Below are positions 1 to 64,000 of a stretch of DNA of 64,000 nt, one piece after another. Both the position numbers and the translations under genes were made by a program. The notes below the pieces were generated by a model. That model was given only the letters and a program-made list of their open reading frames with translations, was not told the origin of the DNA and ran no database searches. Where the stretch lies: assembly GCA_963616935.1 (NCBI GenBank), contig CAVEMS010000002.1:64396-128395 (forward strand). The letters are read 5' to 3'. This DNA is from a bacterium. GTDB taxonomy: Bacteria > Bacillota_I > Bacilli_A > RFN20 > CAG-826. Within the stretch, counting starts at the first letter, position 1; every line of letters starts with the position of its first letter.

Positions 1-78
1 GTACTTGTTCCTCGCTTGGCTTTCCCCCGCGAATGCGGTCATCAGATTCTTCTCGGTCTTAGATCCTTTTAGTTCCAT
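1..78 (-). CDS. rubrerythrin, N-terminal fragment; the gene continues past the left edge of the window
   Basis: Minus-strand translation from the ATG at 76-78 reads MELKGSKTEKNLMTAFAGESQARNKY, the conserved rubrerythrin N-terminus. An AAGGAGA Shine-Dalgarno sits 5 nt upstream and a TATAAT (complement of 101-106) lies further upstream. Confidence 0.5.
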   Translation of the reverse strand, partial: MELKGSKTEKNLMTAFAGESQARNKY

Positions 79-177
79 GTTGCTCTCCTTTGTGACCCCA
101 TTATATTGGATAAAAAAGACGGAGCGCAAACGAAACGCTTAGAAAATTATCAAAGAAACGGAAAAGATAGATGCCGT

Positions 178-984
178 CTAGGCTTCCGAGTCCTTTGGAG
201 CAGGCAAATATCGAATATATTCGTAATTATCCAGCGATGAGCTCACCTCAACCATGTAGGTATAGACGGCTTCCCTTAGAAGCTTCGTCCTTTCTCCTAG
301 CGGTTTGCTCATATCCGGCTCGAAGACGCCAGAGACATGCATCACGGCGCGAGGGGGAAGGAAGCGGAGGATCTTCCGTTTTTCATAGGTGACGCAAGTG
401 GCGACGACGGGCCTTCCTAAGGAGGCAGGATAAGTGAATGATTGCTCAGGGAATGGGCGGATACGGGTGTAATACGGCCAAATATGGGCTTCGGGGAAGA
501 TAAGGATGGCGTTTCCATGCTGTATATGCTTCTCAACCGCCTCCAAAAAAGGTTTCGTTTGCTCAGGATAGCTAGGGAGAGGCAAAGCGCCGACCATCGT
601 CTCTATCGGCCGAAGGAACTTGTTGCTGACCGATTCATTCGAGCACAAAACGAAAGTGCGTCTAGGCGGGATAAGCCAAACGGGGACGAAGAAGCCATCG
701 CCGATCGTGGTGTGGTTACCATAGACGAAAAAGCCTTTCTTCCCCATATGGGTTTTCCGGAATTTCCTTTTTCCCCTAATCCTAAAGCCATATATCAAAT
801 GGCCGACGATCCAAAAGAGAGGAATGGCGATGATATAGTAGACAAAGCCGCTGAAAAACCAATATATCGGCGACTTGTGGTAGAACTTGAAATTCTTCGG
901 AAGCGGCTTGTATTTGAAGCTTTTGGTTCCAGCGAAGTCGTCGTTAAGCAAATCCTTATAATAAATGGTCTTTTTCTTTTTCAT
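178..984 (-). CDS. 1-acyl-sn-glycerol-3-phosphate acyltransferase-like (PlsC/LPLAT family) membrane acyltransferase
   Basis: N-terminal TM segment, HX4D acyltransferase motif (NHTTIGD) and a downstream FPEA block. The likely start is MKKKK at 984, overlapping the stop of the upstream GT4 gene; the ORF track starts earlier at 1041. Confidence 0.65.
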   Translation of the reverse strand: MKKKKTIYYKDLLNDDFAGTKSFKYKPLPKNFKFYHKSPIYWFFSGFVYYIIAIPLFWIVGHLIYGFRIRGKRKFRKTHMGKKGFFVYGNHTTIGDGFFVPVWLIPPRRTFVLCSNESVSNKFLRPIETMVGALPLPSYPEQTKPFLEAVEKHIQHGNAILIFPEAHIWPYYTRIRPFPEQSFTYPASLGRPVVATCVTYEKRKILRFLPPRAVMHVSGVFEPDMSKPLGERTKLLREAVYTYMVEVSSSLDNYEYIRYLPAPKDSEA

Positions 985-2126
985 CGATCTCTCTTTTTCA
1001 CGGCGTTCGTATGAACCATCTCGACCATCTTGGCCATGCAATCGTCGAAATCGAATTGTCCGACGTATGTCTTATAAGCCTCTTGATTGGCCTTTCTTTC
1101 CTCTGGATGCTCATACCAGTAGTCGATCATCTTGGCGAGATCCTTGGCGTTATCCTCCTTAAAGAGGTTCTTCTCGCTTAAAGCGAATGTTTTGGTGGCG
1201 CTTAGAGGCGAGTTGTTGATTAATGGGGTCAAGCCGCAGGCGATGGCCTCAAGGCAAGATATCGCTTCAATCTCAACTCTGGAGGCATGGACGTATAGAT
1301 CGGACATCGAAAGGGCTTCGACGAGCTCTGGATGAGTGTAAAACTTGAACAACGGGTCGACTTTGTATTTGGCGGCCGCTTTCTTGAGTTCCTCGATACG
1401 GGGGCCACTGCCCGCCAATATGAGTTTTATGTCTTCCTTGTGCTTACTCATCGAGATGGCTTTTATAAGCAGCTTCTGATTCTTCTCTTTGCTATAGCGG
1501 CCAGTCATCACGATGACGAATTTTCCTTCGAGTTCCGGAGGGCGCTTGACGTCAAGTTTTCTAAAGTCGCTCGAAACGCCGTTAGAGATAACGACGCCAG
1601 GCGTCTTTTTGCCGATCGCGTCCTCGAATACCCCCTCTATGAAAGCGGTCGGATAATGGATGCAGTCGACGTATTGATAGAAATGCTTCCACATCCATTT
1701 ATATACGCCGCGGTTGACGCGTTTGCTATGGATGAGGTCGAAGAAATGGGCGGTGACGTTTTCCGCTTGAACGTGAAAACCGGCGCTCACTGGGATACCT
1801 AGCTCCTTACAGAGCTTTACGGTCTTTAGCCCAGCTGGAAAAGGCATCATGATATGGACGGCGTCGACTCCTTCTAGCGATTCCTTCAAAGTGCTTTCGA
1901 CGGCTTTCGCCAAGCAGACCCCGTTATGGTCGACGATCGGCTGAAAAATGCCGAATTTCCATTTCGGCAAAACATAAAAATGATCGACGTCTTTCTTATC
2001 TTCGTCGGGGCACACTATCCGCACTTCGTCGCCGGCCTTATCAAGCGCTTGGATAAGATGCATGGCGGCGATTGTCGTGCCGTTATTGGGCTTCCCAAGG
2101 ACGTCGCAGATAACAGTTACAAGCAT
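981..2126 (-). CDS. GT4-family glycosyltransferase, probable diacylglycerol glycosyltransferase (membrane glycolipid synthase)
   Basis: GT4/GT-B fold signatures (EAISCLEAIACGLTPL E-X7-E region; N-terminal MLVTVICDVLGKPNNGTT) and operon context with the PlsC-like gene. The preferred start is ATG 2124-2126, preceded by GGAGAA; the ORF track starts at 2189. Confidence 0.7.
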   Translation of the reverse strand: MLVTVICDVLGKPNNGTTIAAMHLIQALDKAGDEVRIVCPDEDKKDVDHFYVLPKWKFGIFQPIVDHNGVCLAKAVESTLKESLEGVDAVHIMMPFPAGLKTVKLCKELGIPVSAGFHVQAENVTAHFFDLIHSKRVNRGVYKWMWKHFYQYVDCIHYPTAFIEGVFEDAIGKKTPGVVISNGVSSDFRKLDVKRPPELEGKFVIVMTGRYSKEKNQKLLIKAISMSKHKEDIKLILAGSGPRIEELKKAAAKYKVDPLFKFYTHPELVEALSMSDLYVHASRVEIEAISCLEAIACGLTPLINNSPLSATKTFALSEKNLFKEDNAKDLAKMIDYWYEHPEERKANQEAYKTYVGQFDFDDCMAKMVEMVHTNAVKKRDR

Positions 2127-2425
2127 AGATTCTCCATGTGAATTGGCTAATGGTTCATCGATACGCCCTGTAGCAGGCGTAACGATCATAATCGCTTAAA
2201 GCCCCTACATTCTATATTAATAGAGCGAAAAGAGAAAGCGCATTATTCATAGGCCGGCACCGCCCTATCGATTACAATCGATTAGAAAAGCTCGAACGAT
2301 TTCGAGGATCCGATCTTACTGATAATGACCGTGACGCCATTCGTTATTTTAGAAGCGGCTGACTCCGTGTTTCGGATGCAAAAGACGTGTTAGGCAGCCA
2401 TTCTCCCCTGCTTTTGGCGCGGCTA

Positions 2426-3334
2426 TTATAGATTCAATAGAATCACGGAAATCAGGCCAAGTGCGTAGCCGATATATTGGATCTTCGAAAATCTCTCCTT
2501 AAACAGGATAAACGCCGTTAGGAAAGTGAAGACAAGCCCTGCCCCAGATATAACGGGAAAAACCACGGCTGCTGGCGCTCTCGATACCGAATACATCGCG
2601 GAAAGGTTTAGCAATGCGTTCATCGTGCCCGATCCGGCGCCAAACATCAAAGATTGCTTCATTCCGTCTTTTATTTGTCTATGTTCCGTGATCAAAGAGA
2701 CGACCAATATGCCAACGCAGGCAATAGCCAATGAAATTATCATGAATTCGTTCTTTTTTTCGCCGCCATAGGTCGTTTGCTGAGCGGTTTGAATTATGGA
2801 AGTAAGCCCATTGGTTATCGCGGCGACGGCAATGAAAATTACCCATTTGACGGTGCTTTTCTTAGCGGCATTATCATTCGTTTCGAGCGCTTCATCTTTC
2901 GATTTTTCGTCATGAGCGCATTTCCTTCCGCCAAGATTCACCAAAACGAGCGCAACCGCTAGCACGACTAGCCCTATCACAAAGCATACGGAAATGGGAT
3001 TATGCAAAAATATTATCCCATAGAAGGTCGGCATAATAAGCGATGCGGAAATAATGAGCCCCGATAAAGACAGATGGCCGATTTTAAGCGCGTATGTCAG
3101 CGTGACCATGCAGACCGCGTACGCTAAACCCATTAATGCTCCATATTTCAAGAGACCGACGTCAAAAGAAAACTTAAAGCCAGAAATCGCAACAAAAACC
3201 ACGAGAGCAAAAAAGGTCGAAGTAAAAGCGAAAAACATCGGACATGATTTTGTAAATCCGCGTTTGAACGCATTTTGCAGCGACATCGCAAGCGCTCCGC
3301 CGACAAGCAGCAGAATGGTTATGAAAGTTTCCAT
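2426..3334 (-). CDS. polytopic membrane protein, probable DMT-superfamily (EamA-like) transporter
   Basis: 302 aa with about 10 predicted TM helices arranged as two 5-helix halves. No catalytic motifs were found. Confidence 0.4.
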   Translation of the reverse strand: METFITILLLVGGALAMSLQNAFKRGFTKSCPMFFAFTSTFFALVVFVAISGFKFSFDVGLLKYGALMGLAYAVCMVTLTYALKIGHLSLSGLIISASLIMPTFYGIIFLHNPISVCFVIGLVVLAVALVLVNLGGRKCAHDEKSKDEALETNDNAAKKSTVKWVIFIAVAAITNGLTSIIQTAQQTTYGGEKKNEFMIISLAIACVGILVVSLITEHRQIKDGMKQSLMFGAGSGTMNALLNLSAMYSVSRAPAAVVFPVISGAGLVFTFLTAFILFKERFSKIQYIGYALGLISVILLNL

Positions 3335-3623
3335 GGTTCTATATCAACGATTGATAAATATAAGATGATGATATCGGATTGCAAAGCAATACGAATTGAT
3401 TGTCTAAGAATGCGGTTTTATCAATTTGCCGTCATGAACGAGACGACTGGCAAAAACCGAGCTCGAAGCCTTCCTTCGCCTATGGTTTAGTTATATACGG
3501 GTTCATAGAAAGTTTGAAAAGAAAACAATCATTTACCGAATATTGGCAATGATTTTGTTTTATTGAACGCCTAGATCGATTCGTTATTGACAGGATAATG
3601 TAAAATATAAGGTAGTAAGAAAC

Positions 3624-4721
3624 ATGAAATTGCTGATAGATAACAAAAGGAACATCATGCTGGACGCCTTGAAGGGATTGGCGATTTTTTTGGTGGTTTT
3701 AATCCATGTCCTGCAACGCACCATCCCACATTTTGTTTCAGATGATCATTGGGGCGTTCAAATCATCTATCTTCTTTGCGTGCCAATCTTTTTTTATCTA
3801 TCCGGCATCAGTTATTCATACAAAAAGGAATTATCCTTTGTTGAATTTATCGTAGATATTTTCAAAAGGACCTTGATGTATTTTTGGCCTTTCCTGTTTT
3901 TTATTCTTCTTAGAATCGGGATATACAATCAATGGGAGAATGTATCTAAAGCATTTGAAGAATTGATGGAATATCCAGTCAGCGGTTTATGGGTATGTTG
4001 GATACTTTTGTTTGTTACTTTGGCTTTGGATATCGGGCTATTGATCGGCAAATTATATCCAAAGCTAAAAAAGTTATTTGTGTTTATCGTGTTCGCTATC
4101 GGAATAACTATTTTGATTATTCTTAGAAACAACAACACAATCACTAGCGATCATTTCGTCGGCTATAACTACTTTATATTGTTCGCTCCGACGTTCTTTG
4201 TCGGTTATTTGATCGGCGATTATTATTTCAAAATCAATAAACCGATTATTTCATATATCGTTTCTATCCTTTGCTTTGCCGGCTTAGTCGTCCTTTGCTA
4301 CTTCAAAAGAAGCTTTATGGGAGTGCGTTTCTTCGACGATATCGGCTATAACTATTTGGCTATAATTCTCTGTGTCGGCGTATACCTAGGAATAATCGAA
4401 TTATTTAAATTGGCAAAGAAATTGACGGATGTTATCGCCATCAGTGGGAAATACACATTAGAGATGTATTTCGTGCATTTAATCGTCCTAAAAGCGTTTG
4501 CCGGATTATTTTATGATTCTTGGATAATTACCTTATTAGTGGTGATCGGTTTAACGCTTCTATGCTACGCCTCCACCACCGTTGTTATGCTAATGACGTA
4601 TTATGTGCCGTTCTTACACTTTTTATTATTCGGCAAGCACTTTAGCAAATACGAATGGGAAGATGAATTTTGGGAAAAGATTGCATTTAAAAACAAAACT
4701 AGCTCTATAAAAAGGGATTAA
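3624..4721 (+). CDS. acyltransferase family 3 (OatA-like) membrane O-acyltransferase
   Basis: N-terminal RNIMLDALKGLAIFLVVLIHV matches the Acyltransferase_3 signature (R..LD.LRG.A...V...H). About 10 TM helices; 365 aa. Confidence 0.65.
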   Translation: MKLLIDNKRNIMLDALKGLAIFLVVLIHVLQRTIPHFVSDDHWGVQIIYLLCVPIFFYLSGISYSYKKELSFVEFIVDIFKRTLMYFWPFLFFILLRIGIYNQWENVSKAFEELMEYPVSGLWVCWILLFVTLALDIGLLIGKLYPKLKKLFVFIVFAIGITILIILRNNNTITSDHFVGYNYFILFAPTFFVGYLIGDYYFKINKPIISYIVSILCFAGLVVLCYFKRSFMGVRFFDDIGYNYLAIILCVGVYLGIIELFKLAKKLTDVIAISGKYTLEMYFVHLIVLKAFAGLFYDSWIITLLVVIGLTLLCYASTTVVMLMTYYVPFLHFLLFGKHFSKYEWEDEFWEKIAFKNKTSSIKRD

Positions 4722-4737
4722 ATAACAAAAACAGCAC

Positions 4738-4766
4738 CGATTTATATCAGTGCTGAAGCGCTCTTT
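4738..4766. terminator. bidirectional intrinsic terminator between the acyltransferase gene (+) and the tRNA (-)
   Basis: Hairpin CAGCAC-cgatttatat-cAGTGCTG with an A-run on one side and, on the minus strand, TTTTTGTTATTT immediately after it. Confidence 0.5.
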
Positions 4767-4841
4767 TGGTTGCGGGGAGTGGACTTGAACCACCAGCCTT
4801 CAGGTTATGGGCCTGACGAGCTACCATTGCTCTACCCCGCG
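4767..4841 (-). tRNA. tRNA-Met (anticodon CAT), initiator-like
   Basis: Cloverleaf read directly from the sequence: acceptor CGCGGGG/CCCCGCA with a C1-A72 mismatch, T8, D-stem GAGC/GCTC with A11:U24, anticodon loop CCCATAA (CAT), T-arm GGTGG-TTCAAGT-CCACT, discriminator A and an encoded CCA. C1-A72 and A11:U24 are hallmarks of the bacterial initiator tRNA. Confidence 0.85.
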
Positions 4842-4853
4842 GCAAGCGTAGTA

Positions 4854-4881
4854 ATGATAGCACCGAAAATCACTTTGGCAA
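4854..4881 (-). promoter_or_regulatory. sigma70-type promoter for the tRNA-Met (TTGCCA-16-TATCAT)
   Basis: On the minus strand, TTGCCA (complement of 4876-4881) and TATCAT (complement of 4854-4859) are 16 nt apart. The tRNA 5' end lies about 12 nt downstream of the -10 element. Confidence 0.45.
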
Positions 4882-4905
4882 GTCCTTTTGCTCGGAAATC
4901 GGCGA

Positions 4906-7227
4906 TTACTCGTCAGAAGGGTCCGAAAGAGGCTTAATCAGATACATCCTCGTGCCAAAATCGCCTAGGACGCAAGTGCCTTCGTTCATCCCCGTTCCCT
5001 TCCATAGTTCAGGAAGAGGCAAACCGGTGCCATTAAGGATCTTTCCGGAAACCGTTCTCTCAAACTTTTCTCCTTCGATCCCTTTCTTCTTCGCCAAAGC
5101 GTTTATCACCGCCCCTTCTTCCTTTAAGTGCACGGGCGAAACGTAATTCACAAGAGGGCCGAACTTTAGGAGAGAATGCGTGCATTCGCGAGACTTGACC
5201 TCGTATAGAGAGTCGTCATCGAAACCGATTCCGGATAGTCTTCTTGTAGCGCCGTTTAGATCGATGATTCCGTCGAAATTCGCGATTATCGCCTTGTCTT
5301 TGTTCACTATCTCCCACCGCTCGAACCTATCCTCGTCTAACCGAGAAAGGCGATAAAAGGAGCCGAACTCGAAAAGATCGCGGTGCTCTTTGTAAAAGGA
5401 AATCTGCCTCTTTATCGTCTTTTCCTCTAGCGAAGAAAGATCATCGAGGTTTAGCTCATAGCCCAAAACGCCAAAGGAAGCGACGTCGAACTTATTCTCT
5501 AACGATGTAAGCCGCATCGTTTGGTTATTCGTCTTCGAGGAAACGTGGTTGGAAAAGACGACGGGAGGGAAGAAATAGGAAGCGCCTCTTTGGATTCGAA
5601 TCCTTTCGAACGAATCTGTGCAATCGCTTAGCCAACTCTGATCGAAATAGGTCATCATGCCATGGTCGAAGCGGTTTCCTCCCGAAGCGCAATTCTCCAT
5701 CAAGGTTTCCGGGAATCTCTTCCTTATCTCCCCTAACACCCGATATAAGCCACGCATATAGTCGTAATGGCATGTTCCATTAGTGAGGGGGATATCGCCA
5801 AATGGGCGGTTATAGTCCCATTTAAGATAAGAGACGCCAGGTATCGAAAGGATGTTCGAGACGTTATCAATCACGTAATCCTGGACTTCCTTCTTCCTTA
5901 GGTCCAAAAGATATTGGTTTCGCCCTACTAACGATTCGCCAGCCGTATCTTTTAGCACCCAATCGGGATGCGCTTTATAGAGCTCGCTATCGAAAGAGAC
6001 CATCTCAGGCTCCATCCATATCCCAAATGACATCCCTTTCTTTTTGGCATAGGAGAGGAGACCTTCTAGCCCATGCGGCATCTTTTTCTTATTGACTGAC
6101 CAATCGCCCAAACTCGAGGCGTCATCGTTTCTTTTTCCGAACCAGCCATCGTCGAGAACGAATAGCTCCATGCCGAGTTTGGCCGCTTTATCGATGAGCG
6201 AATGAAGGGAATGCTCATTGAATTTGAAACCGACGGATTCCCAGCTGTTATAGGCGATGGGCCGGCTCTTGGTGGCATGATATGGCGGAAGCAAACACTC
6301 TTTCGTGAAAGAAGCGAAGTTTTGACTAAGTCCTCTTCTTCCTTTATCCGAGAAACTCATCATCGCTAGAGGGGTAACGAAACTCTCCCCGCTTGCCAAG
6401 CGCTTCTCGAACATAAGCCCCGATATGCCTTGGTTGATTCTGATCTTTCCAGAGATATCGAGATCGATCGTCGTTTCGAAGGAACCGCTGTAAAGGAGAG
6501 AAAAGCCATAAGAAGAGCCTTTCTCTTCGTCCTTATAAAGCGAAAAGAAAGGGGCGATGCGATTCGAGGAAGAACCGCTGTCGCTATATAAAAGGGTTGT
6601 CCCTAACGACAATTTCCTTCTTTCCTCATGTAGTTCATTGGCCCACGCCCCATGGAAACTGCTTAGGAAATAATCATCGTTTTGGAGGGAAAGGGAAGAG
6701 GAAGCGGCACGACATACGATAAGTTCTTTCGCGTCGTCGTTTCTGATTTCCATATAGCGGCACAACATATCGTTTTCCGCATACATGAGATAATGAAGAT
6801 AGATAGAGACATTTATCCTCTTCTCAGTCAATTCGATAACCAGCTCTTCGCCGGCGCCATGCGGAAAAGGGAGGCTTTCGTCGAATCTACTCGCTTCCTT
6901 TATCTCGTAGCCTTGGTAAACGAAATCATAGGAAGAGCCTTCGTTTTCGCGGTATATTTCCAAGGACGGCTTAGAAAGAACGCCACTAAAAGGGAGGATG
7001 AATTCGGAGTTCTCCTTCTCTGGCATCGCCAAAGGATCGTTATTTCGATATAGCGAAGTTCCCATTGGGTTAATCGGACGCGATGAGAAAGAAGGGAACT
7101 CCCTTTCGTCTTTTAGCAAGCTCCCGTAATGGAGCAAGACGAGATGCTTCTCCCGATTGATGCCTAGCAAATAAGAACTGTCGCGACCCGTCAAGAGGAA
7201 TTTATCCCCGAAAACTTTGATGCTCAT
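4906..7227 (-). CDS. alpha-galactosidase, glycoside hydrolase family 36
   Basis: 773 aa with the GH36 motifs LDDGWFGKRNDD, SYLKWDYNRP and ENCASGGNRFD. Confidence 0.85.
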   Translation of the reverse strand: MSIKVFGDKFLLTGRDSSYLLGINREKHLVLLHYGSLLKDEREFPSFSSRPINPMGTSLYRNNDPLAMPEKENSEFILPFSGVLSKPSLEIYRENEGSSYDFVYQGYEIKEASRFDESLPFPHGAGEELVIELTEKRINVSIYLHYLMYAENDMLCRYMEIRNDDAKELIVCRAASSSLSLQNDDYFLSSFHGAWANELHEERRKLSLGTTLLYSDSGSSSNRIAPFFSLYKDEEKGSSYGFSLLYSGSFETTIDLDISGKIRINQGISGLMFEKRLASGESFVTPLAMMSFSDKGRRGLSQNFASFTKECLLPPYHATKSRPIAYNSWESVGFKFNEHSLHSLIDKAAKLGMELFVLDDGWFGKRNDDASSLGDWSVNKKKMPHGLEGLLSYAKKKGMSFGIWMEPEMVSFDSELYKAHPDWVLKDTAGESLVGRNQYLLDLRKKEVQDYVIDNVSNILSIPGVSYLKWDYNRPFGDIPLTNGTCHYDYMRGLYRVLGEIRKRFPETLMENCASGGNRFDHGMMTYFDQSWLSDCTDSFERIRIQRGASYFFPPVVFSNHVSSKTNNQTMRLTSLENKFDVASFGVLGYELNLDDLSSLEEKTIKRQISFYKEHRDLFEFGSFYRLSRLDEDRFERWEIVNKDKAIIANFDGIIDLNGATRRLSGIGFDDDSLYEVKSRECTHSLLKFGPLVNYVSPVHLKEEGAVINALAKKKGIEGEKFERTVSGKILNGTGLPLPELWKGTGMNEGTCVLGDFGTRMYLIKPLSDPSDE

Positions 7228-7272
7228 AGTGCTATCATTATAAATACAAAACGATTATTTTGGGGTATTAGC

Positions 7273-9597
7273 ATGAGCAAAAAAGAGCCTTTCTTCAATT
7301 ACGACTGGTCATTCGTCGACGGTTTCGAGGAGGCCTATGCGATTAATGGCTTGCCGAAAGATACGAAAAAAGTCGATCTTCCGCATTACGCAAGATTAAT
7401 GCCGAAGCACTATTTCTCAGAAACCGACTACCAAGGCCTATTCTCTTACGAAAAAACATTCGTTTTCGATAAAAATGCACATTCTAATGAAAAGGTTCTC
7501 TTAAGGATGGAGGGCGCGATGATCAAGTCGCGCGTCTATCTTAATGGCATCGATTTAGGCGAAAAGATAACGAGTTATTTCCCCACCGTCTTCGATTTAA
7601 GCGAAGCGATAAAGGATGGCGAAAACCGCCTTTTGATCGTCGTCGATTCCAGAGAAGATCCGAATATTCCGCCTTTCGGCTTCGTCGTCGATTACCTCAC
7701 CTTCGCCGGGATCTATCGCCCGTTGTCCTTGGAATATATGAACAAAGACTATATCGAAGATGTTTTCGTATCCGCCAAAGCCGATGGGAGAATACGAGTC
7801 AAAACCACCCTATCCAATCCCGCCGATAGGGTTTCGTATCGAGTGATGGACGGAGAGAAGACCATCGCCTCTTTCGATGGAAATGAAGCCAAAATCGAAG
7901 GCATCACCCCGTGGGACATCGATAATCCAAAGCTATATCGCCTTATTGCATATACCGAAAAAGACGAGAAGGAAACCTTTTTCGGCTTTCGCGACGCCGT
8001 GTGGAAGGAAGACGGATTCTATCTAAACGGCAAAAAGATCAAGCTCTTGGGACTAAATCGACATCAAAACTTCCCTTATATCGGAGCGAGTGGCACTTCC
8101 TCTTTGCAAAAGCTCGATGCGGATATCCTAAAAACCAAAGCCGGAATCAATCTTGTTAGGACCTCACACTACCCCCAAAGCGAGGATTTCTTAGCGCATT
8201 GCGACGAAATCGGGCTACTCGTAATCGACGAGGTGCCAGGGTGGCAACATATCGGCAAGGAAGAAACCTGGCGAAGGAATTTCGAATCGATGATCGAGAG
8301 GATGGTCCGAAAAGAGAGAAACCACCCTTGCCTAATCGCCTATGGAACGAGGATCGATGAAAGCGTCGACGACCATGAGTTATACGCAAAGGCGAGGGAA
8401 ATAGCAAAGAAAGAGGATCCGTATCGCCAGATTCTCGGGGTGAGGAACTTCAAAAATAGCGAATTGCTCGAAGATATATACGCTTATAACGACTTCTCGG
8501 GCGGGGATATATACCATGGCCTCGATAATCCTAAAACCGTGAAGGGAGCGAAGGGCCATCCATATCTCGTAAGCGAATTCGGCGGGCATATGTTCCCGAC
8601 TAAGTCCTTCGACCCAATCGAAAAGAGAAACGAGCACGTTTTGCGACACCTTCGCGTCCTTAACGACATGTATTCATACGACAAAATAGCCGGAGCCATC
8701 GGCTGGTGCGCTTTCGACTACAACACCCATAAGGAATTCGGAAGCGGCGATCACGTTTGCTACCACGGCGTCTTCGATATCAACAGAATGCCAAAAGATG
8801 CCTCTTACGCCTATTTGTCGCAAACCTCCAAAACGCCTTTCATCCACGTCGTCGGGAGCAATATAACGGGCGATAACGCCGAATCCCTTATGAAACCGGT
8901 CACCGTCTTATCCAATTGCGACCGTCTCTCCCTCTACTCCAATGGCGAATTCATCGCCGATTTCTATCCAGACAAAAAAGATTTCCCCTCCTTGCCGCAT
9001 GCGCCTTTCATAATCGACGATTGGATCGGCGCTTCCTTTCATGAAGAAGGCTTCGGAAAAAGGCTTTCAAAGCAATGCGTCAAGCTTCTTAATGCCATCG
9101 CTTCTAAGGGAGTCGCGCATGTCGGACTCAAAGAATATCTGACGTATCTTGGCATTTTCCTTTCGAAACGGCTTTCTCTCGCCGACGTCACCGATCTATA
9201 TTACAAATACGTGACGACTTGGGGGAAGGAACCGAAAAAGTATCTTTTAAAAGGTTATATAAACGGAAAAGAAATGATAACGAAAGGCTTCGGCGTGAAT
9301 AACGGCGTCAACATCAACGTTAACGCTTCTAGCGACGTTTTGCATAACGACGAAACCTACGATATGGCGATGATTTCCATCGAAATGACCGATGACTATG
9401 GCAATAGGCTCCCTTATATGGATGAGATCGTGTCGCTTGAAACGTCGGGTCCCATCGAAATAGTCGGGCCAAGTTCCTTCCCTCTTTCGGGCGGCGCCTC
9501 CTCCTTTTACGTAAGAAGCAAGAAAGAAAGCGGCGTCGGTAAGGTGTTAATCCATATCAGAGACGAAGAAAAAGAAATCGCCTTCGAAGTGAAGTAA
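7273..9597 (+). CDS. glycoside hydrolase family 2 enzyme (beta-galactosidase/beta-glucuronidase-like; specificity unknown)
   Basis: 774 aa with the GH2 TIM-barrel signature NLVRTSHYPQSEDFLAHCDEIGLLVIDE, RNHPCLIAYG, and an N-terminal sugar-binding/immunoglobulin-like region. It is divergent from the GH36 gene across only 45 bp. Confidence 0.7.
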   Translation: MSKKEPFFNYDWSFVDGFEEAYAINGLPKDTKKVDLPHYARLMPKHYFSETDYQGLFSYEKTFVFDKNAHSNEKVLLRMEGAMIKSRVYLNGIDLGEKITSYFPTVFDLSEAIKDGENRLLIVVDSREDPNIPPFGFVVDYLTFAGIYRPLSLEYMNKDYIEDVFVSAKADGRIRVKTTLSNPADRVSYRVMDGEKTIASFDGNEAKIEGITPWDIDNPKLYRLIAYTEKDEKETFFGFRDAVWKEDGFYLNGKKIKLLGLNRHQNFPYIGASGTSSLQKLDADILKTKAGINLVRTSHYPQSEDFLAHCDEIGLLVIDEVPGWQHIGKEETWRRNFESMIERMVRKERNHPCLIAYGTRIDESVDDHELYAKAREIAKKEDPYRQILGVRNFKNSELLEDIYAYNDFSGGDIYHGLDNPKTVKGAKGHPYLVSEFGGHMFPTKSFDPIEKRNEHVLRHLRVLNDMYSYDKIAGAIGWCAFDYNTHKEFGSGDHVCYHGVFDINRMPKDASYAYLSQTSKTPFIHVVGSNITGDNAESLMKPVTVLSNCDRLSLYSNGEFIADFYPDKKDFPSLPHAPFIIDDWIGASFHEEGFGKRLSKQCVKLLNAIASKGVAHVGLKEYLTYLGIFLSKRLSLADVTDLYYKYVTTWGKEPKKYLLKGYINGKEMITKGFGVNNGVNINVNASSDVLHNDETYDMAMISIEMTDDYGNRLPYMDEIVSLETSGPIEIVGPSSFPLSGGASSFYVRSKKESGVGKVLIHIRDEEKEIAFEVK

Positions 9598-9610
9598 CAA
9601 AGGAGAGAGA

Positions 9611-10192
9611 ATGAAAATATTGGTGATAGATTCCTCGATAAGCGCCAATTCGATGACGCGAAAAATCCTTTCGATGACTTTAGAGAAAATAAAAGAGAAA
9701 GGATATGGCGATTCTTTGGATACGCTAAAACTCGACGAATGCGCGAACGCCATACGCCCCCTCGATTCCGCCTCCTTAAAAAAGAGAAGCGATCTTATCA
9801 AAAGAGGCGATTATAGCGATCCGATTTTCGATTTCGCCAAGAAACTACGCGAGGCCGATTTGCTATTGGTGGCCGCCCCATTCTACGATTTGAGCGTGCC
9901 CGCCCTACTAAAATGCTTCGTCGAGATGTCGATGATCGACGGCCTCACCTTCATCGATCGAGGAGATCATGCCGAAGGGCTTCTTAAGGCTAAAAAGCTG
10001 CTCTTTCTCTATGCATCCGGCTATCCTTTAAGCGAAAAGAATCCGGATTTCGCATCCACTTGGCTAAAAGGAATAGCGATGATGTGGGGAATAAATGAGT
10101 TTGATTCTTATCATCTCGCTTACCCTGAAGCATCCTCGCTTAAAGGAACACCGAACGAATTAAATAACAAAATCGATTGGTTTTTGCACTGA
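9611..10192 (+). CDS. FMN-dependent NADH-azoreductase-like flavodoxin-fold oxidoreductase
   Basis: 193 aa. MKILVIDSS...LLLVAAPFYDLSVPALLK follows the AzoR/ACP-phosphodiesterase pattern. An AGGAGAG RBS precedes the ATG. Confidence 0.55.
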   Translation: MKILVIDSSISANSMTRKILSMTLEKIKEKGYGDSLDTLKLDECANAIRPLDSASLKKRSDLIKRGDYSDPIFDFAKKLREADLLLVAAPFYDLSVPALLKCFVEMSMIDGLTFIDRGDHAEGLLKAKKLLFLYASGYPLSEKNPDFASTWLKGIAMMWGINEFDSYHLAYPEASSLKGTPNELNNKIDWFLH

Positions 10193-10311
10193 ACAAACAA
10201 CAAAAAAGTGTGTTGAACAACCAAAAAACACAACAAAAAAGTGTGAAGAAACAGCAAAAAACATAACAAAAAAATGTAATCAACATTAAAAAACGCCGCA
10301 AAAAATGCAAT
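10191..10311. repeat. A-rich imperfect tandem repeat, about 3.5 copies of a 32-33-bp unit with phased A6 tracts and a recurring AAAAAAGTGTG motif
   Basis: Units GAACAACCAAAAAACACAACAAAAAAGTGTGAA, GAAACAGCAAAAAACATAACAAAAAAATGTAAT and CAACATTAAAAAACGCCGCAAAAAATGCAAT are visible, lying between the azoreductase stop and the ATPase gene. Confidence 0.6.
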
Positions 10312-10369
10312 ATTTTTAATCGTGGGGCTTTGATGTGTTAAAAAGAAAAATCGACCGTTACTTAGATTC

Positions 10370-11692
10370 GTGGAAAAAAGCGACGACCGCAATCCTTTGA
10401 TCGTGTATGGCGCAAGACAAATAGGAAAAACGACATCGATTAGAGAATTCGGCAAGAAATACTCCCGATTCATCGAAATAAATTTCGTCGAGCATCCGGA
10501 ATACAAGCAAGCCTTCTCGACTTTCGACGTGGAACAGATAGTCAAACGTCTATCCTTCCTGAATCCGAATTTCGTCTTCGAACCGCACAAAACGCTGATT
10601 TTCTTCGACGAAATACAGGAATGCACGAACGCCACCACTTCGTTGAAATTCTTCAAGTTAGACGGAAAATACGATGTCATCTGCGCCGGCTTGGCACTCG
10701 GCGTCAACACCACCGCCATTTCAAGCGTCTCCGTTGGCTATCGCGACGAATTCGTCATGTATCAACTCGACTTCGAAGAATTCCTATGGGCATGCGGATA
10801 CGACGACGAATTGACGGCTTATCTCCTTAAGTGCATGTCCGATGCAAAACCGCTTGAAAATCTCTATTACGAAAAAATGCGCGAGCTCTATAGGGATTTT
10901 ATCGTTTTAGGCGGATACCCTAAGATAGTTTCGAATTTCTTTTCCAACAATCGGAACTATAGCAATGTTCTTAAGATGCAAAAACAATTGCATGGCGACT
11001 ACGTTGACGACATCTCCAAATATTTAAGCGGAATCGACATCGCCAAGGCGCAGCGAATGTTCAAATCGATTCCTACGCAACTTGCGAAGGAAAATCACAA
11101 ATTCCAGCTTTCCAAATTGGGACATGGCGCAAGGTTCAATGAATATTACGGCGTCAGCGAATGGCTTCGCGATTCCGGATCCGTCTTGATTGCGAACAAT
11201 TGTCAGCTTTCCTTGCCACTAAAAGGCAACGAGGAAATCGATAATTTCCGCATGTATTATTCCGACACCGCACTACTCGTGGCGGCGCTAGACGATGAAT
11301 CCCAAATGGATTTAAGAAACAACATGAATTTCTCGATTTATAACGGGGCCGTTTATGAATCGATAATAGCCGCCGAGCTCAAAAAACAAGGCTATGACCT
11401 GTATTTTTATCGAAGCCAAGACTCGACCGTCGAACTCGACTTCATCGTTCGCTTCATGGATGAGATAGTGCCGTTAGAAGTCAAATCCAAAAATGGGCGT
11501 GCCGTTTCTTTGTCGACCGTCATCGCAAACGACAAAATCAATGTTTCGCACGGCATCAAGTTCGCCGATGCAAATATCGGCTGCTCCAACGGAATACTGA
11601 CTTTCCCTCACTTCCTAGCGTTCTTACTTAAGAGATTTTTCGACGAAAAGAGAAAATCGCGCTCGCTAACATCTGCCGATATCAAGGCATAA
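10370..11692 (+). CDS. AAA+ ATPase of the COG1373/DUF4143 family, paralog 1; the N-terminus is apparently disrupted by a 1-nt frameshift in an A6 tract
   Basis: Walker A GARQIGKTT, Walker B LIFFDEIQE and the C-terminal DUF4143-like block ELDFIVRF...PLEVKS are present. A GTG at 10335 opens a frame (VLKRKIDRYLDSWKK) that stops at 10398-10400, and adding one A to the A6 run at 10374-10379 fuses it in frame to this ORF. Confidence 0.7.
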   Translation: MEKSDDRNPLIVYGARQIGKTTSIREFGKKYSRFIEINFVEHPEYKQAFSTFDVEQIVKRLSFLNPNFVFEPHKTLIFFDEIQECTNATTSLKFFKLDGKYDVICAGLALGVNTTAISSVSVGYRDEFVMYQLDFEEFLWACGYDDELTAYLLKCMSDAKPLENLYYEKMRELYRDFIVLGGYPKIVSNFFSNNRNYSNVLKMQKQLHGDYVDDISKYLSGIDIAKAQRMFKSIPTQLAKENHKFQLSKLGHGARFNEYYGVSEWLRDSGSVLIANNCQLSLPLKGNEEIDNFRMYYSDTALLVAALDDESQMDLRNNMNFSIYNGAVYESIIAAELKKQGYDLYFYRSQDSTVELDFIVRFMDEIVPLEVKSKNGRAVSLSTVIANDKINVSHGIKFADANIGCSNGILTFPHFLAFLLKRFFDEKRKSRSLTSADIKA

Positions 11693-11730
11693 AAAAGACC
11701 CCGTTATCAAGCGGGGCCTTGCTTTTTTTC
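11691..11730. terminator. bidirectional intrinsic terminator between the convergent COG1373 gene (+) and ftsZ (-)
   Basis: AAAAAA-GACCCCGttatcaagCGGGGCC-ttgCTTTTTTT: a hairpin flanked by an A-run and a T-run. Confidence 0.7.
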
Positions 11731-12873
11731 CTATTCGTCGCTTCCGTCTTTTAGGAAGTCAGGTAGCAAGCTGGACACCATGCCATTGCTTTCTTCCTCT
11801 TCCGCTTTCGAATCGATTTCTTCCTTTTGCAAGCGGTTGGTGGCTATTTCACGATTGGACGTCGGCATCTTGACCTCTGGGATGTTTTCGAAGTCTACCT
11901 CTTCCTCAAAGTCCGCAGCGATGACGGATAGCACCAAACAACCATCCAAATTGGGATTCGGATTGATGGCGGCGCCGAACTTGATATCGACGGTGTTGCC
12001 GCTTTGCTCGCTAACCATGGCGACGCAGCGCTGAGCCTCATATAACGTGACATTAGGACCGCATGTGGCAAAGCAAATGGCGCGTCTAGCCCCTTTGACT
12101 GAGGCTTCTAGTAACGGCGAATCGAGCGCAGCGGCCGTCGCCTCTTCCGCGCAGTGCTCGCCTTTTCCCACGCCATAGCCGATCAAGGCCACGCCGCTAT
12201 TCTTCAAAGTGCTCTTAACATCGGCAAAATCGAGGTTTATCTGTGCTGGGATCAAAATGATGTCGACGACGGTGCGCACGCTCTGGGCGAGGATTCTGTC
12301 GCTTTCCTTAAAGGCGGCGTCGATAGGAAGATCACCCTTGGTCATCAAGAGTTTATCGTTGCTTACGACGATGATGCTATCGACGACTTCGCGGAGGGCA
12401 TTTAGCCCTTGGACGCTGTTTTCGATTCTCTTTTGGCCTTCGAAACGGAAAGGCCTAGTGACGATGGCCACGGTGAGGCAGCCGCATTCTTTGGCGACTC
12501 TGGCAATTACCGGAGCGGCACCAGTTCCCGTGCCTTTTCCCATGCCGGCGGCGATGAAAACCATGTCGGCTCCCTCGACTATTTTCTTGATTTCGTCGAT
12601 ATTGGCTTCAGCCGCTTCTTTTCCGACGGCTGGATCGCCGCCTGCGCCTAAACCTTTCGTCATTTCTCCGCCTAGGGCGATGCGATTGGTGGCTTTGCTC
12701 GTCGCCAAAGCCTGCCTATCGGTATTACAAACGTAGAATTCGACGTTTTGGATATTGTCGTCGATCATGCGGTTGACTGCGTTATTGCCAGCACCGCCAA
12801 CGCCTATGACGACGATTTTGGCGACGGGCTCAAAATTATCTAAATCTTCGTTGCTGAAATTCGTGTTATCCAT
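11731..12873 (-). CDS. ftsZ: cell division GTPase FtsZ
   Basis: 380 aa with the tubulin signature GGGTGTGAAPVIA, VGGAGNNAV and an acidic C-terminal tail. Confidence 0.95.
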   Translation of the reverse strand: MDNTNFSNEDLDNFEPVAKIVVIGVGGAGNNAVNRMIDDNIQNVEFYVCNTDRQALATSKATNRIALGGEMTKGLGAGGDPAVGKEAAEANIDEIKKIVEGADMVFIAAGMGKGTGTGAAPVIARVAKECGCLTVAIVTRPFRFEGQKRIENSVQGLNALREVVDSIIVVSNDKLLMTKGDLPIDAAFKESDRILAQSVRTVVDIILIPAQINLDFADVKSTLKNSGVALIGYGVGKGEHCAEEATAAALDSPLLEASVKGARRAICFATCGPNVTLYEAQRCVAMVSEQSGNTVDIKFGAAINPNPNLDGCLVLSVIAADFEEEVDFENIPEVKMPTSNREIATNRLQKEEIDSKAEEEESNGMVSSLLPDFLKDGSDE

Positions 12874-14083
12874 TTGCTGTCTCCTTTTCCCTGCTTAAAA
12901 CGCCTATCCCATGGTAGCCGTCTTCCAAATTGCCGCGATATTCGCCAGCAATCAAAATCAAGCCCAAAACGTTCACGGCTGATGGATCTCTCGCTCCCAT
13001 AACGCTTGGGACGTATTTGATGAACTCTAGGTCCGGCATGTATTTCTTTAGCAGCGTGACCAAGCCATTTAACTTGCTTCCGCCACCAATCAGAATGACC
13101 GGGAAAGCCTTAGTATCGGCATCCGCACCGCTTATATACTTATCCACCATCGTGGTGATTGCGCTCTTAACGTCTTTCGTGTAAGAAGCGAAGAAAGCGT
13201 CAATCGCTTCATTGACCTTCGCTTGATTCACGCTCTTTGAGTCGAATTTGACGCCTGAGGCGACCAATGGAGCCTTATAGAGCCTTTCGCGGGCGCTATA
13301 GCCGTATTTGCGTTTGATTTCCTCCGCTTCGCTAGGCATGATGCCGAGTTTCTCGGAAAGCGATTCGGTTAGTTTTTTCGACCCCGTCGGTATCAGATAA
13401 GTGGAAAATAAGCTGGTATCGCCGACGAAACTGACGCTCGTCATATCTTCGCCGATGTCGAGCAAGAAATAATTATTCGGATAGCGTTTTTCGGAAGCGA
13501 TAAGCTGCGATGCGCAATAAGAGGAAACCTCGCTTCTCTTGACGCGATATCCCGCCTCTTCAGCGCTTTGCCTATATTCCTCGAAATAACCTTTCGAAAT
13601 CGCGTGTATCTTCGCTTGGATCATCAAAGAAGATCCGCTTTCGCCAAGCGGCGGATTCGAATACGATTTCGCGCCGTCGACTATGAAGCAATCTGGGACG
13701 ATGTCCACCACCGCCAAATTACTCGGAATCACTTGTTTCTGAACAAGCGACATAACGTTATTCATGTCGATTTTGTCGACAGTAGAATTGATTAGCATCG
13801 TCGTTCCGTCTTTTTGATAGACGGTAAGTCCAGCCGGAGGAACGACCAAAGAAATATCGTCCGTGTCGATTTTTAAGCGGAGCCCCTCATCGCTAAGTTT
13901 CGCAAACGAGGAAATCGTTTTGGCAACAAGCGCCTTGTCGACTATCCTTCCGCAAGACGCCGATAAGGCGGGAAGCTCTTTTTCCTCATAGTAAAGAAGG
14001 CACGGTTTGCCATTGACCACGGAACCGACGCCGAACTTGGCATGCGAGGAGGTTATTTCTAATACTGCAACGTTATTAATCAT
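12866..14083 (-). CDS. ftsA: cell division protein FtsA (actin-like ATPase)
   Basis: Actin/HSP70-fold motifs (N-terminal LEITSSHAKFGVG; ILIGGGSKLNGL). It overlaps the ftsZ start by 8 nt. The preferred start is MINNVAV at 14083; the ORF track starts at 14113. Confidence 0.85.
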   Translation of the reverse strand: MINNVAVLEITSSHAKFGVGSVVNGKPCLLYYEEKELPALSASCGRIVDKALVAKTISSFAKLSDEGLRLKIDTDDISLVVPPAGLTVYQKDGTTMLINSTVDKIDMNNVMSLVQKQVIPSNLAVVDIVPDCFIVDGAKSYSNPPLGESGSSLMIQAKIHAISKGYFEEYRQSAEEAGYRVKRSEVSSYCASQLIASEKRYPNNYFLLDIGEDMTSVSFVGDTSLFSTYLIPTGSKKLTESLSEKLGIMPSEAEEIKRKYGYSARERLYKAPLVASGVKFDSKSVNQAKVNEAIDAFFASYTKDVKSAITTMVDKYISGADADTKAFPVILIGGGSKLNGLVTLLKKYMPDLEFIKYVPSVMGARDPSAVNVLGLILIAGEYRGNLEDGYHGIGVLSREKETANG

Positions 14084-14116
14084 GGTTTGGCCTTTGAAAG
14101 AATGATATAGCATAAT

Positions 14117-14132
14117 ACTTGCGATAGCAAGT
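14117..14132. promoter_or_regulatory. perfect palindrome ACTTGC-gata-GCAAGT about 35-50 nt upstream of the ftsA start
   Basis: 6-bp inverted repeat with a 4-nt spacer, read directly. A second inverted repeat, AATTAGTAG-N23-CTACTAATT (14148-14187), lies nearby. Confidence 0.35.
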
Positions 14133-14225
14133 AGACATTATTAGAAAATTAGTAGTTTTTGATATGTCTATAAACAATCTACTAATTAACTACTATTTAC
14201 TAGTTTTAATCGCTATTTCCGATAC

Positions 14226-14250
14226 AAAAAAAGCCCTCGAATGAGGGCCA
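14226..14250 (-). terminator. intrinsic terminator inside the division cluster, between the small membrane ORF and ftsA
   Basis: On the minus strand, GGCCCTCattcGAGGGCTTTTTTTGTATCGG: a 7-bp GC-rich stem followed by T7. Confidence 0.6.
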
Positions 14251-14268
14251 TGAAAGAGAGGCTAAGTT

Positions 14269-14520
14269 TTAAATAGCCATTGTGTTATGTGTTACGTAAG
14301 TGAGTTCGCCTTGGTTGAATCCGCTCGATCTATCCTCCTTCTTCTCTTCTTTTTTATTGCTTGCTTCCTCTTGAGCCTTAGCTTCGGCAATCGTATAGGT
14401 TATGCCGACTGGAATGGCCGCCAAAGAGAGAAAGAAAATGCCGAAAAGGAAGATCCCGAAGAAACCCCTGGCTCGGTAATAGGCTCTGCCATGTCCGGTT
14501 TTCTCTAATTTATTCTTCAT
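14269..14520 (-). CDS. small bitopic membrane protein in the FtsL position of the division cluster (FtsL-like; function unproven)
   Basis: 83 aa: a short basic N-terminus, one TM helix (IFLFGIFFLSLAAIPVGITYTI) and a charged C-terminal tail. It lies between rsmH and ftsA. Confidence 0.35.
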   Translation of the reverse strand: MKNKLEKTGHGRAYYRARGFFGIFLFGIFFLSLAAIPVGITYTIAEAKAQEEASNKKEEKKEDRSSGFNQGELTYVTHNTMAI

Positions 14521-14532
14521 TTCTCTTTCCTC

Positions 14533-15465
14533 CTATTTCTTTTCTATCGCGCGAAGCTTCGCGCTATGTGAACGGTTGTTCTCCGCTAATTCCGCCTCGC
14601 TTGGCAAGACGGCTTTCTTCGTTAAGTCGATGAAGGGCGCCTCTTCGATCTCGCTAGGCAATAGATTCGGGCCGTTTCTTGTCCCTTCCACTCTCGTAAG
14701 CGAATGGAACGAATTCTTCACGAGCCTATCTTCTAAGCTATGGAAGGTGATGATCGCGATCCTGCCGCCTTTCTTTAAGACGCCAGGGAAATCGTCGAGC
14801 AACTTCTTCAGATTATCGAGCTCGCCGTTCGTTTCGATTCTTAGCGCTTGGAAGATCTGCTTAGCCGGATGTCCTTTTTTTGACAACGACTTCATCGGTT
14901 TGGCTTTTTTGATAATCTCGACCAATTCGCCAGTTGTTTCAATCGGCTTTTTCGCCCTTTCCTTGACGATTAAGGAAGCGACTCGGCCAGCATCCCTATC
15001 CTCGCCATAGAGGCGGAAGATGTTCGCTAATTCTTCGAATGAGTAGGTGTTGACGATGGTTTTCGCGCTTTTGGGCTGACTTTGATCCATCCTCATATCG
15101 AGAACGGCGTCTTTTTTGTAGCTAAATCCTCTCTCGCCTTCGTCGAATTGCGGAGAGCTGACGCCCAAATCGGCCGTTATCCCATCCACCTTTTCGACTC
15201 CGATTTCCTTGAGTTTGGAAGCGAAGTCGGCGAAGTTCGAATGAATGATGGTGAAGTTATCCCCAATCGCTGAGAGTCTTTCCTTCGACTCTTCTATCGC
15301 CTCTTGATCCAAATCGAAGCAATATAGATGTCCTTTGGGGGCTCTTTTAAGGATGGCGCCCGACGTTCCTCCCCTTCCGAGTGTGAGGTCGACATACACC
15401 CCATCTTCCTTGATGGAGAGCATCTCGATCGTTTCGGACAAGAGAACGCTATAATGGGCGCTCAT
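14533..15465 (-). CDS. rsmH: 16S rRNA (cytosine1402-N4)-methyltransferase RsmH (MraW)
   Basis: 310 aa with the SAM-binding YVDLTLGRGGTSGAIL motif and RsmH-wide similarity. It overlaps the mraZ stop. Confidence 0.9.
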   Translation of the reverse strand: MSAHYSVLLSETIEMLSIKEDGVYVDLTLGRGGTSGAILKRAPKGHLYCFDLDQEAIEESKERLSAIGDNFTIIHSNFADFASKLKEIGVEKVDGITADLGVSSPQFDEGERGFSYKKDAVLDMRMDQSQPKSAKTIVNTYSFEELANIFRLYGEDRDAGRVASLIVKERAKKPIETTGELVEIIKKAKPMKSLSKKGHPAKQIFQALRIETNGELDNLKKLLDDFPGVLKKGGRIAIITFHSLEDRLVKNSFHSLTRVEGTRNGPNLLPSEIEEAPFIDLTKKAVLPSEAELAENNRSHSAKLRAIEKK

Positions 15466-15935
15466 TCCTTATCTCCCGTTTTAGACAAGACATCGGCGAT
15501 CTCCTCGAACCGCGCTTCTTCCTTGGCGAGATATTCTTCATAGGTCTTCTTGTTGAATACCTCGATATGGTCTAAAGCGCCGATGATGACCACTTCTTGC
15601 TCAATGCCATAACGGTTTTTGATTTCCGTTGGCAAAGTGATGCGATCATGGCCATCGACATCGAGAGGGACGACGCTGGATGCGGCAAGGCGGGTGAAGC
15701 TTCTGGCGTTGCTATCGAAGTACGATAGCGATTCCAGTTTGGCTAAGAATTTCTGGAAGGAGTCCTCGGAATATAAAGACACTGCCCCTTCGAATCCTCG
15801 AAGGAGATAGAGACGAGACGGCATTTCCCCCATTAATTTGGAAGGAAGCAAAAGCCGGTTCTTCGAATCTAGGTTTCTTATGTAGGTTCCGAAATACTTT
15901 CCCACTTTTTCCCACCTTTGATAATAATCTATCAT
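15462..15935 (-). CDS. mraZ: transcriptional regulator MraZ
   Basis: 157 aa with two MraZ/SpoVT-AbrB-like repeats (DSKNRLLLPSKL ... DGHDRITLPTEI). Confidence 0.8.
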   Translation of the reverse strand: MIDYYQRWEKVGKYFGTYIRNLDSKNRLLLPSKLMGEMPSRLYLLRGFEGAVSLYSEDSFQKFLAKLESLSYFDSNARSFTRLAASSVVPLDVDGHDRITLPTEIKNRYGIEQEVVIIGALDHIEVFNKKTYEEYLAKEEARFEEIADVLSKTGDKE

Positions 15936-15993
15936 CCGTCTCGCGCTTAGGCAATAAGGAAAAAGAAGTTTTTTTCAAAAATTCCAATAGCCG

Positions 15994-16018
15994 TTTTTCG
16001 TGTTTTCGTTCTTTGCGA
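15994..16018. promoter_or_regulatory. three direct 7-8-nt repeats upstream of mraZ, a candidate MraZ operator
   Basis: In the mraZ sense the sequence reads CGCAAAGA-ACGAAAAC-ACGAAAAAC at roughly 8-10-nt periodicity, 45-75 nt upstream of the mraZ start. Confidence 0.25.
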
Positions 16019-16024
16019 AACAAA

Positions 16025-16052
16025 AGAAAAAGCCATGCCGCCAAGAGCATGG
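16025..16052 (-). terminator. intrinsic terminator after the 125-aa gene, upstream of mraZ
   Basis: On the minus strand, GCCATGCtcttggcgGCATGGC followed by TTTTTCTTTTGTTT. Confidence 0.55.
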
Positions 16053-16076
16053 CCATCTCTATGAAAAATGCCGCAA

Positions 16077-16454
16077 TCAGCCTTCTTTATGCAAGACGAT
16101 CGGGATTCTGGAGATGATAAGAAGTCGCGCTAGGTCATCTAAATCGAAGCTATTCCCAGGGAAAATGCAGCCTTCGCTTTCTCCGTCTTCCTCCTCCATT
16201 ATGGCAGTCGAATTCTCTTCGAAAGAAAGAGCGAGGTCGAAAGGCGTGCAATCGCTTGTGTCCTCCACTTCTAGCGTTGCATCTATCGCCATGTCGACGA
16301 GGATCATGTCTTTGACCTTATAGACCTTCGCCTCATAGTGGCAGGATTTCGCTTTGTGGATGGGATATGGGAAAGCGTATCCGTCGAAGATGGTATCGAG
16401 CGAATACCGTTCTTCCTTTCCCTCGTGAATTGCGCTTTTGTTGATTTTCGTCAT
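16077..16454 (-). CDS. acidic hypothetical protein, last gene of the pheS-pheT operon
   Basis: 125 aa, overlapping the pheT stop. There is a weak resemblance to YceD/DUF177-type proteins and no confident motif. Confidence 0.4.
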   Translation of the reverse strand: MTKINKSAIHEGKEERYSLDTIFDGYAFPYPIHKAKSCHYEAKVYKVKDMILVDMAIDATLEVEDTSDCTPFDLALSFEENSTAIMEEEDGESEGCIFPGNSFDLDDLARLLIISRIPIVLHKEG

Positions 16455-18844
16455 GAGCGTACCTCAGCCAAGAATTGGCTCCGTAATGCGTTGATTGCTT
16501 TATCCATCATCTCTTTCGTCTCGGCTTCTAAGAGAGTTCCTTCTTCCTTCCTCATGGTTATATGGAGGGCGATCGATTTCTTCCCAGCCTCGATCTTATC
16601 GCCTTGATAGAGGTCGAAAATCGCGACTTTCTCGATTCTCTTATCGAGCTTCGAGATGGCGGATTTGATGTTTTCGTAAGAGATCGATTCATCGCAAAGG
16701 AAGGCAATGTCCCTAGTGACGCTTGGGAAACGGGATGGGATGCTTGCCTTATCGGGCGAGCTCTTAAGGGCCAATATCTCATCGAGATCGAGTTCGACGA
16801 CGGCTATAGGAGCCTTGGAAAGTCCGATTTTGTCTTTGTAGGTCGGATGGAGTTCGCCATAGACAGCCACCGCTTTCTTGCCAAGGAGCAAACGCTCGGC
16901 GCGATAAGGGTGGAATTCCTCCCCGAGATTCGTGTCGTGACGGAAACGGTTCGGCGATAGTTTGAGCAATGAGAGGATGGCGTCCACATAGCCTTTGGCG
17001 CTATAGAAATCGTATGGGCGCTTAGATAGTTCGCCGCTTATCTTCTCCTCGCCCGACAAAACGATGGCAAGCCTCTTGCCTTGGTAAGAAAGGGCATCGA
17101 CGTCGCTTACCTCGAAAATGCCGAAATCCTTCTCTTGGCGCGACGAGTTATAGATAGCGACGTCAAGCAATGACGAAAGCAATGACGTCCTTAGACATTT
17201 CCTTTCTTCAGTCAGTGGGTTCTTTATCGAATAATGCTCGTATTTGCCGAGCTCTTCGAAGGAAAGCACGTCCGTCTCGCTTCTTAAGCTATAGGTAATC
17301 GTCTCGTATAAGCCGTTGTCGCGAAGGAAATGGCGGATGCTTCTGACGGCTTTTTGCTTCTCGTTAAGGCCGCCAGCCCCATTTAAAGGCAACGTCGGTA
17401 GCGTCGAGACGATGTTTTGGTATCCAAGCAAGCGGATCGTCTCCTCCGAGAGATCCTCCTTGGCTTTTAGATCCATGCGGAAAGAAGGGACTTTCGCGAC
17501 GAACTTATCGCCTTCGAGGTCCTTTATCTCAACGTGGTCGCGACGAAGGACATCGAGGATCGCGCCTTTATCGAAGGAAGTTCCCAAACGCTTATTGATA
17601 TAGCCGACGTCAGTTTCGATGACGGTGTCCTTATGTTCGTATTCGTCGTAAGGCGAAATGGAATAGATTTCTGCTGGCTCCGCCTCTTCTTCTAGCAACG
17701 AGACGATGGCCGTAAGAGCGGTCTTTTGGATTTCAGGCGAGACTCCCTTAACGAAACGGGAGCTGCTATCGCTGGATAATCCAAGTCGCGAAGACGTCCT
17801 TCTAATCGAGGCGCCGTCGAATAAAGCGCATTCGACCAAAACATCTTTGGTGTTTTCGGTGATCGATGCCTCTTTGGAGGTCATAATACCGGCCAAGCAC
17901 AAAGGAGCGTTGGCATCGCAAACGACCAAATCGCCCTTCTTAAGCTCGAATCGCTTTTCGTCGAGCGTCACGAATTCACCCTCATAGTCATCTTTGACGA
18001 CGAGTTCTTCGTTTTTGATCGACGAATAATCGTACATATTGACGGGCTCGCCAGTCAGAAGCATCACATAATTGCCGATGTCGACGACGTTATTGATCGG
18101 CCTGATGCCAGAGCTAAGGAGCGCTTCTTTGATGTATTTCGGGGATTCCTTGATCTTTATCCCTTTTAGCAATGCGCCATGAAATATCTTGCACTTCTCC
18201 GTTTGGCTTCCTAGATGGAAGGAAGATTCTTTGACGGGAACGGCCTTGAATTCCTCGAGTTTATATGGCGCATCGAGGATGGCGCTAAGTTCGCGGGCGA
18301 TGTTCCAAACGCTTAGCAAATCGCCGCGATTGGCGAGCAACTCAAGCTCCAAAACGACGTCGTCGAGGCCAAGATAGCCAAGGACGTCGGTTTCGCCGAC
18401 TGGCGCATCGCTAGGAAGCTCCTCGATTCCGGAGACTTGCTTCTCGCTAAGAAATTTCTTATCGACGCCAAGTTCAAGCAAGGAGCAGCACATGCCATCG
18501 CTATCGATGCCGCGAATCTGGCTTTTGACGATTGTAACTTCAGGTAAAACGGCGCCTTCCCTTGCGACTATCACCTTAAGCCCTTTTCTGGCGTTAGGCG
18601 CTCCGCAGACGATTTGGTGCACTCCATATTCCTTGCCTTCATTGACGGAAAGGATATGAAGGTGGTCGCTATCTGGGTGATTCTCGCAAGAAAGTATTTC
18701 GCCGATCACAAGATTGGTCCCTTTGGCCAATCTATTGATCGAATCGACCTCGATTCCGGCGAAAGTGAGTTTCGAGGCGATCTCTTCGGGGGTATATTTC
18801 GACAAATCCAAGTATTTGCCGAGCCATTTTAGTGATGCTTTCAT
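16451..18844 (-). CDS. pheT: phenylalanine--tRNA ligase beta subunit
   Basis: 797 aa with an N-terminal tRNA-binding domain, B3/B4 and B5 regions, and a C-terminal FDX anticodon-binding region. Confidence 0.95.
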   Translation of the reverse strand: MKASLKWLGKYLDLSKYTPEEIASKLTFAGIEVDSINRLAKGTNLVIGEILSCENHPDSDHLHILSVNEGKEYGVHQIVCGAPNARKGLKVIVAREGAVLPEVTIVKSQIRGIDSDGMCCSLLELGVDKKFLSEKQVSGIEELPSDAPVGETDVLGYLGLDDVVLELELLANRGDLLSVWNIARELSAILDAPYKLEEFKAVPVKESSFHLGSQTEKCKIFHGALLKGIKIKESPKYIKEALLSSGIRPINNVVDIGNYVMLLTGEPVNMYDYSSIKNEELVVKDDYEGEFVTLDEKRFELKKGDLVVCDANAPLCLAGIMTSKEASITENTKDVLVECALFDGASIRRTSSRLGLSSDSSSRFVKGVSPEIQKTALTAIVSLLEEEAEPAEIYSISPYDEYEHKDTVIETDVGYINKRLGTSFDKGAILDVLRRDHVEIKDLEGDKFVAKVPSFRMDLKAKEDLSEETIRLLGYQNIVSTLPTLPLNGAGGLNEKQKAVRSIRHFLRDNGLYETITYSLRSETDVLSFEELGKYEHYSIKNPLTEERKCLRTSLLSSLLDVAIYNSSRQEKDFGIFEVSDVDALSYQGKRLAIVLSGEEKISGELSKRPYDFYSAKGYVDAILSLLKLSPNRFRHDTNLGEEFHPYRAERLLLGKKAVAVYGELHPTYKDKIGLSKAPIAVVELDLDEILALKSSPDKASIPSRFPSVTRDIAFLCDESISYENIKSAISKLDKRIEKVAIFDLYQGDKIEAGKKSIALHITMRKEEGTLLEAETKEMMDKAINALRSQFLAEVRS

Positions 18845-18856
18845 TTTCTCTCTCCT

Positions 18857-19897
18857 CTATTTCTCGTGGAAGGACTCCAAGAAGCGGATGTCATTCGAAT
18901 AGATCCTTCTGATATCGTCGATGCCGTATCTAAGCAAGGCGACACGCTCGATTCCAACACCGAAAGCGAAACCGCTATAGACGTCAGGATCGTACCCGCA
19001 CATCCTTAGGACGTTAGGATGGACTTCGCCAGCGCCAAGGATTTCGATCCAGCCGGTGCCTTTGCACATCGAGCAGCCTTTTCCACCGCATTTGGCGCAG
19101 CTTACGTCGACTTCGACGCTTGGCTCGGTGAAGGGGAAATAAGAGCTTCTAAGGCGGATTTCCCTCTTTTCGCCGAACATCTTCTTGACGAATAGCTCAA
19201 GCGTTCCCTTCAAATCGGCGATTGATATTCCCTTATCGATAAGAAGCCCTTCGATTTGCCCGAATTGATGGCTATGGGTCATGTCGTCGTCGTCTCTTCT
19301 ATAGCACTTGCCTGGGCAAATTATCCTAAGCGGCTCTTTCTTCTCGTTATCAAGCATCGCATGGGCTTGGGCAGCCGAGGTCTGGGTCCTAAGAAGCAAC
19401 GAATCGCTGATATAGAAGGTGTCTTGCATATCGCGCGCCGGGTGATCCTTAGGGACGTTAAGGAGCTCGAAATTGTAGTGATCGCTTTCGACATCCCTTC
19501 CTTCCACCACTTTAAAGCCCATCGAAGCGAAGATATCGGTCATCTCGTCGACGATTATCCAATATGGATTGGTGGCGCCCGTTTTTAGCGATCTAGAGGG
19601 CAAGGTCAAATCGATTTTCTCGCTCTCGAGTTTTTTCTTAAGGGTTTCCTCGGCGATCGCCTTGGCTTTCGCGTTATAGGCCGCTTCGACCTTCGCTTTG
19701 GCGTCGTTAATGAGTTTGCCAAAGGCTCCGCGCTCACTCGGCTCGATTTCTTTCATATGCCCCATAAGCAGGCTGATTTTGCCTTTCTTCGCCAAGTATT
19801 TGGCGTAATAGGCGTTTAATGCGCTCTCATCGCTAATCGTTTCGATTTCGCTAAGCGCAAGCGCAGTGACCTCTGCTACTTCGTCTTTCGGTTCCAT
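18857..19897 (-). CDS. pheS: phenylalanine--tRNA ligase alpha subunit
   Basis: Class II aaRS motifs (FPFTEPS ... GFAFGVGIERVA). The preferred start is MEPKDE at 19897 with an AGGAGG RBS 5 nt upstream; the ORF track starts at 19975. Confidence 0.9.
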   Translation of the reverse strand: MEPKDEVAEVTALALSEIETISDESALNAYYAKYLAKKGKISLLMGHMKEIEPSERGAFGKLINDAKAKVEAAYNAKAKAIAEETLKKKLESEKIDLTLPSRSLKTGATNPYWIIVDEMTDIFASMGFKVVEGRDVESDHYNFELLNVPKDHPARDMQDTFYISDSLLLRTQTSAAQAHAMLDNEKKEPLRIICPGKCYRRDDDDMTHSHQFGQIEGLLIDKGISIADLKGTLELFVKKMFGEKREIRLRSSYFPFTEPSVEVDVSCAKCGGKGCSMCKGTGWIEILGAGEVHPNVLRMCGYDPDVYSGFAFGVGIERVALLRYGIDDIRRIYSNDIRFLESFHEK

Positions 19898-20152
19898 AAT
19901 GCCTCCTAAATAATAAAAAGGGCATGGAGAGCGAATAACCGCGGTGCCATCCCCATTCGTGAACTTCTCACGCACTAATTAGCTATAACCCGCAACGGAG
20001 GGGATCTCTCCCCCGCTCTCCAAGGTGAATTCGCCGATCGCTCTTTGGGGCGGTTTCTCTATTCGCCCTTTCCCAGTATAAAGAGGAGGATCGGTTACTC
20101 TTCTCTTCAACGAACGAGATTATATTACGCTCTTTTCTATGAAAAGATAGCA
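19898..20152 (-). promoter_or_regulatory. T-box riboswitch leader of pheST (Phe-specific, tentative)
   Basis: The minus-strand transcript contains GGGGAUGGCACCGCGGUU (complement of 19937-19954), matching the T-box consensus AGGGUGGNACCGCGG. A GAAUUCACC segment with the Phe codon UUC (complement of 20027-20029) lies about 80 nt upstream of it. Confidence 0.6.
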
Positions 20153-21232
20153 CTAGGATAGCCAAATCGAGCGATCGGAAAGGTTAGAGGGAAACTCAAA
20201 AGAGCATTCCTCTTCGTCTAGAAAGTCCCCTATCGCCGATATATCGATTGAAGACAAGCCGCTATCGCCTTCGCCTAAGTCCACCGAAAGAGAGGAAACG
20301 ACACCCACGTAAAGCGGTTCCTCTTCGTTAAACGCGTAGGTTATATCCGCCGAAACGGATTTGATCTTGGAAACGAATTCCTTGGCCTCTTCTTTCTTAT
20401 CGGCGCTCTCTTCGCTATCGAAAAGAATATCGATGAAATCATTGGCTTTCTCTTTTAAGGAAGGCAAATCGTCATATCGATATGATAGATAGGTGCTCGG
20501 ATCGCCATCATAGCAATAGAAATGCGCCTCTCCTTCCCCTATCGCCTCTTGGACGTTTTTGCGTAGGGAAGTCGCAAGGGCTGGCATCTTCGAATTGAGG
20601 GGAAAGGCGAAATCGCCTTTTTCGAAAACGTCGGTAAGATCGATATAAGAACGCTCATTGAATTCCTTTTCGGGATAGACGCTAGAAAGGAAAGCGCGAG
20701 TAAGGGCCGCCTTCGAAGCGTCTAAGTATAGCCCCGTTTCTTTATCGATCGTCGCCAAATAGCCTTTCAATCCTTGCCTAAACGGGAGATCCAAGCCGTC
20801 TTCCTCGCCCTTTAGTTCGAGATAGATATCGTTAGAGCCAAATTCCATCTTGCATTCGTCTTTCTTATCTAGCGAAAGGGCTTTAAAGGAAAGATCGTCG
20901 CAATAGGCATCTAACGTATAGTGTTTTTTGCCCTCTATCTCACTAGAAGAAGAGCCACCGGCGCTAAAAGAGGAATCGCTAGCGAAAGAAAGCGAAATCA
21001 GCGGCGTATCCTCGTCTTTGTTCGACAGCGAAAGCCCCTGGTTCTTTCTCGAAAGGTAGTTCGATAGGGATCCTTCGAGGTCGCTTAGGGCCAAATTGAC
21101 GTTATCCACCGCTTTCTTGACGTCGGCGTCTGTCGAATCGCACGAGGAAGAGATGGAATCGGGATTAGTGCCGCATCCAGCCAATAACGTCAGCGCTCCG
21201 AAAGCCAATAACGCGATTTTTTCTTTCTTCAT
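20153..21232 (-). CDS. acidic lipoprotein, function unknown
   Basis: 359 aa with signal peptide MKKEKIALLAFGALTLLAGC (lipobox LLAGC) and D/E/S-rich mature protein. Its start overlaps the trmH-like stop (ATGA). Confidence 0.6.
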   Translation of the reverse strand: MKKEKIALLAFGALTLLAGCGTNPDSISSSCDSTDADVKKAVDNVNLALSDLEGSLSNYLSRKNQGLSLSNKDEDTPLISLSFASDSSFSAGGSSSSEIEGKKHYTLDAYCDDLSFKALSLDKKDECKMEFGSNDIYLELKGEEDGLDLPFRQGLKGYLATIDKETGLYLDASKAALTRAFLSSVYPEKEFNERSYIDLTDVFEKGDFAFPLNSKMPALATSLRKNVQEAIGEGEAHFYCYDGDPSTYLSYRYDDLPSLKEKANDFIDILFDSEESADKKEEAKEFVSKIKSVSADITYAFNEEEPLYVGVVSSLSVDLGEGDSGLSSIDISAIGDFLDEEECSFEFPSNLSDRSIWLS

Positions 21233-21975
21233 CTCTCTTTCCTCCCGAATAGCTCATACATTAGGATGCCGCCGGCCACGCCGACGTTTAGGGAATCGAT
21301 TCCGTCCATCTCGATTCTGATTCTGATATCGGAGATTTCGTTTATCCTAGGATCGACGCCCTTGCCTTCGTTGCCTAATATCAAGGCGAATTTCCTGTCG
21401 ATTTTCTCGACTTCCCTTAACGAAGTGGCATTCTTAAGATCCGTGCTAGCCAACAGATACCCGGATTCCCGCAAGCGCTTGACGTCGTCGAGGACATCAT
21501 CGTTATCGGAAACCATGACGTTCAATTTGAAAATCGCCCCTTGCGAAGCCATAAGGACCTTATGCGAATAGGCATAGGCGGTTCTTTTCGAAAGGTATAC
21601 GTTATGATAGCCGAAAGATAAGGCACTCCTTAATAAGGTGCCGACGTTTCCTGGATCCTGAATATCGTCTAGATAGATGAGGTCGCTATCGATATCGAAG
21701 GAGATATCGGTTCTTTTCTTGCATAGGGCGACGATTCCTTCTGGCGACTTCGAACTCGCCATTTTCTCGATGACCGGCATCGAAACGGCGTATTGGGGGA
21801 TTTTCGCATCGGGATAATAACGGTCGACCGAATAAATCTCCGCGGCCATCTTCGCTTCGAGAGCCATCTCGACGAGATGATATCCTTCGACGAGGAAAAA
21901 ATCGCTTTTGCCTTTGCTTTTCGCCAGGGCGTTAAGCACCTTAGGATTGTTTCTTGAGACGATTCTTTCCCTCAT
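21229..21975 (-). CDS. TrmH/SpoU-family RNA 2'-O-methyltransferase (YsgA/RlmB-like)
   Basis: SPOUT motifs (DPGNVGTLLRSA ... LILGNEGKG ... IRIEMDGIDSLNVGVAGGILMYE). Its placement upstream of pheST is as in Bacillus ysgA. Confidence 0.8.
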   Translation of the reverse strand: MRERIVSRNNPKVLNALAKSKGKSDFFLVEGYHLVEMALEAKMAAEIYSVDRYYPDAKIPQYAVSMPVIEKMASSKSPEGIVALCKKRTDISFDIDSDLIYLDDIQDPGNVGTLLRSALSFGYHNVYLSKRTAYAYSHKVLMASQGAIFKLNVMVSDNDDVLDDVKRLRESGYLLASTDLKNATSLREVEKIDRKFALILGNEGKGVDPRINEISDIRIRIEMDGIDSLNVGVAGGILMYELFGRKER

Positions 21976-22621
21976 AGTCGCGATGGATCAATTCCTTTCG
22001 GCATTCCAGATAATCTGGGAAAGCCGCTAAAAGTTTAGCATAAAAACGCCGTCCATGATTACTTATGAAATCATGGGTCAGCTCATGGGCTATCACGCTG
22101 TCGATGGCCCTAGGCCTATAATGCACAAGCGTCAAGGCGAAGCTTATCTCTCTTTTTCTCGGATGATAGATGCCATAGGCGCTTTTTAGTTCCTTGACTT
22201 TAAAGCTTATCGGCTTTTTGTTTCCCATTTCTTCCATCCAATACCCGATTCGCGAGGAAATGTAATCGCTTAGTAGTCCCTTTAGGTAATCTCTTTTCCC
22301 ATTCTCATCTAACGAATCATATATGCCAGACGGTTTCTTCTCGCCGAAAAGGTAAATATATCCATCGCCAATAGGCTGATTTATCTCTTTCTTCTCTTTC
22401 TTTTTAAGAAGTTTCGGAATCGATTTGACGACGAATGAATCGAGCTCGTTCTCCCGATAGCGGAACGAGGCTCTCATCTCGAAAGAGCCGTCTTTCTTTA
22501 GGCTTAGCGAGGCGCTTCCCCTCCTTTTTGAGGTGTATATCAAAAGATATTCGTAACGGACTCCCGCCACAAAAACGCTCCTAAGCTCTCTTTTTTCCAC
22601 TTCTTTTCGATTCTTAGCCAT
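21941..22621 (-). CDS. YgjP-like (DUF45/M48 family, COG1451) zinc-dependent hydrolase
   Basis: 226 aa with an HEXXH motif in IAHELTHDFISNHGRRFYAKL. Confidence 0.6.
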   Translation of the reverse strand: MAKNRKEVEKRELRSVFVAGVRYEYLLIYTSKRRGSASLSLKKDGSFEMRASFRYRENELDSFVVKSIPKLLKKKEKKEINQPIGDGYIYLFGEKKPSGIYDSLDENGKRDYLKGLLSDYISSRIGYWMEEMGNKKPISFKVKELKSAYGIYHPRKREISFALTLVHYRPRAIDSVIAHELTHDFISNHGRRFYAKLLAAFPDYLECRKELIHRDYEGKNRLKKQS

Positions 22622-24562
22622 CTATTTATCGGCATCGAGCGAAGCCGCCTCAAGTTGCGAATCGATGTCGAGCTCGCGGAATTGCGACATATATAGCTCG
22701 TAATAATGGCCTTTTTTCTCCATTAGCGACTTATGGTTACCATCCTCTAATATCTTCCCGTGGTCGAGATAAAGGATACGGTCGGCGCCAGTCACGGTCG
22801 ATAGGCGGTGGCCGATGATTATTGAGGTGCGGCCTTTTAGCAAGGCGTTCACGGCTTTTTGGAGAGTGGCCTCCGTCAAGGTGTCGATGGACGAGGTCGC
22901 CTCGTCGAGAATCAAGAGAGCGGGATCGCGAAGAAGCGCCCTAGCGAAGGCGATAAGCTGCTTTTGGCCTTGTGAGAGGCTATCGCCGCCTAGATTAAGC
23001 TCGGAATAGTAGCCGTTTGGCTGCTCTTCGATGAAAGCGTCGATGCCGACCGTTTTAGCGGCCTCTTTAACCTCTTCCAAAGTGGCGCCGGGTTTTCCAT
23101 AAGCGATGTTCTCATAGTAATTTCCTTTGAAGACGAAGGGGCTTTGTTGCACGTATCCGATATGGGATCTAAGCCAACCGAGGGAGCGGTTACGATATTC
23201 GATTCCATCGACTTTTATGGCACCGGAAGTGGGCTCGTAGAAACGGCACAAAAGATTGACCATCGTGGTCTTGCCACTCCCCGTCTCGCCGACGATTGCG
23301 ACGCTTGTGCCTTTCTCTATCGAGAGATCCATCTCGTGAATCACCTCTTGCGTGGAGTGAGAATAGGAGAAAGAGACCTTCTCGAAATCTATTTTTCCTT
23401 CGAATGGTTCGTAATTTTCCGTCTTCGGCTCGAATAAGGTGCCGTATTTCTCGATGACCTCTGGTGAATCGACAATCTCTGGCTTCGCCTCGAGAAGCTG
23501 CATAACCTTCTCTGCTCCCGCTTGCGAGGACATGAAATCGGTCATCGTCTCGGCTAGGCTCTGCAAGGGATCGTAGATTTCGCTAACGAAGGAGATGAAT
23601 AGGACGATCGTCGCCGCGGAGATGGCCGCTTCTACGCCGCTTTCCCCGATTTTCGAGGCCCCATAGAAGACGATGACGCTTACCATGACGCCAGAGATCA
23701 AAGAAAGAATCGGGCTAAGGAAGGCGTTCATCGCATGGGCTTTGTAACGTTTCACCCTAAGATCTTCGGTTATCTCCCTGGCTTCTTTTAGTCTTGCCTT
23801 CTCGAGGGCGAGCGATTTGATGGTCTTGGCCCCTTCTATCGTTTCCGAGAGATATCCGGTGAAGATGGATGAGGCGTTTCTCGCGATGCGGTGCGCTTTC
23901 AAGATGAGGCGCTGGAAAATCGGGGCGATGACGGCGACTAGCGGCAAAGAGGCGAGCAATATCAAGGAAAGCTTCCAATTGATCGAGAACATCGTGAAAA
24001 GAGACAATACTATCTGGAAAAGGGACCATAGGACGGAATTGAAGCTCCACGCCAAGGTATCGGATATGGAAGAGGTGTCGCCTTGCATCCTGGCGATCAG
24101 CCAACCGCTCGAATTGCGGTCGAAATAGGAGAAGCTAAGTTCCTGTATCTTCTTGAAGGTGTCCCGCCTCAAATCAATGACGATATGCATCGAAACAAGA
24201 TTAAGGGCGTAGAAACTCCCGAAGATGGCGAAGCTTCTCACGACTATGAAAACGGAAAGAAGAACCACATAAATCGCGAAATTCGTATGAAGTTCGATGC
24301 CGAAGATGAAGGTGATATCCATCGGGAGTTCAAAGATATTTGGCGTCGTCACAAGCCCTTGGCCTATCTTTTCGCTTACCTCTATTGCGGCGCTATTCAT
24401 GACGGGGACGAAGCTCGAATCGTAGAAGGTCGCCAAAAGGGTGCATAGGACGGAGACCAACACGAGCGGCCAATATCTAAGCGCATATCGCGAGATTTTG
24501 AACCATACCGAAAAATTGAGCTTAGTCGGAAGGCGTTCTTCTTGGAAACCTGACTGCGGCAT
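22622..24562 (-). CDS. ABC exporter, fused permease-ATPase, subunit B of a heterodimer
   Basis: 646 aa with 6 TM helices plus a nucleotide-binding domain: Walker A GETGSGKTT, signature LSQGQKQ, Walker B LLILDEATS. Confidence 0.85.
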   Translation of the reverse strand: MPQSGFQEERLPTKLNFSVWFKISRYALRYWPLVLVSVLCTLLATFYDSSFVPVMNSAAIEVSEKIGQGLVTTPNIFELPMDITFIFGIELHTNFAIYVVLLSVFIVVRSFAIFGSFYALNLVSMHIVIDLRRDTFKKIQELSFSYFDRNSSGWLIARMQGDTSSISDTLAWSFNSVLWSLFQIVLSLFTMFSINWKLSLILLASLPLVAVIAPIFQRLILKAHRIARNASSIFTGYLSETIEGAKTIKSLALEKARLKEAREITEDLRVKRYKAHAMNAFLSPILSLISGVMVSVIVFYGASKIGESGVEAAISAATIVLFISFVSEIYDPLQSLAETMTDFMSSQAGAEKVMQLLEAKPEIVDSPEVIEKYGTLFEPKTENYEPFEGKIDFEKVSFSYSHSTQEVIHEMDLSIEKGTSVAIVGETGSGKTTMVNLLCRFYEPTSGAIKVDGIEYRNRSLGWLRSHIGYVQQSPFVFKGNYYENIAYGKPGATLEEVKEAAKTVGIDAFIEEQPNGYYSELNLGGDSLSQGQKQLIAFARALLRDPALLILDEATSSIDTLTEATLQKAVNALLKGRTSIIIGHRLSTVTGADRILYLDHGKILEDGNHKSLMEKKGHYYELYMSQFRELDIDSQLEAASLDADK

Positions 24563-26401
24563 CTACTCCCCTCCTTCCCTTTCGTTTTCCGGCAAAATGC
24601 TTTGGATCGAATTTATCTCGTAATAGAGCCCGCGCTTAGAAAGAAGCTCCTCGTGCGTGCCTTCTTCAACCAATCTGCCTTCGCTAAAGAAATAGATGTA
24701 ATCGGAATCCTTCGCCGTGCTTATGCGGTGGGTAACGATGATTTTGCTCGATCCCCTCTTATCTTCGGCGAGGCGGCTTCTGATCGTGAGGTCCGTCTCG
24801 GCGTCGACGGCGCTTAGGCTGTCGTCCAAAAAGAGTATTGGGGCATTGACAAGAAGAGCACGCGCGATGGCGACCCTTTGCTTTTGACCACCGGAGAGCG
24901 TGACGCCCTTTTCTCCGACTGGCGTGTCATAGCCTTTGTCGAATTCGTTAATCGCCTCGTCGACATCGGCTATTTTGGCCACTTGCCTAATGAGCGCGTT
25001 TTCCGATTTCGGATGAGATATGGCGATGTTATCGGCCACCGAGCGCGAAAAAAGGAAGGGATCTTGAAGGACGCTTGCGATGTTCTTTCGCAAATTCCTT
25101 TTCGAGAAGGACTTCAAAGGCCTTCCATCGAGATATATTTCGCCCGATGTCGGCTCATATAGTCTCGATAGCAAAGCGTATATCGTCGATTTGCCAGATC
25201 CTGTCTTGCCCATAATCGCATACGTCTTGCCTTTCGATAGATGGAACGACACGTTATGAAGGACTTCCATATCGGGATCGTCGGGATAGGCGAAACCCAC
25301 GTCTTTGAATTCGATGTCGCCTTCTATCGGGCCGTCGTAGCCATCGTCCAAATCCTCGTGCGGAGCGTTCAATAACGCTTGGATCCTATCGCTAGAGGCT
25401 AGGGTTTGTCCCATCGCCGAAATCGTTTGGGCCGCTCCACGCATCGGCCAAACCATCATATTCACGAATGTGTAGCTAATGGCCACCGATCCGGCGGATA
25501 TCTCGCCTTTGAAGCATAGATATATGGCATAGACCAAACTAAGCGATCGGCTTAGAAAGATCAAAATGTCGCTCGAGGAATAGAAAAAGGATTCCAAGAA
25601 GCGGTCGTAACGGGATACTTTCTCATAGGCTCCAAGGTTCTTCTCGAATTCCCCTATTTCTCTCTTTTCGGCGTTGAAGGCCTTGATCACCCGGACTCCG
25701 CTAAGATTGTCGTTAAGCCTATCGATGATGCCGGCTTCGGCGTCGTCGGCCGCGCGGTATGCCCTCCTCACCTTTTTGATGAAATAGAAGGCGTAGACGA
25801 ACAAAAACGGCAATAGGAATAAGCTAACCAAAGCCAAGGACCAGGAAGTCTGGAACAAGACGACGACGCAAAAGACGGTCATCCATAAAGCGTAAAGGAC
25901 TTCCGATGTGTTCCGAATCAGGAATTGTCGGCAGACGTCGACGTCTCTTGTGCAGGTTTGAATCAGATCGCCAGACTTGGCCGCTTTGAAATAGGGATAA
26001 GGAAGAGCCTCCAAATGATCGAAGAGGGCGTTTTGCGTCGTTTTGTTTATGGCTGAGGAGGCTTTCGCCCTTAGCCACATGCGGACGAAGCTTATAAACG
26101 CCGTTACGAAAGCTGCGCCCATAACCCAATAGCCAATCGTCATTTTGTTATTGACCAGATATTCGAAGCCTTGCCCATTCGCTATAAGGCTTGCCACCGC
26201 TTTCTCTAAGGAGCTCGCTTTCTCTAGTGCCGCCACTCCGCCGAAGGCATCGACTAAGACGGAGGTCAAAAAACTCGTGAAAACCATGCAAAAGACCATG
26301 AAAAACTGAAAAAGATAGGAAAGGAAATAAATCGGCCTATTCCCTTTAAGCATCATTTTTAGCGTTTTCGCAAAGTCCCGCATACGTGGAATATATACCA
26401 T
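24563..26401 (-). CDS. ABC exporter, fused permease-ATPase, subunit A of a heterodimer
   Basis: 612 aa with a TM domain plus Walker A GKTGSGKST, signature LSGGQKQR, Walker B LFLDDSLSAVD. Its stop abuts the next gene's start (24563/24562). Confidence 0.85.
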   Translation of the reverse strand: MVYIPRMRDFAKTLKMMLKGNRPIYFLSYLFQFFMVFCMVFTSFLTSVLVDAFGGVAALEKASSLEKAVASLIANGQGFEYLVNNKMTIGYWVMGAAFVTAFISFVRMWLRAKASSAINKTTQNALFDHLEALPYPYFKAAKSGDLIQTCTRDVDVCRQFLIRNTSEVLYALWMTVFCVVVLFQTSWSLALVSLFLLPFLFVYAFYFIKKVRRAYRAADDAEAGIIDRLNDNLSGVRVIKAFNAEKREIGEFEKNLGAYEKVSRYDRFLESFFYSSSDILIFLSRSLSLVYAIYLCFKGEISAGSVAISYTFVNMMVWPMRGAAQTISAMGQTLASSDRIQALLNAPHEDLDDGYDGPIEGDIEFKDVGFAYPDDPDMEVLHNVSFHLSKGKTYAIMGKTGSGKSTIYALLSRLYEPTSGEIYLDGRPLKSFSKRNLRKNIASVLQDPFLFSRSVADNIAISHPKSENALIRQVAKIADVDEAINEFDKGYDTPVGEKGVTLSGGQKQRVAIARALLVNAPILFLDDSLSAVDAETDLTIRSRLAEDKRGSSKIIVTHRISTAKDSDYIYFFSEGRLVEEGTHEELLSKRGLYYEINSIQSILPENEREGGE

Positions 26402-26508
26402 TTATGGTTTACTTCAATCATTGTTTATATGCGCACGCAGGAGATTTTTCCGTTTTGAAGCGTTATTTTCTTTTAAAAGAAAGCGTTTATGCGTATAATC
26501 CGCCATGT

Positions 26509-27678
26509 ATGGATAAGATTTTGATTTCCGCCTGCTTATTAGGCGACAAGACGAAATACGATGGCGGAGATAATTACCTCCCCTTCATCGAGAAACTCAA
26601 GAAAAAATACGAGTTGGTGCCCTTTTGCCCTGAGATGGAAGGAGGGCTCGGATGCCCTCGCTCCCCTAGCGAAATCCAAAAAGACGGCTCAGTCAAGAAT
26701 AGCGAAGGCAAAGACGTCAGCTCTTCCTTCGCCAAAGGCGCCGAAAAAGCCTACCAAGCCTGCCGTTTCTTCGGCATCGGCATCGCCATATTGAAAGACG
26801 GCTCCCCGAGTTGCGGATCGCGTTACGTCTATGACGGCTCCTTCAAAGGGAACAAGGTCGAAGGGCTAGGAATCACGGCCAGACGTTTGATCGCCGCCGG
26901 CATCCGCGTCTATTCAAGCGAAGATAACCTCGATTTCTTGCTTGGCGAGACGGAAGAAGAGTACGAAAAGAGAAAGCAAGCCAATATCGAGAAAGTCAAA
27001 GCGAGGAAAGAGGCCGAAGAGCTCCGTAAAGCAGAAAAAGAAGCGAAAAAGGCCGAGAATTCCGAAAACGAATCCGAGCATAAGAAATACGAGAGAAAGC
27101 CACGTTCGTTCGATAGGAAGCGTTCCTTCCATAAGGACGATGGCGAATATTCATCTCGCCCACGCCGCTCCTACAAAAAGGATGGCGAGCGTTCCTTCCA
27201 TAAAGACGGGGAGAGAAGCTTCCACCGCGATGGCGAACACCGCTCATATAGAAAAGACGGGGAGAGAAGAAGCTTCCATAGAGACGATACGCGTCGCGAA
27301 TTTGCTCATCATGACGAAAGAAGACCGTTTACGAGAAACGACGGATATAAGAAAGACGGATATCGTAAGGACGGTTTCAAAAAGCGTGACTCCTTCGGCA
27401 AAAAACCGTACGGCGAAAGAAGAAACGACGAAGGATACGAAAGAAAGCCATTCAAAAAATACGGCGAGAGAAAGCCTTTCTCGAAAGACGGGTACCATAA
27501 AGACGGTGAGCGTCGCTCCTATCGAAAGGACGGCGAAAGAAGAAGCTTCGACAAAGGCCATTCCGAAAGAAGATACGGTCCGAAGAAATTCGGCGATAAG
27601 AAATTCGGAGAGAAGAAATTCGGATCGAAGAGATACGGCGATAAAAAACCGTATCGCGCCAAGAAAAACGAAGACTGA
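26509..27678 (+). CDS. DUF523 (TudS/2-thiouracil desulfidase-like) domain protein with a roughly 240-aa highly charged repetitive C-terminal tail
   Basis: The N-terminal MDKILISACLLGDKTKYDGG with downstream Cys residues fits DUF523. From about residue 190 come K/R/D/E-rich repeats (RSFHKDGE, RSYRKDGE, KKFG x4). The preferred start is ATG 26509, 12 nt after TATAAT; the ORF track starts at 26386. Confidence 0.55.
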   Translation: MDKILISACLLGDKTKYDGGDNYLPFIEKLKKKYELVPFCPEMEGGLGCPRSPSEIQKDGSVKNSEGKDVSSSFAKGAEKAYQACRFFGIGIAILKDGSPSCGSRYVYDGSFKGNKVEGLGITARRLIAAGIRVYSSEDNLDFLLGETEEEYEKRKQANIEKVKARKEAEELRKAEKEAKKAENSENESEHKKYERKPRSFDRKRSFHKDDGEYSSRPRRSYKKDGERSFHKDGERSFHRDGEHRSYRKDGERRSFHRDDTRREFAHHDERRPFTRNDGYKKDGYRKDGFKKRDSFGKKPYGERRNDEGYERKPFKKYGERKPFSKDGYHKDGERRSYRKDGERRSFDKGHSERRYGPKKFGDKKFGEKKFGSKRYGDKKPYRAKKNED

Positions 27679-27853
27679 TTCCCTCGCTTATTGCAATCAT
27701 GCCAGCATCGATTTGTGTGCTGGCTTTTTTTGAACGCTTCAATCAAAAAATTGCAAAAAATGTGTTTTCGCACACTTTTTGAAACTTTTTTCTATAAAAT
27801 TTTGATTTTTTGCATTTTTAAGTTACAATTTATGTGCGAAAGGATTGATCGCT

Positions 27854-29167
27854 ATGGAAATAAAGAGAGACTTTTATCTCAAAAAATTAATCCGCAGCAT
27901 GCATAATGGGATGATTAAGGTGATAACCGGGATAAGGCGCTGCGGAAAGTCATATTTATTAGACCCATTATTCAAAGACTACCTTCTGTCAACCGGCGTT
28001 TCCAAGGAGAGGATAATCAAAATCGATCTTTCCTCTTCCTCCAATTTCGAACTCACCAATCCAATCCTCCTTCGGGACTACATCATAGACAAGCTCAACA
28101 AAGAAGATCAGTTTTACCTATTCGTCGACGAAATACAGCTATGTGAAAGCATTGATAATCCCGCATTCAACGGATACAAAACGTCCGACGGTCATGTTCC
28201 ACAAATAAATTTCTATCAAATTCTCAACGGGCTTCTGTCAGAATACAAAAACGTTGATGTCTATGTCACCGGTAGCAATTCGCACCTCCTTTCTTCCGAT
28301 ATCCTCACGGATTTCCGAGGAAGAGGATGGCAGATCGATCTATCCCCCTTCTCCTTTTCGGAGTATAAAGAGGCGTTTCCTTCGAAAGACGCCAGGCTTG
28401 CATTCGAAGAATATTTGACTTTCGGCGGGATGCCTGGAGCCATACCCTATGGCAATTATGACGACAAAATCGAATATCTAACGAATCTTTTCGAGCTCAC
28501 TTATTTCAAAGATATCGTGGAACATGGAAGCATCAAAGAAAATAGGCCCATAAAAGAGCTGGCAATGGTGCTTTCCTCAAATGAAGGCTCGCTCATCTCG
28601 GTAAAGAGAATATCAGAGCTTTTCAAAGAAAAAGTCGATAAAAGCTTCAGTCGCCAAACAATTGAGAAATATATCGATGTCCTCAAGGACTCATTCTTGA
28701 TAAGTGAGGTAGAACGCTTCGACGTCAAAGGCAACAAAATCATCGGAAGCAGCAAAAAATACTATTTCGCCGACTGTGGGTTAAGGAATGCGCTTCTTAA
28801 CTTCAAGCAAAGCGATCGCGGTCGTTTGATGGAATCAGTCATATATAGAGACTTAAAGAGGCGCGGATACGCCGTCAATGTCGGAGTCGTCCCGGTGATA
28901 GAAACCGCGCAAGACGGCTCGAGATCGCGAAGGCAATTCGAAATAGATTTCATAGCCAGCAAAGGAAATAAGAAAATCTACATTCAATCGGCTTATAGGA
29001 TTTATGACGACGAGAAACTGAAGCAGGAATCGAATTCTTTTCTAAAAATCGACGATTCATATAGGAAAATCATAATTGAGGGCGATCTCTATACGCCCTA
29101 TACCGACCAAAACGGAATAGAGCACGTCGGCGTCATCGATTTCCTCTTAAACGAAGAACGCGACTAA
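27854..29167 (+). CDS. AAA+ ATPase of the COG1373/DUF4143 family, paralog 2
   Basis: Walker A GIRRCGKSYLL, Walker B LFVDEIQ, C-terminal block FEIDFIASKG. The preferred start is ATG 27854 with AGGA 9 nt upstream; the ORF track uses TTG 27845. A candidate promoter is TTGATT(27812-27817)-16-TACAAT(27834-27839). Confidence 0.75.
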   Translation: MEIKRDFYLKKLIRSMHNGMIKVITGIRRCGKSYLLDPLFKDYLLSTGVSKERIIKIDLSSSSNFELTNPILLRDYIIDKLNKEDQFYLFVDEIQLCESIDNPAFNGYKTSDGHVPQINFYQILNGLLSEYKNVDVYVTGSNSHLLSSDILTDFRGRGWQIDLSPFSFSEYKEAFPSKDARLAFEEYLTFGGMPGAIPYGNYDDKIEYLTNLFELTYFKDIVEHGSIKENRPIKELAMVLSSNEGSLISVKRISELFKEKVDKSFSRQTIEKYIDVLKDSFLISEVERFDVKGNKIIGSSKKYYFADCGLRNALLNFKQSDRGRLMESVIYRDLKRRGYAVNVGVVPVIETAQDGSRSRRQFEIDFIASKGNKKIYIQSAYRIYDDEKLKQESNSFLKIDDSYRKIIIEGDLYTPYTDQNGIEHVGVIDFLLNEERD

Positions 29168-29197
29168 GACATCGGATTTGCCTATTCCTTCGAACAT

Positions 29198-29245
29198 AAA
29201 AATCCCATGGTGGTGACCTAGGAAGCAGGTGCCGTCATGGGATTT
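29198..29245. terminator. hairpin between the convergent COG1373 paralog 2 (+) and the lipoprotein gene (-)
   Basis: AAAAATCCCATG ... 26-nt loop ... CATGGGATTT: an 8-bp stem with flanking A/T runs. The loop is unusually long. Confidence 0.4.
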
Positions 29246-29262
29246 CGGTTTAAAGGAACGCA

Positions 29263-30777
29263 CTAAAAAGCGAAGATGTTAGAAATGTAGCATGCGCCGG
29301 CGGTTGCCGATCCGAATTCAAAGCTAAGCGAGGTTCCAGAACCAGCGTTATTAGCGATATTTCGCATATCCTCATTCGATATTTCGTGGGCAATCCAACC
29401 ATTGCCCAAATCGCTTTGCGAAGTTCCTTCGACCACCCTTACGCCGCCTAAGGAAAGCTTAACGCTCGAAGAAGAGAGGTTTTTGGTGTAGAAAACGCCT
29501 TTTTTGTTGGCATCGGACGATGGCGGATCCCATTCGCTGGTGCCAGCGCTAGACAAATCGACGTCGACGATAAGCGAATCGACGTCGTCGCTTAGCGAGA
29601 AGGACATCGCGTTATTTAGCCCGTCGACGTTTGTTTCCAAAGCGTAAGAACCGAGTTCCGTTTCACCGTTTTTGTATTTTCCCGAAACGCTAGCGACCAA
29701 GACGTCATCGAAGGAATTCGCTTTAGAGCTTAACGCGCTCACATCGTCTTTCTCATCGATGAATTCTTGCCACATCGCATCGAGCGAATTATAGGAAGCG
29801 ACGGCATCTAGGGCCGCATCGCGATAGAAAGGAACGAGTTCCTCGCTAGATGGCAAGGCATCGAAGGCCTTATTGACCGAGTAAATATCAGAAGTTCCAT
29901 AGACTCCGCTAAAAGCCCACTCCCCTTCATTCGCCGCGATTCCACTATCGAAATAGAAGCCGATTCCGCCATCGTTCTTGAAGGCCTTCCAAGCGCTCGC
30001 ATCGAATATGACGAGATTCCAGCCCTCCGATAGGCTAACGTCCATCGAGGAATTGCCAAGGTTCGTGGCGATTCTTATGTTTGTGGCGTAAGGCGCTTTG
30101 ACATACATCACGCCCTGCCCATTGACCTCGTATTTGTTGAATGAGGTGAAGGTGAGGTACTCGGCGTCAGTAAGCGAAGAATTCGCCTTCATCGTGAAAG
30201 AATATCCCTTTTCGGTCAAGACGGCGTTCGAATATTCATAGGATTCGCTTGGCGTATGGCCAACTTTCGAGCTCCATTCGCCACTAGAGAAGTCAAGCGC
30301 CGACGTGAAAGTGTACATATACGCGATCATCGCCTTATATACTTTCCCTTCGCCATAGGCGCTAGAAGCGCTATCGGTGTAAATCTCGGTATAGTACTTG
30401 AAGGCAGCGCACTGATCGTCATAGGGATCATGTCCCTTGGTATCTCCTAACAAAACGTCCAATTCGTCGAATGACAACATGTATCGGTCGTCGTCTTTCT
30501 CAACGCCGGTTAGCGGATTCGTCCCCTCTTCGATTTTTCCATCCGTCGGAGCGCTAAAATAATGCGAACTATCTTTGCAACTCACCCAATATTCGCGGAT
30601 GCCGCCTTTCGTTTTGGTCGGGTCCACCGCCGCATAATGCTTATAAACCAAAGAGGCATCAGCCGTCAAAGCGACAGGATTCTCGTTGGCTTTGACCGCC
30701 ATCACCGTCCCTAGGACGAGGAGAGACGAGCACGCGGTCAAGAACAATGCGCACATTTTTTTGTTTTGTTTCTTCAT
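29263..30777 (-). CDS. secreted or membrane-anchored surface protein, function unknown
   Basis: 504 aa. The N-terminal MKKQNKKMCALFLTACSSLLVLGTVMAV is a signal/anchor with an LTAC lipobox-like element. The mature part is Ser/Asp/Tyr-rich. Confidence 0.5.
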   Translation of the reverse strand: MKKQNKKMCALFLTACSSLLVLGTVMAVKANENPVALTADASLVYKHYAAVDPTKTKGGIREYWVSCKDSSHYFSAPTDGKIEEGTNPLTGVEKDDDRYMLSFDELDVLLGDTKGHDPYDDQCAAFKYYTEIYTDSASSAYGEGKVYKAMIAYMYTFTSALDFSSGEWSSKVGHTPSESYEYSNAVLTEKGYSFTMKANSSLTDAEYLTFTSFNKYEVNGQGVMYVKAPYATNIRIATNLGNSSMDVSLSEGWNLVIFDASAWKAFKNDGGIGFYFDSGIAANEGEWAFSGVYGTSDIYSVNKAFDALPSSEELVPFYRDAALDAVASYNSLDAMWQEFIDEKDDVSALSSKANSFDDVLVASVSGKYKNGETELGSYALETNVDGLNNAMSFSLSDDVDSLIVDVDLSSAGTSEWDPPSSDANKKGVFYTKNLSSSSVKLSLGGVRVVEGTSQSDLGNGWIAHEISNEDMRNIANNAGSGTSLSFEFGSATAGACYISNIFAF

Positions 30778-30952
30778 TTCTTCCCCTCCGAACGCGCATA
30801 TATTATTTAAATAATTGCATCATTCAACAAAAATGCTCACCGGATACTAAGTAAAGCGCTTTCTTATCGCCCGATATCGGGAGATTGCCTTACCAAGTTT
30901 CTAGAGCGCAAAGTTTTTTGAAAATCGGATATACAGAATACATGGCATAACG

Positions 30953-30978
30953 AAAAAGGAGGCCGAAGCCTCCCTTTT
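30953..30978. terminator. bidirectional intrinsic terminator after the malK-like gene
   Basis: AAAAA-GGAGGCcgaaGCCTCC-CTTTT, 14 nt beyond the malK-like stop. Confidence 0.7.
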
Positions 30979-30991
30979 ATTGAAATCAGGA

Positions 30992-32515
30992 TTAATAGAT
31001 TCTCTTTTCGGTCTTCGGATCGAAGATATGAGCCTTCGGGAAGTCGAAGAGGACTTTCATCTGATCGCCGCTCTTGATCGGATGGGTAAGAGGAATCTTG
31101 GCGATGACGTCGGTGCCACAGAGATCGGTATGGACGTAATATTCGTGGCCAAGAAGCTCGGCGACGGTGACGGTGATGTCGAATGGGTCGCTCTTATACT
31201 TGGCGGCGTGGGTGGCGTCGCCTTCGTGGATGTCTTCTGGGCGGATGCCATAGATGACTTCGTGGACACCGCTTTCGATGGCGGCGTTGATCTCATCGAG
31301 CGAATTCTTGATGGCGGCGATTTTCTTGGTGAGCTCGGCATCGGGATCCTTAAGCGCGGCAATCTTGGCGGAAACGTCGGCGATACGGTTGGTATGGGCC
31401 TCTTCCTTGCCTTCTTCCGGCGTTTGGGCCTTAAGGGCTTCAAGGCTCTCTTCGAGCGAGGCAATCTTGGCGGCACGCTTTGGATCGGCGTCGCTTGCGG
31501 CTTTCTTCTCATTCCAAGAAGAGGTGGCTTTATCGAGTTCGGCGGTAAGTTCGGCCTTGCGGTTCAAATAGAAGTCCTCATGGGCTTTCTTGGCATCGGC
31601 GCTGAGCTTGATTTCGTAGCCGTTTGAGAACTTGAGGACGCCATTGTCGTAATTGGCTTTGAGCAAATTCATGGCTGGGCTGCCGATAAAGGAAGCGACG
31701 AAGAGGTTGGCCGGATGGTTATAGATTTCGATCGGGGTGCCGATTTGCTGGATATAACCGAGTTTCATGACGACGATTCTCGAAGCCATGGTCATAGCCT
31801 CGGTCTGGTCGTGGGTGACGTAGATCGTCGTCGCGCCAAGAGATTCGTGGAGTTTGATGATCTCGCTTCTCATTTGGACGCGGAGCTTGGCATCGAGGTT
31901 CGATAACGGCTCATCCATCAAGAAGACCTTGGCGTTACGGACGATGGCGCGGCCGAGGGCGACACGCTGACGCTGGCCACCGGATAAGGCTTTTGGCTTA
32001 CGATCGAGGAATTGCTCGATTTGAAGAATCTTGGCGGCGGCGTGGACGCGCTCGTCGATCTCTTGCTTCGGAAGGTGTCTGATCTTAAGTCCGAAGGCCA
32101 TGTTGTTATAAACCGTCATATGCGGATACAAGGCATAGCTCTGGAAGACCATGGCGATGTCGCGGTCTTTCGGCGATTTGTCGTTGGCGTATTCGCCGTC
32201 GATATATAGGGAGCCATTCGTGATGTCTTCCAAACCGGCGATCATACGCAAAGTGGTCGACTTTCCGCATCCGGAAGGACCGACGAAGACGATGAATTCC
32301 TGTTTTTTGATGTCAAGGGTGAAATCGAAGACGGCTTGGACGCCATTGTCATAGACTTTGTCGACGTGGCGCAAAGAGACGTAAGCCAAGTCCTTCGGCT
32401 CCCCATCCCCTTCTAAAGCAGCGATTTCTTCTTGTCTCGCTTTTATCTCGTCGCGAGTGACGACGTGAAGGCCGAGTTTGTTCTCTTCGGCTTTCTTTTT
32501 CTTGAATAAGGCCAT
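30992..32515 (-). CDS. sugar-import ABC transporter ATP-binding protein (MalK/MsmK-like) with an inserted coiled-coil segment
   Basis: Walker [10 protein letters not shown], signature LSGGQRQR, Walker [14 protein letters not shown]-loop VTHD and a C-terminal TOBE-like region. An insert of about 110 aa, Ala/Lys/Glu-rich (AKKAHEDF...AAIESG), interrupts the regulatory domain. The preferred start is MALFKKKK at 32515; the ORF track uses TTG 32584. Confidence 0.8.
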
Positions 32516-32609
32516 TATGTTCTCCTTTGGTGTTGCGATTAGTCTATCGTATCCGAAAGTGGTTGTCTTGTGCAAAGTGCACAAATCACATAAACAAGTT
32601 TATAGGAAG

Positions 32610-33179
32610 TTAATTTTGCGAGCAAAGCTGGAAATAGAATTCGAGCAATAAGGCGTTATGGTATTCCCGGATATCGAGTCCCGTTTGCTCAACGAAAGCG
32701 TTCAAACGGTAATTGAATGTGTTCCTATGTATGTATAGCAATTCCGCCGTCAAAGAGGCGTTCATGTTTGAACGAAGATACGCCCCGGCCGTGAGCATTA
32801 GCTCATGCGGGATATCCTTGAATTCGTTCTTAAGCAAAGGGATCGAGGTGAAATTGCCAAAGCTGAATTCCTTTAGTAGCAAATCGGTGAGGCAAACGAC
32901 TTGATTGGGAAAATAGGAGAGGGCTTCGACGAGGAGCTTCTCCGAAAGAGGCGAGCGTTTTGGCGCCTCCAAGAGGGTTATCGTCACGCCTAAATCGTCG
33001 TGGATCGTGAAGAAAGATGGAGCCAAAAGGATGCCGAATTTCGAGGGAGCCTCGATATATCCCCTCGTTTCGGAGTCGTAGGTTATCCTAAAAGGCATAT
33101 CGAAGGAAGATAAGGATTCCGAAAAGCCCTTCTTCGAGAATGGGGCGTTCGATATGAAGAAATAGAGGCAATCTTTCAT
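32610..33179 (-). CDS. PucR/CdaR-type helix-turn-helix regulatory protein (short)
   Basis: The C-terminal LTAELLYIHRNTFNYRLNAFVEQTGLDIREYHN matches the PucR C-terminal HTH (HTH_30) pattern. Confidence 0.5.
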   Translation of the reverse strand: MKDCLYFFISNAPFSKKGFSESLSSFDMPFRITYDSETRGYIEAPSKFGILLAPSFFTIHDDLGVTITLLEAPKRSPLSEKLLVEALSYFPNQVVCLTDLLLKEFSFGNFTSIPLLKNEFKDIPHELMLTAGAYLRSNMNASLTAELLYIHRNTFNYRLNAFVEQTGLDIREYHNALLLEFYFQLCSQN

Positions 33180-33199
33180 CTATCTAAATATACCCGATT

Positions 33200-33697
33200 T
33201 CAGTATTTTTGCTCCTGCCTTTGGTAATTGACGGCAAGCTTTGCCTTATAGGCGGCTTCCATATCCGAGTAGTCATAGCCCATCAAAGGCAAGAGATCTA
33301 GGAAGCTCGCGAAGGCGGCTTCATAATGCGAGGCGTCGCGGCTTTCGTCGAAGGAAAGGACCTTTTCGTAGACCTTGAGGATGCCTTGGCTTAGGGTCAT
33401 GCCCGTTTTCTTTAGCGTATGCCTATATTCGCTTACCCCTATCGCTAGCCCTAAGGACAAGATGAAATGAAGGGCATCGGCGTACTCGTCGAGTATCCTT
33501 TCTTTGGGCGAAGGGCCCTTTAACGACCAAAACTTAAAGCAACGAGTTTCGTTTGCGAATTCGCCTAATTCGACGAAAAGGGCGAGTAACCTCTTTTCGA
33601 AGGTCGTCTCATAGGTGACGCCAGGATGCTTAGAGGCGATATCGGCGTCTAACCCCTTCTGGAGCTCATAAAGCCCTTTAAAAGAATACTCAGTCAT
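33200..33697 (-). CDS. all-alpha NTP pyrophosphohydrolase (MazG/dimeric-dUTPase-like)
   Basis: 165 aa with helical acidic motifs FVELGEFANE and EYADALHFILSL, typical of the all-alpha NTP-PPase superfamily. Confidence 0.4.
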   Translation of the reverse strand: MTEYSFKGLYELQKGLDADIASKHPGVTYETTFEKRLLALFVELGEFANETRCFKFWSLKGPSPKERILDEYADALHFILSLGLAIGVSEYRHTLKKTGMTLSQGILKVYEKVLSFDESRDASHYEAAFASFLDLLPLMGYDYSDMEAAYKAKLAVNYQRQEQKY

Positions 33698-36107
33698 CTT
33701 GTTCTACCTCATATGGCGACAAATGCCAGACATCGTCGTTATAATCCTTGATCGTGCGGTCGCTAGAGAAGAAACCCGAACCGGCGATGTTATCGATGGC
33801 GGCCTTGGCGTAGCGGTGGGCGTCGAGATAGAACTCCTCGGACTCTTGGCAAGCCTTCGCATAGGATTCGTAATCCTTCAAAATGAAATATTGGTCGCCA
33901 CGGTTCATGATCTCGTCGAATATGATGCGGAAATGGTCCTTATAGGCCCAAGGTCCGCTAAAGAGGGAATCGATGATCCCTTTGATCTCAGGATTCGAGT
34001 TATAGATATCCCAGGGGTTATAGGAGCCTTTCGCGTATTCGGCCTCCACTTCCTCTTTGTTCATTCCGAAGATGATGGCGTTTTCCTTGCCGGCGAAATC
34101 GACGATCTCGATATTCGCGCCATCCATCGTGCCAAGCGTTATGGCCCCATTCATCATGAGTTTCATGTTGCTAGTGCCGCTCGCCTCTTTCCCGGCGGTG
34201 CTAATTTGCTCGCTTATGTCGGTGGCGGGGATAATCATCTCGCTAAGCGAAACGCCATAGTTCTCGACGAAGACGATCTTCATATACGGCGCGGCATCCG
34301 GATCGTTATTCACGACGTTAGCCACAGCCAAAATAAGCTCGATTATCCTTTTCGCATAGAGATAGCTTGGAGCCGCTTTGGCGCCGAATATATAGACGCG
34401 CTTCTTCATATGGAAGGAAGCGGGATCGGCCTTGAGTTTTTGATATAAGGCCATGATATGGAAGATGTTCAAAAGCTGTCTCTTATAGGCGTGGAGCCTC
34501 TTGATTTGGGAATCGAAGATGGCATCCGGATCGATCTCGATGCCGTAGTTTTCTTTGACGAAGGAAGCGAACTTCACCTTGTTATTGCGCTTGATCGCCA
34601 AATAGGCCTTTTGAACGGCCGGATCCTCGTCATAAGCGGCGAATTTCTTTATCTCGCTCATATCGGTGAGCCAGCCATCGCCGATTTTCTTGGTGATTAA
34701 AGAGGCTAGCTCGGGATTGCTATACATAAGCCAACGGCGATGGGAGACGCCATTGGTTTTGTTGTTGAATTTATACGGGAATAGCTCATAGAAATTCCTG
34801 AACGTCGATGTTTTTAGGATCTCCGAATGGATTTTGGCCACCCCGTTGACGCTAAATGAGGCATAAATCGCGAGATTGGCCATATGTATCTGCCCGTCTT
34901 TGATGATCTGCATCGCGTAGCGTTTGTTGTCGCTTACGCCTTTCTCCGATAGATAGGCGTTAAAACGGCGATTGATCTCCTCGATTATCATATAGACGCG
35001 GGGAAGCATTAATTGGACGTAGTTGACCGGCCATCTTTCGAGGGCTTCGGGCATCACGGTGTGGTTAGTGTAGGCGAATAGCTCTCCTACCATCTTCCAA
35101 GCCTCATCCCATCCCCAGCCGTATTCGTCCATAAGAAGACGCATGGTCTCGGGTATCGCCAAAATCGGATGGGTGTCGTTAAGCTGGAAGACATAGTGAT
35201 CGCTAAGGCGGTTAAGGGTTTTGAAGCGCCTCATCTCCCCTCTCATCGTGCTTTGTAGCCCAGCGCTCACCAAGAAATACTGTTGCCTAAGCCTTAGTAT
35301 CTTGCCATGCTCTGTGCTATCGTCCGGATAGAGGCCGAAGGAAAGTTCCTTGAGGGTCGACAGATAATCGTTGAAGGATGTGTTCTTCGGGAGGTTGCTT
35401 TCGCTTGGCTCGGCGCTCCATAGGCGCAAGGTGTTCGCCACGCCATTGCGGTAGCCGGGGACGCTGACGTCATAAGGGACGGCGCGGACGGAAGTCGCGT
35501 TGACGGTCCTTAGAGCATATTCGCCATTGGGCTTGATATACGTCTCGGCGTTGCCGCCGAATTGCACTTCCACCGCGTGCTTCGGTTTCCTCACCTCGAA
35601 AACGAAGCCGTTCGAAAGCCATTGATCCGGAAGCTCGGTTTGTTGCCCTTTGACGAATTTCTGGCGGAAGAAGCCATATTCGTAACGGATGGTGTTGCCA
35701 TGGAATGGGAGGCCTAAAGAAGCCGCGCTATCGAGGAAACAGGCGGCAAGCCTTCCTAAGCCGCCATTGCCTAGCCCGGCATCTGGCTCGATTTTCTCTA
35801 GCTCCTCTATATCGATTCCGAAATCCGCCAATCCGTCTTTGGCAATCTTATAGATGCCAAGGTTTTGCATATTGCTTCGAAGGAGCTTGCCGATTAGGAA
35901 TTCCATCGAGAAATAGATGCACTGCTTCTTCCCGGTCTTATAGATGTCTTCGCGGCAATTGCGCCAATAATATCCGGCGTAATCGCGGACCATCTCGCCA
36001 AGGATATCGTATTTCTCGGTGATATGGCTATCCTCGACGCTCCGTCCGTATTTCTCGCTTAGACGGCGCTCGAATTCCTGTTTGAAATCCATCTTATTGG
36101 CGAACAT
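33690..36107 (-). CDS. glgP: glycogen/alpha-glucan phosphorylase (GT35)
   Basis: 805 aa with the pyridoxal-phosphate site EASGTSNMKLMMNGAITLGTMDGANIE. Confidence 0.9.
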   Translation of the reverse strand: MFANKMDFKQEFERRLSEKYGRSVEDSHITEKYDILGEMVRDYAGYYWRNCREDIYKTGKKQCIYFSMEFLIGKLLRSNMQNLGIYKIAKDGLADFGIDIEELEKIEPDAGLGNGGLGRLAACFLDSAASLGLPFHGNTIRYEYGFFRQKFVKGQQTELPDQWLSNGFVFEVRKPKHAVEVQFGGNAETYIKPNGEYALRTVNATSVRAVPYDVSVPGYRNGVANTLRLWSAEPSESNLPKNTSFNDYLSTLKELSFGLYPDDSTEHGKILRLRQQYFLVSAGLQSTMRGEMRRFKTLNRLSDHYVFQLNDTHPILAIPETMRLLMDEYGWGWDEAWKMVGELFAYTNHTVMPEALERWPVNYVQLMLPRVYMIIEEINRRFNAYLSEKGVSDNKRYAMQIIKDGQIHMANLAIYASFSVNGVAKIHSEILKTSTFRNFYELFPYKFNNKTNGVSHRRWLMYSNPELASLITKKIGDGWLTDMSEIKKFAAYDEDPAVQKAYLAIKRNNKVKFASFVKENYGIEIDPDAIFDSQIKRLHAYKRQLLNIFHIMALYQKLKADPASFHMKKRVYIFGAKAAPSYLYAKRIIELILAVANVVNNDPDAAPYMKIVFVENYGVSLSEMIIPATDISEQISTAGKEASGTSNMKLMMNGAITLGTMDGANIEIVDFAGKENAIIFGMNKEEVEAEYAKGSYNPWDIYNSNPEIKGIIDSLFSGPWAYKDHFRIIFDEIMNRGDQYFILKDYESYAKACQESEEFYLDAHRYAKAAIDNIAGSGFFSSDRTIKDYNDDVWHLSPYEVEQDD

Positions 36108-36210
36108 ATATGTCTCCTTGTCTTGCTATTCGAAAAGCACGCCTATTATCTTATAACTTATATTCGTTCTTTTTAATCGTTTGTTAGCGGTTTCCGAAAA
36201 TTCGAAGGGC

Positions 36211-38094
36211 TTATTTCTTCTTTTTGCCGCCGGCCCTTCTTTTCATTATGAAAGCGGAGTAGCTCCCGATTTTTAACGTCAAATGGAACGGACGTCCTTC
36301 GGGGGCGCCTTTTTCGGCGATGCGAACGCCTCCGCAATATTGGTTACGGCCACCATAGACGTCTTTGTCGCTATTAAATAGCTCCGTCCATTCGCCATCG
36401 TGATAGACTCCGATGTCATAGGATTCGTAATAATTCGGGGTCATGTTGAAGACGAATAGCAAATCGCTATCGCCGACGCATCTTTCGAAAGCGAAGACAC
36501 TATCGAGATTGTTATCGACCATCGTCCAGACAAACGCCTTCGGATCGTATTCCCTTTCGTGCATCGCCCTTTCGCTTCGGTAGATGAGGTTAAGATCCCT
36601 CACCATCCTCTTCATCGAATCGTGTTTTGGGAAGGCCAAGAGATTCCAAGGCAAAGACATATTCTCGTTCCACTCGTCGAAGGAGGCTATCTCGTTGCCC
36701 ATGAAATTGAGTTTCTTGCCAGGATGGCCGAACTGGTAGACGAATAGGTTACGCAACAACGCGAACTTCGTCTCATAATCGCCATGCATCTTGTTTATCA
36801 AGGTGCCTTTGCCATGCACCACCTCATCATGCGAGAGAGGGAGCAAGAAATTCTCGCTATAGAAATAGGCCATGGAGAAAGTGAGTTTGTTATGCTCCCA
36901 CTTCTTATATATCGGATCCTTGGAATAATAAGACAAGGTGTCATTCATCCAGCCAAGGTCCCATTTATAGTCGAATCCCAAGCCGCCATCCTTAGTATCC
37001 TTCGTCACTTTGTCGTAATCGGTGCTATCCTCGGCTATCATCATGACGCTAGGATGGAAGAGATGCATCTTGGCGTTAAGGCGCTTGACGAATTCGATGG
37101 CGCCGCCGTTTTCACCCTTGTCTTTATTGCCATCCCAATAGATGAGATTAGCGACCGCGTCAAGTCGGACGCCGTCGATATGGAAATAGGAAAGGAAGTA
37201 GTTCACGGCGCTCATTAGGAAGCTTCTGACCGGATCCTTGCCCAAGTCGAAATAGCAAGAGCCCCAAGGCGAGAAAGTATGGGCCGAATCGGCGTATTCG
37301 TATAATGGTGTCCCGTCGAATAGCCTCAAGGCGAAGGAATCGTTCGCGAAATGAATCGGAGCGAAATCCAAGATGACGCCGATATCCGCTTGATGGAGCC
37401 TATCGATTAAGCTCATTAGCTGATAGGGATTGCCATATCTCGAGTCCACGCTATAGAAGCCGGTGGCCTGGTATCCCCAAGAGCCGTCGAATGGGTATTG
37501 GGTTATCGGCATGATCTCCACATGCGTATAGCCCATCTCCTTTAAATAAGGTATAAGCTCATCCGCGACTTCTTCGTAGGAAGGGAAGCGGGAACCCTTC
37601 TTCCGCCAGGAGCCCAAATGCATCTCGTAGATGGAAAGGGGCTTATCGAAGGAACGGTCGCGCGCCTTCATATGGGCGTCGTCATGCCAAGCGAAGCCAT
37701 TGATGTCGAATAGCCGCGAGCATGTAAGAGGGCGAAGCTCGCTAAAGAAAGCGAAGGGATCGGCCTTGTCGACGTATTCGCCATTCGCGTTCTTGAAGTG
37801 GAATTTGTAGCATTCGTAATTGTGTAGCCCCGGTATGAACGTTTCGAAAACGCCGCATTCATCGACTTTTCTCATCTTGTCCGCTGAGACATCCCAGCCA
37901 TTCCAATCGCCAATCACAGAGACGTCGCTCGCCATTGGGGCATATAGCCTAAAGACGACGCCGCTCACTTTAGTGGGCTTGCCATATTTATCGCGGAGAT
38001 ATGGGCTATCCATTGTGACGAAATGGGCCCCGAAATAATCGAAAGCCTCAATCGATTGGCCCATTAGGTAGTCATATAGTAAGCCAAATGCCAT
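36211..38094 (-). CDS. glgB: 1,4-alpha-glucan branching enzyme (GH13)
   Basis: 627 aa with GH13 catalytic regions (VILDFAPIHF, GVRLDAVANLIY, MIAEDST, LSHDEVVHGKG). Confidence 0.9.
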   Translation of the reverse strand: MAFGLLYDYLMGQSIEAFDYFGAHFVTMDSPYLRDKYGKPTKVSGVVFRLYAPMASDVSVIGDWNGWDVSADKMRKVDECGVFETFIPGLHNYECYKFHFKNANGEYVDKADPFAFFSELRPLTCSRLFDINGFAWHDDAHMKARDRSFDKPLSIYEMHLGSWRKKGSRFPSYEEVADELIPYLKEMGYTHVEIMPITQYPFDGSWGYQATGFYSVDSRYGNPYQLMSLIDRLHQADIGVILDFAPIHFANDSFALRLFDGTPLYEYADSAHTFSPWGSCYFDLGKDPVRSFLMSAVNYFLSYFHIDGVRLDAVANLIYWDGNKDKGENGGAIEFVKRLNAKMHLFHPSVMMIAEDSTDYDKVTKDTKDGGLGFDYKWDLGWMNDTLSYYSKDPIYKKWEHNKLTFSMAYFYSENFLLPLSHDEVVHGKGTLINKMHGDYETKFALLRNLFVYQFGHPGKKLNFMGNEIASFDEWNENMSLPWNLLAFPKHDSMKRMVRDLNLIYRSERAMHEREYDPKAFVWTMVDNNLDSVFAFERCVGDSDLLFVFNMTPNYYESYDIGVYHDGEWTELFNSDKDVYGGRNQYCGGVRIAEKGAPEGRPFHLTLKIGSYSAFIMKRRAGGKKKK

Positions 38095-38161
38095 AAACTC
38101 TCCTTGAAACGCTGTTTAGATTATAAGACAACCAAAGCCTTCATGAAAGAAAGCATTGTTC

Positions 38162-38274
38162 ATCGTTGAAACTCTAAAATAATCGTTGAAACTATCTTTT
38201 TATCGTTCAAATACAAAAATAATCGTTGAAACTAACAATTCCATCATTGAAACTCTTTGCGTATCGTTGAAATT
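38162..38274. repeat. six direct, helically phased (20-bp period) iteron-like repeats with core ATCGTTGAAAC
   Basis: Copies start at 38162, 38182, 38202 (ATCGTTCAAAT), 38222, 38243 (ATCATTGAAAC) and 38264 (ATCGTTGAAAT), at spacings of 20, 20, 20, 21 and 21 bp. They lie in the divergent intergenic region between glgB and the AlbA_2 gene. Confidence 0.7.
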
Positions 38275-38309
38275 AATGAGAAAATGATAGTGGATAGGGA
38301 GGAAGAGCC

Positions 38310-39734
38310 ATGCAAAAGGAAGAATTAGTAGAATTGATCAAAAACATCAAAGCCGTGAAAAGCGAATCGAACGACATTGAATGCAAAAGTGCATCAAAAG
38401 GCTGTCCGGAAAGGCTTTACGGCACCCTTTCCTCTTTCTCGAACCAAAATGATGGAGGAACGATAGTCTTTGGCGTCGACGAAAGGAACGGCTTTCGCAC
38501 GTGCGGCGTTTATGACGCGAACGACCTCATCAAAAAGATGACCGCGCAAGCTAAGCAAATGGAGCCTCCGGTGAGGGCGTTATTCACCATCGCGGAAATC
38601 GATGGGAAAACCGTCGTATCAATGGAGATACCAAGTCTCGACTACCAGGAGAGGCCCTGCTTCTATAAAGGGCTTGGCAAGCATCAGGGATCGTATATCA
38701 GAATCGGCGACAGCGACGAAAGAATGACCGAATCGGAAATTTATTCATTCGAGGCGTATAAGAAAAGAATAAGAGACGATGCCAGAGCCATCGATGAGGC
38801 CGATCTGAAACTATTCGACGAAGACAAATACTCACGCTATCTCAAAGCCGCGAAACTAGAGAGGGAAAACCTTTCGAGAAACGTAAGCGATGAGGAAATC
38901 GCCGAGCTTATGGGCTTAAGAAAAGACGGGAAGCCGACGCTCGCGATGGCGATGATCTTTTCGAAATATCCGCAGGCGTACTTCCCTCAGTTCTCCATAA
39001 CCGCAGTCGTTGTCCCGGGGAAGGAAATCGGCGACGCTACCGATAACGGCAAAAGATTCTTGGACAACAAGCGAATCACCGGCCCGATCGACGAGATGCT
39101 CGAGGAGGCCATGGAGTTCGTCATCCGAAACATCAAAGTTAGCACCGTGATTGACCATAACGGCAGGCGAAGCGACCAATACGAATATCCGTTGCTCGCT
39201 ATACGTGAGGCAATACTCAATTCCCTGGTTCACCGCGATTACAGCCGTTATTCCGAAGGCAAGGCAAACCGCATCGAAATCTATGCAGACAGAATCGAAA
39301 TCTCAAATCCAGGGTCGCTATACGGCGGCATCCCCGTCGATAACCTCGGAAGCACGAGGCCAGAAACCAGGAACGTCATCTTAGCCAACGTCTTGGAAAC
39401 GCTCAAAGTGACGGAAAACCGCTACTCCGGCATTCCGACCATAAAGAAAGAATTGGCGAAAATGGGAATGCCATCCCCCACATTCATATCAAAGGGCGAC
39501 GAATTCAAAATCATAATCCGCAAAGAATTCCCTAAAGGCAGTTCTTCTCTGACCGAGAAGATTTCCTCTTTTTGCCACGAGCCGAAAAGCCGGGATGAAA
39601 TAGCTAGTTATATCGGGTTAAGCAAAAACCACGTGATGTCGAAGATAATCGCCCCGCTCGTCGAAAAAGGAGTGATTGGCCTAACCATCCCCGAAAAGCC
39701 GCACAGTTCCTTGCAACGCTATTATGCGAAATAG
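38310..39734 (+). CDS. AlbA_2 (Schlafen-like divergent AAA) + HATPase_c_4 domain protein, putative nucleic-acid-binding regulator
   Basis: 474 aa. The N-terminal block (GKHQGSYIRIGDSDERMTESEI region) fits the AlbA_2/Schlafen core, and the C-terminus (REAILNSLVHRDYS ... IEISNPGSL) is the HATPase_c_4 region typical of so-called RecG-like transcription regulators. GGGAGGAAG RBS. Confidence 0.55.
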   Translation: MQKEELVELIKNIKAVKSESNDIECKSASKGCPERLYGTLSSFSNQNDGGTIVFGVDERNGFRTCGVYDANDLIKKMTAQAKQMEPPVRALFTIAEIDGKTVVSMEIPSLDYQERPCFYKGLGKHQGSYIRIGDSDERMTESEIYSFEAYKKRIRDDARAIDEADLKLFDEDKYSRYLKAAKLERENLSRNVSDEEIAELMGLRKDGKPTLAMAMIFSKYPQAYFPQFSITAVVVPGKEIGDATDNGKRFLDNKRITGPIDEMLEEAMEFVIRNIKVSTVIDHNGRRSDQYEYPLLAIREAILNSLVHRDYSRYSEGKANRIEIYADRIEISNPGSLYGGIPVDNLGSTRPETRNVILANVLETLKVTENRYSGIPTIKKELAKMGMPSPTFISKGDEFKIIIRKEFPKGSSSLTEKISSFCHEPKSRDEIASYIGLSKNHVMSKIIAPLVEKGVIGLTIPEKPHSSLQRYYAK

Positions 39735-39810
39735 GCGATGCGTGAATATGTCTCTTTGATGAGGCGCCCTAAAGCGTTAAAATCTTGACGATTAGCAAGG
39801 AGAATCATCT

Positions 39811-41013
39811 ATGTTCAAAGTTATGGCGGTCAACGCCGGAAGCAGTTCTATCAAGTATAAGCTTTTCGAAATGCCGGAAGAGAAGGTCATCTGTTCCGGA
39901 CTCGTTGAGAGAATCGGTCATGAGGACGCCCATTTCCGCATCAAATTCGGAAGCGACAAGCACGACGACTACCTCCCGATCATGGACCATTCCGTCGGCG
40001 TCGAGCTCATCTTGAACGCTTTGACGAAATATGGAATCGTCAAGGATTGGAATGAGATAAAAGCGGTCGGACACCGCGTCGTGCAAGGTGGCAAATACTT
40101 CAATAAAAGCGCAATTTTCGACGGTGATACCGAGGAGAAAGTGGCCAAGCTCATTCCTTTGGATCCGCTTCATGCGCCGGCTCATTTGATGGGATACCAC
40201 GCCTTTAAGAAGGCGTTGCCGGACGCTTTGGCGCTCGCCGTCTTCGACACCGCCTATTTCTGCGACATCGATGACGAAGACAAACTCTTCCCGATCCCAT
40301 ACGAATACACGGAGAAATACGACATCCGCCGCTACGGGGCGCATGGCACATCGCACAATTATTTGGCTATCAAGGCACATGAAGATTTCCTAAAGGACAA
40401 AGAAGACAGAAGGATAATCACCTGCCATCTTGGAAGCGGCGCCTCCCTTAGCGCGATCCATAATGAGAAAGCCATCGCGACCTCGATGGGGCTTACGCCA
40501 CTAGGCGGAGTCATGATGGGAACAAGATCCGGCGACATCGATCCATCGGTCTTCAATTATCTCTGCACTTCCCTTAACCTAAGCGCCGACGAAGTCTATG
40601 ACATCCTAAACAAGAAGAGCGGCTTCCTAGGCGTAAGCGGCGTCTCCAATGACACCCGCGACGTTCTTGACGAAGCGAAAAAAGGAAATAAGAGAGCGCA
40701 AGTCGCCATCAAGCTATGGGCGAGAAGAGTCGCCGACTATATCGGTAGCTACTTTGTCCGTCTTGGCGGATGCGACCTCATCGTCTTCTCTGGCGGCATT
40801 GGCGAAAACGCGAGCGATTACCGTACCGCCGTCTATCAAGACATCAAGGAAGCGTTGCATCTAGAGATGGATGAGAAGAAAAACGAGGAACTTTGCGGTA
40901 TTGAAGGGCTTATTAGCACCCCTAATAGCAAGATCCAAATGGCCGTCATCCCAACCGATGAGGAACTAATGATCGCCAAGGACTGCCTTAAAGCCTTGGA
41001 AGGGAATCTCTAA
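39811..41013 (+). CDS. ackA: acetate kinase
   Basis: 400 aa with the N-terminal VNAGSSSIKYKLF, HLGSGAS and SGGIGEN motifs. AGGAGA RBS. Confidence 0.9.
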   Translation: MFKVMAVNAGSSSIKYKLFEMPEEKVICSGLVERIGHEDAHFRIKFGSDKHDDYLPIMDHSVGVELILNALTKYGIVKDWNEIKAVGHRVVQGGKYFNKSAIFDGDTEEKVAKLIPLDPLHAPAHLMGYHAFKKALPDALALAVFDTAYFCDIDDEDKLFPIPYEYTEKYDIRRYGAHGTSHNYLAIKAHEDFLKDKEDRRIITCHLGSGASLSAIHNEKAIATSMGLTPLGGVMMGTRSGDIDPSVFNYLCTSLNLSADEVYDILNKKSGFLGVSGVSNDTRDVLDEAKKGNKRAQVAIKLWARRVADYIGSYFVRLGGCDLIVFSGGIGENASDYRTAVYQDIKEALHLEMDEKKNEELCGIEGLISTPNSKIQMAVIPTDEELMIAKDCLKALEGNL

Positions 41014-42008
41014 TGAAGCTCTCTAACGAGATAAAGCAATACGCGAAAGCGAGGAAAAAAGAATACTCCGCTTTCTATAAGGCAGTAAAGAAATACGACC
41101 GCATCTGCATTTTCAGGCACATCAAACCGGATTTCGACGCCATGGGCTCGCAAATGGGCCTATACACCTTCCTAAAGGAGAACTTCCCAAATAAGGAAAT
41201 CCATTACGTCGGGGATAACCACGTCACTTTCACCCCTAGGATCTTTCCGGAGACCGAAAGGCTTAACGACTCTTGGTTCGATACGCCATTCTTGGCTATC
41301 GTCGTCGACGTCGGAGACGATGAGAGAATCGCCGATCCGCGTTATAAGAGAGCGGCCTACGTAGCCAAAATAGACCATCACCCATCTAAGAGTGAGATCT
41401 CCCCTGCCCCGATCGTCGATTTAAATAGCGCAAGCGCGGCCGAACTCGTTTGTTCGGTTTTGCTAAACTGGAAGGGAACCTCCCTTTCGAAAGAAGCGGC
41501 CAAATACTTCTATATCGGCATCGTCGGCGACAGCGGACGCTTCCTCTATAGCAGCGTCTCTTCCCATACCTTTGCGATAGCCGAAGCCTTAATCGCCACC
41601 GGCATATCCATCAATTCGATATACCTATCGATGTATGAGAAGAAATTAGACGATCTGAAAGTCACGGCATACGTTCTCAATCATTTCGAGGTCTCTCCGC
41701 ATGGGGTGGCCTACTATTGCTTGGATGAGAACGTCCAAAAAGAGCTTTCCATCACCTCCGAAAGAGGGAAGGAAAACGTCAATCTCTTCTCGAATATCGA
41801 AGGCATCAACGCTTGGTGCTCGATAACCGAAGACCCTAATCCCAAGGATTGGTGCTGGAGGATAAGCATCCGTTCCAAAAAAGCCGATATCAGCGGCATC
41901 GCCAATAAATGGGGAGGAGGCGGCCATAAACAGGCTTCAGGCGCCAAGATAAAGGATCTATCGGAGCTCCCGGCATTTATCAAAGATCTCGACGATTTAT
42001 TCTGCTAA
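41013..42008 (+). CDS. nrnA: DHH/DHHA1 phosphoesterase, bifunctional oligoribonuclease / pAp phosphatase NrnA-like
   Basis: 331 aa with DHH motif KIDHHPS and DHHA1 motif GGGGH. Its start overlaps the ackA stop (TAATG). Confidence 0.8.
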   Translation: MKLSNEIKQYAKARKKEYSAFYKAVKKYDRICIFRHIKPDFDAMGSQMGLYTFLKENFPNKEIHYVGDNHVTFTPRIFPETERLNDSWFDTPFLAIVVDVGDDERIADPRYKRAAYVAKIDHHPSKSEISPAPIVDLNSASAAELVCSVLLNWKGTSLSKEAAKYFYIGIVGDSGRFLYSSVSSHTFAIAEALIATGISINSIYLSMYEKKLDDLKVTAYVLNHFEVSPHGVAYYCLDENVQKELSITSERGKENVNLFSNIEGINAWCSITEDPNPKDWCWRISIRSKKADISGIANKWGGGGHKQASGAKIKDLSELPAFIKDLDDLFC

Positions 42009-42029
42009 TCGTAAATCGATAGCAATCAA

Positions 42030-42091
42030 GCAATCTCATTGGCAATCGGATGGATTAATCCAGTAACCGCCGATGGAGATTGCTTTTTTCA
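42030..42091 (+). terminator. intrinsic terminator after ackA-nrnA
   Basis: GCAATCTC ... GAGATTGC followed by TTTTTTC (42085-42090); the stem extends imperfectly (CCGCCGATGGAGATTGC). Confidence 0.5.
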
Positions 42092-42989
42092 TGGCGCGCT
42101 GATGCATTTATATCGATAATTAGATGCGTTTGAATCCGGTGGCGATACAAACATCGGCAATCAAAAACGACCATTCATACGAGCCGTTTATGATGCTTAT
42201 GCGTTGTACAGTGTTTCTTTATTTCAGGTTGCCTTTATTCTTGAAGACGGTATGTAGCTCAATGAGTTCAAGAAGTTCTTCACGTTCAACGCCTTCAAAT
42301 GCAATTCGAGATATGTAAGAATCATCTGCTTTTCATTGCGATGTGGCATATTTGAAGACAATTCAAGATTCGTACCCCCATGGCTTCGCTAATCAAAATG
42401 TTTTTTGCATCATTTCTTTCAACGAAAATTAATCTTTCGGAAAATCAAATAATCTTTCGGAAGATTAATAAAAGCGACAAATAACACAATGAATTTCGTC
42501 TTCGTCATTTTCGACATCTTATATTCTGAAACATACCCATATATTTGGATAAATTGCACGGGTCGCCATTCTCGAACAGATTGAAGTTAGCTTAGCTTTG
42601 TTTGTGGTTTTTCTCGCAAAGAATGAAGGATTAGAATAGGCGAACCACACGCACCGCACCTTTTTCGATTGATGATTTTTTTATGTAAGATCACAATGCG
42701 AAGTTTTTTGTTTTCTTGATGCCACAGTCGAGACGCATCACAAAAAGCTTTCAAACAATGAGATGATGAATAATAAAAACATACTAATATTATTTTTAAT
42801 ATAATTATTACTTTTACATTTAATAATGTTTAATTAATTTATAATGCATAATAACGAACTTATTTATGCAAATGCTTACTTATATATTTCATTCTTTTTT
42901 GGTGAACCATAACAAAATTGTTAATCTATTTATGTTGTAATTATATTATTTAGAATATATTATATTAAAGAAAAAGAGGTTATATTTAT

Positions 42990-44324
42990 ATGCGAATAGT
43001 CCGGACAATCGAGAAATCGTTAATCAAATCGCTCGAGGAAAGCAACAATATATTGATTGAAGGCCTGCCTTTCATTGACAAAAAATTTTTGATTGAATCA
43101 CTCCTTTCAGAAGGTAAATTCGGATGTTATAAATGCGACTTAAACAATTATTCGCATATCGATAAACTGACTTCCTATTTAAGCGAAAACAGCCAAAGAA
43201 AAGGCGATAAAAATTCGAAGAAAAACGTCTTAATTCTGCACATCGAGAAAAACATCGGTTTATTGAAAACTTTACTAAATCAAAATAATGCTGATTTTCG
43301 CTACATTTTTGTTAGCGATGTAATACTTGATGGTTTCCAAAACTCCTCTAATTTAGACGTATTCATGATCAAACCCCTTAACTTTTTAGAATTTCTTTAC
43401 TCATGCGGCCTAAAGAAAGACGATTTGGAAAAATACAAGAATCGGGCGTTTGAAAGTATCAACGAAGAGAATGAGTTGACTTCAAAACTATATTCATTAT
43501 TGGATGTCTATTCACTTATCGGCGGCATTCCTAAGTGCGTGGACGTCTATTTATCTTCCGGAAACCTAAACAAAGCTCTGAAAGCGAGAGACGAAGCCTA
43601 CGCCGAATTCAACGAATCGTTCCTTTCGCTATGCGCCGCTTCTTTGATGTCATCCGACGCCAAAGATATAAACGCGATCCGAAACGCCAAAAAAGCCTTC
43701 GAATCGATTCCTCCATATCTCTCTAGCGATTCATACGATTATAAGTTCTCTTTCATATCTCCTTCGTCAAGGAAGGATTCATATATCTCATCTTTCAATT
43801 GGATAAGAAATAACGGATACGTTTGTTTATCCACTCGTGCGAACCCTTTTGTTCCAGCCACGAATGCCGAAGCAAACTCCTTTAAGGCCTATCTCCCTGA
43901 TATCGGCCTAGAAATGTCCGCTTTGAAGGTTAATGACATCAATCCTCATAACGGTCGTCTGATCGATCTTTTGATTGCCGATTCGCTATTCAAAAATGGT
44001 GCATCGCTAGAGTACATATTCGATTCAAAAACTCATGAGAAAGTCGATTGCGTCGCCTTGCGCGATGGGCATTATGAGATATATAAGACGTCTGGCGACA
44101 AGAAATGCGCCTCGCTATATTCGAAAACGGCCTCCGTTCTAAACGCTTCCAATGTCTATAACGTTATGTATGACACAAAGGGAAAGAATCAAAAAGAGCC
44201 ATTTAAGAACGTCGATGTCCTCGACGTCATGTTATCCATATGCGAATCCGAAAATAATGCGCATCAAAAAGAAAAGGAAGATATCCAAGCGATAGAAATC
44301 GATCCAGATTCCTTTTTGTCCTAA
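42990..44324 (+). CDS. degenerate COG1373/DUF4143-like protein (paralog 3) with eroded Walker A/B motifs, predicted to be ATPase-inactive
   Basis: Same length (444 aa) and C-terminal DUF4143-like block (EYIFDSKTHEKVDCVALRDGHYEIYKTSG) as paralogs 1 and 2. The Walker A position reads GLPFIDKKF and the Walker B position LILHIEKN. The local GC is about 37%, against about 47% for the window. AAGAGG RBS. Confidence 0.5.
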   Translation: MRIVRTIEKSLIKSLEESNNILIEGLPFIDKKFLIESLLSEGKFGCYKCDLNNYSHIDKLTSYLSENSQRKGDKNSKKNVLILHIEKNIGLLKTLLNQNNADFRYIFVSDVILDGFQNSSNLDVFMIKPLNFLEFLYSCGLKKDDLEKYKNRAFESINEENELTSKLYSLLDVYSLIGGIPKCVDVYLSSGNLNKALKARDEAYAEFNESFLSLCAASLMSSDAKDINAIRNAKKAFESIPPYLSSDSYDYKFSFISPSSRKDSYISSFNWIRNNGYVCLSTRANPFVPATNAEANSFKAYLPDIGLEMSALKVNDINPHNGRLIDLLIADSLFKNGASLEYIFDSKTHEKVDCVALRDGHYEIYKTSGDKKCASLYSKTASVLNASNVYNVMYDTKGKNQKEPFKNVDVLDVMLSICESENNAHQKEKEDIQAIEIDPDSFLS

Positions 44325-46280
44325 CTATTCCTCTTCGCTATATATAAGTCCGAACTTATGTAAATAACAGATGACGACGGTTCCCCAGCCATGGCAAAGG
44401 CTTCCGGCGTTTTCGAAGGCTCTCCAACCATCCATCGTCTCCATGAAACAAGTCGCCCCCTCTTTCTTTTGGGCGTCCATGATTTCATTTATATCGCTAA
44501 GGATATATTCCCTCGCGGATGGATTATCCGCCTTAAGAATGGCATCGTATAAAAACCTTCTCATGCTTAAGCTCGTCGGCACGAGGCCATATTTCACTGG
44601 ATCCATTATCTTCTTCGATATATCGAGTTCCAGGCTTTTGGGAGCGATGCCGCTAAGGATGGCCAAGGAATTACCTAAGACATTGCACGATGGATTCAAA
44701 TCGCTCATATGATATAAACCTTTATCCCAATCGAAGAAATGATCATGAGATTTAATGCGTATATCATTAATTAAACAGGCGTTATCGGATGATATTCCTA
44801 CCTTATTAGATAGATAATCATAAGCTTCTAACGCAATGACGAATAAGGAATTGATGACGATGTCGCTCTCTTTTTTTCTTTTTTCCATCAATCCATCCGC
44901 GAGTCCGTCCATCCATTCGTAGAAATTCCATTTGCCTTCGCCTTCGAAGGTCATCGCCAAACCGTTTTCCATATTGTCTTTGAAAGCGGATACTATCTTT
45001 TCTATCCTTGGAAGCGCCTCATAAAGGAAGGATTTATCGCCTGAAGCGTCGTAATAGCTCTTAACGGCCAAGATATAGAAAAGAGAGAAGCTAGGTATCG
45101 TAAGCGAGACATTGCTAGGAGCGCATATAGGAAGGAGTCCATCTTCTCTATCGTCCACGGCGAATAGCCTCAGAGAACTTCTGATCTGCTCAAGGTTCTT
45201 AAAAGCGAGAAAGCCGGCATCAATTTGATTAAGACTATCCAACGCGTATAGGCATTGCTCACGCCATGGGCAATCCTCGTAATGCTCATGATAGCAGCAT
45301 TCGAGGGTATAAACGGCCATGTCGTATATCTCCTTAACTGAATCATCGACAAACGCCCATTCCCTCTTATCGAACGGATAGACGCACGGATATAAGGAAA
45401 TCGACGGTTCGATATCGAAATCATCGTCTCCTATCACCTCAATATAACGGCATCCAAGCCTAAGAAACCCTTCGAAGAATCTGTTTCTTCCTTTTTTTAG
45501 TTTGACGTCGATTGAGAAGTTCCTGTTTTCGATCAAATACACCAATTCATTATCATTTAAGTGTTCAGCGTAGGTTATCTTGATCTTTCTTTCTTTCTCG
45601 GATTCGATATCGAGCGCCAAATATCCGACCGTTTCCTTCCCTAAGTCGTAGCGGTATCTTCCTTTACCGATATGGATAGGCTTAGGAGATAATGGCGAAA
45701 GGAGCTCGCATTTCTTATTTCTCCTTAGCTCAGGCGATGCGTCGTTCCTATCGACTATGACCGCATTAACATACTTTAAATCATTCTCATCTTTCGTTAG
45801 ATCGATGCTTAGTCTGTATCCCAGTTGCGGCGTTATTCTTTCCTTAAGTCCCGATAGATATCTATTCGATTCGGCTACCAAGGAGTCCTCACTAGACACA
45901 TATAAGATCTCATCGCCTTTCGAGATAACGAATATGATCGACGCCTTCTGGGCGAAGTAACTGCTAAAGCCATCGCTGCCTAAGTGATAAGCGTAGATTT
46001 TGAAGGTGTTGGTGCCACGCTTCGCCTTAAGAGACACCGAATCAACGATTGGATGCTTAGGATACGACGGGCTTTGCGAGAAGGAGGACAGCTCATCATT
46101 CAAAAAGAACATGTAGTTCGTGTCGGCGGATATATCTAATGTGACATCGGAGTCGCAATCGAGCACGAAAGAACCTTTTATGACGATATATTGATCGTCG
46201 AATGATTCCTTGGACCATATCCATTTCGCATTAGACAGTCTGTCGTTCATCGATTTGTTCTCTATAGCGTAGTTATCCAT
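44325..46280 (-). CDS. six-hairpin glycoside hydrolase, alpha-L-rhamnosidase-like (GH78-related)
   Basis: 651 aa with N-terminal AKWIWS, an EDCPWREQ motif resembling the GH78 DCPQRDER block, and C-terminal SLCHGWGT shared with the 59836-61455 gene. Confidence 0.45.
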   Translation of the reverse strand: MDNYAIENKSMNDRLSNAKWIWSKESFDDQYIVIKGSFVLDCDSDVTLDISADTNYMFFLNDELSSFSQSPSYPKHPIVDSVSLKAKRGTNTFKIYAYHLGSDGFSSYFAQKASIIFVISKGDEILYVSSEDSLVAESNRYLSGLKERITPQLGYRLSIDLTKDENDLKYVNAVIVDRNDASPELRRNKKCELLSPLSPKPIHIGKGRYRYDLGKETVGYLALDIESEKERKIKITYAEHLNDNELVYLIENRNFSIDVKLKKGRNRFFEGFLRLGCRYIEVIGDDDFDIEPSISLYPCVYPFDKREWAFVDDSVKEIYDMAVYTLECCYHEHYEDCPWREQCLYALDSLNQIDAGFLAFKNLEQIRSSLRLFAVDDREDGLLPICAPSNVSLTIPSFSLFYILAVKSYYDASGDKSFLYEALPRIEKIVSAFKDNMENGLAMTFEGEGKWNFYEWMDGLADGLMEKRKKESDIVINSLFVIALEAYDYLSNKVGISSDNACLINDIRIKSHDHFFDWDKGLYHMSDLNPSCNVLGNSLAILSGIAPKSLELDISKKIMDPVKYGLVPTSLSMRRFLYDAILKADNPSAREYILSDINEIMDAQKKEGATCFMETMDGWRAFENAGSLCHGWGTVVICYLHKFGLIYSEEE

Positions 46281-46782
46281 ATAACGTTCTTTCCTGTTCG
46301 TCCATCAATATGCACCATCTAGAGAGAATGGTCAAAAGAATGGCGAAGATAAACAAAAATGCAATGAGGATAGGCAATATTTTCTATGCGGTTCATAGCA
46401 TCTATTTGATTTAGCTTGCAGACGATAGTTTTTGCAAAAAGTTTTCGAGTTATTTAAGACAACGCTGCTCCCAAACCGTTTCTTTTCAGCTCGCGCCGAT
46501 CGCCTAGAAAAGTCAAAAAACTACCGCGCGGGCCAAAAACGCAATTTGGCTTGGCGCGAAAACCTGGCGAAAGCGAAATTTGCTAAGCCGAATTGAGCCC
46601 GCCTTTCGAAAGCGGAAATTACTTTTGCAATTTGCGAAAAAAATGAATCTTAATTTTCGAAAATAAAAGCCACAAAAAGAGTTTTTTGTTTCCTTCTATG
46701 GTTTTTGTTTCGGTCTTATTTTAATAGACTTAATAAACCTTTTTCACAAAAAGCTCTAATACGATTATTAATGTTTTTCCTT

Positions 46783-47720
46783 TTATTGCATATCTTCGAA
46801 TTCTTCAAAGATTTCTTCTATATATTGGTTTCTTTTAAGCAAACAATTCGTAATTTTGTCGATCGCTTTGTCATCCGTCATTCGTTGCAATCTCTTTTCT
46901 GCCAATTCCCTTTTGCCTTCTGGGGCGTTTTCCGGATTCAATGGGTCAAATCTCGTACCGATATTTTTAAGATAGCTCCTTAAATCATCCTTATTTCTTA
47001 TATTATTTTTTTCATAAAATTTAGGACCCCAACCGAATAAAAGGTTTCTGTGTATATCAATGGATAAAAATGGCCTTCATGACAGCCTTCTTTACTAAAA
47101 ACCTCAGAAATTCCGACAGAACCAATCATTGGCAGTCCAAATTTATAAATAAGCGGAATCATAAATGCAAAATAATTTCCCGCTTCTTTAAGGCCCATCA
47201 ATTCAAATGGGAGCTCTCTTAAGATTTTATGTTCATCCGTCGGGTTATCGTAAAAATCGTCGGGAACGTTTTCTTGAATCCTTTTGTTATTCATATATTC
47301 CGCAATGTTCATATACTGCTCAAACAAATACATTTCGTTCTCATTGAATGACTCATTAATATACCTACCTACCTACGGTTTTTAGATATCCGGACCCGTA
47401 TTCAACGAAATCGCCATCGCCACGAACAATTTCTTTTAAATCCGTCATTCTCATTCCGTTTTTAAATAAGAACTTTTCGATTCCCTCGCTTGTTGCTGTT
47501 ATGAAAAAACAACATGAGTCAATTTATTAATTTCATCATAAGACTTTGTTTGCACTTCCTTTAATGCATCGGATTCGCTCATCCCATGATAAAGCAACAA
47601 TGCGTAATAGTGCGCTAATTTACCTGGACAGAGTTTTAGTTCCCCAGGGACTTCGTAAGCCTCTTCAGAAGATATGAGATCTTCCATTTCTTCATCATTT
47701 TCATCAAAAATTTCTAGCAT
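46783..47720 (-). pseudogene. hypothetical gene split into four frame segments by shifts at T6, (TAGG)n and A7 tracts
   Basis: Segment A is 47499-47720 (73 aa). Segment B is about 47378-47523 in the +1 frame (…SEGIEKFLFKNGMRMTDLKEIVRGDGDFVEYGSGYLKTVGR). Segment C is 46998-47333 (111 aa). Segment D is about 46783-46997 (…NNIRNKDDLRSYLKNIGTRFDPLNPENAPEGKRELAEKRL…DMQ*). A joins B with +1 nt in the T6/A6 tract at 47504-47509. B joins C on loss of one TAGG unit at about 47362-47377. C joins D with +1 nt in the T7/A7 tract at 47006-47012. The region is about 33% GC. Confidence 0.55.
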
Positions 47721-47986
47721 TTTTTCTTTTTTCGCTCATAGGCATAAAAATCACCTCTATACATTAATTCGTAATTAAATTTTAGATTTTATATTCCGTT
47801 TTGGAAACTATTAATAGAAAAATGTAAATTTTATACTTAACTTCTCGCTTTAACCACTTTCGGAATTTCTCTTTTAAAGAACGTTGTAGGCGATGATAAA
47901 TCATCGGCCTTTAAGCGCGAAAAAAAGGTCACGAAACAAATGCAATGTAGAATCCGGCAGCAAATGACAGCCATCAAAAAACGGCT

Positions 47987-48916
47987 TTATCGGCTTTTGC
48001 CTTTACCCAAAAGAGGCGCGAACCAAAACAAAGATCCGAGATTTTCTCCCCTTCTTTCCTTCGAATAACGATCCATCATTGCTTTGAATAGCATCATGCA
48101 AGCGGCAGCAAACATATAGAACAAATCTATGTCATCCGTGTTTTGAATGACGTTCATATGGGCGAACGATAGGTAATCCCCGCCACCGACCTCAACCATA
48201 TCCCATATGACGGATGCTGAGATTTCGCGATAATCGTCAAGTTCTTTGTCGGACAATCCCTTCTTATCGTCCTTATAGATATTGAATATGCATCTCTCGG
48301 TATTGGTCCTAACGAAATAACCGGTCTTATTGCCTTCGATTATGAGTTCGAAATCGACACCCATAGAGATCTTGGCTATCTTCTCCTTCTTCTCGTTTAA
48401 TAGCCATAACGCAAGATTCTTTCCCTTAGAAAAACGAAGGTAATAGAACGGATCCTCGTCTTTGATGATGCGAAAGCAATATCCTCCCTCATCCCTCATC
48501 TTGTAATAAACGTTCTTATCAGGGCCGAACGCAGGATGTTTGAAGATCTGGCCACTTAAACACATAGAGCCATCAACCGCGTTAGTCAGGCTAAACATCC
48601 GTTCGGCTTCCTTGTCACTAAGAAGTTTGAAGTCGTTTTTAGTATTGGTAGCCTTTTTATTCCAATACTCGGCACTACCTTTGATTATCTTCTCGATCTC
48701 TAGGAAATTCGTGGCCGCATATCTGAAATTCTTAATGGCCTCGATAGCGTCGTCGAAATCGGCGATATGGTTAAGCCTATCGAACGCCGCCTTATAGAAA
48801 GAATCACGATCGATTTCGTCCGCTTTAGCGATATAGCCAAGCCCTTCGAAGATGGTCTTGACGTTAGTTAGAAGCACCTTCGTCGATATCGGCATGACAG
48901 TCTTTCTCTTTCCCAT
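47987..48916 (-). CDS. hypothetical protein
   Basis: 309-aa ORF with coding-like composition and no recognisable motifs. Confidence 0.5.
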   Translation of the reverse strand: MGKRKTVMPISTKVLLTNVKTIFEGLGYIAKADEIDRDSFYKAAFDRLNHIADFDDAIEAIKNFRYAATNFLEIEKIIKGSAEYWNKKATNTKNDFKLLSDKEAERMFSLTNAVDGSMCLSGQIFKHPAFGPDKNVYYKMRDEGGYCFRIIKDEDPFYYLRFSKGKNLALWLLNEKKEKIAKISMGVDFELIIEGNKTGYFVRTNTERCIFNIYKDDKKGLSDKELDDYREISASVIWDMVEVGGGDYLSFAHMNVIQNTDDIDLFYMFAAACMMLFKAMMDRYSKERRGENLGSLFWFAPLLGKGKSR

Positions 48917-49149
48917 GATTACTACATTATACTTTTGCTAGGTGCACGAACATACGATTAAAAAACGCATTCCGTTCAACGACGTGACTAAAAGCCAAAT
49001 TTCGAAAAGAAAGACGCCTACGTTTCGTTATGTCGAAAAGAGCGGCTAGTAGATCCTTTTTTCGTTCTGCCCTCGTTATCCCCATTGTAGTTAGCAAAAT
49101 CAAAAAAGCGGCCCAAGGGACCGCTTCAAGAGATAAAAGATATAAGGAC

Positions 49150-49908
49150 TTATTTGCCAGCCGGAATCGGAGAGATCTTATTGTCCGCTTCGATGCCGCT
49201 AAGCTTATCCATATCGAAGGAAGGGATGTCGTTGCTATGTCTAAAGGAATTGCGGAAATCCGCTTTAAGCTCTTCGATCTTTAGCATCGCATCGCCATAA
49301 CGGCCGTATTTCGCGGATTCTATCGCATGGCGAGGAACGCCGAAGAGAATAAATAGCACGATCGATAAGGCAGCGGCTGCCATACCAAACCAATAGAGCA
49401 TGCCGAAGACGCCACCGCTAAGGACATCGGCGAGTTTCACCTCATATCCGTGGTTCCATATGCCAACCCCTAGGCAAGCGGCCCCGCCAATCAAAAGGAG
49501 CAAGAAGAGAATCGTGATCAAAACCGGCAAATGGCGCTTCTTCTTGGCTTTCAAGGCTTTGCAATATAGCAAATAGTTGTCATAGGTCATACGATTATAG
49601 ATATGCTCGGCCTGACGCCACTTCTGGAAGTCGTTTGCGAAGCGATTACGGCCATAGGTCATACGGACGTAGTTATCGACCGGCTCGTCGTTATGATGGA
49701 GGGCGAGCCCTAAGAAAGCCTCATCGGCCTCTTGCGGATAATAGAAATGAGCCATATCCGTCGTGCCCTCGATCTTGCCGTCCATCGAGCGTTGGAAATT
49801 GATTTCCTGCATCGTTATCGGGCGATAGCCGAAAGTCTGGAAAACGCGATGGAATTTGTTTTCCGATCCCTTTGGGATGTTTATCGTCTTGTAGTCGTAC
49901 TGATCCAT
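49150..49908 (-). CDS. hypothetical membrane protein (two TM helices), last gene of the hypB operon
   Basis: Two hydrophobic helices (LPVLITILFLLLLIGGAA ... GVFGMLYWFGMAAAALSIVLFILFGV). The preferred start is MDQYDYK at 49908 with an AAGGAGAGAGG RBS; the ORF track starts at 50028. Confidence 0.5.
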   Translation of the reverse strand: MDQYDYKTINIPKGSENKFHRVFQTFGYRPITMQEINFQRSMDGKIEGTTDMAHFYYPQEADEAFLGLALHHNDEPVDNYVRMTYGRNRFANDFQKWRQAEHIYNRMTYDNYLLYCKALKAKKKRHLPVLITILFLLLLIGGAACLGVGIWNHGYEVKLADVLSGGVFGMLYWFGMAAAALSIVLFILFGVPRHAIESAKYGRYGDAMLKIEELKADFRNSFRHSNDIPSFDMDKLSGIEADNKISPIPAGK

Positions 49909-50059
49909 ACCTCTCTCCTTATGTGGTTGTAATAGATTAACACAGATATTGGTGTTTTTGGGTCTCGAAGTGGGATGGTCGCCCCATCCGTATAGCGGCA
50001 TATCGAAGTCCGGGTCTAATATTGCCATATCGATGCCTCAATTGCCTCTAGCGCATGAG

Positions 50060-50407
50060 CTAGACGACCTCGATCTCCTTGATGTTTTTCTCATCGCCCT
50101 TTATGAGATAGGTGTGCTCACTATGGCAATGAGGACAGATCTTCGCGTATTTGACCGTTTCGTAGGTCTTTCCGCAATCCTCGCAATAGGTGACCGCTTT
50201 AACGACGTCGATCTTTAGAATCGTGTCTTTTAGCGGCTCCTCTTCCTTATGGACGGCCCACTTCCAGCAATCCTCAAGATAAGAGGGAATCAAAGTCGAG
50301 ACCTCGCCCACTTCGAGAGTGACACTATTGACGTGCTTGACGTCGTTCTCTTTGGCGATTTCCTTTAGCTCGTCGATGATATGGAAGATGATGCCTAATT
50401 CATGCAT
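50060..50407 (-). CDS. hypA: hydrogenase/urease nickel-insertion metallochaperone HypA
   Basis: 115 aa with N-terminal MHE (Ni site) and two CxxC pairs (CEDC ... CPHC) for the structural Zn. Confidence 0.8.
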   Translation of the reverse strand: MHELGIIFHIIDELKEIAKENDVKHVNSVTLEVGEVSTLIPSYLEDCWKWAVHKEEEPLKDTILKIDVVKAVTYCEDCGKTYETVKYAKICPHCHSEHTYLIKGDEKNIKEIEVV

Positions 50408-50409
50408 GG

Positions 50410-53319
50410 TTACTTGCCTTTGGCGGCTTTCTTCGCCTTCTTTTGGGCTTTCTTATATTCCTTATGCTTCTTTTCGGAGGCTTTCTCCTCGGCCGTGTGC
50501 TTGCCGAATTTTATCTTGACGCCGCGCTTGATGGCGTACGGCAAAATCAATTTGAACTTATCCTCGGCCTTAATCATCTTGGTGGCCTCTGGATGGTCGC
50601 GCTTCAAGGAGATGGCGTCGAACATGCACTTGGTCGTGCAAATACCGCATCCGATGCACTTATTGGGATCGACGATCGATGCGCCGCAAGAAAGGCATCT
50701 CTTGGTCTCGATCTTGACTTGCTCCTCGGTTAGCGTCATATGGGCATCCTTAAAGGAATGATGCGAATCGATCGAAGGATCGAAGCCCGCCTCTTGTCTA
50801 CCGATAGTGTCGTATTCCTTGATGGAGATATCGTTTTTATCGAGCATCTTGAAGTCGCGACGATTACGCCCGATTGTTAGTGAGGCACCGACATGGACAT
50901 AACGGTGAAGCGATTCGGCTGCGCACTTGCCTTGTTCGATCGCGTCGATCGCGAAACGTGGGCCAGTATAGACGTCGCCTCCGACGAAGATGTCGTTTTC
51001 GGCGGTTTGGTAGGTCAAAGGATCGGCAACCGGATAGGCTCCATGATATTCGACTTTGCTGCCTTTTAGCAAATCGCCCCAAACGATCGCTTGCCCGATG
51101 GCGAAGATGACCTTATCGGCCTTGACTTCGATTGTCTCGTTCTCGTCGTATTTGGGACTAAACCTTCCATTCTCGTCTTTCGTGGATAGGCATTTCTTGA
51201 AGACGACGGAAACGACATTGCCGTTATCGTCTTTCTTGACTTCTTTCGGTCCCCAGGAGTTATTGATTTCGATTCCTTCTTCGAGGGTTTCGGAGATCTC
51301 CTCTTTGCTAGCGGGCATCGTCGCTCTATCCTCAAGCGAGAACATCGACACTTTCGATGCGCCGAAACGGATGGCGGTTCTGGCCGCGTCGACAGCGACG
51401 TTTCCACCACCTACGACCACCACTTCCCCATCGATCTTCTGATCGTGGTTATCGGTGGCGCCATGAAGGAATTCAACGGCCGTGGTGACGCCTTTCGCGT
51501 CTTGCCCATCGATTCCAGGGAGCCTCGCCCCTTGGCAACCGATGGCGATATAGAAAGCGGCGTACCCTTCTTTCCTTAGGTCGTCTAGCGTTATATCTTT
51601 TCCGACTTCGACGCCGGTTTTGATCGTGACGCCAAGTTCCTTAATGACCTCGATTTCCGCTTCGATGACGTCTTTCTCGAGTTTATAGGAAGGGATGCCG
51701 TACATTAGCATTCCGCCGCACTTAGGATTCTTCTCGAATATCGTCGGCTTATAGCCCTTGGTGGCAAGATAATAAGCGCATGACAAACCGGCTGGGCCGG
51801 CGCCGATGATCGCGATCTTGTCTTTCCATTCATCAAGCCTATTGCTCGCGATCACCACTTCTGGGATATAGCGGGTCTCCGCCTTAAGATCCTGCTCGGC
51901 GATGAACTTCTTGACGGCGTCGATAGAGACGGCGCGATCGATATCGCCCCTCGTGCAGGCGTCCTCGCAGCGTTTGTTGCAGATTCGGCCACAAATCGCC
52001 GGGAGAGGATTGTCTTTCTTAATGAGGGCGAGGGCTTCCTTGTATTTGCCTTGCGAGGCGAGTTTAAGATAGCCTTGGACGGCAACGTGAGCGGGACAGG
52101 CGGTCTTGCAAGGCGCAGTGCCCGTGTCATAGCAGTTTATACGGTTGTTATCGCGGTAATTCTCATCGTATTTGTCTTCTCCCCAGCTCATGTTATCTGG
52201 GAGCTCATGCTTCGGATAGACGACGTTAGAGCCGTCTTTCTTACAAAGCTTCTGTCCGAGTTTGACGGCGCCGGCTGGGCAATATTCGACGCACTTGCCG
52301 CAAGCGACGCATTTGCTAACGTCGACATGGGCCGTATAGGCGCTACGCGACATATTGGGGGTGTTGAATAATTGCGACGTTCTCAAGGCGTTACAGATGT
52401 TGACGTTGCAATTGCAGATGCCGAATATCTTGTTTTCGCCATCGATATTGGTGATTTGGTGGACGAAGCCGTTATCCTCGGCGACCTTGAGTATCCTCAT
52501 CGCCTCTTCGTAAGTGATGTCATGGCCTTTGCCGGTCTCACGGCAATAGTCGGCGAAATCGCCAACGCCGATGCACCAGTTGTATTGATCGTCGGCGCAT
52601 CCTTCTCCAAGAGCGGCTCTCGAAGCGCGGCAAGAGCATTGCCCAACGCCGATATGGCCTTCGTATTTCTTTAGCCAGTAGGAAAGATGTTCCAAATCGA
52701 CGGACTTATTCTCCATCGATATGGCCTTTTCGACTGGGATGACGTGCATTCCGACGCCCGCTCCGCCAGGAGGGACGAGCTGGGTGATGCCCTTTAACGG
52801 GATATAGGTCATCCTCTCGAAGAAAGAGGCGACGGTAGGATGATCCTTCAAACGGGGATTGTCCATCTCCTTGCCGTCTTTGGTTATGAATCTCTCTTCC
52901 ATGTTGAAGAGCTCGGCGCTGCCAGGGACGAACAAAGGAAGAGTGTATCTCCTTTCGCCTAGCGGAGCGGTTCTTCCATTATGGTCATAATGATAGCCAT
53001 AGTCGTATTCGAGCAAGCCAATATAGGCCATCTCGTCCAAGAGCTTTTGGAATTTCTCTTTGTCCTTGGCTTTCTCCTTGTTCTTTTTGCAAAGTTCTTC
53101 GAAGGTATAGTGATGGCGGAGTTTCATCGTGAGGGCGACATCGGCCATCTCATCGGTGACGATTTCCGCAAGGCCCCAATATTCTGGGTCCTCTACTTTC
53201 ACTTTGCCGAGCTTATGTGCGGCAACATCGGTGATTTTTTTACCTAATTTCAATATTTTCTCATTAGGTTCCTTGTCGCTCATATGTGGAGGAACGACGG
53301 CTTTACTCATTTCTGGCAT
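50410..53319 (-). CDS. multidomain iron-sulfur flavoprotein: unknown Cys-rich N-terminal domain, 2x[4Fe-4S] ferredoxin, GltD/DPD-like FAD/NAD(P) oxidoreductase, C-terminal ferredoxin
   Basis: 969 aa. The motifs are CVACGKCVEYCP and CKTACPAHV, then ICGRICNKRCEDAC (Cx3Cx3Cx3C, DPD/GltD type). Next come IAIIGAGPAGLSCAYYLA (FAD), VVVVGGGNVAVDAARTA (NAD(P)) and CLSCGASIVDPNKCIGCGICTTKC. The N-terminal roughly 330 aa carry an unassigned QCSCRASRAALGEGCADDQYNWC...YCRETGKGH...GICNCNVNIC cysteine cluster. Confidence 0.7.
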   Translation of the reverse strand: MPEMSKAVVPPHMSDKEPNEKILKLGKKITDVAAHKLGKVKVEDPEYWGLAEIVTDEMADVALTMKLRHHYTFEELCKKNKEKAKDKEKFQKLLDEMAYIGLLEYDYGYHYDHNGRTAPLGERRYTLPLFVPGSAELFNMEERFITKDGKEMDNPRLKDHPTVASFFERMTYIPLKGITQLVPPGGAGVGMHVIPVEKAISMENKSVDLEHLSYWLKKYEGHIGVGQCSCRASRAALGEGCADDQYNWCIGVGDFADYCRETGKGHDITYEEAMRILKVAEDNGFVHQITNIDGENKIFGICNCNVNICNALRTSQLFNTPNMSRSAYTAHVDVSKCVACGKCVEYCPAGAVKLGQKLCKKDGSNVVYPKHELPDNMSWGEDKYDENYRDNNRINCYDTGTAPCKTACPAHVAVQGYLKLASQGKYKEALALIKKDNPLPAICGRICNKRCEDACTRGDIDRAVSIDAVKKFIAEQDLKAETRYIPEVVIASNRLDEWKDKIAIIGAGPAGLSCAYYLATKGYKPTIFEKNPKCGGMLMYGIPSYKLEKDVIEAEIEVIKELGVTIKTGVEVGKDITLDDLRKEGYAAFYIAIGCQGARLPGIDGQDAKGVTTAVEFLHGATDNHDQKIDGEVVVVGGGNVAVDAARTAIRFGASKVSMFSLEDRATMPASKEEISETLEEGIEINNSWGPKEVKKDDNGNVVSVVFKKCLSTKDENGRFSPKYDENETIEVKADKVIFAIGQAIVWGDLLKGSKVEYHGAYPVADPLTYQTAENDIFVGGDVYTGPRFAIDAIEQGKCAAESLHRYVHVGASLTIGRNRRDFKMLDKNDISIKEYDTIGRQEAGFDPSIDSHHSFKDAHMTLTEEQVKIETKRCLSCGASIVDPNKCIGCGICTTKCMFDAISLKRDHPEATKMIKAEDKFKLILPYAIKRGVKIKFGKHTAEEKASEKKHKEYKKAQKKAKKAAKGK

Positions 53320-53333
53320 GGTTATCTCCTTTG

Positions 53334-54005
53334 CTATTCCTTGATTTTCTTTATTTCGTTATCGATCCACGAGGCGAATTCATCGATCCCCTCGTCCTTC
53401 TTGGCCGATATCGGGATTATCTTGGCGTCTTTGTTCCGATATAGGATGTTCTTCTTAGCTCTATCGAGCGAGAAGTCGAAGTAAGGCGCGACATCCATCT
53501 TGTTTATTAGGAAGAGGGAGCACACTTGATACATGAGAGGGTATTTAAGCGGTTTGTCATCCCCTTCTGGCACGCTTAGGATATTGACGTTAACGTGGGA
53601 GCCGGTATCGAACTCAGCTGGGCAAACGAGATTGCCGACGTTTTCGATGATGATGAGATCGAGATCCTTAGTTGAGAGAGATTCGATGCCTTGCCTTGTC
53701 ATATCGGCGGTCAGATGGCACATGCCGCCGGTATGGAGTTGGATGGCTTCGACGTTGCCTAGACCTGAGATGGTCTTCGCATCGATTTCGCTATCGATGT
53801 CGGCTTCCATCACGGCGATTTTGTATTTGTCCTTGAGTTTCGCAAGCGTCGCCATGAGGGTCGTGGTCTTCCCGCTTCCCGGCGAGGACATAAGATTGAT
53901 AAGCAACGTCTTTTTCTCTTTTAGTTCTTTACGTAGCTTGTTTGCTTCATCTTCGTTGGATTTGAAGATGTTTTGCTTAATTTCGATGATTCTTACTTGA
54001 TCCAT
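53334..54005 (-). CDS. hypB: nickel-insertion GTPase HypB
   Basis: 223 aa with P-loop SSPGSGKTT and the HypB hallmark ENVGNLVCPAEFD. Confidence 0.85.
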   Translation of the reverse strand: MDQVRIIEIKQNIFKSNEDEANKLRKELKEKKTLLINLMSSPGSGKTTTLMATLAKLKDKYKIAVMEADIDSEIDAKTISGLGNVEAIQLHTGGMCHLTADMTRQGIESLSTKDLDLIIIENVGNLVCPAEFDTGSHVNVNILSVPEGDDKPLKYPLMYQVCSLFLINKMDVAPYFDFSLDRAKKNILYRNKDAKIIPISAKKDEGIDEFASWIDNEIKKIKE

Positions 54006-54299
54006 GCATTCGCCTTTCGTCGCATAAACGTATTCTACTAATTTTTAATAAAAATTAAAGAAATATACGAGCTTTCGCCATTTTTTCCGCATTTTCTGTC
54101 ATGAAGATCGGCATTTTTGCAACATTTTCCAACTATCTATTTTACAATAATATTATTTTGTATCTTTTGATATTGACAAAGATTACAAATAGCACTAAAT
54201 TGTTACTGCAACGATACAGAACGATTGTTGCATGTAAAAAAATAAGCCAAAGCCCATCGAAATAGCAATGATGGATAGACGGCTCAAAAAGGAGAACAT

Positions 54300-55424
54300 A
54301 TGCTAAGGAAAGCATTCATAGGCGCGTTATCTTCTCTCTCACTCATCTCGATCCTCGCTTCTTGCGGGACAATCGACAAAACGGAGTTAAAAGACGCCCC
54401 GATAAGCATGGATGAGAAGTTCGGCGCGGCGATAGTAAACGCCCCTGTCTCATCATTTAACGACTCCGGATTCTCGCTTGGAGATAGTTGCGACGTCATC
54501 TTTAGCAACGGCTATTCCTTAAGCGACGTCCCCTATTTCAACGGCTATTACGTCAAAAACGGCGACCCGGTCATCGTCGCCTATCCTGGCGATAGCAACA
54601 TCCGAATAACCTTAAATAACGTCGGAATCTGGGAGACAGCCAATTTGTCGGAAGAATACACCGTCACCATAACCCTAAAAGAAGCGAAGAAATATCTGGC
54701 TACCCAAGAGGCCTTGGGACAAAGCTATTCGTTCGAGAGAGACAAATATAATAGCGACGAGGAATTCGCGAATTTCCGCGCATTGAAGGGCGGAACGCTC
54801 AAAGAGAATCTCTTCTACCGCGGGGCAAGCCCCGTCGACAATAGCCGTAACCGTGCCAAAACCGTGGACGCATTGCTAGAAAAGAACGGCATTAAATCCA
54901 TAATGGATCTTGCCGATAGCGAAAGCGATATGCAAACCTATTTCTCGATCCCCGATTTCTCTTCGAATTATACCAAGTCCTTATATTTGAACGAGAAAAT
55001 CTCGTTATTATCGATGGGCTCTTCCTACTCTTCTCTCTCCTATAAGCAAAGCGTGGTCAAGGGCTTCAAGCATATATCAAGCACCGAAGGCCCTTACTAC
55101 ATCCACTGCATGGAAGGAAAAGACAGAACCGGATTCGTCTGCACGTTATTAGAGGCTTTGGCGGGCGCTAGCTACGATGAGATGCGAGACGACTACATGA
55201 CGACCTACAAGAATTACTATCGGATAACGTTAGAGAAGACGCCTGAGAAATATAACGCCGTCGTTTCCCTTTATTTCGATTCCTTCCTCGAGGAATTACA
55301 TAAGACGAGCGACGTCGAGACGTTAAAGAAAGCGAATTATATAGAAGACGCCAAACGCTATCTAAGCGAAGGCGGCATGAGTGAAAGCGAGATCTCCTCC
55401 TTCATTTCGGCAATCAACGGATAA
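54300..55424 (+). CDS. lipoprotein with a C-terminal protein-tyrosine/phosphoinositide phosphatase domain (Y_phosphatase3-like)
   Basis: Signal/lipobox LISILASC and the CX5R active site HCMEGKDRTGFV. GGAGAA RBS. Confidence 0.65.
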   Translation: MLRKAFIGALSSLSLISILASCGTIDKTELKDAPISMDEKFGAAIVNAPVSSFNDSGFSLGDSCDVIFSNGYSLSDVPYFNGYYVKNGDPVIVAYPGDSNIRITLNNVGIWETANLSEEYTVTITLKEAKKYLATQEALGQSYSFERDKYNSDEEFANFRALKGGTLKENLFYRGASPVDNSRNRAKTVDALLEKNGIKSIMDLADSESDMQTYFSIPDFSSNYTKSLYLNEKISLLSMGSSYSSLSYKQSVVKGFKHISSTEGPYYIHCMEGKDRTGFVCTLLEALAGASYDEMRDDYMTTYKNYYRITLEKTPEKYNAVVSLYFDSFLEELHKTSDVETLKKANYIEDAKRYLSEGGMSESEISSFISAING

Positions 55425-55430
55425 GCGATA

Positions 55431-55468
55431 AAAAAACGGATGCCTTTTTCGACAGACATCCGTTTTTC
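55431..55468. terminator. bidirectional intrinsic terminator between the phosphatase lipoprotein gene (+) and lipoprotein paralog A (-)
   Basis: AAAAAA-ACGGATGcctttttcgacagaCATCCGT-TTTTCG. Confidence 0.6.
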
Positions 55469-55475
55469 GTTTTCC

Positions 55476-57026
55476 TTAATCCTGAACCCAGGTGAATGAG
55501 GAGTAGCAATTGATGACGAGATAGATTTTGCCAGCCTCGATATTTAAGTATTGCGTGTCGATCGAAGGCAACTCGCGAGGTTCGCCATTGACATAGATGG
55601 CTTGCGATATCTTCTCGCACCTCTCATCTTCGCCAGACGTCCAAGGCAAGAAAACGCTGGGGGAGGTGGAAGTATCGTGCACGGTTATTCCCTTAAAGAT
55701 TTTGCGATGCGTTTCCGTCGCCCTATTCGTATCGATTATCGTTATGTCCTCAACGTTGACGACTGCAGCGCTATTCGAGGACGTGTCGGGCATCTTTTCG
55801 TTAACTTTGGCGTAGAGGATCCTAGTGTCGGAGCCGATTGGCTGATCGACATAAGGAATCGTGCGCTCTTCATCGGTGTATAGGGTCACGACGTCGCCAT
55901 ATTCCCAAGTAATCTGCGAGCCGATTTTCGTGTTTATGGGATTTTCCCATAGATAATCCATGTAGTAGATATCGACCGACACCTCAGCGCCTAGCCCAGA
56001 ATCGACGCTTCCATCGATTTGGCTAAGACACTCGGCGGATACCTCGCTATCGAGCTCGCGGGCGAAAGTGACTTTATAGCAATAGTCGACGACTTCGTAT
56101 GCGCCAATCGGGTATTTGTAAGAATAGATGTCCCTGACTTCGAAGCCGGACAAAAGACCGTCTTTCGCATAAAAGATCGCTTTGAAGTCCATGTGTTCTA
56201 TGGCTTCGTACGAATTATCATCGCAGCCGAAGGCGATTTCGAAAGCCGTTAAGCCATCAACCTCATAAACGTCGCAAGAAGATAGGCCAACTTGGCTTAT
56301 TAACGATGGGAAGGCAGCGAGGAAATCGTCCATTTTGTCGTTATTCACGATCCACTTTGCGTATTGGGAAAAGCTTGTATCCATATCATCGATGTTCGTG
56401 AATAGATTATCGAAAAGATATGAAGCGTAGCCTTCGTCGGAAAGGTATTGGGTTTTCGAGGAATCGTCTATCTCATAATATCGATATTCGCCATCCGCAT
56501 TATCATTAGTCGAAATGATATATGCGTTGCTGGTGGTCTCTGTCCCCTCTCTGTCCATAGAATCTTCAACGGACTTGCTATAGTAACGGCCATTCTCGCG
56601 ATCTAACGTCGCTTTTTGGGTTATCACGTCGCTAGTTATTATCGTGCCAGACTTGTAAGACAAGATTTTTGTCTCAGTGACGAAAGAGAGGTTTCCTTCA
56701 TAGGCGAGAAATTCATTAAGCGCCGTTTGGACTTCCTTGTAGTTGACGTCTTTGGCGTTATCGACGTATCCGCAGACTTTGCAAGTCGGGTATCCGTCCT
56801 TCGTCTCAAAATCGTGCGCCTCGTAGTCATAACGCGGCTCCTCAAGGCCACAATCGCAGATGTGATAATGACCATAGGCATCGTACTTATATTCTTCGGA
56901 GGCATGGTGAACGTGCGTCGATGGGTCGACGCTTTGCTTCCTTTCCTTCGCCATCAACAGGCAAGAGCTAAGAGACGCCGCGCTTAAGGCGAAGAAAGGG
57001 ACCAACAGTATCTTCTTGTTCTTCAT
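55476..57026 (-). CDS. surface lipoprotein with a His/Cys-rich N-terminal module, paralog A
   Basis: 516 aa. Signal peptide plus lipobox LSSC, followed by HVHHASEEYKYDAYGHYHICDCG...AHDFETKDGYPTCKVCGY. The rest is D/E/Y-rich. Confidence 0.6.
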   Translation of the reverse strand: MKNKKILLVPFFALSAASLSSCLLMAKERKQSVDPSTHVHHASEEYKYDAYGHYHICDCGLEEPRYDYEAHDFETKDGYPTCKVCGYVDNAKDVNYKEVQTALNEFLAYEGNLSFVTETKILSYKSGTIITSDVITQKATLDRENGRYYSKSVEDSMDREGTETTSNAYIISTNDNADGEYRYYEIDDSSKTQYLSDEGYASYLFDNLFTNIDDMDTSFSQYAKWIVNNDKMDDFLAAFPSLISQVGLSSCDVYEVDGLTAFEIAFGCDDNSYEAIEHMDFKAIFYAKDGLLSGFEVRDIYSYKYPIGAYEVVDYCYKVTFARELDSEVSAECLSQIDGSVDSGLGAEVSVDIYYMDYLWENPINTKIGSQITWEYGDVVTLYTDEERTIPYVDQPIGSDTRILYAKVNEKMPDTSSNSAAVVNVEDITIIDTNRATETHRKIFKGITVHDTSTSPSVFLPWTSGEDERCEKISQAIYVNGEPRELPSIDTQYLNIEAGKIYLVINCYSSFTWVQD

Positions 57027-57042
57027 CGTTATACCTCCACCA

Positions 57043-58584
57043 TCAATATATGAACGTGGTCTCTGACCAGTATAGGAAATAGATCTTGCCCGCTTCTAGC
57101 GTGAATTGGCCGACGATTTCCTTTCCATCCAAAGTGAGTTTCGTTCCACAGTATTTGGTATTTCCGTGATAAGTGAAATTCGGACTATAGGCGCAAGGAG
57201 CGGAGTATGAGTTCACACTCAGAACAAGTTTTTTTCGTTTTAAGAAATTAAAATCCATGAGCAGGCATTCTCGATCGAGGAGCTCCCATACGAGAGCCTG
57301 ATCGGATGCCGGTTCGAGCGGCTTGACGTATAGCGCGCTATAGCTCGTGTCTAGAACCTGATCGGTATAAGGAATCGTGCAATCCTTGTCGATATAAAGA
57401 TCGGCGTATGTATGATAGTAATCGCTTGACCAATCGTGTTTTTCGCCAATAGTAGTGTAGATGGTGGACAATTCGTATTCGCCTAAAAACACAGGAATGG
57501 AGAACGAATACGCTTGGCTGGATGCCTCATATTCGCTTTCATCCGGTTTATTTGACTCATAAAGAGCCTGATCGAATTCTTTTTGGAAAGTGATATTTGT
57601 CGTCTCGTATTCGATTTCATCATGCCCGCTTGGATTAAGCTGATGGCGTTCCCAATAGAAATTCAACGCCGAGACGAAATCGTCCTTGACGCTTAACGCA
57701 AGATAGAATGAGTACGACTCAATCTCATTGTCGTAAACTTCTGCGAATGCGATTTCTATCGCGTAAGTGACGGTCCCATCGTCAGAGAGGGCGATACTCG
57801 GAATAAGCTCAGCGTTCTCAATGTCAACAATGAAACCAAAATCATCCTTCAAGTCGTCGAAATTAGTTGCATTTACCATGGCCTCAGGGAAGTCGAAGAG
57901 CTCGGAATCGCTGAAGAAATCGCTAAGCTCTAGACGCGCCACGCCATTATCTGCTTCGCAAACCGTTTTGTCGGTGTCGCTATTTTTTTGGAAATATTTA
58001 TAACCGTTAGCATCATCGCCAGAAACATAGGAAAGGAGACTTTCGGAACTCGAATAGGTCTCGTTTTTATAGTCATAGACAGCTTTGGTATCCGTCTCCT
58101 GCAAGCAATATAGGTTATTGGTTGCACCGTATGTGAGGTCGCATTCACGTGTCGAGAGCCTTTTCGGAAGTTCGTTCTCATATTTGTTTATCGTATACAC
58201 CATTTTGCAGGACAAATCGCCATCGTAGGAGACGTAATTCTTTATGCCGGAGACGAAAATCTTGGCCAATCTATCGTACTCAACGATCGGTAAAGTGTAG
58301 GAATAGCCGCACACTTTGCACGTTCTGACTCCATCTTTTTCCTCATATTCGTGGAGCGCATAGTTGAATCTCACATTCTCATCGCACTTATCGCATGAGT
58401 GATAGTGGCCGTTCTCATCGTATTTGTAACTTGTGGCCGCGACGTGGGCATGCCCAATGGCATCACCGCCATTGCCATTATCGACACGATTGCCCGAACA
58501 TGCCGCAAGCGGCATGAGACATAACGTCATCGATGCCAGCAGTAAGTTTTTTCTTTTTGACATCAAAAAAAACCTCTCTTTCAT
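57043..58584 (-). CDS. surface lipoprotein with a His/Cys-rich N-terminal module, paralog B
   Basis: 513 aa. Lipobox LAAC, followed by HAHVAATSYKYDENGHYHSCDKCDEN...LHEYEEKDGVRTCKVCGY. It is tandem with paralog A, 16 nt apart. Confidence 0.6.
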   Translation of the reverse strand: MKERFFLMSKRKNLLLASMTLCLMPLAACSGNRVDNGNGGDAIGHAHVAATSYKYDENGHYHSCDKCDENVRFNYALHEYEEKDGVRTCKVCGYSYTLPIVEYDRLAKIFVSGIKNYVSYDGDLSCKMVYTINKYENELPKRLSTRECDLTYGATNNLYCLQETDTKAVYDYKNETYSSSESLLSYVSGDDANGYKYFQKNSDTDKTVCEADNGVARLELSDFFSDSELFDFPEAMVNATNFDDLKDDFGFIVDIENAELIPSIALSDDGTVTYAIEIAFAEVYDNEIESYSFYLALSVKDDFVSALNFYWERHQLNPSGHDEIEYETTNITFQKEFDQALYESNKPDESEYEASSQAYSFSIPVFLGEYELSTIYTTIGEKHDWSSDYYHTYADLYIDKDCTIPYTDQVLDTSYSALYVKPLEPASDQALVWELLDRECLLMDFNFLKRKKLVLSVNSYSAPCAYSPNFTYHGNTKYCGTKLTLDGKEIVGQFTLEAGKIYFLYWSETTFIY

Positions 58585-58743
58585 AAGCGTATAATAGCAC
58601 GATTTCGGCGTATTACAATATCAGTGGGAGAGGCGAAGGAATTGGCGCTTTCAGTCAAACGGATAAAGAGAAATTGACGATGCGCCGTTATAAACGTTTC
58701 ATACAAAAAGAAGAAAATGTCCAAAAATCGGCGCAGAGCCCAT

Positions 58744-59670
58744 TCATCTCGTCGATTCGATAAAATCGTCGAATTCCTTTTCGTATCTCTTAGGATCAGT
58801 AAGATAGCTCATCGCGTGTTTGGCCTTCGAAACACCGACGAATCTATGTTTCGATGAACAAGCGGCATCGTTTATCTCGCTCATATGGAATGGCACAAGT
58901 TTATCCTCCTCGCCGTGGAAGAGAAGGACCGGATAAAGGGATTTCGCCAAGGATTTCTCCGTCTTATATTTGAAGACGTTCCTTCTTAGAACCAACGAAT
59001 TGAATAGGCACACGGAAAAGGCGACGAAGCGGGATTTGCATAGATGCCTAACTATTCCATAAGTCGAGGTGTATCCGCAATCGCCGATTATCCCTTTGAC
59101 GTTCTCCATTCTTCTATCGGATGTCAAAAGGACGGAGAAAGAGCCCATAGACACCCCATGGAGATAGATGTCGACGTTATGGCCGTATATCTCGTTTATC
59201 TTCTTGACCCATAGTTCGATGTTTTCCGCCTCATATACCCCGAATCCGGAATGGCGGCCTTCGCTTTTGCCACTACTTTCGTGATCGATGGCGAGCACGT
59301 CATATCGCTTGAGCGTGAAATAATCGAATAAAGCGATGTCGTTGGCGCCAGAGCTAAGATGCCCATGGCTAAAGAGAATGAGAATCGGCCTCTTAGCGTT
59401 CTTTTGCTTCTCGTTCCTCCTAAGTTCCCCGTATAGAACCTTCTTTCTTTCGTTGGTTATATGTAACTCAACGCACGGGATGGCGATATATTCCTTGTAT
59501 CTCTCCTTGACCTCTAGGGGGAATAGGAATTTGTCGTCAGGGACATCGAGCACGCAATAGGGCTTCTTCGTCCTTTTATATATACGGTTATATCCGATGA
59601 TGCCGATGACGGATATGGCCACTAGAAGCAAAAGGAGAAGGCTAGCGATTAGGGTGAGCGCGATTAACAT
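58744..59670 (-). CDS. membrane-anchored alpha/beta-hydrolase (esterase/lipase/peptidase S9-like)
   Basis: N-terminal TM anchor followed by the GVSMG nucleophile elbow (GxSxG) and downstream Asp/His. The preferred start is ATG 59668-59670, directly after a TATAAT and possibly leaderless; the ORF track starts at 59754. Confidence 0.55.
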   Translation of the reverse strand: MLIALTLIASLLLLLLVAISVIGIIGYNRIYKRTKKPYCVLDVPDDKFLFPLEVKERYKEYIAIPCVELHITNERKKVLYGELRRNEKQKNAKRPILILFSHGHLSSGANDIALFDYFTLKRYDVLAIDHESSGKSEGRHSGFGVYEAENIELWVKKINEIYGHNVDIYLHGVSMGSFSVLLTSDRRMENVKGIIGDCGYTSTYGIVRHLCKSRFVAFSVCLFNSLVLRRNVFKYKTEKSLAKSLYPVLLFHGEEDKLVPFHMSEINDAACSSKHRFVGVSKAKHAMSYLTDPKRYEKEFDDFIESTR

Positions 59671-59835
59671 GGCTAGATTATATGATTTTTCGTGACTAAT
59701 GGGGTGAAAACACTCTTTCCCTGTAGCTACTAGATGAACCCAATCGGGACGCATATCGAATTTTGGGAGAATACATCGCCGCCATCGTCAAATCCCTTTG
59801 CATTTATGTATAATTAACTTTCGTGAGGAATAACG

Positions 59836-61455
59836 ATGGATAAGATACATTTCGTCAAAATCATCGATAGTAAGAACGTAGACGACATTAGGGCGTTAGA
59901 GATAAACGCGAAGAAGAAAAGCCATATATTCGATGCGCCGGTCATGAAAATAAACCGCGACGGTTACGTGATATTGGATTTTGGGAAGGAAATCTGTGGG
60001 CGCGTGCACGTCGTCTATAGCTGGAATGGTGACGCCAAAGTCCGCTTTCGGACTGGCGAATCGGTTGCCGAAACCTGCGCTGAACTCGGAGAGAAAGGTG
60101 CTTGTAACGACCATTCCTTGAGGGATGCCGTCTATCCCTCACTCAAACTAAGCGACTTCTCCACCACCGAGACCGGTTTCCGCTTCGTGCGCATCGATTC
60201 GCTTGAAGGAACGGTTCAAATCATCTCTATATACGCCGAGGAGACGCCAAATGGGCTAAAAAGAATCGGGGATTTCAAGTGCAACGACGAAGAGATAAAC
60301 AAGATATTCGAAGTGGCGGCGAGAACCTTATCGCTATGCACTAGGGACGAAGAGATCTGGGATGCCATAAAACGCGACCGGATTGTCTGGATCGGTGATT
60401 TCTACCCGGAATTAATCGGACTATTCCCCTTATATGGAGATTTAAAGCAATTCAAGAACGTCTTCGATTCCTTCGGCTCCTTCGATAAGAGGTGGGCCAA
60501 CGGGCTACCATCCTATTCGGCGTGGTGGTTGCTTTGTTTATGCGAATACTACGCTTTATCGGGGGACGAGGAATACTTCCTTTCGAAAGATAAGGACATC
60601 GATGACGTCATCGCTTCCTTCGATTCGATAATAAAAGAGAATGGGATGATATCGCCAAAGGACGGCATCGTGCCAACAAACGGCGATTTCAACTACTTCA
60701 TCGATTGGCCTTCCAACCAAACGAAAGACAGCGAAATCGGCTGGAGATACTTGCTTCTTATAATGCTAGCGAAAGCGAAAGACGTCTTAAGCGGTTTTAG
60801 CAAGGACGTAAGCAAAATCGAGGCGATGATAAGCCGCCTTTCCTCTTATCACTATGACGAATCGTCCTTCAAGCAAGTGACGGCGCTTGGCGTATTATCT
60901 GGCAAGATAGACGAGAAGAAGGCAAGAGAGGCGCTTAAAAAGGACGGCGCGATGGGTATGACCTGCTTTATGAGCGCGATCATCGTCAAAGCGCTCGCAA
61001 AACTAGACGAAGGCGAGTTCGCCCTAAAAACAATAAAGGAATACTATGGCGCGATGCTAAAGATGGGCGCCACCTCCTTCTTTGAGGATTTCGATATGGG
61101 GTGGCTTAAGGACGATCCAGATCCCATCACGGAATTGCCAAGGGAAAACAAGAAAAACATCCACGCCGACTATGGGAAATTCTGCTATAAGGGCCTTCGC
61201 CATAGTTTATGCCATGGCTGGTCAAGCGGATTCATCTCCTTCTTCTTCGATTACGTTCTCGGCGTCGCCTCTCTCGAACCGGGTTATAAGACGATAAGCG
61301 TCACGCCGCATCTATCGGGCTTAAGGAAAGCAAGCGGCGTCATCGCGACGCCATACGGCCCGATTCATGTGTCGCACGAACTAATCGACGGCAAGATCCA
61401 TACCGAGATCGATTTGCCAAAAGGCGTGCAGATCGCGGATGGATTGATCAAATAG
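59836..61455 (+). CDS. six-hairpin glycoside hydrolase-like protein, alpha-L-rhamnosidase (GH78)-related, short form
   Basis: 539 aa with KRDRIVWIGD (compare GH78 RDERLGWTGD) and C-terminal SLCHGWSSG. Confidence 0.4.
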   Translation: MDKIHFVKIIDSKNVDDIRALEINAKKKSHIFDAPVMKINRDGYVILDFGKEICGRVHVVYSWNGDAKVRFRTGESVAETCAELGEKGACNDHSLRDAVYPSLKLSDFSTTETGFRFVRIDSLEGTVQIISIYAEETPNGLKRIGDFKCNDEEINKIFEVAARTLSLCTRDEEIWDAIKRDRIVWIGDFYPELIGLFPLYGDLKQFKNVFDSFGSFDKRWANGLPSYSAWWLLCLCEYYALSGDEEYFLSKDKDIDDVIASFDSIIKENGMISPKDGIVPTNGDFNYFIDWPSNQTKDSEIGWRYLLLIMLAKAKDVLSGFSKDVSKIEAMISRLSSYHYDESSFKQVTALGVLSGKIDEKKAREALKKDGAMGMTCFMSAIIVKALAKLDEGEFALKTIKEYYGAMLKMGATSFFEDFDMGWLKDDPDPITELPRENKKNIHADYGKFCYKGLRHSLCHGWSSGFISFFFDYVLGVASLEPGYKTISVTPHLSGLRKASGVIATPYGPIHVSHELIDGKIHTEIDLPKGVQIADGLIK

Positions 61456-61473
61456 AGACATAGACGAATAAGC

Positions 61474-61500
61474 AAAAAGGCGGCTTGAACCGCCTTTTTA
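61474..61500. terminator. bidirectional intrinsic terminator between the GH78-like gene (+) and rpiA (-)
   Basis: AAAAA-GGCGGcttgaaCCGCC-TTTTT. Confidence 0.75.
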
Positions 61501-61535
61501 CGTCTAAGAAATCATCGAAAGGAAAATTCGAGGGA

Positions 61536-62288
61536 TCACAAACCCAATATCTCGATTTGGGGGTAACCGATAAAGAGACCTGAATCGAGGACGCCGACTA
61601 TCGACTTTATCCTTTTTTCCATGTCGTCTGGGATATCATTGAACCAAGCGTCCAGGATATAGTTGCCATGCTCGGTGAGAACGGGGCCGTCTTTTGAGGA
61701 GCCCGCTTTACGGATATCGACTCGATATGCGCCAAGTGCCTCAAGTTCTTTTTTGACGGGATAGACGGCTTCGGGCAAAGTTTCGACCGGGACTGGAAAA
61801 CGCTCGCCTAAGCGCGCCACTTTCTTCGATTGATCGACCAATATGTAGGCTTTTTTGGAGCTCGAAAGAACGATCTTCTCGCGAAGCATCGCGCCGCCTC
61901 TTCCTTTGATGAGCCTATTTTTAGAATCGACTTCGTCGGCGCCGTCATAGCACCAATCGAGCTTCCCTTCGCCAAGCTCGGAGATCGATAGGCCTAAGGA
62001 AATGGCCAAATGGGTTATCTCGTAGCTCGTCGTGACGACTTGTAGCTTTAGCCCAAGCACAGAAGCGCGATGGGCCAAGGCGATGGTAGCCAAAAAGGAA
62101 GTGCTACCGCTTCCAATGCCGATACGGTCGCCATTTTTGGCGAGGCTTGCTAGTTCCAAAGCAATCTTTCGCTTCTCCTCTTCGTGCGAGATCGAGGAGA
62201 ATCCTAGCTCGTCTCTAAGCGAGCGCACCAAATCGTCGAAGGAGCCTTTGGGGCTGATATTTAATGGGTTTTCTTTTATCATGCCCAT
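61536..62288 (-). CDS. rpiA: ribose-5-phosphate isomerase A
   Basis: RpiA motifs GIGSGSTS, DGADEVD and KGRGGAMLREK. The annotated N-terminus is about 25 aa longer than typical RpiA, so the true start may be internal. Confidence 0.85.
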   Translation of the reverse strand: MGMIKENPLNISPKGSFDDLVRSLRDELGFSSISHEEEKRKIALELASLAKNGDRIGIGSGSTSFLATIALAHRASVLGLKLQVVTTSYEITHLAISLGLSISELGEGKLDWCYDGADEVDSKNRLIKGRGGAMLREKIVLSSSKKAYILVDQSKKVARLGERFPVPVETLPEAVYPVKKELEALGAYRVDIRKAGSSKDGPVLTEHGNYILDAWFNDIPDDMEKRIKSIVGVLDSGLFIGYPQIEILGL

Positions 62289-62406
62289 ATTATCGACTCT
62301 CTCCTTTCTTTAAGCAATAACCGCACATCTTTTTTCGGTCTATGGGAGAAGCGAAAAAAGCAATTATTTTCGTGACTTTTGAATATTAGAGTATAGACTC
62401 TAGGCG

Positions 62407-63051
62407 ATGGAAAAACCCCTTTACGACTCAAACAACAAACTAGGCGTCATGTCTTACCTCATAAGCAGCGGCTTTTTCGCGACTTTGTTAGGTTCATATA
62501 TCGTCTTGATCTTCATCTCCACGAACGATTCCTTGAGGAACGAGTCGATATTGACGTCCGTCACGAGCTTCATCGGGCTTCTTATCAGCGTCTTTGGGCT
62601 ATATAACGGCCTCAAGAAGAGAGCCATCCATTCCTTTTTGATCACCGGATTGCTATTGGCGTTATTAACGCTAAACGGGCTATTCCGAAGCATCATGCCG
62701 GCGCTTAGCGATAGCTCGGCCTCCCTTTCGTCATGGGGCATCGCCGCCGTTACTTGCTTCTCCTTCCTTTTCGTTAACGGGGTGATCGCTTTATTGCTTC
62801 CCCGAAAACATCTCTTCGTCAGGAAGATGATGCTAATACTCTCGATGACGATACTCGTCGCGATAGATGGCATCACCTTCATATCCGACGTCATCTCGTT
62901 AGTCCAAACGGGCGCCGCAAAAGGTCAGATCGCGTTGCTTAGTTTGCTTAGCGCCTATACTAATTTGGCTCCAATAGTCATTCTAGGCTTCTTGATCGGA
63001 TACCTTCTTGACGTGCATTTCAAAAACGAAATCGTCGAAAAGAAAGACTGA
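62407..63051 (+). CDS. hypothetical polytopic membrane protein
   Basis: 214 aa with about 6 TM helices and no motifs. Confidence 0.45.
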   Translation: MEKPLYDSNNKLGVMSYLISSGFFATLLGSYIVLIFISTNDSLRNESILTSVTSFIGLLISVFGLYNGLKKRAIHSFLITGLLLALLTLNGLFRSIMPALSDSSASLSSWGIAAVTCFSFLFVNGVIALLLPRKHLFVRKMMLILSMTILVAIDGITFISDVISLVQTGAAKGQIALLSLLSAYTNLAPIVILGFLIGYLLDVHFKNEIVEKKD

Positions 63052-63056
63052 TTTTC

Positions 63057-63824
63057 TTATAAATCGATATCAAGTTCGATCGGCGCATGGTCGCTTCCGA
63101 GCGTTTCCGTATGGATTTTCGAGTCGATGAGTTTAGAAGTTAAGGAAGGAGACAACACGAAATAATCGATTCTCCATCCGGCGTTCTTTTCTCTGGCGTG
63201 GAAGCGGTAGCTCCACCAGGAATATTCGATTTTCGTTGGATATAGATAGCGGTATGAATCGATGTAGCCATGGCCAAGAAGTCTCGTGAATGCGGCTCTT
63301 TCTTCGTCTGTGAAGCCGGCATTATGGCGATTCGATTGGGGATTCTTAAGATCGATCTCATTATGAGCGACGTTAAGATCGCCGGCATAGATGACGGGTT
63401 TGTTGGAATTAAGCCCGTCGATGAATTTCAAAAGCCTCTCTTCGTATTCCAAACGGAAGGACAACCGTTTGAGTTCTTCCCCGCTGTTTGGGACATAGAC
63501 GCCAAGGAAATAGAAGGAAGGGTATTCGGCGAGGATGACTCGGCCTTCCTCGCTATAAGCGCCATCATCTAGGCCATATCGGACCGAAAGAGGCTCTTCC
63601 TTTGAGAAAAGAGCGACCCCACTATAGCCTTTTTTGACTTTCGAGGTGCTTTGGTATAGATGATACCCGCTCGGCTTGAAGGGATATTCCTTGCCATCTT
63701 CTTCCGTGAATTTGCTCTCACCGATGAAGAAGATATCGGCATCGAAGGAAAAGAAAGTATCCTCGAAGCCTTTCTTGAGGATGGCCCTAAGCCCGTTAAC
63801 GTTCCAAGAAATGATTTTTTTCAT
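63057..63824 (-). CDS. xth: exodeoxyribonuclease III / AP endonuclease (Xth family)
   Basis: 255 aa with N-terminal ISWNVNGLRA, internal NEIDLKN and C-terminal GSDHAPIELD. Confidence 0.85.
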   Translation of the reverse strand: MKKIISWNVNGLRAILKKGFEDTFFSFDADIFFIGESKFTEEDGKEYPFKPSGYHLYQSTSKVKKGYSGVALFSKEEPLSVRYGLDDGAYSEEGRVILAEYPSFYFLGVYVPNSGEELKRLSFRLEYEERLLKFIDGLNSNKPVIYAGDLNVAHNEIDLKNPQSNRHNAGFTDEERAAFTRLLGHGYIDSYRYLYPTKIEYSWWSYRFHAREKNAGWRIDYFVLSPSLTSKLIDSKIHTETLGSDHAPIELDIDL

Positions 63825-64000
63825 ATTGTTTTCCTCTTTCCTAAGCCGATTTTCTCTCTAATTTTCTAACAAATCCTCGATGTTGCAACCCAAAACCAAC
63901 GTTAGCCTATGAAGGGTTATAGCCTGCGCTTTGTTTATGTCGTTTTTGTTTTGCTCGTACATTTGTATCGAGCGTAGCGACACATCTGCCCTTTTGGATA

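Follow-up and report, generated by a model that had tools for sequence, protein, structure and literature searches.

The 215-bp intergenic region (38095-38309) between glgB and a gene encoding an AlbA_2-type protein contains a series of short repeats at very regular intervals, which raises the question of what reads them and which of the two divergent genes they serve. All positions given here refer to the window, i.e. the whole stretch of 64,000 nucleotides (64 kb) that was analysed. The repeats correspond to six copies of the 11-mer ATCGTTGAAAC, all on the + strand, that extend from 38162 to 38273 and cover 52% of the intergenic region. The features discussed below are the following.

36211-38094, - strand: glgB (Pfam GlgB)
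38120-38125, - strand: TATAAT, likely -10 of glgB, outside the array
38162-38172, + strand: copy 1, ATCGTTGAAAC, no mismatch, the sole full copy kept in a sister lineage that lacks the adjacent gene
38182-38192, + strand: copy 2, ATCGTTGAAAC, no mismatch
38202-38212, + strand: copy 3, ATCGTTCAAAT, two mismatches, with a C at position 7 that is the consensus base of the arrays of two homologous loci (L002 and L004)
38222-38232, + strand: copy 4, ATCGTTGAAAC, no mismatch
38243-38253, + strand: copy 5, ATCATTGAAAC, one mismatch, ending 3 bp 5' of the putative -35
38257-38262, + strand: putative -35, TTGCGT, aligned to TTGCAA of L004 and to TTG of L002 and L003
38263-38273, + strand: copy 6, ATCGTTGAAAT, one mismatch, within the 17 bp that separate the putative -35 and -10 elements
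38277-38285, + strand: putative extended -10, TGaGAAAAT, aligned to TGaTAAAAT of L004 and to TAAAAT/TATAAT-like sequences of L002, L003 and L164
38297-38302, + strand: ribosome-binding site GGGAGG, 7 nt 5' of the ATG
38310-39734, + strand: AlbA_2 + HATPase_c_4 + wHTH gene, 474 aa (Pfam, fold search, AlphaFold model)
38174-39734, + strand: segment absent from the sister lineage L213/L214 (copies 2-6, promoter and gene), from the window versus sister alignment

Successive copies start 20, 20, 20, 21 and 20 bp apart, and TRF run on the array returned periods of 20 and 40 with scores of 74 and 122, respectively. When the 64-kb window was scanned on both strands, five copies with at most one mismatch were detected, all of them inside the 112-bp array, while ca. 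one would be expected by chance. An earlier note on this DNA had described six phased repeats flanked by glgB and an AlbA_2/HATPase_c_4 gene, and motif positions, TRF, the mismatch scan and Pfam all agree with that description; only three of the 11-mers are identical, rather than the four it counted, and the sixth core begins at 38263 instead of 38264. The GC content of the array is 28%, against 47% for the window. No Rfam match indicative of an RNA element was obtained at the array, and the search for further array copies that would suggest a regulon, in the window and at nearby loci, returned only scattered 9-mers at chance level. Two further, independent assemblies of this species have the same six-copy array, apart from one SNP in a spacer. 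This SNP is the whole of the strain-level variation in cores and spacers, and says nothing on selection.

The gene located downstream of the array encodes a 474-aa protein in which Pfam detected SLFN_AlbA_2 (55.4 bits) and HATPase_c_4 (82.4 bits), both of which exceed the gathering score, together with Fic-like_C, a winged helix at the C-terminus. It is followed on the plus side by an acetate kinase gene (ackA) and then a DHH phosphoesterase gene, while the neighbours on the minus side encode GlgB, GlgP, a dUTPase and a PucR-type HTH protein. In the AlphaFold (AF2) model, whose mean pLDDT is 73, the C-terminus folds as a winged helix composed of helices 414-421, 428-435 and 439-452 followed by a beta wing, residues 439-452 being the predicted recognition helix. 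Fold matches of the model comprised 3LMM, 2KYY, the N-domains of SLFN11 and SLFN14, and histidine-kinase-type (GHKL) ATP-binding domains; by sequence, the only solved relatives were 3LMM (DIP2311) and 2KYY, both structural-genomics entries. Because of these domain and fold matches, the product is, as modelled, an uncharacterised Schlafen-like/GHKL/wHTH protein. Domain scores above gathering and the likeness to the 3LMM and 2KYY folds place it in the COG2865-type family.

AlbA_2/HATPase_c_4 proteins ('Schlafen-like', COG2865) abound in bacteria, plasmids and phages, and the subfamily considered here accounts for more than 6,400 database matches and ca. 600 species-level genomes. Annotations of COG2865 members are contradictory ('RecG-like helicase', 'ATP-binding protein', 'RNA-binding domain-containing protein'). 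NCBIfam has no model for the 474-aa protein, PADLOC returned only partial matches to Schlafen-containing pAgo-associated models, and a search of the full-text literature on AlbA_2/HATPase_c_4 (COG2865) proteins found no description of DNA targets, operators, regulation or function. No paralogue of the gene was found within the 64-kb window. The 474-aa protein is presumed to be the binder of the array.

The other neighbour, glgB, offers a different reading, in which the array would be a cooperative operator of the divergent glgB-glgP operon. With respect to the likely glgB -10, the array occupies the stretch from 36 to 150 bp upstream, and a weak 'copy 0' (CTCCTTGAAAC, 38100-38110), in phase with the array and 62 bp ahead of copy 1, overlaps the Shine-Dalgarno of glgB; this copy is probably fortuitous, however, because six of its 11 bases are the complement of the Shine-Dalgarno AAGGAG, of the AGGAG type. 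The situation found in a sister lineage (L213/L214), whose GlgB is 96% identical to that of the window, also stands against this reading. There, ackA and glgB are directly divergent and 188 bp apart, and the AlbA_2 gene is absent. Nucleotide homology to the window (ca. 88%) runs through glgB up to 38173, at the end of copy 1, and resumes at 39735, the first base past the stop codon of the 474-aa gene. The remnant of the array in the sister lineage corresponds to about 1.5 copies, with ATCGTTGAAAC followed 19 bp downstream by ATCGTTAAGGC ('ATCGTT'). The stretch 38095-38160, which includes the -10 and Shine-Dalgarno of glgB, is conserved in this lineage without copies 2-6 or the gene, so that glgB appears to be independent of the array. 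In addition, none of the family loci inspected for gene context had glgB as a neighbour. Control of the glgB operon, which was one half of what the earlier note had proposed, is consequently not supported, and an operator dedicated to glgB-glgP is considered very improbable, even if a filament bound to the array could affect glgB transcription incidentally. This corrects a natural misreading, according to which such arrays control whichever metabolic operon lies alongside.

The comparison of this intergenic region among related genomes, which the earlier note had called for, indicates instead that the array follows the AlbA_2 gene, with 1.5 copies left where the gene is missing. Because a perfect copy together with an in-phase partial one is unlikely to occur by chance, the simplest history would be that array and gene are ancestral and were deleted in L213/L214. 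The sister-lineage state looks like a deletion rather than a clean empty site.

The association of array and gene was further observed across the gene family. The three closest homologues (L002, L003 and L004; 64-65% identity) occur in three unrelated gene contexts, i.e. between a YcxB-like gene and mgtE, between a DUF4874 gene and an MFS transporter, and among acetyltransferases. Each of them has 3-4 direct repeats with a period of 20-21 directly upstream, the cores of which are TCGTTCAAAC in L002 and L004, corresponding to the (A)TCGTT[C/A]AAAC type, and GTGTTAAAAC in L003. For a wider sample, the 300 nt upstream of the gene were analysed at 80 loci from species-representative genomes encoding relatives that are 47-64% identical. 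These are mostly MAGs of gut or rumen Firmicutes, with some assigned to Bacteroidota, Treponema, Desulfovibrio, Aeromonadales and Selenomonadales; the array architecture itself was also found in MAGs of Bacteroidota, Spirochaetota and Desulfobacterota. Orthologues are present in cultured bacteria as well, among them Acetoanaerobium noterae DSL2, Butyrivibrio sp. MB2005, Floccifex porci LKV-178-WT-2G and Pseudoflavonifractor phocaeensis. Over the 80 loci, successive copies of the commonest 9-mer were most often 20 bp (47 cases) or 21 bp (48 cases) apart; smaller peaks at 10-13, 31 and 41-42 correspond to multiples of one helical turn.

Chains, defined as copies following each other at 19-22-bp steps, were then counted in these upstream regions and, as controls, in 104 intergenic regions taken from elsewhere in these loci and in 80 shuffled sequences. 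Chains of at least three copies occurred in 33 of the 80 upstream regions compared with two of the 104 controls and none of the shuffles (Fisher p = 3e-12), and one of these two control chains turned out to be a second copy of the family array, located downstream of the gene in L029. With a threshold of at least two copies, the figures were 71/80, 29/104 and 9/80, respectively (Fisher p = 2e-17). The family arrays are composed of 3-9 direct repeats with a mean period within chains of 20.5 bp. Nine of the 80 loci displayed no phased pair; the array is thus common but not universal in the family, or else more degenerate than the detector sees. As would be the case for an operator, the site follows the regulator gene from one context to the next, in the chain counts (33/80 versus 2/104) as well as in the blocks of homology shared between species, which consist of array plus gene (see below). 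The array is very probably the cognate cis-element of the gene at 38310-39734.

The reverse search, in which three copies of TCGTTSAAA at 20-21 bp were sought in metagenome and viral contigs, yielded at least 120 metagenome and two viral loci. A family homologue was found near only four of the 122 loci listed; the spacers were identical in 76 and the repeats fell inside long ORFs in 67. Nearly all of these matches are generic 20-21-nt tandem or coding repeats in which the 9-mer occurs by chance. Since the search was swamped by such unrelated repeats, motif and phasing alone are not diagnostic. A single family-type array was nonetheless retrieved, located upstream of a truncated family gene (L164, L183). 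More distant members of the superfamily that lie inside operons on plasmids (L210, L212) had no such arrays. A further distant plasmid member, L209, has different 11-mer/90-nt repeats beside ParM.

The sequence of the core is not constant in the family and varies by lineage (TCGTTGAAAC, GTGTGCAAAC, GTTGGCAAAC, ATCGTTAATTC, AACTTAAAAT and others). At individual loci, the core is ATCGTTGAAAC in the window, GTGTGCAAACTCG in L009, AGTTGGCAAAC in L015 and L020, ATCGTTAATTC in L011, L014 and L016, AAGTTGACATTT in L022, AAACTTAAAAT in L061 and ATTTAAAAT in L060. Loci that have a common core also have a common predicted recognition-helix sequence: the helix SR[FY]YTMSHIV is paired with GTTGGCAAAC, SKNYVMSQ[IL]V with ATCGTTAATTC and S[KR]NHV[MI]S[KQ]II with TCGTT[G/C]AAAC. 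Within this last group, the window protein has K445 where L002 and L004 have Q, and the base at core position 7 is G in the window and C in L002 and L004. In partial Mantel tests on 33 loci, which are anticonservative when sequences are phylogenetically related and in which the effect size was modest, motif distance was correlated with distance in the helix segment (window residues 436-448) once the rest of the protein was controlled for (r = 0.24, p = 2e-4), and with distance in the whole wHTH (r = 0.155, p = 0.009). Given the wHTH, the rest of the protein added nothing (p = 0.24), and p values for the remaining domains ranged from 0.16 to 0.61. The core therefore co-varies with the recognition helix in a way that is supportive rather than decisive, because the test is anticonservative for related sequences that are not independent of each other. 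This pattern points to the wHTH, rather than the AlbA_2 domain, as the probable reader of the core.

These data also bear on the idea that the repeats are sites for a trans regulator encoded elsewhere, such as a response regulator of the LytTR type. LytTR regulators bind 9-bp direct repeats placed ca. 21 bp apart that have a CGTT-containing consensus, and the 20-21-bp direct-repeat geometry of the array agrees with this. The cores ATCGTTGAA and ATCGTTAAT appear to resemble the LytTR consensus, [TA][AC][CA]GTTN[AG][TG], and the plantaricin-type box TACGTTAAT; the window core agrees with that consensus at 7/9 positions. The cores of other lineages (GTGTGCAAAC, GTTGGCAAAC, AACTTAAAAT, TTTGAGTT), on the other hand, are unlike the consensus and follow the helix of the adjacent protein. 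Moreover, up to nine copies occur instead of a pair, one of them within a promoter spacer, and the architecture recurs in MAGs of the three phyla mentioned above. No LytTR-like ORF was detected in the 64-kb window, a weak test made with an AgrA probe. A trans regulator of this kind has scarcely any likelihood. Considered as a class of element, the LytTR operator was rejected on the six copies of the window, the one lying in the spacer and the off-consensus cores of related arrays.

If the adjacent protein reads the array, the position of the copies relative to the promoter suggests what binding would do. In the family loci with near-consensus promoters (TTGACA-17-TATAAT), the last upstream copy abuts the -35, and at ca. 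12 loci a further copy begins 0-9 bp after the start of the -35, i.e. over the -35 or in the -35/-10 spacer. The clearest spacer copies, between TTGACA and TATAAT, were seen in L015 and L020, while ca. 10 more are located at or just past the -35. In the window, a scan for consensus promoters in the intergenic region returned nothing for the gene at 38310, the hexamers being weak (TTGCGT/GAAAAT), and the putative promoter was placed by alignment to the homologues. The homologous position in L004 reads TTGCAA-17-TGaTAAAAT, and the order -35, copy, TG-extended -10 is common to both loci. Copy 6 of the window is presumed to be the repressing operator.

That strong promoters have an operator in their spacer would argue for repression rather than activation. 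An array located upstream of a promoter and extending to its -35 might, on the other hand, act as an activating site. Repression is preferred here, and the array would probably be bound by the wHTH of the 474-aa protein, which would thereby repress its own promoter. In the proposed mechanism, each 11-bp core would be bound by one protomer through the C-terminal wHTH recognition helix (residues ca. 439-452). Because the cores are direct repeats separated by two helical turns (20-21 bp), the protomers would be arranged head to tail along a single face of the DNA, with cooperative binding. Once filled, the array would shut out RNA polymerase, with copy 5 adjoining the -35 and copy 6 occupying the -35/-10 spacer; the result would be a switch-like negative autoregulation. 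The distal copies would provide a platform for cooperative nucleation and a reservoir. Repression would presumably be released by a change in oligomerisation, brought about by ATP binding to the GHKL domain or by the binding of a ligand or nucleic acid to the Schlafen domain. Taken together, the array would thus be an operator for cooperative head-to-tail autorepression in a mobile single-gene module, a reading drawn from sequence comparison to which we assign a probability of ca. 0.68. The earlier note had offered a cooperative array with autoregulation and/or control of glgB; the cooperative array and autoregulation are the part that finds support, on the grounds that the array travels with the gene, is interleaved with its promoter and has a core that co-varies with the helix.

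The mobility of the unit, which the earlier note had not anticipated, was apparent when all family loci were compared with each other by megablast. Different species share blocks with 82-92% nucleotide identity that include array and gene (L011/L013/L014, L032/L034, L058/L064 and L047/L050), the last group being a Firmicute/Alistipes pair if the binning is right. The blocks start 69-139 bp 5' of the ATG, at the distal end of the array, and stop within ca. 20 bp of the stop codon; their flanks are unrelated in all pairs except L023/L028, in which homology passes the stop and recurs downstream. These inter-species boundaries match those of the comparison between the window and its sister lineage. 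Array, promoter and gene therefore seem to form a self-contained module of ca. 1.55-1.57 kb that has most likely moved horizontally and is found in the window between ackA and glgB. Such a compact unit of gene and operator would be moving between phyla in gut communities.

A further role of the array, besides or in place of that of an operator, has to be weighed at this point, namely that of a terminus or recognition sequence belonging to a single-gene mobile element. The Schlafen-like nuclease-fold/ATPase/wHTH protein would then bind the array to promote excision, integration or copying of the element. Such a role would account for the movement of precisely array plus gene between genomes. 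Inter-species homology extends from the distal array end to the vicinity of the stop codon, and the comparison of occupied and empty sites places the right boundary at the stop codon as well; ordinary recombination followed by selection on a functional unit could nevertheless produce such sharp boundaries, and the sister-lineage state resembles a deletion. Direct duplications of 15-130 nt flank array plus gene in seven loci, each being present exactly twice per locus. Several resemble host terminator hairpins (in L028 and L078, and possibly in L075), while in L029 and L215 the duplicated sequence is the array itself; L215 belongs to a relative of the window organism and has a distant member of the superfamily inserted between glgB and glgP. 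The lengths of these duplications vary widely, however, they concern only ca. 7/78 loci, and none was found at the window locus. The occurrence of homologues in several phyla and, in one subgroup, of two inverted copies at the distal array end also favours a mobile end. On the opposite side, the unit encodes no transposase, integrase, HUH or recombinase domain, the array is present at one end only, and terminal inverted repeats are absent. We consider this role unlikely. The array of a transposon end in the style of Tn7 TnsB or Mu MuA was likewise rejected as a class, given the one-ended array, the variable duplications of 15-130 nt and the absence of a transposase domain.

The two roles might also be combined, array plus gene being then a minimal single-gene selfish or defence module in which the array is both a self-repression switch and a cis-site for excision, copying or integration. 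Such a module would fit because of the duplications of terminators, the cross-phylum spread and the near base-exact boundaries; it remains a quite doubtful extension of the autorepression operator that we favour.

Tandem direct repeats spaced by two turns (20-21 bp), with 28% GC and adjoining a gene that encodes a DNA-binding protein, could finally be taken for the iterons of a replication origin or for a centromere-like partition site. No Rep_3, RepA_N, ParA, ParM or ParR domain was detected nearby with Pfam, and both a DnaA-box cluster and a GC-skew switch are absent, the latter having been suggested as a check by the earlier note. Furthermore, the locus lies on the chromosome, in synteny with relatives, and the module consists of one gene. 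There is next to no likelihood that the array is of this type, as the earlier note had anticipated in regarding an origin-like element as unlikely. Among known classes, iterons of the Rep_3/RepA type were rejected because the adjacent protein has only Schlafen-like, GHKL and wHTH folds and because neither an excess of DnaA boxes nor a skew switch was seen. Partition centromeres of type II/III (parC/tubC-like) were rejected on the neighbours, which are glgB, ackA and a DHH phosphoesterase gene, with no pair of NTPase and small adaptor.

The proposed operator would be the first concrete DNA target put forward for AlbA_2/HATPase_c_4 proteins, with a predicted link between helix and core. Its promoter could be used as a reporter, in which derepression would reveal the signal sensed by the Schlafen and ATPase domains.

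Several known systems resemble this arrangement in part. The array is set apart from replicon iterons, centromeres, LytTR operators and transposon ends because it did not qualify as a member of any of these classes. The closest resemblance in layout is to the P1 plasmid RepA/incC iterons (Chattoraj and colleagues), in which the repA promoter is reportedly nested in 19-bp direct repeats. Both have a helically phased array of ca. 20-bp direct repeats with the gene of the binder immediately downstream, a promoter embedded in the proximal repeats whose repression by array occupancy is proposed here, and a repeat sequence that co-evolves with the protein. The present locus differs in having no initiator fold (Rep_3/WH1-WH2), origin features or replicon, and in encoding a 474-aa Schlafen-like/GHKL/wHTH protein within a chromosomal single-gene module.

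In the type II partition system of pSK41, the tandem 20-bp repeats of parC are bound by ParR, which autoregulates parMR. The 20-bp direct repeats located upstream of the operon that is repressed, and the cooperative, filament-like coat on one DNA face that is proposed here, are features in common; the present locus, in contrast, has no ParM/ParA NTPase, no small RHH adaptor and no plasmid context, and its binder is predicted to use a winged helix. Operators of LytTR regulators (AgrA, ComE, PlnC/D) are paired 9-bp direct repeats, separated by 12-bp spacers, and act from an upstream position to activate weak promoters. The period of ca. 21 bp, the CGTT-containing core of some lineages and the Firmicute setting are shared with them, whereas the family arrays have 3-9 copies, one of which lies inside the spacer of often consensus promoters, and cores that diversify with an adjacent non-LytTR protein.

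With respect to COG2865 itself (AlbA_2 + HATPase_c_4; 3LMM, 2KYY), the window protein is a member by domains and fold, and the distant members found in operons (L210, L212) differ in being devoid of such arrays. These comparisons suggest that the array is an iteron-like autoregulatory operator of an uncharacterised, horizontally mobile Schlafen-like gene family, and that, by analogy with P1 RepA/incC and pSK41 ParR/parC, its architecture would work like iteron-mediated autorepression.

In seven loci, the segment formed by the array and the family gene was flanked by direct duplications of 15-130 nt, each of which occurs exactly twice per locus. The positions of the paired copies, in the coordinates of each locus, are as follows:

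L012, 3685 and 5541
L028, 3894 and 5507
L075, 3775 and 5494
L078, 3806 and 6101
L084, 3681 and 5567
L029, 6 and 1633
L215, 7910 and 9495

Several of these duplications resemble terminator hairpins of the host; the sequence duplicated in L029 and L215 is the array itself. These duplications may represent the footprint of an insertion mechanism.

The glycogen locus was further compared in two relatives. In L213, a sister lineage that lacks the family gene, positions 5813-6000 are the counterpart of window 38095-38173 together with 39735-39810. This interval retains one perfect repeat copy, ATCGTTGAAAC, and a partial, in-phase copy, ATCGTTAAGGC, located 19 bp downstream, which together constitute a solo-array scar. 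The second relative, L215, has a GlgB that is 78% identical to that of the window and carries a distant gene of the same superfamily:

L215 8046-9497, AlbA_2/HATPase_c_4 gene encoding 484 aa, inserted between glgB and glgP

Its product displays a best local match of 34% and ca. 24% identity across most of its length, and four TATATTGCGCT repeats spaced by 10-11 bp are found upstream of the gene. Since the member located between glgB and glgP in L215 is a different one, the glycogen locus has been hit twice independently by this superfamily.

Elsewhere in the window, GC content is low between 42000 and 50000 (0.39-0.41 versus a mean of 0.47), a stretch that may correspond to an island and that includes a DUF4143/AAA_14-type ATPase (42990-44324) matching the PADLOC candidate defence family PDC-S01. 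An A-rich tandem repeat, ACAACAAAAAAGTGTGAAGAAAAACCAAAAAAC, with a 33 bp unit in 3.3 copies, was also detected at 10197-10305.

Array organization was found to differ between subgroups of the family. When the core is ATCGTTAATTC, two inverted copies, GAATTAACGAT, make up the distal array end; they are separated by 13 bp and adjoin the first direct copy to form a perfect palindrome, and nucleotide homology between species starts at or near this end. In subgroups having ATTTAAAAT or AACTAAAA as core, an additional copy overlaps with the ribosome-binding site or the start codon (for instance gagATTTAAAATGaat), which suggests a second operator 3' of the transcription start; this copy is absent from the window.

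L011 3865-3925, inverted-copy distal end; homologous positions in L013, L014, L016 and L008
L060, L050, L065, L049, L059, L063 and L058, final 15 nt up to and including the ATG, additional copy

The motif TCGTTSAAA with a 20-21-bp period also occurs in unrelated, non-coding arrays, with no family gene nearby in any of these loci:

L087, L093 and L123, marine
L140, L167, L186 and L201-L203, AT-rich genomes

One type corresponds to aagccaattgaaTCGTTGAAAa, in up to ca. 15 copies, and the other to TCGTTCAAAtagaatcaaaa units, which in L201 are located 5' of a 1065-aa ORF.

Finally, a distant homologue (24% identity) is encoded by the Lactobacillus iners plasmid pC0094A1 (L209), with a ParM/StbA gene ca. 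640 bp downstream and the following feature at its 5' side:

L209 1190-1470, tandem repeats of ca. 90 nt

These repeats include AATCGTGAGTT 11-mers spaced by 11 bp, and the region may function as a centromere or as iterons of the plasmid, or else as a further self-operator.

Follow-up and report, generated by a model that had tools for sequence, protein, structure and literature searches.

A minus-strand locus of the window, by which we mean the whole 64,000-nt stretch of DNA that was analysed, is most probably a polymorphic frameshift pseudogene of an accessory gene that was functional until recently and is now decaying, as judged from alignment with orthologues and with sister alleles of the same species. 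We infer loss of function here, and the stops that result from three of the lesions (lesions 1-3) remove conserved parts of the protein. The locus is neither an assembly-specific error nor a demonstrable on/off switch. Comparison of sister alleles reduces an apparent multi-site contingency locus to ordinary gene decay, which makes this a clean negative result.

Segregating frameshift pseudogenes are an ordinary form of decay of bacterial accessory genes, and short homopolymers and repeats are the commonest sites of indels. The locus resembles other such pseudogenes in having intact orthologues, several small indels each with a premature stop, lesions that lie partly at short repeats, subsets of lesions that are specific to strains, and flanking genes that are untouched. 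It is unusual only in that public assemblies, MAGs among them, allow four decay stages of one gene to be lined up.

One gene in four frame segments

The first-pass annotation had read 46783-47720 as one gene split into four frame segments, and translation of the minus strand reproduces this (Table 1). Segments A and C lie in one frame and B and D in another (minus-strand translation of 46700-47800), with segment D made up of the last 72 codons of the ancestral protein and an out-of-frame overlap upstream. The tracts at which the breaks had been placed were all located, namely the T6 at 47504-47509, the GTAGGTAGGTAGGTA at 47362-47376 and the A7 at 47006-47012 (minus sense), and the three edits proposed there do yield a single 311-codon ORF, which is one residue apart from a real open allele (V71 versus D71 in P0017 of L004). 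At two of the three sites the proposed event is exact (TAGG x3.75 versus x2.75, and A7 versus A8), but the first edit is not a real event. Lengthening T6 to T7 restores the frame but yields Val, whereas the true change is the loss of an A before an unchanged T6. Moreover, the list of breaks was incomplete, for there is one more lesion, at the 5′ end (lesion 0).

Table 1. Features of the minus-strand locus, in window coordinates.
Feature	Position	Strand	Basis
Pseudogene, ancestral RBS and start to final stop	46783..47758	-	Frame translation, homologue and allele alignments
Ancestral RBS, AGAGGTGA	47751..47758	-	DNA conserved in L002, L003, L006, L007 and L008
Ancestral start ATG (47745-47743) with 13-codon dead-end frame MPMSEKRKNARNF and stop TGA (47706-47704)	47704..47745	-	Alignment
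Lesion 0, 2-nt loss in A-rich stretch GAAAAAAGAAAAA	47721..47733	-	Orthologue DNA alignment
Segment A, internal ATG 47720 to TAA 47501-47499, 73 aa	47499..47720	-	Three-frame translation
Lesion 1, 1-nt deletion junction, Asp-71 codon GAT	47509..47510	-	Allele alignment; window and L005
Segment B, ends at TAG 47367-47365 within expanded repeat GTAGGTAGGTAGGTA	47368..47523	-	Three-frame translation
Lesion 2, +4 duplication of TAGG unit, GTAGGTAGGTAGGTA	47362..47376	-	Allele alignment; window and L005
Segment C, end TAA 47000-46998, contains 111-aa ORF 46998-47333	46998..47372	-	Translation
Lesion 3, A7 where L004 and L005 have A8	47006..47012	-	Allele alignment; window and L001
Segment D, final stop TAA 46785-46783	46783..47076	-	Translation, homologue alignment
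3′ flank travelling with the gene	46637..46782	-	87% DNA identity to L002 until 46637

A remote-homology search with the fused protein, as had been proposed, returned homologues that span all four segments: 15 were found (E = 1e-167 to 5e-72), mostly of 320-326 aa and with no frame break across the segments. Intact orthologues of 320-326 aa are P0001, P0003-P0005, P0008, P0009 and P0011-P0013, and the conspecific P0017 is intact at 311 aa. The restored product is likewise 311 aa when counted from the internal ATG, against ~320 aa in the orthologues. The product encoded in the window and in L005 is the 73 aa of segment A. Thus the longest N-terminal product of the window covers 73 of 311 aa, and most invariant columns of the alignment lie downstream of it.

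Lesions 1-3 across sister alleles

Sister forms of the window fragments (P0017, P0002 and P0018) were taken from the 90%-identity cluster around these fragments. The collections searched thus gave four alleles with the window's own, three of which come from MAG or metagenome assemblies and are consensus sequences. The allele of L004 (Logan SRR13434666) has none of lesions 1-3 and encodes the open 311-aa form P0017. L001 (MAG GCA_963640725.1) has lesion 3 only and a 239-aa form, P0002, while L005 (MAG GCA_963620335.1) has lesions 1 and 2 only and a 73-aa form with one substitution, P0018. The window allele carries all three, plus lesion 0, which is common to all four alleles. Identity among the conspecific alleles in the flanks is 99.0-99.7%.

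At lesion 1, GTTG(A)TTTTTTC loses its A, and the length of the adjoining T6 is unchanged. Intact alleles read GTTGATTTTTTC at this site; in the alignment they show CATGTTGATTTTTTCATAAC, against CATGTTG-TTTTTTCATAAC in the window and L005. The Asp-71 that is lost is conserved in all homologues covering the position. Restoring a frame by editing a homopolymer does not show that the homopolymer itself was altered; in this case the missing base adjoined the run. Lesion 2 turns GTAGGTAGGTA into GTAGGTAGGTAGGTA, that is 2.75 into 3.75 units, in codons Val116-Gly-Arg118, and lesion 3 falls in codons Lys236-Lys-Asn238 and gives a product ending in FMKKII. The stops lie 1, 0 and 2 codons past lesions 1, 2 and 3, respectively. 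We also considered lesions 1 (-1) and 2 (+4) as a compensating pair and rejected this, because a stop directly follows each of them in the frame that it creates.

The A7/A8 state is found on both haplotypes and, among the four alleles, is discordant with the haplotype of lesions 1 and 2 and of two SNPs. Variable sites were polarised with outgroups. At 46848 and 46863, L005 has the ancestral G (Val and Asp, as in the orthologues), whereas the window, L001 and L004 have a derived A (Ile and Asn); the L005 contig stops at window position 46802. This gives a four-gamete conflict: derived lesions 1 and 2 group the window with L005, but the derived states at 46863/46848 group it with L001 and L004. 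On these sequences, the conflict requires either intragenic recombination or a chimeric MAG contig end. A single crossover between 47088 and 47012 would explain the lesion combination of the window without recurrent slippage. Given this conflict, we withdrew the A7/A8 discordance as proof of recurrent slippage.

The 5′ end and the course of decay

In L002, L003 and L008 the RBS is followed by ATG-xxx-ATG AGC GAA AAA GAA AAA AGA ATG TTA GAA, encoding MxMSEKEKRMLE. The A-rich stretch between the AGC and the internal ATG measures 15 nt (GAAAAAGAAAAAAGA) in these three and 13 nt (GAAAAAAGAAAAA) here. Lesion 0 thus hits the A-rich codons 5-9, and it is carried by 4/4 alleles of the species, including that of L004, which is annotated as intact. 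The RBS-served start is out of frame with the gene body in all four (window, L001, L004 and L005). The only start left for the gene body is the internal ATG at 47720, and this lacks a Shine-Dalgarno sequence. The L004 allele, 'intact' as it looks, is probably impaired too, because lesion 0 would uncouple the RBS-served start from the gene body. Lesion 0 might nevertheless be tolerated if the internal ATG is used; L004 would then be functional and the 239-aa protein of L001 possibly usable.

The restored allele has dN/dS of 0.14-0.19 against orthologues (0.19 against L002), and values among the orthologues are 0.24-0.32. Therefore, constraint on the gene lasted until recently, and the lesions are young and arose within the species. 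Promoter hexamers at the window locus are weaker than in relatives, a promoter-like TTGATT-N17-TATAAT being present in L002, L006 and L008 and a weaker version of it in the window.

We propose that the species ceased to need the gene, or expressed it poorly, perhaps from lesion 0 onwards. Frameshifts would then have piled up, preferentially at short repeats made by chance through lineage-specific codon changes, with lesions 2 and 3 arising by replication slippage at such repeats. Recombination between strains and/or recurrence at the A-run would have mixed the lesion combinations. If so, dying genes break first at short repeats that chance codon changes have created.

A small gene family and a single-gene block

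The product is a soluble, acidic, mainly helical protein of ~311-320 aa that belongs to a very rare family of gut Clostridia. An exhaustive profile search of 1.84 billion protein representatives gave 42 hits at E <= 1e-3 and 7 at E <= 1e-30, and a genome scan places homologues in an uncultured Clostridia MAG and in Waltera intestinalis. Scans of genome and metagenome contigs for more alleles added only three more distant orthologues (L006-L008). Searches of Pfam, NCBIfam, PADLOC, PHROGs and the PDB sequence profile gave no significant match for the fused protein, and the family is absent from the viral contigs, plasmids and phages scanned. The AlphaFold2 model m25c11a5a0c59 has a pLDDT of 87.9, and Foldseek found no significant match to it in PDB or BFVD. 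Judging from this model, the fold of the family may be undescribed. A very small family with a confident structure and no solved or viral match may merit a study of its own.

The 46-48 kb segment has a GC content of 36.6%, against ~47% for the window. Positions 46637-47795 align at 87% identity with 4346-5507 of L002, an alignment that takes in the ORF, ~50 nt upstream and 146 nt downstream. This ~1.16-kb block carries its own promoter-like region, RBS and 3′ flank, and the neighbourhoods beyond it differ. From these alignments we read it as one gene that has passed between genomes as a block. No convincing terminal repeats were found around the block, and no neighbour is common to the compared loci as a conserved operon partner. 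The gene is accessory, since its locus is low in GC, its neighbourhood is unconserved and it travels with its own promoter and RBS.

In L008 a family member is directly preceded by a 317-aa tandem paralogue (2433-3386 and 3509-4471; 30% identity, hhalign 99.7%), and an rve-type IS transposase lies two genes away. Of such a paralogue, L002 keeps only a C-terminal remnant (~4140-4270). The L002 copy sits among BspA-type LRR_5 genes and adjoins an Imm26 gene, and in P0036 the family domain is fused to LRR_5; these LRR_5/Imm26 associations are too few for assigning a role.

The pseudogene is preceded by two neighbouring genes, both of them unbroken in the window, L001 and L005. The nearer (47987-48916, -) encodes a 309-aa soluble protein with no family match, and the farther (49150-50028, -) a 292-aa protein that likewise matches no family and has a membrane region weakly resembling DUF2207_C. 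The 309-aa gene is unrelated both to the family and to the upstream gene of L008.

Phase variation

Contingency loci are known as tetranucleotide repeats in Haemophilus and Neisseria, as poly-G tracts in Campylobacter and as poly-A tracts in Mycoplasma. It is unlikely that the A8 run, and possibly the TAGG repeat, of the present gene are selected, reversible ON/OFF switches of this kind. The likeness, taking the PhasomeIt criteria (PMC6321876), is that one-unit changes at two coding sites toggle the frame among strains: two of the lesions add or remove a unit of a simple repeat, and strains are found with either length. A7 and A8 are found on both haplotype backgrounds, as a hypermutable switch would give. 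Moreover, a second gene of the window, encoding a DUF4143 ATPase, is A6/A7 polymorphic near its 5′ end, and its A6 state occurs on backgrounds separated by an A7 allele.

However, the tracts (A8/A7, TAGG x2.75/x3.75 and T6) are below the working cut-offs for phase variation by simple sequence repeats, which are at least 10 for poly-A/T and at least 5 units for tetranucleotides (PMC6321876), although these were set for Campylobacter and are called not absolute in that paper itself. Nor are the tracts kept in orthologues, relatives having A7, A5, A4 or no run, and reading GTAGGTAAG, GTAGGTGAG or GTTGGTAAG at the TAGG site. Both the doubled TAGG and the A8 are peculiar to this species; GTAGGTAGG uses an Arg codon where relatives have Lys or Glu, and A8 derives from a Glu>Lys change. 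Unlike the tracts of contingency loci, those here lie mid-to-late in the ORF, the A-run being at 76% of its length (codons 236-238 of 311) and thus far from the start. The product is acidic and cytoplasmic-looking (pI 4.7, GRAVY -0.55), with no predicted membrane segment or signal peptide and no segment with a mean hydropathy above 1.55.

The nature of the lesions also argues against a switch. Slippage could restore lesions 2 and 3 but not lesions 0 and 1. With lesion 1 in no repeat and lesion 0 fixed, the window allele cannot be switched ON by slippage, and the non-repeat deletion together with the 5′ lesion makes OFF permanent, unlike in contingency loci. The discordant A7/A8 pattern can in turn be explained by recombination. 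The contingency reading of the first-pass annotation is therefore not supported, since the tracts are short and not conserved in orthologues and a non-repeat deletion is beyond reversal by slippage. Nor is the genome, at ~47% GC, that of a Mollicute, one of the groups named with that reading.

The ATPase gene (10329-11692, +) is frameshifted at the A6 run at 10374-10379, 15 codons in, which splits VLKRKIDRYLDSWKK (the N-terminus, in one frame) from SDDRNPLIVYGARQIGKT (in another) and breaks the conserved N-terminus MLKRKIDxYLxSWK. GCA_963620335.1 (L009) has A7 and an intact 452-aa protein, while A6 is also present in GCA_963640725.1 (L010) and in the Logan assembly P0184. By three amino-acid differences the A6 alleles are parted by the A7 allele, and therefore the ATPase change recurred or was moved by recombination.

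A low-rate switch at a short homopolymer is exemplified by the 7-C run of Mycobacterium tuberculosis glpK, where frameshifts are reversible. It seems quite improbable that dispensable accessory genes of this uncultured gut Clostridia species are turned on and off, reversibly and at a low rate, by short poly-A runs. Candidates may be A8 in the pseudogene and, close to the start of the DUF4143 AAA-ATPase, A7 (10374-10379); both share with the glpK run a coding homopolymer of 7-8 nt with the +/-1 variants both in natural populations. Unlike the case of glpK, the strain pattern here can be explained by recombination. The window allele would then be a switch that became stuck OFF and decayed further. 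If true, bet-hedging akin to phase variation would also occur in non-pathogenic gut Firmicutes, and at tracts below the lengths usually screened.

Sequencing artefact and programmed recoding

It is very unlikely that the gene is intact in the organism and that the breaks of the pseudogene are consensus errors of sequencing or assembly, such as long-read homopolymer under-calls. The A7 here and the A6 of the ATPase are indeed 1-nt shortenings of A-runs, a typical long-read error, and the window has the shorter tract at 3/4 other homopolymer differences from L001 and L010. However, each lesion turns up again in the assembly of another strain. L005, which has lesions 1 and 2 in common with the window, is set apart from it by 8 SNPs over 3.9 kb, and L001, which has A7, by 96 SNPs over 14.9 kb. 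The A6 of the ATPase recurs in L010 and P0184, and the window fragments P0016 and P0019 are on record from NCBI and Logan assemblies alike.

The first-pass annotation had taken the TAGG change not to be a typical artefact, which agrees with its occurrence in L005, an independent assembly that differs by SNPs. It had further taken two of the three events, along with that in the ATPase, to be single-base homopolymer under-calls. This is not supported at any of these sites: the first event involves no change of homopolymer length, A7 is present in the independent MAG L001, and the ATPase A6 is present in a Logan assembly as well as in GCA_963640725.1. Neither lesion 1 nor the +4 TAGG is a homopolymer error.

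Homopolymers elsewhere in the window point the same way, in that 60 A/T tracts of at least 6 nt are unbroken in its other ORFs. The 56.7 kb of otherwise open ORFs hold 47 A/T6, 12 A/T7 and 1 A/T8 tracts and at most 1 frame break, against 3 in the 936 bp of the pseudogene; a post-hoc Poisson estimate for at least 3 of 4 lesions falling within 936 bp gives P ~4e-5. The ~11 kb of flanking genes have no coding indels against L001 or L005. Outside the gene, +/-1 indels are found in the T tracts at 54236, 46637 and 47976, together with a non-homopolymer 1-base indel at 47808 that adjoins a masked stretch of L001, and all four appear to be intergenic. As judged by these comparisons between assemblies, artefacts peculiar to this one are excluded, because all lesions recur independently and the flanking genes are free of frameshifts.

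Length differences of 1 base between strains occur in apparently non-coding A/T runs of 5-8 nt at 54236, 46637, 47976 and 11690. Three of these look intergenic and one lies directly after a stop codon. They are background homopolymer polymorphism of the species.

Programmed recoding, whereby ribosomal frameshifting or polymerase slippage at the T6, TAGG and A7 tracts would join the segments, is exceedingly improbable: although the breaks lie at or beside slippery-looking runs, and lesions 1 (-1) and 2 (+4) sum to +3 so that segments A and C are in a common frame, 3-4 successive events would be needed, the T-run is out of X XXY YYZ register on direct reading of the sequence, an A-frame stop immediately follows lesion 1, and no shift site is conserved, the frame break being absent from all orthologues and from one conspecific allele that is otherwise identical in protein sequence. 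Given open conspecific alleles and unbroken orthologues, the supposed shift sites are derived mutations and not conserved signals.

Other features of the window

Only one further period-4 tract in the window reaches 13 nt or more, a (TCTT)3.75 at 45584-45598, within an intact 651-aa rhamnosidase-like ORF whose frame is unbroken. A search of the window with Rfam found only a tRNA (4770-4841) and no other RNA family. Lastly, no ORF exceeds 64 aa in the 981 bp of 42009-42989. This stretch lies ahead of the gene for a 444-aa DUF4143 protein (42990-44324), for which PADLOC gives a match to the candidate defence family PDC-S01 (E = 9e-23). The GC content of this 42-44 kb segment, 35% against ~47%, suggests an acquired islet.

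What the first reader, a model, noticed from the sequence alone, without database searches (positions are those of the whole stretch)
50060..54005. hypB, a 969-aa Fe-S flavoprotein and hypA form one operon with no hydrogenase structural genes in sight
Seen in the sequence: HypB has the ENVGNLVCPAEFD motif and a GSGKT P-loop. HypA has an MHE N-terminus and two CxxC pairs. The two bracket a single 969-aa ORF at spacings of 14 nt and 2 nt. That ORF carries 2x[4Fe-4S] motifs, a DPD/GltD-type Cx3Cx3Cx3C cluster, two dinucleotide-binding sites and a C-terminal ferredoxin domain. A small 2-TM protein follows. The protein also has a roughly 330-residue N-terminal domain with a distinctive CSC...C...C...C...CNCNVNIC cysteine array that I cannot assign to a known family. 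Established knowledge: HypA and HypB insert Ni into NiFe-hydrogenase large subunits (and urease), and normally sit with hypCDEF and hydrogenase genes. Inference: this may be the diaphorase/electron-transfer module of a hydrogenase encoded elsewhere. Alternatively the N-terminal domain is itself a nickel-dependent catalytic domain, which would make this an undescribed Ni-enzyme maturation cassette in a wall-less Firmicute.
Basis: partly seen in the sequence, partly recalled or inferred. Interest (0 to 1): 0.7.

Follow-up and report, generated by a model that had tools for sequence, protein, structure and literature searches.

The report
IsrA-type reductase with own nickel chaperones
The hypB–969-aa–hypA cassette is real and strongly conserved, but it belongs to a family already described in 2023 (relatives of the putative isoprene reductase IsrA), a suspected but still unproven new kind of nickel enzyme whose substrate in gut bacteria is unknown.

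Summary
X is a full-length homolog (49% identity over 893 residues) of IsrA, the putative isoprene reductase of Acetobacterium wieringae ISORED-2 (Kronen et al. 2023, PMC10134865). That paper already reported the unassigned N-terminal domain, its six-cysteine site with two CxC motifs, the hypA/hypB linkage (73% and 56% of 988 homologs) and the idea that the enzyme itself is the nickel target. So the cassette is not undescribed. Here hypA lies within 1.2 kb downstream of X in 62 of 71 informative loci, and no hydrogenase, urease or CODH genes occur in the window or in the flanks of 80 related loci. This argues against the "diaphorase of a distant hydrogenase" reading. X lacks IsrA's diagnostic 26-residue insert and belongs to a separate gut/rumen subclade, so its substrate is unknown. 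The six-cysteine subdomain has no solved structural relative. Nickel dependence remains inference. About a third of relatives carry an apparently unreported extended operon (double-cubane-like pair, activase, CooC-like ATPase).

The parts
54152..54179 (-). promoter-like site (TTGTCA-16-AATAAT) upstream of hypB
   Evidence: Consensus scan, 10 of 12 matches. The number of such sites in the region is no higher than in shuffled sequence, so this is weak evidence.
53334..54005 (-). hypB: nickel-binding GTPase metallochaperone, 223 aa
   Evidence: TIGR00073 at 2.6e-68, above the cutoff. P-loop GSGKT at 43, CH at 96, C128 within NLVCPAEFD, NKMD at 168. 56% identical to the HypB of the isr operon.
50410..53319 (-). 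X: 969-aa IsrA-type Fe-S flavoprotein oxidoreductase
   Evidence: 49% identity over 893 aa to IsrA (P0329), E=0. Domains.
52990..53262 (-). X residues ~20-110: winged-helix-like subdomain
52699..52809 (-). X residues 171-207: highly conserved loop (PPGGAGVGMHVIPVEKAI), not resolved in the models
   Evidence: Invariant within the gut subclade. G188, P195 and A199 are kept in at least 92% of 27 divergent relatives. pLDDT below 50.
52360..52707 (-). X residues ~205-320: six-cysteine (Cys6) subdomain, the proposed Ni/Fe-S catalytic site (C228, C230, C249, C302, C304, C309)
52240..52329 (-). X residues 331-360: first [4Fe-4S] ferredoxin motif (C337, C340, C343, C347)
   Evidence: PF00037 at residues 331-352. 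Motif position.
51883..52137 (-). X residues 395-479: DPD/GltD-type domain II for two [4Fe-4S] clusters (C443x3C447x3C451x3C455)
   Evidence: PF14691 at 3.5e-23. Motif position.
50929..51819 (-). [quoted passage not shown]
   Evidence: PF07992 at 2e-31. Best PDB relatives are the GltD-like parts of 9bov_A, 8oh5_C and NfnA 9n5u_A, then NfnI 5jca_L.
50584..50697 (-). X residues 875-912: C-terminal ferredoxin motif (C875, C878, C888, C891, C894, C898)
   Evidence: PF13187 at residues 887-912. Motif position.
50060..50407 (-). hypA: nickel metallochaperone, 115 aa
   Evidence: PF01155 at 4.6e-30. MHE N-terminus and two CxxC pairs. Below the TIGR00100 cutoff (71.9 against 88.1).
49150..50028 (-). 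292-aa ORF with two hydrophobic segments; probably co-transcribed, lineage-specific
   Evidence: No minus-strand terminator between hypA and this ORF. No Pfam family above the curated cutoff (only a 17-bit DUF2207_C match, cutoff 33) and no NCBIfam match. Found only in L001 among the 80 loci.
49105..49127 (-). intrinsic-terminator-like hairpin (10-bp stem, 6 G-C pairs, T tail) ending the transcription unit

Best explanation
The cassette is self-contained. It pairs a large multi-domain Fe-S flavoprotein of the IsrA type (the 'clade 9' relatives of the putative isoprene reductase) with its own dedicated nickel chaperones.

Proposed mechanism:
1. The HypB GTPase and HypA load nickel into the invariant six-cysteine site of the N-terminal domain of X. 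Most likely this gives a Ni-bearing Fe-S centre.
2. Electrons enter from NAD(P)H at the FAD of the GltD/NfnB-like module. They may also enter from ferredoxin through the C-terminal ferredoxin domain.
3. They pass along the chain of [4Fe-4S] clusters to the Cys6 site.
4. There an otherwise unreactive unsaturated substrate is reduced. By analogy with isoprene and butadiene this would be an unfunctionalised, probably conjugated, C=C bond.

This gut/rumen subclade is not the isoprene reductase proper, and its substrate is unknown.

Shown here: gene order, homology to IsrA, motif conservation, conserved synteny, absence of other Ni-enzyme genes nearby.
Inferred: nickel insertion into X, the electron path, the type of reaction.
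For: - X aligns end to end with IsrA (P0329), 49% identity over 893 residues, E=0. IsrA Cys180/182 and Cys254/256 fall on X C228/230 and C302/304.
- P0329 sits in the ISORED-2 MAG in the published gene order: 901-aa oxidoreductase, HypA, HypB, ferredoxin, HypA.
- Six cysteines plus R231, H287, N303 and R313 are invariant in 27 divergent relatives.
- The spacings CxCR, 74 aa, CxCx4C, 35 aa, ferredoxin motif are fixed in nearly all full-length relatives examined (74 aa; 75 in one sub-cluster).
- hypA lies within 1.2 kb downstream of X in 62 of 71 informative loci. In 51 loci with large flanks, hypA is present in 46 and hypB in 24.
- Unbiased clustering of all ORFs in the 80 loci finds no recurrent hydrogenase, urease or CODH genes. 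None are present in the window.
- HypA and HypB keep their nickel-binding motifs.
- Literature: isrA, hypA and hypB are induced together by isoprene; ISORED-2 has no [NiFe]-hydrogenase genes; 73% and 56% of 988 homologs have hypA and hypB nearby (PMC10134865). hypA and hypB rise 373- and 585-fold with isoprene in Pelotomaculum (bioRxiv 10.64898/2026.02.25.708027).
- About a third of relatives add a MinD/CooC-like ATPase to the operon. Its only family matches are generic MinD/ParA/ArsA-type, so it adds little support for metal insertion.
Against: - No member of the family has been purified. Nickel content and catalytic activity are unmeasured (PMC10134865).
- Acetobacterium homologs with the same 47-49% identity to IsrA come from strains that do not reduce isoprene (PMC10134865), so the reaction type cannot simply be transferred.
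- hypB is missing from the flanks of about half the loci, and five well-covered loci have neither hyp gene.
- Rumen butyrivibrios that carry X also have Ech [NiFe]-hydrogenase (PMC4478896), so in those genomes the hyp genes could have a second client.
- The rest of this genome is unseen.
Confidence: 0.6

Rival explanations
1. HypA/HypB mature a [NiFe]-hydrogenase (or urease) encoded elsewhere, and X is merely its NAD(P)H-linked electron-transfer (diaphorase) partner.
For: - HypA and HypB are canonical hydrogenase/urease chaperones.
- The module at X residues 400-880 resembles the GltD-like parts of multi-subunit bifurcating complexes (9bov_A, 8oh5_C, 9n5u_A).
- Butyrivibrios carrying X also have Ech hydrogenase (PMC4478896).
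- Only 64 kb of this genome is visible.
Against: - No hydrogenase subunits or hypCDEF occur in the window or among the recurrent, annotated ORF families in the flanks of the 80 loci.
- The linkage is to X itself: hypA is downstream in 62 of 71 loci.
- A. wieringae ISORED-2 has the cassette but no [NiFe]-hydrogenase structural genes (PMC10134865).
- X carries an extra, invariant Cys6 domain that a diaphorase would not need.
Confidence: 0.1
2. The Cys6 site holds only iron-sulfur: an unusual cluster, or a [4Fe-4S] cluster next to a redox-active cysteine pair as in ferredoxin:thioredoxin reductase. In that case X is a nickel-free reductase or an Nfn-like bifurcating oxidoreductase, and the hyp neighbours supply another metal or serve a second client.
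For: [quoted passage not shown]
- No Ni-site fold similarity was detected.
- HypA here is divergent. It is below the TIGR00100 cutoff and only 26-27% identical to the isr HypAs.
- Some loci lack hyp genes.
Against: - HypA keeps the MHE nickel-binding N-terminus, and HypB keeps the CH...C nickel site and the GTPase motifs.
- Co-induction of hypA/hypB with isrA is published.
- A MinD/CooC-like ATPase joins the operon in about a third of loci, although it has only generic MinD/ParA family matches.
Confidence: 0.2
3. X is a true isoprene reductase that converts isoprene to methylbutenes, as proposed for IsrA.
For: Full-length homology and the same cofactor motifs as IsrA.
Against: - X lacks the 26-residue insert (IsrA 756-782) that the authors found only in IsrA, A. 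wieringae strain Y and the Pelotomaculum homologs (PMC10134865).
- It lacks the paralogous 350-aa ferredoxin and the second hypA of the isr operon.
- Its identity to IsrA (49%) equals that of Acetobacterium homologs from strains that do not reduce isoprene (PMC10134865).
- X sits in a separate gut/rumen subclade.
Confidence: 0.05

Closest known systems
IsrA, putative isoprene reductase of Acetobacterium wieringae ISORED-2 (VUZ27132.1), and its 'clade 9' homologs (Kronen et al. 2023, PMC10134865)
   Same: - Full-length architecture: N-terminal domain without a family assignment, Cys6 site with two CxC motifs 74 residues apart, ferredoxin motif, Fer4_20, FAD/NAD(P)H module, C-terminal ferredoxin.
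- 49% identity over 893 residues.
- hypA and hypB in the same operon.
- No hydrogenase genes nearby.
   Different: - X lacks the 26-residue IsrA-specific insert, the neighbouring 350-aa paralogous ferredoxin and the second hypA.
- The gene order is hypB-X-hypA rather than isrA-hypA-hypB-fd-hypA.
- X has about 48 extra N-terminal residues and a Lys-rich C-terminal tail.
- It belongs to a gut/rumen subclade that is 65-99% identical within itself.
- Its substrate is unknown.
NfnB / glutamate synthase small subunit (GltD) / DPD domain II-III type Fe-S flavoproteins (e.g. 5jca_L, 4ylf_B, 2vdc_G, 1gt8_A; fused forms 9bov_A, 8oh5_C, 9n5u_A)
   Same: Residues about 395-810 of X share the two-[4Fe-4S] Fer4_20 domain and the nested FAD/NAD(P)H fold (E 7.5e-95 to 2.9e-52).
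   Different: - These proteins lack the N-terminal winged-helix and Cys6 domains.
- They work with partner subunits (NfnA, GltB, a pyrimidine-binding domain) that are absent here.
- None is linked to nickel chaperones.
HypA/HypB nickel delivery to [NiFe]-hydrogenase and (in Helicobacter) urease
   Same: The same two chaperones with intact Ni, Zn and GTP motifs.
   Different: The rest of the Hyp machinery (hypCDEF, endopeptidase) and the hydrogenase or urease structural genes are absent from the window and from all 80 related neighbourhoods. The apparent client is X.
Acetyl-CoA synthase A-cluster (Ni-Ni-[4Fe-4S]) and double-cubane cluster proteins (comparison raised by Kronen et al.)
   Same: A cysteine-only site with a C-x-C motif next to an Fe-S electron chain, linked to P-loop metallochaperones. 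In a third of relatives, double-cubane-like proteins and a weak ACS middle-domain-like protein are encoded in the same operon.
   Different: No fold or sequence similarity between the Cys6 subdomain and ACS or DCCP was detected. The 241-aa ACS-like protein is unrelated to X and is absent from the window.

Membership tests
IsrA-type 'clade 9' HypAB-associated oxidoreductases (Kronen et al. 2023) | Aligns over the whole ~900-aa length of IsrA, including the first ~270 residues that have no family assignment | tested here: met
   BLASTP of X against P0329 (IsrA): 49% identity, 893 columns, X 45-909 against IsrA 24-878, E=0. P0329 was verified as IsrA by its genomic context in GCA_902175055.1.
IsrA-type 'clade 9' HypAB-associated oxidoreductases (Kronen et al. 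2023) | Six-cysteine site with two CxC motifs (IsrA Cys180/182 and Cys254/256) | tested here: met
   X C228/C230 and C302/C304 align with them. Together with C249 and C309 they are invariant in 27 divergent relatives. The spacings are identical, 74 and 35 residues.
IsrA-type 'clade 9' HypAB-associated oxidoreductases (Kronen et al. 2023) | [quoted passage not shown] | tested here: met
   Fer4, Fer4_20, Pyr_redox_2 and C-terminal Fer4_9 hits. Motif positions.
IsrA-type 'clade 9' HypAB-associated oxidoreductases (Kronen et al. 2023) | hypA and/or hypB within a few genes | tested here: met
   They flank X directly in the window. hypA is downstream in 62 of 71 informative related loci.
Isoprene reductase proper (IsrA subclade I and the isr operon) | 26-residue insert at IsrA 756-782; adjacent paralogous 350-aa ferredoxin and a second hypA | tested here: not met
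   The alignment shows gaps in X opposite the insert. The window operon has no such ferredoxin or second hypA (compare L082).
Isoprene reductase proper (IsrA subclade I and the isr operon) | Reduces isoprene to methylbutene; contains nickel | not testable with these tools
   This needs enzyme purification, metal analysis and activity assays. It has not been done for IsrA itself either (PMC10134865).
NfnB/GltD-type NAD(P)H Fe-S flavoprotein | Fer4_20 domain plus an FAD/NAD(P)H pyridine-nucleotide-disulfide oxidoreductase fold | tested here: met
   PF14691 at 3.5e-23 and PF07992 at 2e-31. PDB relatives 5jca_L, 4ylf_B and 2vdc_G.
NfnB/GltD-type NAD(P)H Fe-S flavoprotein | Partner subunit (NfnA, GltB or equivalent) encoded alongside; score above the family cutoff | tested here: not met
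   No such gene is in the operon or the window. All NCBIfam equivalog scores are below cutoff, e.g. TIGR01316 288 against 472 and NF009410 457 against 516.
[NiFe]-hydrogenase maturation (Hyp) system | HypA with an MHE N-terminus and two CxxC pairs; HypB GTPase with a CH...C nickel site | tested here: met
[NiFe]-hydrogenase maturation (Hyp) system | Accompanied by hypCDEF and hydrogenase large and small subunit genes | tested here: not met
   None occur in the 64-kb window or among the recurrent ORF families in the flanks (up to 10 kb) of the 80 loci. The rest of the genome could not be examined.
YgfK (putative selenate reductase subunit, TIGR03315) | Full-length match above the cutoff, including the N-terminal region | tested here: not met
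   290.6 bits against a cutoff of 835.3. Only X 390-880 aligns with model positions 433-888.
Acetyl-CoA synthase A-cluster domain | Fold or sequence similarity of the Cys-rich domain to ACS/CdhC | tested here: inconclusive

The most novel reading that the evidence does not exclude
The gut/rumen subclade of X is a nickel-iron-sulfur enzyme that hydrogenates unactivated conjugated dienes met in the gut. The most attractive candidate substrate is conjugated linoleic acid, reduced to vaccenic acid. That would make X the long-sought reductase of biohydrogenating butyrivibrios and Roseburia. In a third of genomes, the co-encoded double-cubane-like pair and activase would supply ATP-driven low-potential electrons. 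The evidence does not exclude this:
- The subclade occurs in Butyrivibrio fibrisolvens 16/4, Pseudobutyrivibrio, Roseburia and Agathobacter.
- The family's one studied member acts on conjugated dienes.
- An A. woodii homolog lies near an oleate hydratase (PMC10134865).
No direct evidence supports it, and no paper was found that links the two.
Probability: 0.12. Interest if true: 0.85.

Novelty: new member of a known kind. Interest (0 to 1): 0.45.

Why it matters
If the family really uses nickel, it would add a new class to the short list of nickel enzymes, and one that reduces C=C bonds lacking any activating group. That chemistry is otherwise rare in biology. The subclade found here is very common and very conserved in gut and rumen Firmicutes: relatives were found in at least 558 species-representative genomes, 65-99% identical across Lachnospiraceae, Oscillospirales, Erysipelotrichales and Mollicutes-like MAGs. 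Its substrate is therefore likely to be an abundant dietary or host compound. The minimal three-gene form in this window is a compact unit (enzyme plus both chaperones) well suited to heterologous expression, which is the experiment the field still lacks.

Tried and rejected
- Tested whether the N-domain is a known family. Pfam, NCBIfam, phmmer and a profile search against PDB gave nothing for about the first 310 residues (no PDB match below profile position ~287).
- Tested whether the 241-aa 'CdhC-like' protein of the extended operon is a paralog of the X N-domain. It is not (BLASTP E 1.6). It matches only the ACS middle domain, weakly.
- Looked for IsrA's sequence in the paper's supplements. 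None is held. Cluster look-ups of divergent representatives gave no useful names. IsrA was finally obtained through a second homolog search and confirmed by its gene neighbourhood.
- Literature searches found nothing that links the family to CLA reductase or biohydrogenation, to gut functions, or to the extended HGD-D cluster.
- Considered horizontal transfer as the explanation for the high identity across taxa. Many MAG labels (Bacteroidaceae, Alistipes, Paludibacteraceae, Staphylococcaceae) look like binning or naming artefacts, so I drew no conclusion.

Full report
**What is in the sequence.** Three ORFs lie on the minus strand at the stated coordinates: hypB 53334-54005 (223 aa), a 969-aa ORF (X) 50410-53319, and hypA 50060-50407 (115 aa). 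The spacers are 14 nt, containing an AAGGAG ribosome-binding site, and 2 nt (TAA-CC-ATG), which suggests translational coupling. HypB matches TIGR00073 at 2.6e-68, above its cutoff. It has GSGKT at 43, CH at 96, NLVCPAEFD at 125 and NKMD at 168. HypA matches PF01155 at 4.6e-30 and has MHE at residue 1 and two CxxC pairs.

In X, the region from residue 331 onward is assigned. It has a ferredoxin motif (C337-C347), a DPD/GltD-type Fer4_20 domain (C443x3Cx3Cx3C), an FAD/NAD(P)H module (GAGPAG at 506, GGGNVA at 637) and a C-terminal ferredoxin motif (C875-C898). Residues 1-330 match nothing in Pfam, NCBIfam or PDB.

A promoter-like site lies at 54179-54152. A strong terminator-like hairpin at 49127-49105 follows a 292-aa ORF with two hydrophobic segments (49150-50028). 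The transcription unit is therefore probably hypB-X-hypA-ORF292. ORF292 occurs only in the near-identical genome L001 and is not part of the conserved module.

**No other nickel client nearby.** Every ORF of at least 120 aa that is not nested in a longer annotated ORF was scanned. They encode cell-division, translation, glycogen, glycoside-hydrolase and transporter functions. None is a hydrogenase, urease, CODH/ACS, hypCDEF or nickel-transporter gene.

**The family and its synteny.** The N-terminal 337 residues alone retrieve 1371 protein clusters. A scan of species-representative genomes found at least 558 genomes encoding a relative. The best 80 loci are 75-99% identical in this domain and come mostly from Lachnospiraceae, Pseudobutyrivibrio, Butyrivibrio, Oscillospirales, Erysipelotrichaceae, Anaeroplasmataceae and 'Mollicutes'/Bacilli MAGs.

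- hypA lies within 1.2 kb downstream of X in 62 of 71 loci with enough flank.
- Among 51 loci with at least 5 kb upstream and 2 kb downstream, hypA is present in 46 and hypB in 24. In 14 of these, hypB is immediately upstream.
- Five such loci have neither gene.
- An unbiased clustering of all ORFs in the 80 loci finds only eight recurrent families. The next tier is a GntR/FCD regulator (14 loci) and unrelated housekeeping genes.

The linkage is therefore to X itself, and far beyond chance.

**It is already described.** A literature search led to Kronen et al. 2023 (PMC10134865). In an isoprene-reducing Acetobacterium wieringae culture they found an isoprene-induced operon encoding a 901-aa oxidoreductase (IsrA), two HypA, one HypB and a ferredoxin. 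They reported that:

- the first ~270 residues of IsrA have no recognisable domain;
- six cysteines, including two CxC motifs (Cys180/182 and Cys254/256), form a fifth cluster site;
- the MAG has no [NiFe]-hydrogenase structural genes;
- among 988 'clade 9' homologs, 73% have hypA and 56% have hypB within five genes;
- homologs occur in Firmicutes, Spirochaetes, Tenericutes and other phyla;
- the Cys6 site may bind nickel.

No enzyme has been purified. A 2026 preprint reports 373- and 585-fold induction of hypA and hypB by isoprene in Pelotomaculum.

**Direct membership test.** I retrieved IsrA itself as P0329 (901 aa, A. wieringae). Its locus in GCA_902175055.1 has the published gene order. 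X aligns with it over 893 columns at 49% identity (E=0), and IsrA C180/C182 and C254/C256 fall on X C228/C230 and C302/C304. The spacings CxCR, 74 aa, CxCx4C, 35 aa, ferredoxin motif are fixed in nearly all full-length relatives examined. C228, C230, C249, C302, C304 and C309 are invariant in 27 relatives down to about 35% identity, together with R231, H287, N303 and R313. X is therefore a member of the family.

**It is not the isoprene reductase proper.** X lacks the 26-residue insert (IsrA 756-782) that the authors found only in IsrA, strain Y and the Pelotomaculum proteins. It also lacks the neighbouring paralogous ferredoxin and the second hypA. Its identity to IsrA equals that of Acetobacterium homologs from strains that do not reduce isoprene (PMC10134865). 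An identity matrix places X in a gut/rumen subclade that is 65-73% identical to the Anaerosacchariphilus, Pseudobutyrivibrio and Anaeroplasmataceae members. It is only 35-55% identical to the other subclades. The substrate is therefore unknown.

**Mechanism.**
- Shown: the domain order, the conserved Cys6 site, the intact Ni, Zn and GTP motifs of the chaperones, and the tight operon.
- Inferred: NAD(P)H reduces FAD in the GltD/NfnB-like module. Electrons pass through the Fer4_20 clusters and the C337 cluster to the Cys6 site, which HypB and HypA load with nickel. There an unactivated, probably conjugated, C=C bond is reduced. The C-terminal ferredoxin domain may give a second entry for ferredoxin electrons, since the closest solved relatives belong to bifurcating enzymes.

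I put 0.6 on this package. Family membership alone is about 0.95.

**Rivals.**
- The hyp genes serve a hydrogenase elsewhere (0.1). Conserved linkage without hydrogenase genes argues against it, as does the hydrogenase-free ISORED-2 genome. It cannot be excluded for this genome from 64 kb, and butyrivibrios do have Ech (PMC4478896).
- The Cys6 site is purely Fe-S or thiol-based (0.2).
- X is a true isoprene reductase (0.05).

**Extra finding in relatives.** In about 27-31 of the 80 loci, X is preceded by a conserved block:

- a MinD/CooC-like ATPase;
- two HGD-D proteins, whose best NCBIfam match is 'double-cubane-cluster-containing anaerobic reductase' at 143 bits, below the cutoff;
- an acyl-CoA-dehydratase-type activase (TIGR00241, 214 bits, above the cutoff);
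- a 241-aa protein that weakly resembles the ACS/CdhC middle domain.

hypB is often placed upstream of this block. This block is absent from the window. The terms PF06050 and BcrAD do not occur in Kronen et al., and no paper describing the block was found. It suggests an ATP-driven low-potential electron supply or an additional maturation step.

**Verdict.** The finding is a new member, from a distinct gut subclade with a minimal three-gene layout, of a known but biochemically untested family.

Noticed in passing
L078:3872-13144; L022:4479-13258 (and ~27-31 of loci L001-L080): Extended operon around X in about a third of relatives: [hypB], MinD/CooC-like ATPase, two HGD-D (double-cubane/benzoyl-CoA-reductase-like) proteins, acyl-CoA-dehydratase-type activase, a 241-aa protein weakly like the ACS/CdhC middle domain, X, hypA. 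It is absent from the window, and no paper describing it was found.
   Followed up: partly
window 11731-15935: The division/cell-wall cluster is reduced to mraZ, rsmH (mraW), ftsA and ftsZ, with no mur, pbp or ftsW genes in between. This layout is typical of Mollicutes. The nearest genome (L001, 99% identical) is labelled 'uncultured Staphylococcaceae' MAG.
   Followed up: no
window 55476-57026 and 57043-58584 (minus strand): Two tandem paralogous proteins of about 515 aa. Both have lipoprotein-type signal sequences and a shared His/Cys-rich N-terminal motif, and neither has a Pfam family.
   Followed up: no
window 10370-11692, 27845-29167, 42990-44324: Three copies of an AAA_14/DUF4143 ATPase gene scattered through the window.
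   Followed up: no
window 50060-50407 (hypA) compared with L082:8714-9070 and L082:10951-11304: The X-linked HypA is divergent. It scores below the TIGR00100 cutoff (71.9 against 88.1) and is only 26-27% identical to the two HypAs of the isr operon. HypB, by contrast, is 56% identical to the isr HypB. The chaperones seem to evolve at very different rates.
   Followed up: partly
window 50413-50532 (X residues ~930-969): A Lys-rich C-terminal tail on X. It is shared with the Pseudobutyrivibrio and Anaeroplasmataceae members and absent from IsrA. Its function is unknown.
   Followed up: no
L082:9801-10931 (isr-operon ferredoxin): Its N-terminal half is a paralog of the X/IsrA Cys-rich subdomain (28% identity over 116 aa, E 5e-10) with a denser CMCR...CMCCSCCC motif. 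The Cys-rich subdomain therefore also exists as a stand-alone module fused only to a ferredoxin.
   Followed up: partly
L002-L080 record titles: Nearly identical X genes (80-93%) sit in MAGs labelled Bacteroidaceae, Paludibacteraceae, Alistipes, Spirochaetia and Lachnospiraceae. This points either to binning or naming errors or to recent horizontal spread of the cassette.
   Followed up: no

Follow-up and report, generated by a model that had tools for sequence, protein, structure and literature searches.

Genes A and B lie side by side on the minus strand of the window (the whole 64,000-nt stretch of DNA that was analyzed, in which the standard genetic code is used and the GC content is ~47%), and only 16 nt separate the stop codon of B from A. 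Gene A (55476..57026, minus strand) appears in the ORF list as a lipoprotein gene of 516 aa and has a GGAGG ribosome binding site (RBS) 8 nt upstream. The longest ORF for gene B starts at 58584 and has 513 aa. However, we consider that the start is most likely the ATG at 58563, giving gene B the coordinates 57043..58563 (minus strand) and a lipoprotein product of 506 aa, based on the GAGAGG RBS (58578-58573) situated 9 nt upstream of this ATG, the fact that the upstream ATG is not conserved (the sister species has GTG at this position) and the lengths in public annotations, 506 aa (P0003) and 508 aa (P0004). In addition, the predicted -10 box and the ATG at 58584 are 7 nt apart. An earlier sequence-only reading of this locus had given lengths of 516 and 513 aa; the first agrees with our analysis and the second is most likely an overestimate.

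A consensus scan identified a promoter-like site ahead of B (58591..58618, minus strand; a pattern match), consisting of TTGTAA (58618-58613), a 16-nt spacer and an extended -10 element, TGnTATTAT (58599-58591), and both hexamers and the TG are kept in the sister species (L001-L003). B and then A are predicted to be co-transcribed as a two-gene operon. At the other end of the pair an inverted repeat at 55432..55467, with 14-nt arms that are 93% complementary, specifies a hairpin that has a run of T on each strand. This hairpin is likely a bidirectional terminator, common to A and to the convergent gene at 54300-55424.

Both proteins begin with a signal peptide and lipobox, as determined from the translations and the family alignment: MKNKKILLVPFFALSAASLSSC in A (56961..57026, minus strand) and MSKRKNLLLASMTLCLMPLAAC in B (58498..58563, minus strand). 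Each has a positively charged N-region, a hydrophobic core and a lipobox of the form [LVI][ASTVI][GAS]C (MKNKK...LSSC in A and MSKRK...LAAC in B). Cys22 is the residue to be lipidated in both proteins and is nearly invariant in alignments of the 26-27 family members. A Cys/His module begins 16 residues past the lipobox Cys in each protein, following a linker of ~15 residues, and occupies residues 38-88 in A (HVHHASEEYKYDAYGHYHICDCGLEEPRYDYEAHDFETKDGYPTCKVCGYV; 56763..56915, minus strand) and in B (HAHVAATSYKYDENGHYHSCDKCDENVRFNYALHEYEEKDGVRTCKVCGYS; 58300..58452, minus strand), the latter having been annotated as a ZBD/CTD4-like Cys/His domain. An HMM built from 265 module instances in other proteins scored these two modules at 82 and 83 bits, respectively (E about 1e-25), which is far beyond chance, and detected A and B as the only carriers in the 64-kb window. 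The arrangement described in the sequence-only reading, two adjacent same-strand lipoprotein genes with a shared module after the lipobox, was recovered in all its parts (ORFs, lipoboxes and modules).

Nine candidate ligands are retained in both modules: H38, H40, H53, H55, C57, C59/60, H71, C82, and C85. Across A, B, and their two orthologs the invariant residues are H38, H40, Y46, K47, D49, G52, H53, Y54, H55, C57, E62, Y68, H71, E74, K76, D77, G78, and the run T81-C-K-V-C-G-Y87. This conservation bears out the pattern noted previously, except for the spacing of the middle Cys residues, which had been given as C-D-x(1,2)-C and is actually C-D-x(0,1)-C (CDC in A and CDKC in B). The AF2 model of A places five short strands in the module (residues 42-48, 52-57, 66-70, 73-76, and 79-82), with a pLDDT of about 80, a secondary structure compatible with small three-stranded antiparallel sheets set end to end.

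A and B are 27% identical over 440 columns (BLASTP, E 6e-26), close to the "about 30%" that had been estimated by eye, and are paralogs. Word-indexed homolog searches with A and B returned matches only in the same species and in one sister species. The relatives of A so found were P0001, which is 99% identical, and P0002, the ortholog in the sister species, which is 68% identical, while the sister-species ortholog of B is 58% identical. Both orthologs are syntenic and their neighborhood is conserved, strain variants of A and of B are 99% identical, and in a neighbor-joining tree of the family A and B are not sisters. By these sequence comparisons, A and B are ancient, deeply diverged paralogs of a family of ~500-aa lipoproteins in gut Bacillota.

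The remainder of each lipoprotein, a body of ~420 aa, has no sequence similarity to Pfam families or PDB entries. The AF2 model of A, made from a 26-sequence alignment, has a pLDDT of 84.5 and a pTM of 0.75, shows short beta-hairpins in the module and predicts a central half-barrel domain at residues 91-338 (56013..56756, minus strand), for which the pLDDT is mostly above 90. In the model this domain starts with a helix and comprises 11 antiparallel strands with three helices at its center. It is followed by C-terminal beta domains at residues 339-516 (55479..56012, minus strand; alignment and AF2), which contain the motif that is best conserved in the family, LY-x-D-x3-T-x-PY ... LY-x-K, with Y383 invariant and D385 and Y405 nearly invariant. 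In an hhalign comparison the first C-terminal domain matched Flg_new at 78%, a hint that spans only 28 columns and one of four test repeats. Foldseek searches of the PDB with the body gave weak matches to 4eg9/4egd, 4big, LmcA, and the ApoB/MTP/lipovitellin barrels (E 6e-5, TM 0.2-0.38, rmsd 9-15 Å), with many GFP and porin false positives alongside, and a Foldseek search of a viral structure library gave nothing meaningful. With its predicted 11 antiparallel strands and three-helix insert, carried on a lipoprotein, the central domain may resemble the LolA/LppX-like half-barrel lipoproteins and the staphylococcal lipoproteins SAOUHSC_02783 (4eg9) and Csa1B (4big), which gave the best of these Foldseek matches. 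The body has, in addition, two further beta domains. We consider the body to represent an uncharacterized lipoprotein family which probably binds a ligand.

The only relatives of the module that have been described are two domains of an IgA protease. A search of PDB sequences with the module profile matched the IgA protease chain 9qa6_A twice (E 6e-22), and the profile of the lipoprotein family alone also matched this chain (E 2.5e-6). These matches were reached by profile only, as the PDB search with single sequences found nothing. In direct comparisons with the ZBD2 domain of the protease, the B module gave an E of 1e-6 by BLASTP and an alignment of four module sequences gave 96.2% (E 2.3e-9) by hhalign. 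On the strength of these alignments, the A/B module and ZBD2/CTD4 of the IgA protease from Thomasclavelia ramosa are homologs.

The IgA protease (IgAse/ThomasA, Q9AES2, 9qa6_A) has two such domains, ZBD1 and ZBD2, equivalent to CTD2 and CTD4, which were described in 2025 as a predicted, uncharacterized zinc-binding rod or "periscope" (PMC12415215, PMC12237041). Their zinc sites are AI-predicted, "putative ... pending experimental validation" (PMC12237041), and are fully coordinated in the predictions (PMC12415215). SAXS of CTD2 fits an extended rod, and the authors propose that the zinc is purely structural and that the domain acts as a periscope or stalk; they leave additional functions and zinc regulation open (PMC12415215). 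Catalysis by the protease does not require the ZBD/CTD domains (PMC12402451), and no disulfides were seen in its structures, whether experimental or predicted (PMC12237041). The A/B module and the protease domains have in common the pattern H-x-H ... [WY]-x2-D-x3-H-[WY]-H-x-C-x(1,2)-C ... H ... C-x2-C-G-Y, their location on an anchored extracellular protein and the prediction of short antiparallel sheets (PMC12237041); the counterpart regions in the protease are the beta-sheet domains beta3, beta4, and beta6. The modules of A and B are nonetheless compact, have Tyr in place of the two Trp and have a short second half (E-x-KDG-x2-TC) that does not have the ~10-residue insertion of the protease. 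They are also N-terminal, beside a lipid anchor, whereas the protease domains are C-terminal, beside a sortase anchor, and there is one module per protein, attached to a body that is unrelated to the M64 protease.

Beyond the IgA protease the module is widespread. The A1 profile search retrieved 186 representative clusters at E<=1e-3 and exhaustive profile searching placed the module in more than 140 protein clusters. With a module-only HMM we counted 322 instances in 143 of 152 proteins, at any position and in one to seven copies each. Of the ligand positions in 265 instances, H53 is conserved in 100%, C82 and C85 in 99% and H40 in 97%, with the other positions at 74-85%. This conservation agrees with the proposal in the sequence-only reading that a discrete extracytoplasmic Cys/His domain lies between the lipid anchor and the divergent body, and from the retained ligands that domain is most probably metal-binding; loss of the His and Cys residues in further relatives, which had been named as grounds for abandoning the proposal, was not seen. 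Nearly all instances have a middle knuckle of the form C-x(1-4)-C or C-x-H; in 51 instances Cys is exchanged for His in a compensatory manner, never with a paired loss.

All of the partner domains of the module are extracellular: LRR_5 (BspA-type LRR), Big_2, pectate lyase, CBM77, GH123, CBM26, Flg_new, SLH, and M6 protease. Among 142 module proteins, 77 are lipoproteins in which it lies inside the first 70 residues, although this enrichment next to the lipobox is an overestimate because the search profile contained the signal peptide. Within the body family, one monophyletic subgroup retains the body but has lost the module completely. Pfam and NCBIfam scans of A, B, the modules in isolation and each of the 26 family members identified no family at threshold, the best sub-threshold matches of the module being to Zn_ribbon_3 (15 bits, cutoff 27) and Zn_ribbon_CSL (15 bits, cutoff 29). 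A match to DUF5382_C was dismissed (14 bits against a cutoff of 25). In our literature search the only descriptions of the module were those in the IgA protease papers. The distribution in sequence databases indicates that the Cys/His module most likely serves gut Bacillota as a generic, mobile unit from which surface proteins are built, rather than in metal uptake.

We favor, as somewhat better than an even prospect, the interpretation that the module is a zinc-stabilized stalk of the ZBD2/CTD4 type, serving as a structural spacer between the lipid anchor and the body. We read it as a spacer rather than as a metal-scavenging or nickel-linked device because it belongs to a widespread stalk domain. 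In the proposed arrangement the lipid-modified Cys22 would anchor A and B at the external surface of the membrane, and two structural zinc ions would be held in the module by its nine candidate ligands. Judging from the conservation levels, one site would probably include H40, H53, C82, and C85, and the other H55, C57, C59/60, and H71. According to the IgA protease model, small three-stranded beta-sheets placed end to end and held by tetrahedral Cys/His zinc sites would form a rigid rod. Such a metal-stapled stalk may replace disulfides in an anaerobe and keep the functional body off the membrane, where the predicted half-barrel and helical plug, reminiscent of lipoproteins of the LolA/LppX type and of staphylococci, and the two beta domains behind them probably bind a ligand. 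As one module of ~50 residues lengthens the protein by no more than a few nanometers, the case for a pure spacer is weaker in A and B than in the multi-copy arrays.

The role proposed here is the same as that of the periscope and stalk domains (the G5-E repeats of SasG/Aap, Rib, and the InlB B-repeat/Flg_new), namely that of a rod-like, non-globular spacer which projects a functional domain, and some other proteins combine the module with Flg_new, Big_2, and SLH domains. However, it has no sequence or fold relationship to the SasG/Aap, Rib, and InlB-type stalks, and its rigidity would come from putative Cys/His metal staples. The C-terminal knuckle, C-x-V-C-G-Y, resembles that of rubredoxin (rubredoxin matches at E 0.04-1). 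Compared with the classical zinc ribbons, the module has extra invariant His residues and about two putative sites per 50 residues, and it is extracellular.

Several other explanations were weighed against the stalk. The sequence-only reading had suggested metal scavenging or an adhesin function and held a nickel link to be conceivable but unproven; under the scavenging view the module would capture Zn or Ni and perhaps supply nickel to HypA/HypB. The module is indeed His/Cys-rich and extracellular, hypB is 1.5 kb from the pair and this neighborhood is kept in the sister species, yet we hold such a function to be very unlikely indeed. The module is a generic repeat, found also in tandem arrays, on proteins of unrelated function, and its relatives in the IgA protease are read as fully coordinated structural sites (PMC12415215). 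Neither A nor B has a substrate-binding-protein fold or a Pfam/NCBIfam match of the ZnuA/AdcA/NikA type, and there is no ABC importer beside the pair, the flanking genes being those for an alpha/beta hydrolase and a Y_phosphatase3 lipoprotein. A riboswitch scan (NiCo or other) and an operator-palindrome search upstream of gene B found none. Furthermore, hypB and hypA, together with a 969-aa gene, belong to a different transcription unit that lies beyond the convergent gene and the terminator, and hyp neighbors are absent around family members elsewhere (L005, L007, and L008). The current understanding of metal homeostasis is unchanged by these genes, and we see no reason to keep the nickel idea. 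A metal-free module, in which the cysteines form disulfides or a Cys-stabilized knot, is likewise very unlikely. While extracellular Cys residues are often oxidized and metal binding in the module family is putative, the module His residues are as conserved as the Cys residues, the swaps of Cys for His without paired loss are at odds with disulfide pairs, the IgA protease structures have no disulfides (PMC12237041) and the hosts of the module are gut anaerobes.

Recognition or oligomerization is an unlikely role but a better one than those above: the module could mediate zinc-dependent self-association or adhesion, as does the G5 region of Aap/SasG, or formation of an A-B heterodimer. In Aap the zinc is surface-bound and mediates dimerization (PMC12415215). 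Consistent with such a role, the predicted co-transcribed A and B have exactly one module each, two tetrahedral sites would use eight of the nine conserved candidate ligands and leave one over, and the IgA protease authors have left extra functions open. Conversely, the predicted sites are fully coordinated with no free position for bridging (PMC12415215), the subgroup that has no module keeps its body, and the module partners are many different domains. Finally, the suggestion that A and B are antigenically variable surface proteins of a Mollicutes-like organism, arising by recent duplication and diversifying selection, is not supported by our comparisons and is scarcely credible to us. It draws on the tandem arrangement of two surface lipoproteins that are so divergent outside the module, but the two are deep, non-sister paralogs with syntenic orthologs and near-identical strain variants, in an organism that uses the standard code and has a GC content of ~47% here. 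No tandem repeats were found in the A/B region, and a search for inverted repeats found only the terminator hairpin and one 14-nt palindrome within the A coding region, with none flanking the promoter and no signature of an invertible element. A T8 tract is identical in three strains.

Returning to the zinc-stabilized stalk, a bolder version of it is that the module defines a large Bacillota family of extracellular zinc-stapled stalks whose folding, and hence the height and exposure of the attached domains at the surface, depends on gut zinc. We regard this as unlikely. If true, zinc sequestration by the host would remodel the bacterial surface, including its lipoproteins, adhesins, and enzymes, and the single module past the lipid anchor in A and B would make display of the body zinc-responsive. 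In the IgA protease papers the ZBD/CTD2/CTD4 domains were a curiosity of one enzyme and had no structural homologs; the same Cys/His unit is now seen to be common. As there is no Pfam or NCBIfam model for the module, our alignment is a ready seed for a new domain family, and the ~420-residue body defines a further uncharacterized lipoprotein family. The compact, single-copy variants of ~50 residues, such as those of A and B, are convenient for tests of zinc binding and for determination of the fold.

Genes A (55476-57026, minus strand; 516 aa in the ORF list) and B (57043-58584, minus strand, as the longest ORF) encode paralogous lipoproteins with 27% identity (BLASTP, E 6e-26). Both have an N-terminal lipoprotein signal peptide (lipobox: A, LSSC; B, LAAC), with Cys22 as the lipidation site, and in both a shared module of ~50 residues begins 16 residues past this Cys. 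The module residues identical in A, B and their orthologs are H38, H40, Y46, K47, D49, G52-H-Y-H55, C57, E62, Y68, H71, E74, K76-D-G78 and T81-C-K-V-C-G-Y87; the spacing of the middle cysteines is C-D-x(0,1)-C, and not C-D-x(1,2)-C as given in the sequence-only reading. That reading correctly recognized B as a lipoprotein ORF at 58584, but its length of 513 aa should be revised. The true start is almost certainly the ATG at 58563 (57043-58563, 506 aa), based on a GAGAGG ribosome-binding site 9 nt 5' of this codon, on the 7-nt distance between the upstream ATG and the predicted -10 box, on the replacement of that ATG by GTG in the sister species, and on public gene calls of 506/508 aa.

We consider B and A to be a two-gene unit because a promoter-like sequence, TTGTAA-N16-TGnTATTAT (58618-58591, minus strand; a pattern match kept in the sister species), precedes B, the 16 nt between the B stop codon and the A start codon contain a GGAGG site, and a hairpin of 14 bp (55432-55467), with T runs on both strands, lies 3' of A. 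The hairpin is common to a convergent lipoprotein gene (54300-55424, plus strand), whose product has a signal peptide ending LASC and a Y_phosphatase3 (tyrosine phosphatase family) domain, and which adjoins the A/B pair in the sister species too.

Word-indexed searches with A and B returned only 99% identical strain variants and the sister species, whose orthologs (68% identity for A, 58% for B) have the same gene order. When 1.84 billion cluster representatives were searched exhaustively by HMMER with a four-sequence full-length profile (E<=1e-3), 186 clusters matched, in two classes. Members of the first, the body family (~25 clusters, 460-540 aa), aligned over their full length, nearly all having a lipobox. 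The second comprises >100 clusters of 73 to 2587 aa whose match is confined to the module (profile positions ~35-90).

The body, the ~420 residues of A and B beyond the module, represents an uncharacterized lipoprotein family. Its alignment preserves the lipobox Cys and a motif, LY-x-D-x3-T-x-PY...LY-x-K, in which Y383 is invariant and D385 and Y405 are nearly so. The AF2 prediction rose from a pLDDT of 48 with four sequences to 84.5 (pTM 0.75) with a 26-member family alignment. In this model residues 1-33 are a low-confidence signal peptide and linker, residues 42-82 (the module) form five short strands (pLDDT about 80), residues 91-338 contain a long helix, 11 antiparallel strands and three central helices, and residues 339-516 form two beta domains. 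A and B were not sisters in a crude neighbor-joining tree of the family, calculated without bootstrap support values, suggesting that their duplication is old. In the same tree, the seven members that lack the module altogether form one clade. The family is represented by one copy each in L005 and L007, and P0012 (L008) has no upstream paralog, its contig ending just past the gene. A distant member (27% identity; L005, 9809-11356) has four or five S-C-P-[TS]-C-P-[ED]-[AS] repeats between lipobox and module, placing additional cysteines beside the membrane anchor.

Run on 152 proteins, a module-only HMM identified 322 instances in 143 of them, with 1-7 copies each in N-terminal, internal or C-terminal positions; A and B are the only carriers in the 64-kb window. 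Conservation was counted over 265 near-full-length instances (A/B numbering): H38 74%, H40 97%, H53 100%, H55 74%, H71 77%, C57 76%, the second middle Cys about 85%, and C82 and C85 99% each, together with an aromatic at 46 (97%), D/N49 (99%), an aromatic at 54 (99%), G86 (86%) and Y87 (80%). Instances without C57 read H-W-H-x-x-T-C-x-H, so the middle knuckle is C-x(1-4)-C or C-x-H nearly everywhere. Judged from sequence, such Cys-to-His swaps with an unchanged number of candidate ligands would be expected of a metal site and not of a disulfide. Every partner domain is extracellular: BspA-type LRR_5, Big_2, pectate lyase with CBM77, GH123, CBM26, Flg_new, SLH and an M6 metalloprotease domain. 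One example, from a genome scan, is a 595-aa protein of Candidatus Timburyella stercoris (Clostridia), whose single module precedes a linker rich in Ser and a hydrophobic anchor segment at the C-terminus. A lipobox (simple pattern) was present in 90 of 142 module proteins and the module lay within 70 residues of the N-terminus in 77, although this fraction is biased upward since the signal peptide was part of the search profile.

Scans against Pfam and NCBIfam gave no model covering the module. Against all PDB chain sequences, a 50-instance module profile matched 9qa6_A, "IgA protease" (E 6e-22), which has two copies (chain residues 906-965 and 1070-1133); the next-best matches were rubredoxin knuckles only (E>0.03). 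The body-family profile, made without the broad module set, also matched this chain (E 2.5e-6), as did the B module its second copy (BLASTP, E 1e-6) and the four modules of the window and its orthologs the same copy (hhalign, 96.2%, E 2.3e-9). 9QA6 is from a study of the Thomasclavelia ramosa IgA protease (IgAse) in which the regions are named ZBD1 (E879-T1008) and ZBD2 (G1101-T1171); in AI models these are three-stranded antiparallel sheets linked via putative tetrahedral zinc sites of 2 His and 2 Cys, one site having 3 Cys and 1 His (PMC12237041). An independent study calls them CTD2 and CTD4, found isolated CTD2 to be a folded, fully extended rod by SAXS, in agreement with the model, and argued that the predicted zinc sites have full coordination and a purely structural role (PMC12415215). 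A third study found the beta-sheet domains to be dispensable for catalysis (PMC12402451). In the literature we found no description of the module beyond the IgAse studies.

The module is a new compact member, close to the lipid anchor, of a predicted domain type first described in 2025, and its predicted strands are compatible with the sheet-after-sheet picture of ZBD2. Conservation of its His and Cys residues in further relatives backs the earlier proposal that a discrete extracytoplasmic domain, probably one that binds metal, lies between anchor and variable body. We favor a structural spacer over a metal-acquisition site because LRR adhesins, glycosidases, CBM arrays, proteases and S-layer-anchored proteins also carry the module, often in tandem, and because a clade within its own family of lipoproteins has lost it. 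On balance it probably serves as a stalk that two zinc ions staple together. From the conservation hierarchy we infer that H40, H53, C82 and C85 would form a near-invariant site, and H55, C57, C59/60 and H71 a more variable one. That the IgAse "ZBD" is widespread with a strongly conserved ligand pattern is a useful by-product, and the module merits a Pfam entry.

Nickel scavenging for HypAB had also been suggested. The hyp genes are indeed near A and B (hypB, 53334-54005; hypA, 50060-50407; both minus strand), but they lie past the convergent gene and are, therefore, not co-transcribed with the pair. No hyp genes adjoin the family members in L005, L007 or L008. Operon structure, other members' neighborhoods, domain content and the absence of regulatory signals all leave this link unsupported. 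Antigenic variation is likewise unsupported, the paralogs being old and each syntenically conserved, with strain variants 99% identical and no repeats or switch elements found at A/B. A T8 tract (58565-58572, minus strand) separates B's ribosome-binding site from its start codon; three strains share T8 and three sister-species contigs have T7, giving no sign of slippage-based switching.

Between hypB and hypA is a gene for a 969-aa FeS/flavin oxidoreductase (50410-53319, minus strand), an order kept in the sister species (L001, L002, L009). The first ~330 residues of this protein are Cys-rich, and its ortholog has Fer4, Fer4_20 and Pyr_redox_2 domains; a nickel-chaperone pair flanking a GltD-like enzyme is an unusual arrangement. 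Of the nearby genes examined, none was seen to encode a hydrogenase, urease or CODH. A Mollicutes assignment, as the earlier reading implied, is only putative: translation follows the standard genetic code, GC content is about 47%, and the closest named MAG is labeled uncultured Staphylococcaceae bacterium. Elsewhere the window is saccharolytic, with positions 1-50000 encoding a GH36 melibiase, GH2, glycogen phosphorylase, branching enzyme, rhamnosidase-like proteins and two ABC exporter genes. A tRNA-Met (4767-4841) was the only Rfam family found in the window. Within 42001-48000, the 2-kb bins at 42-44 kb and 46-48 kb have a GC of 35-37%, versus about 47% elsewhere, and may be horizontally acquired DNA.
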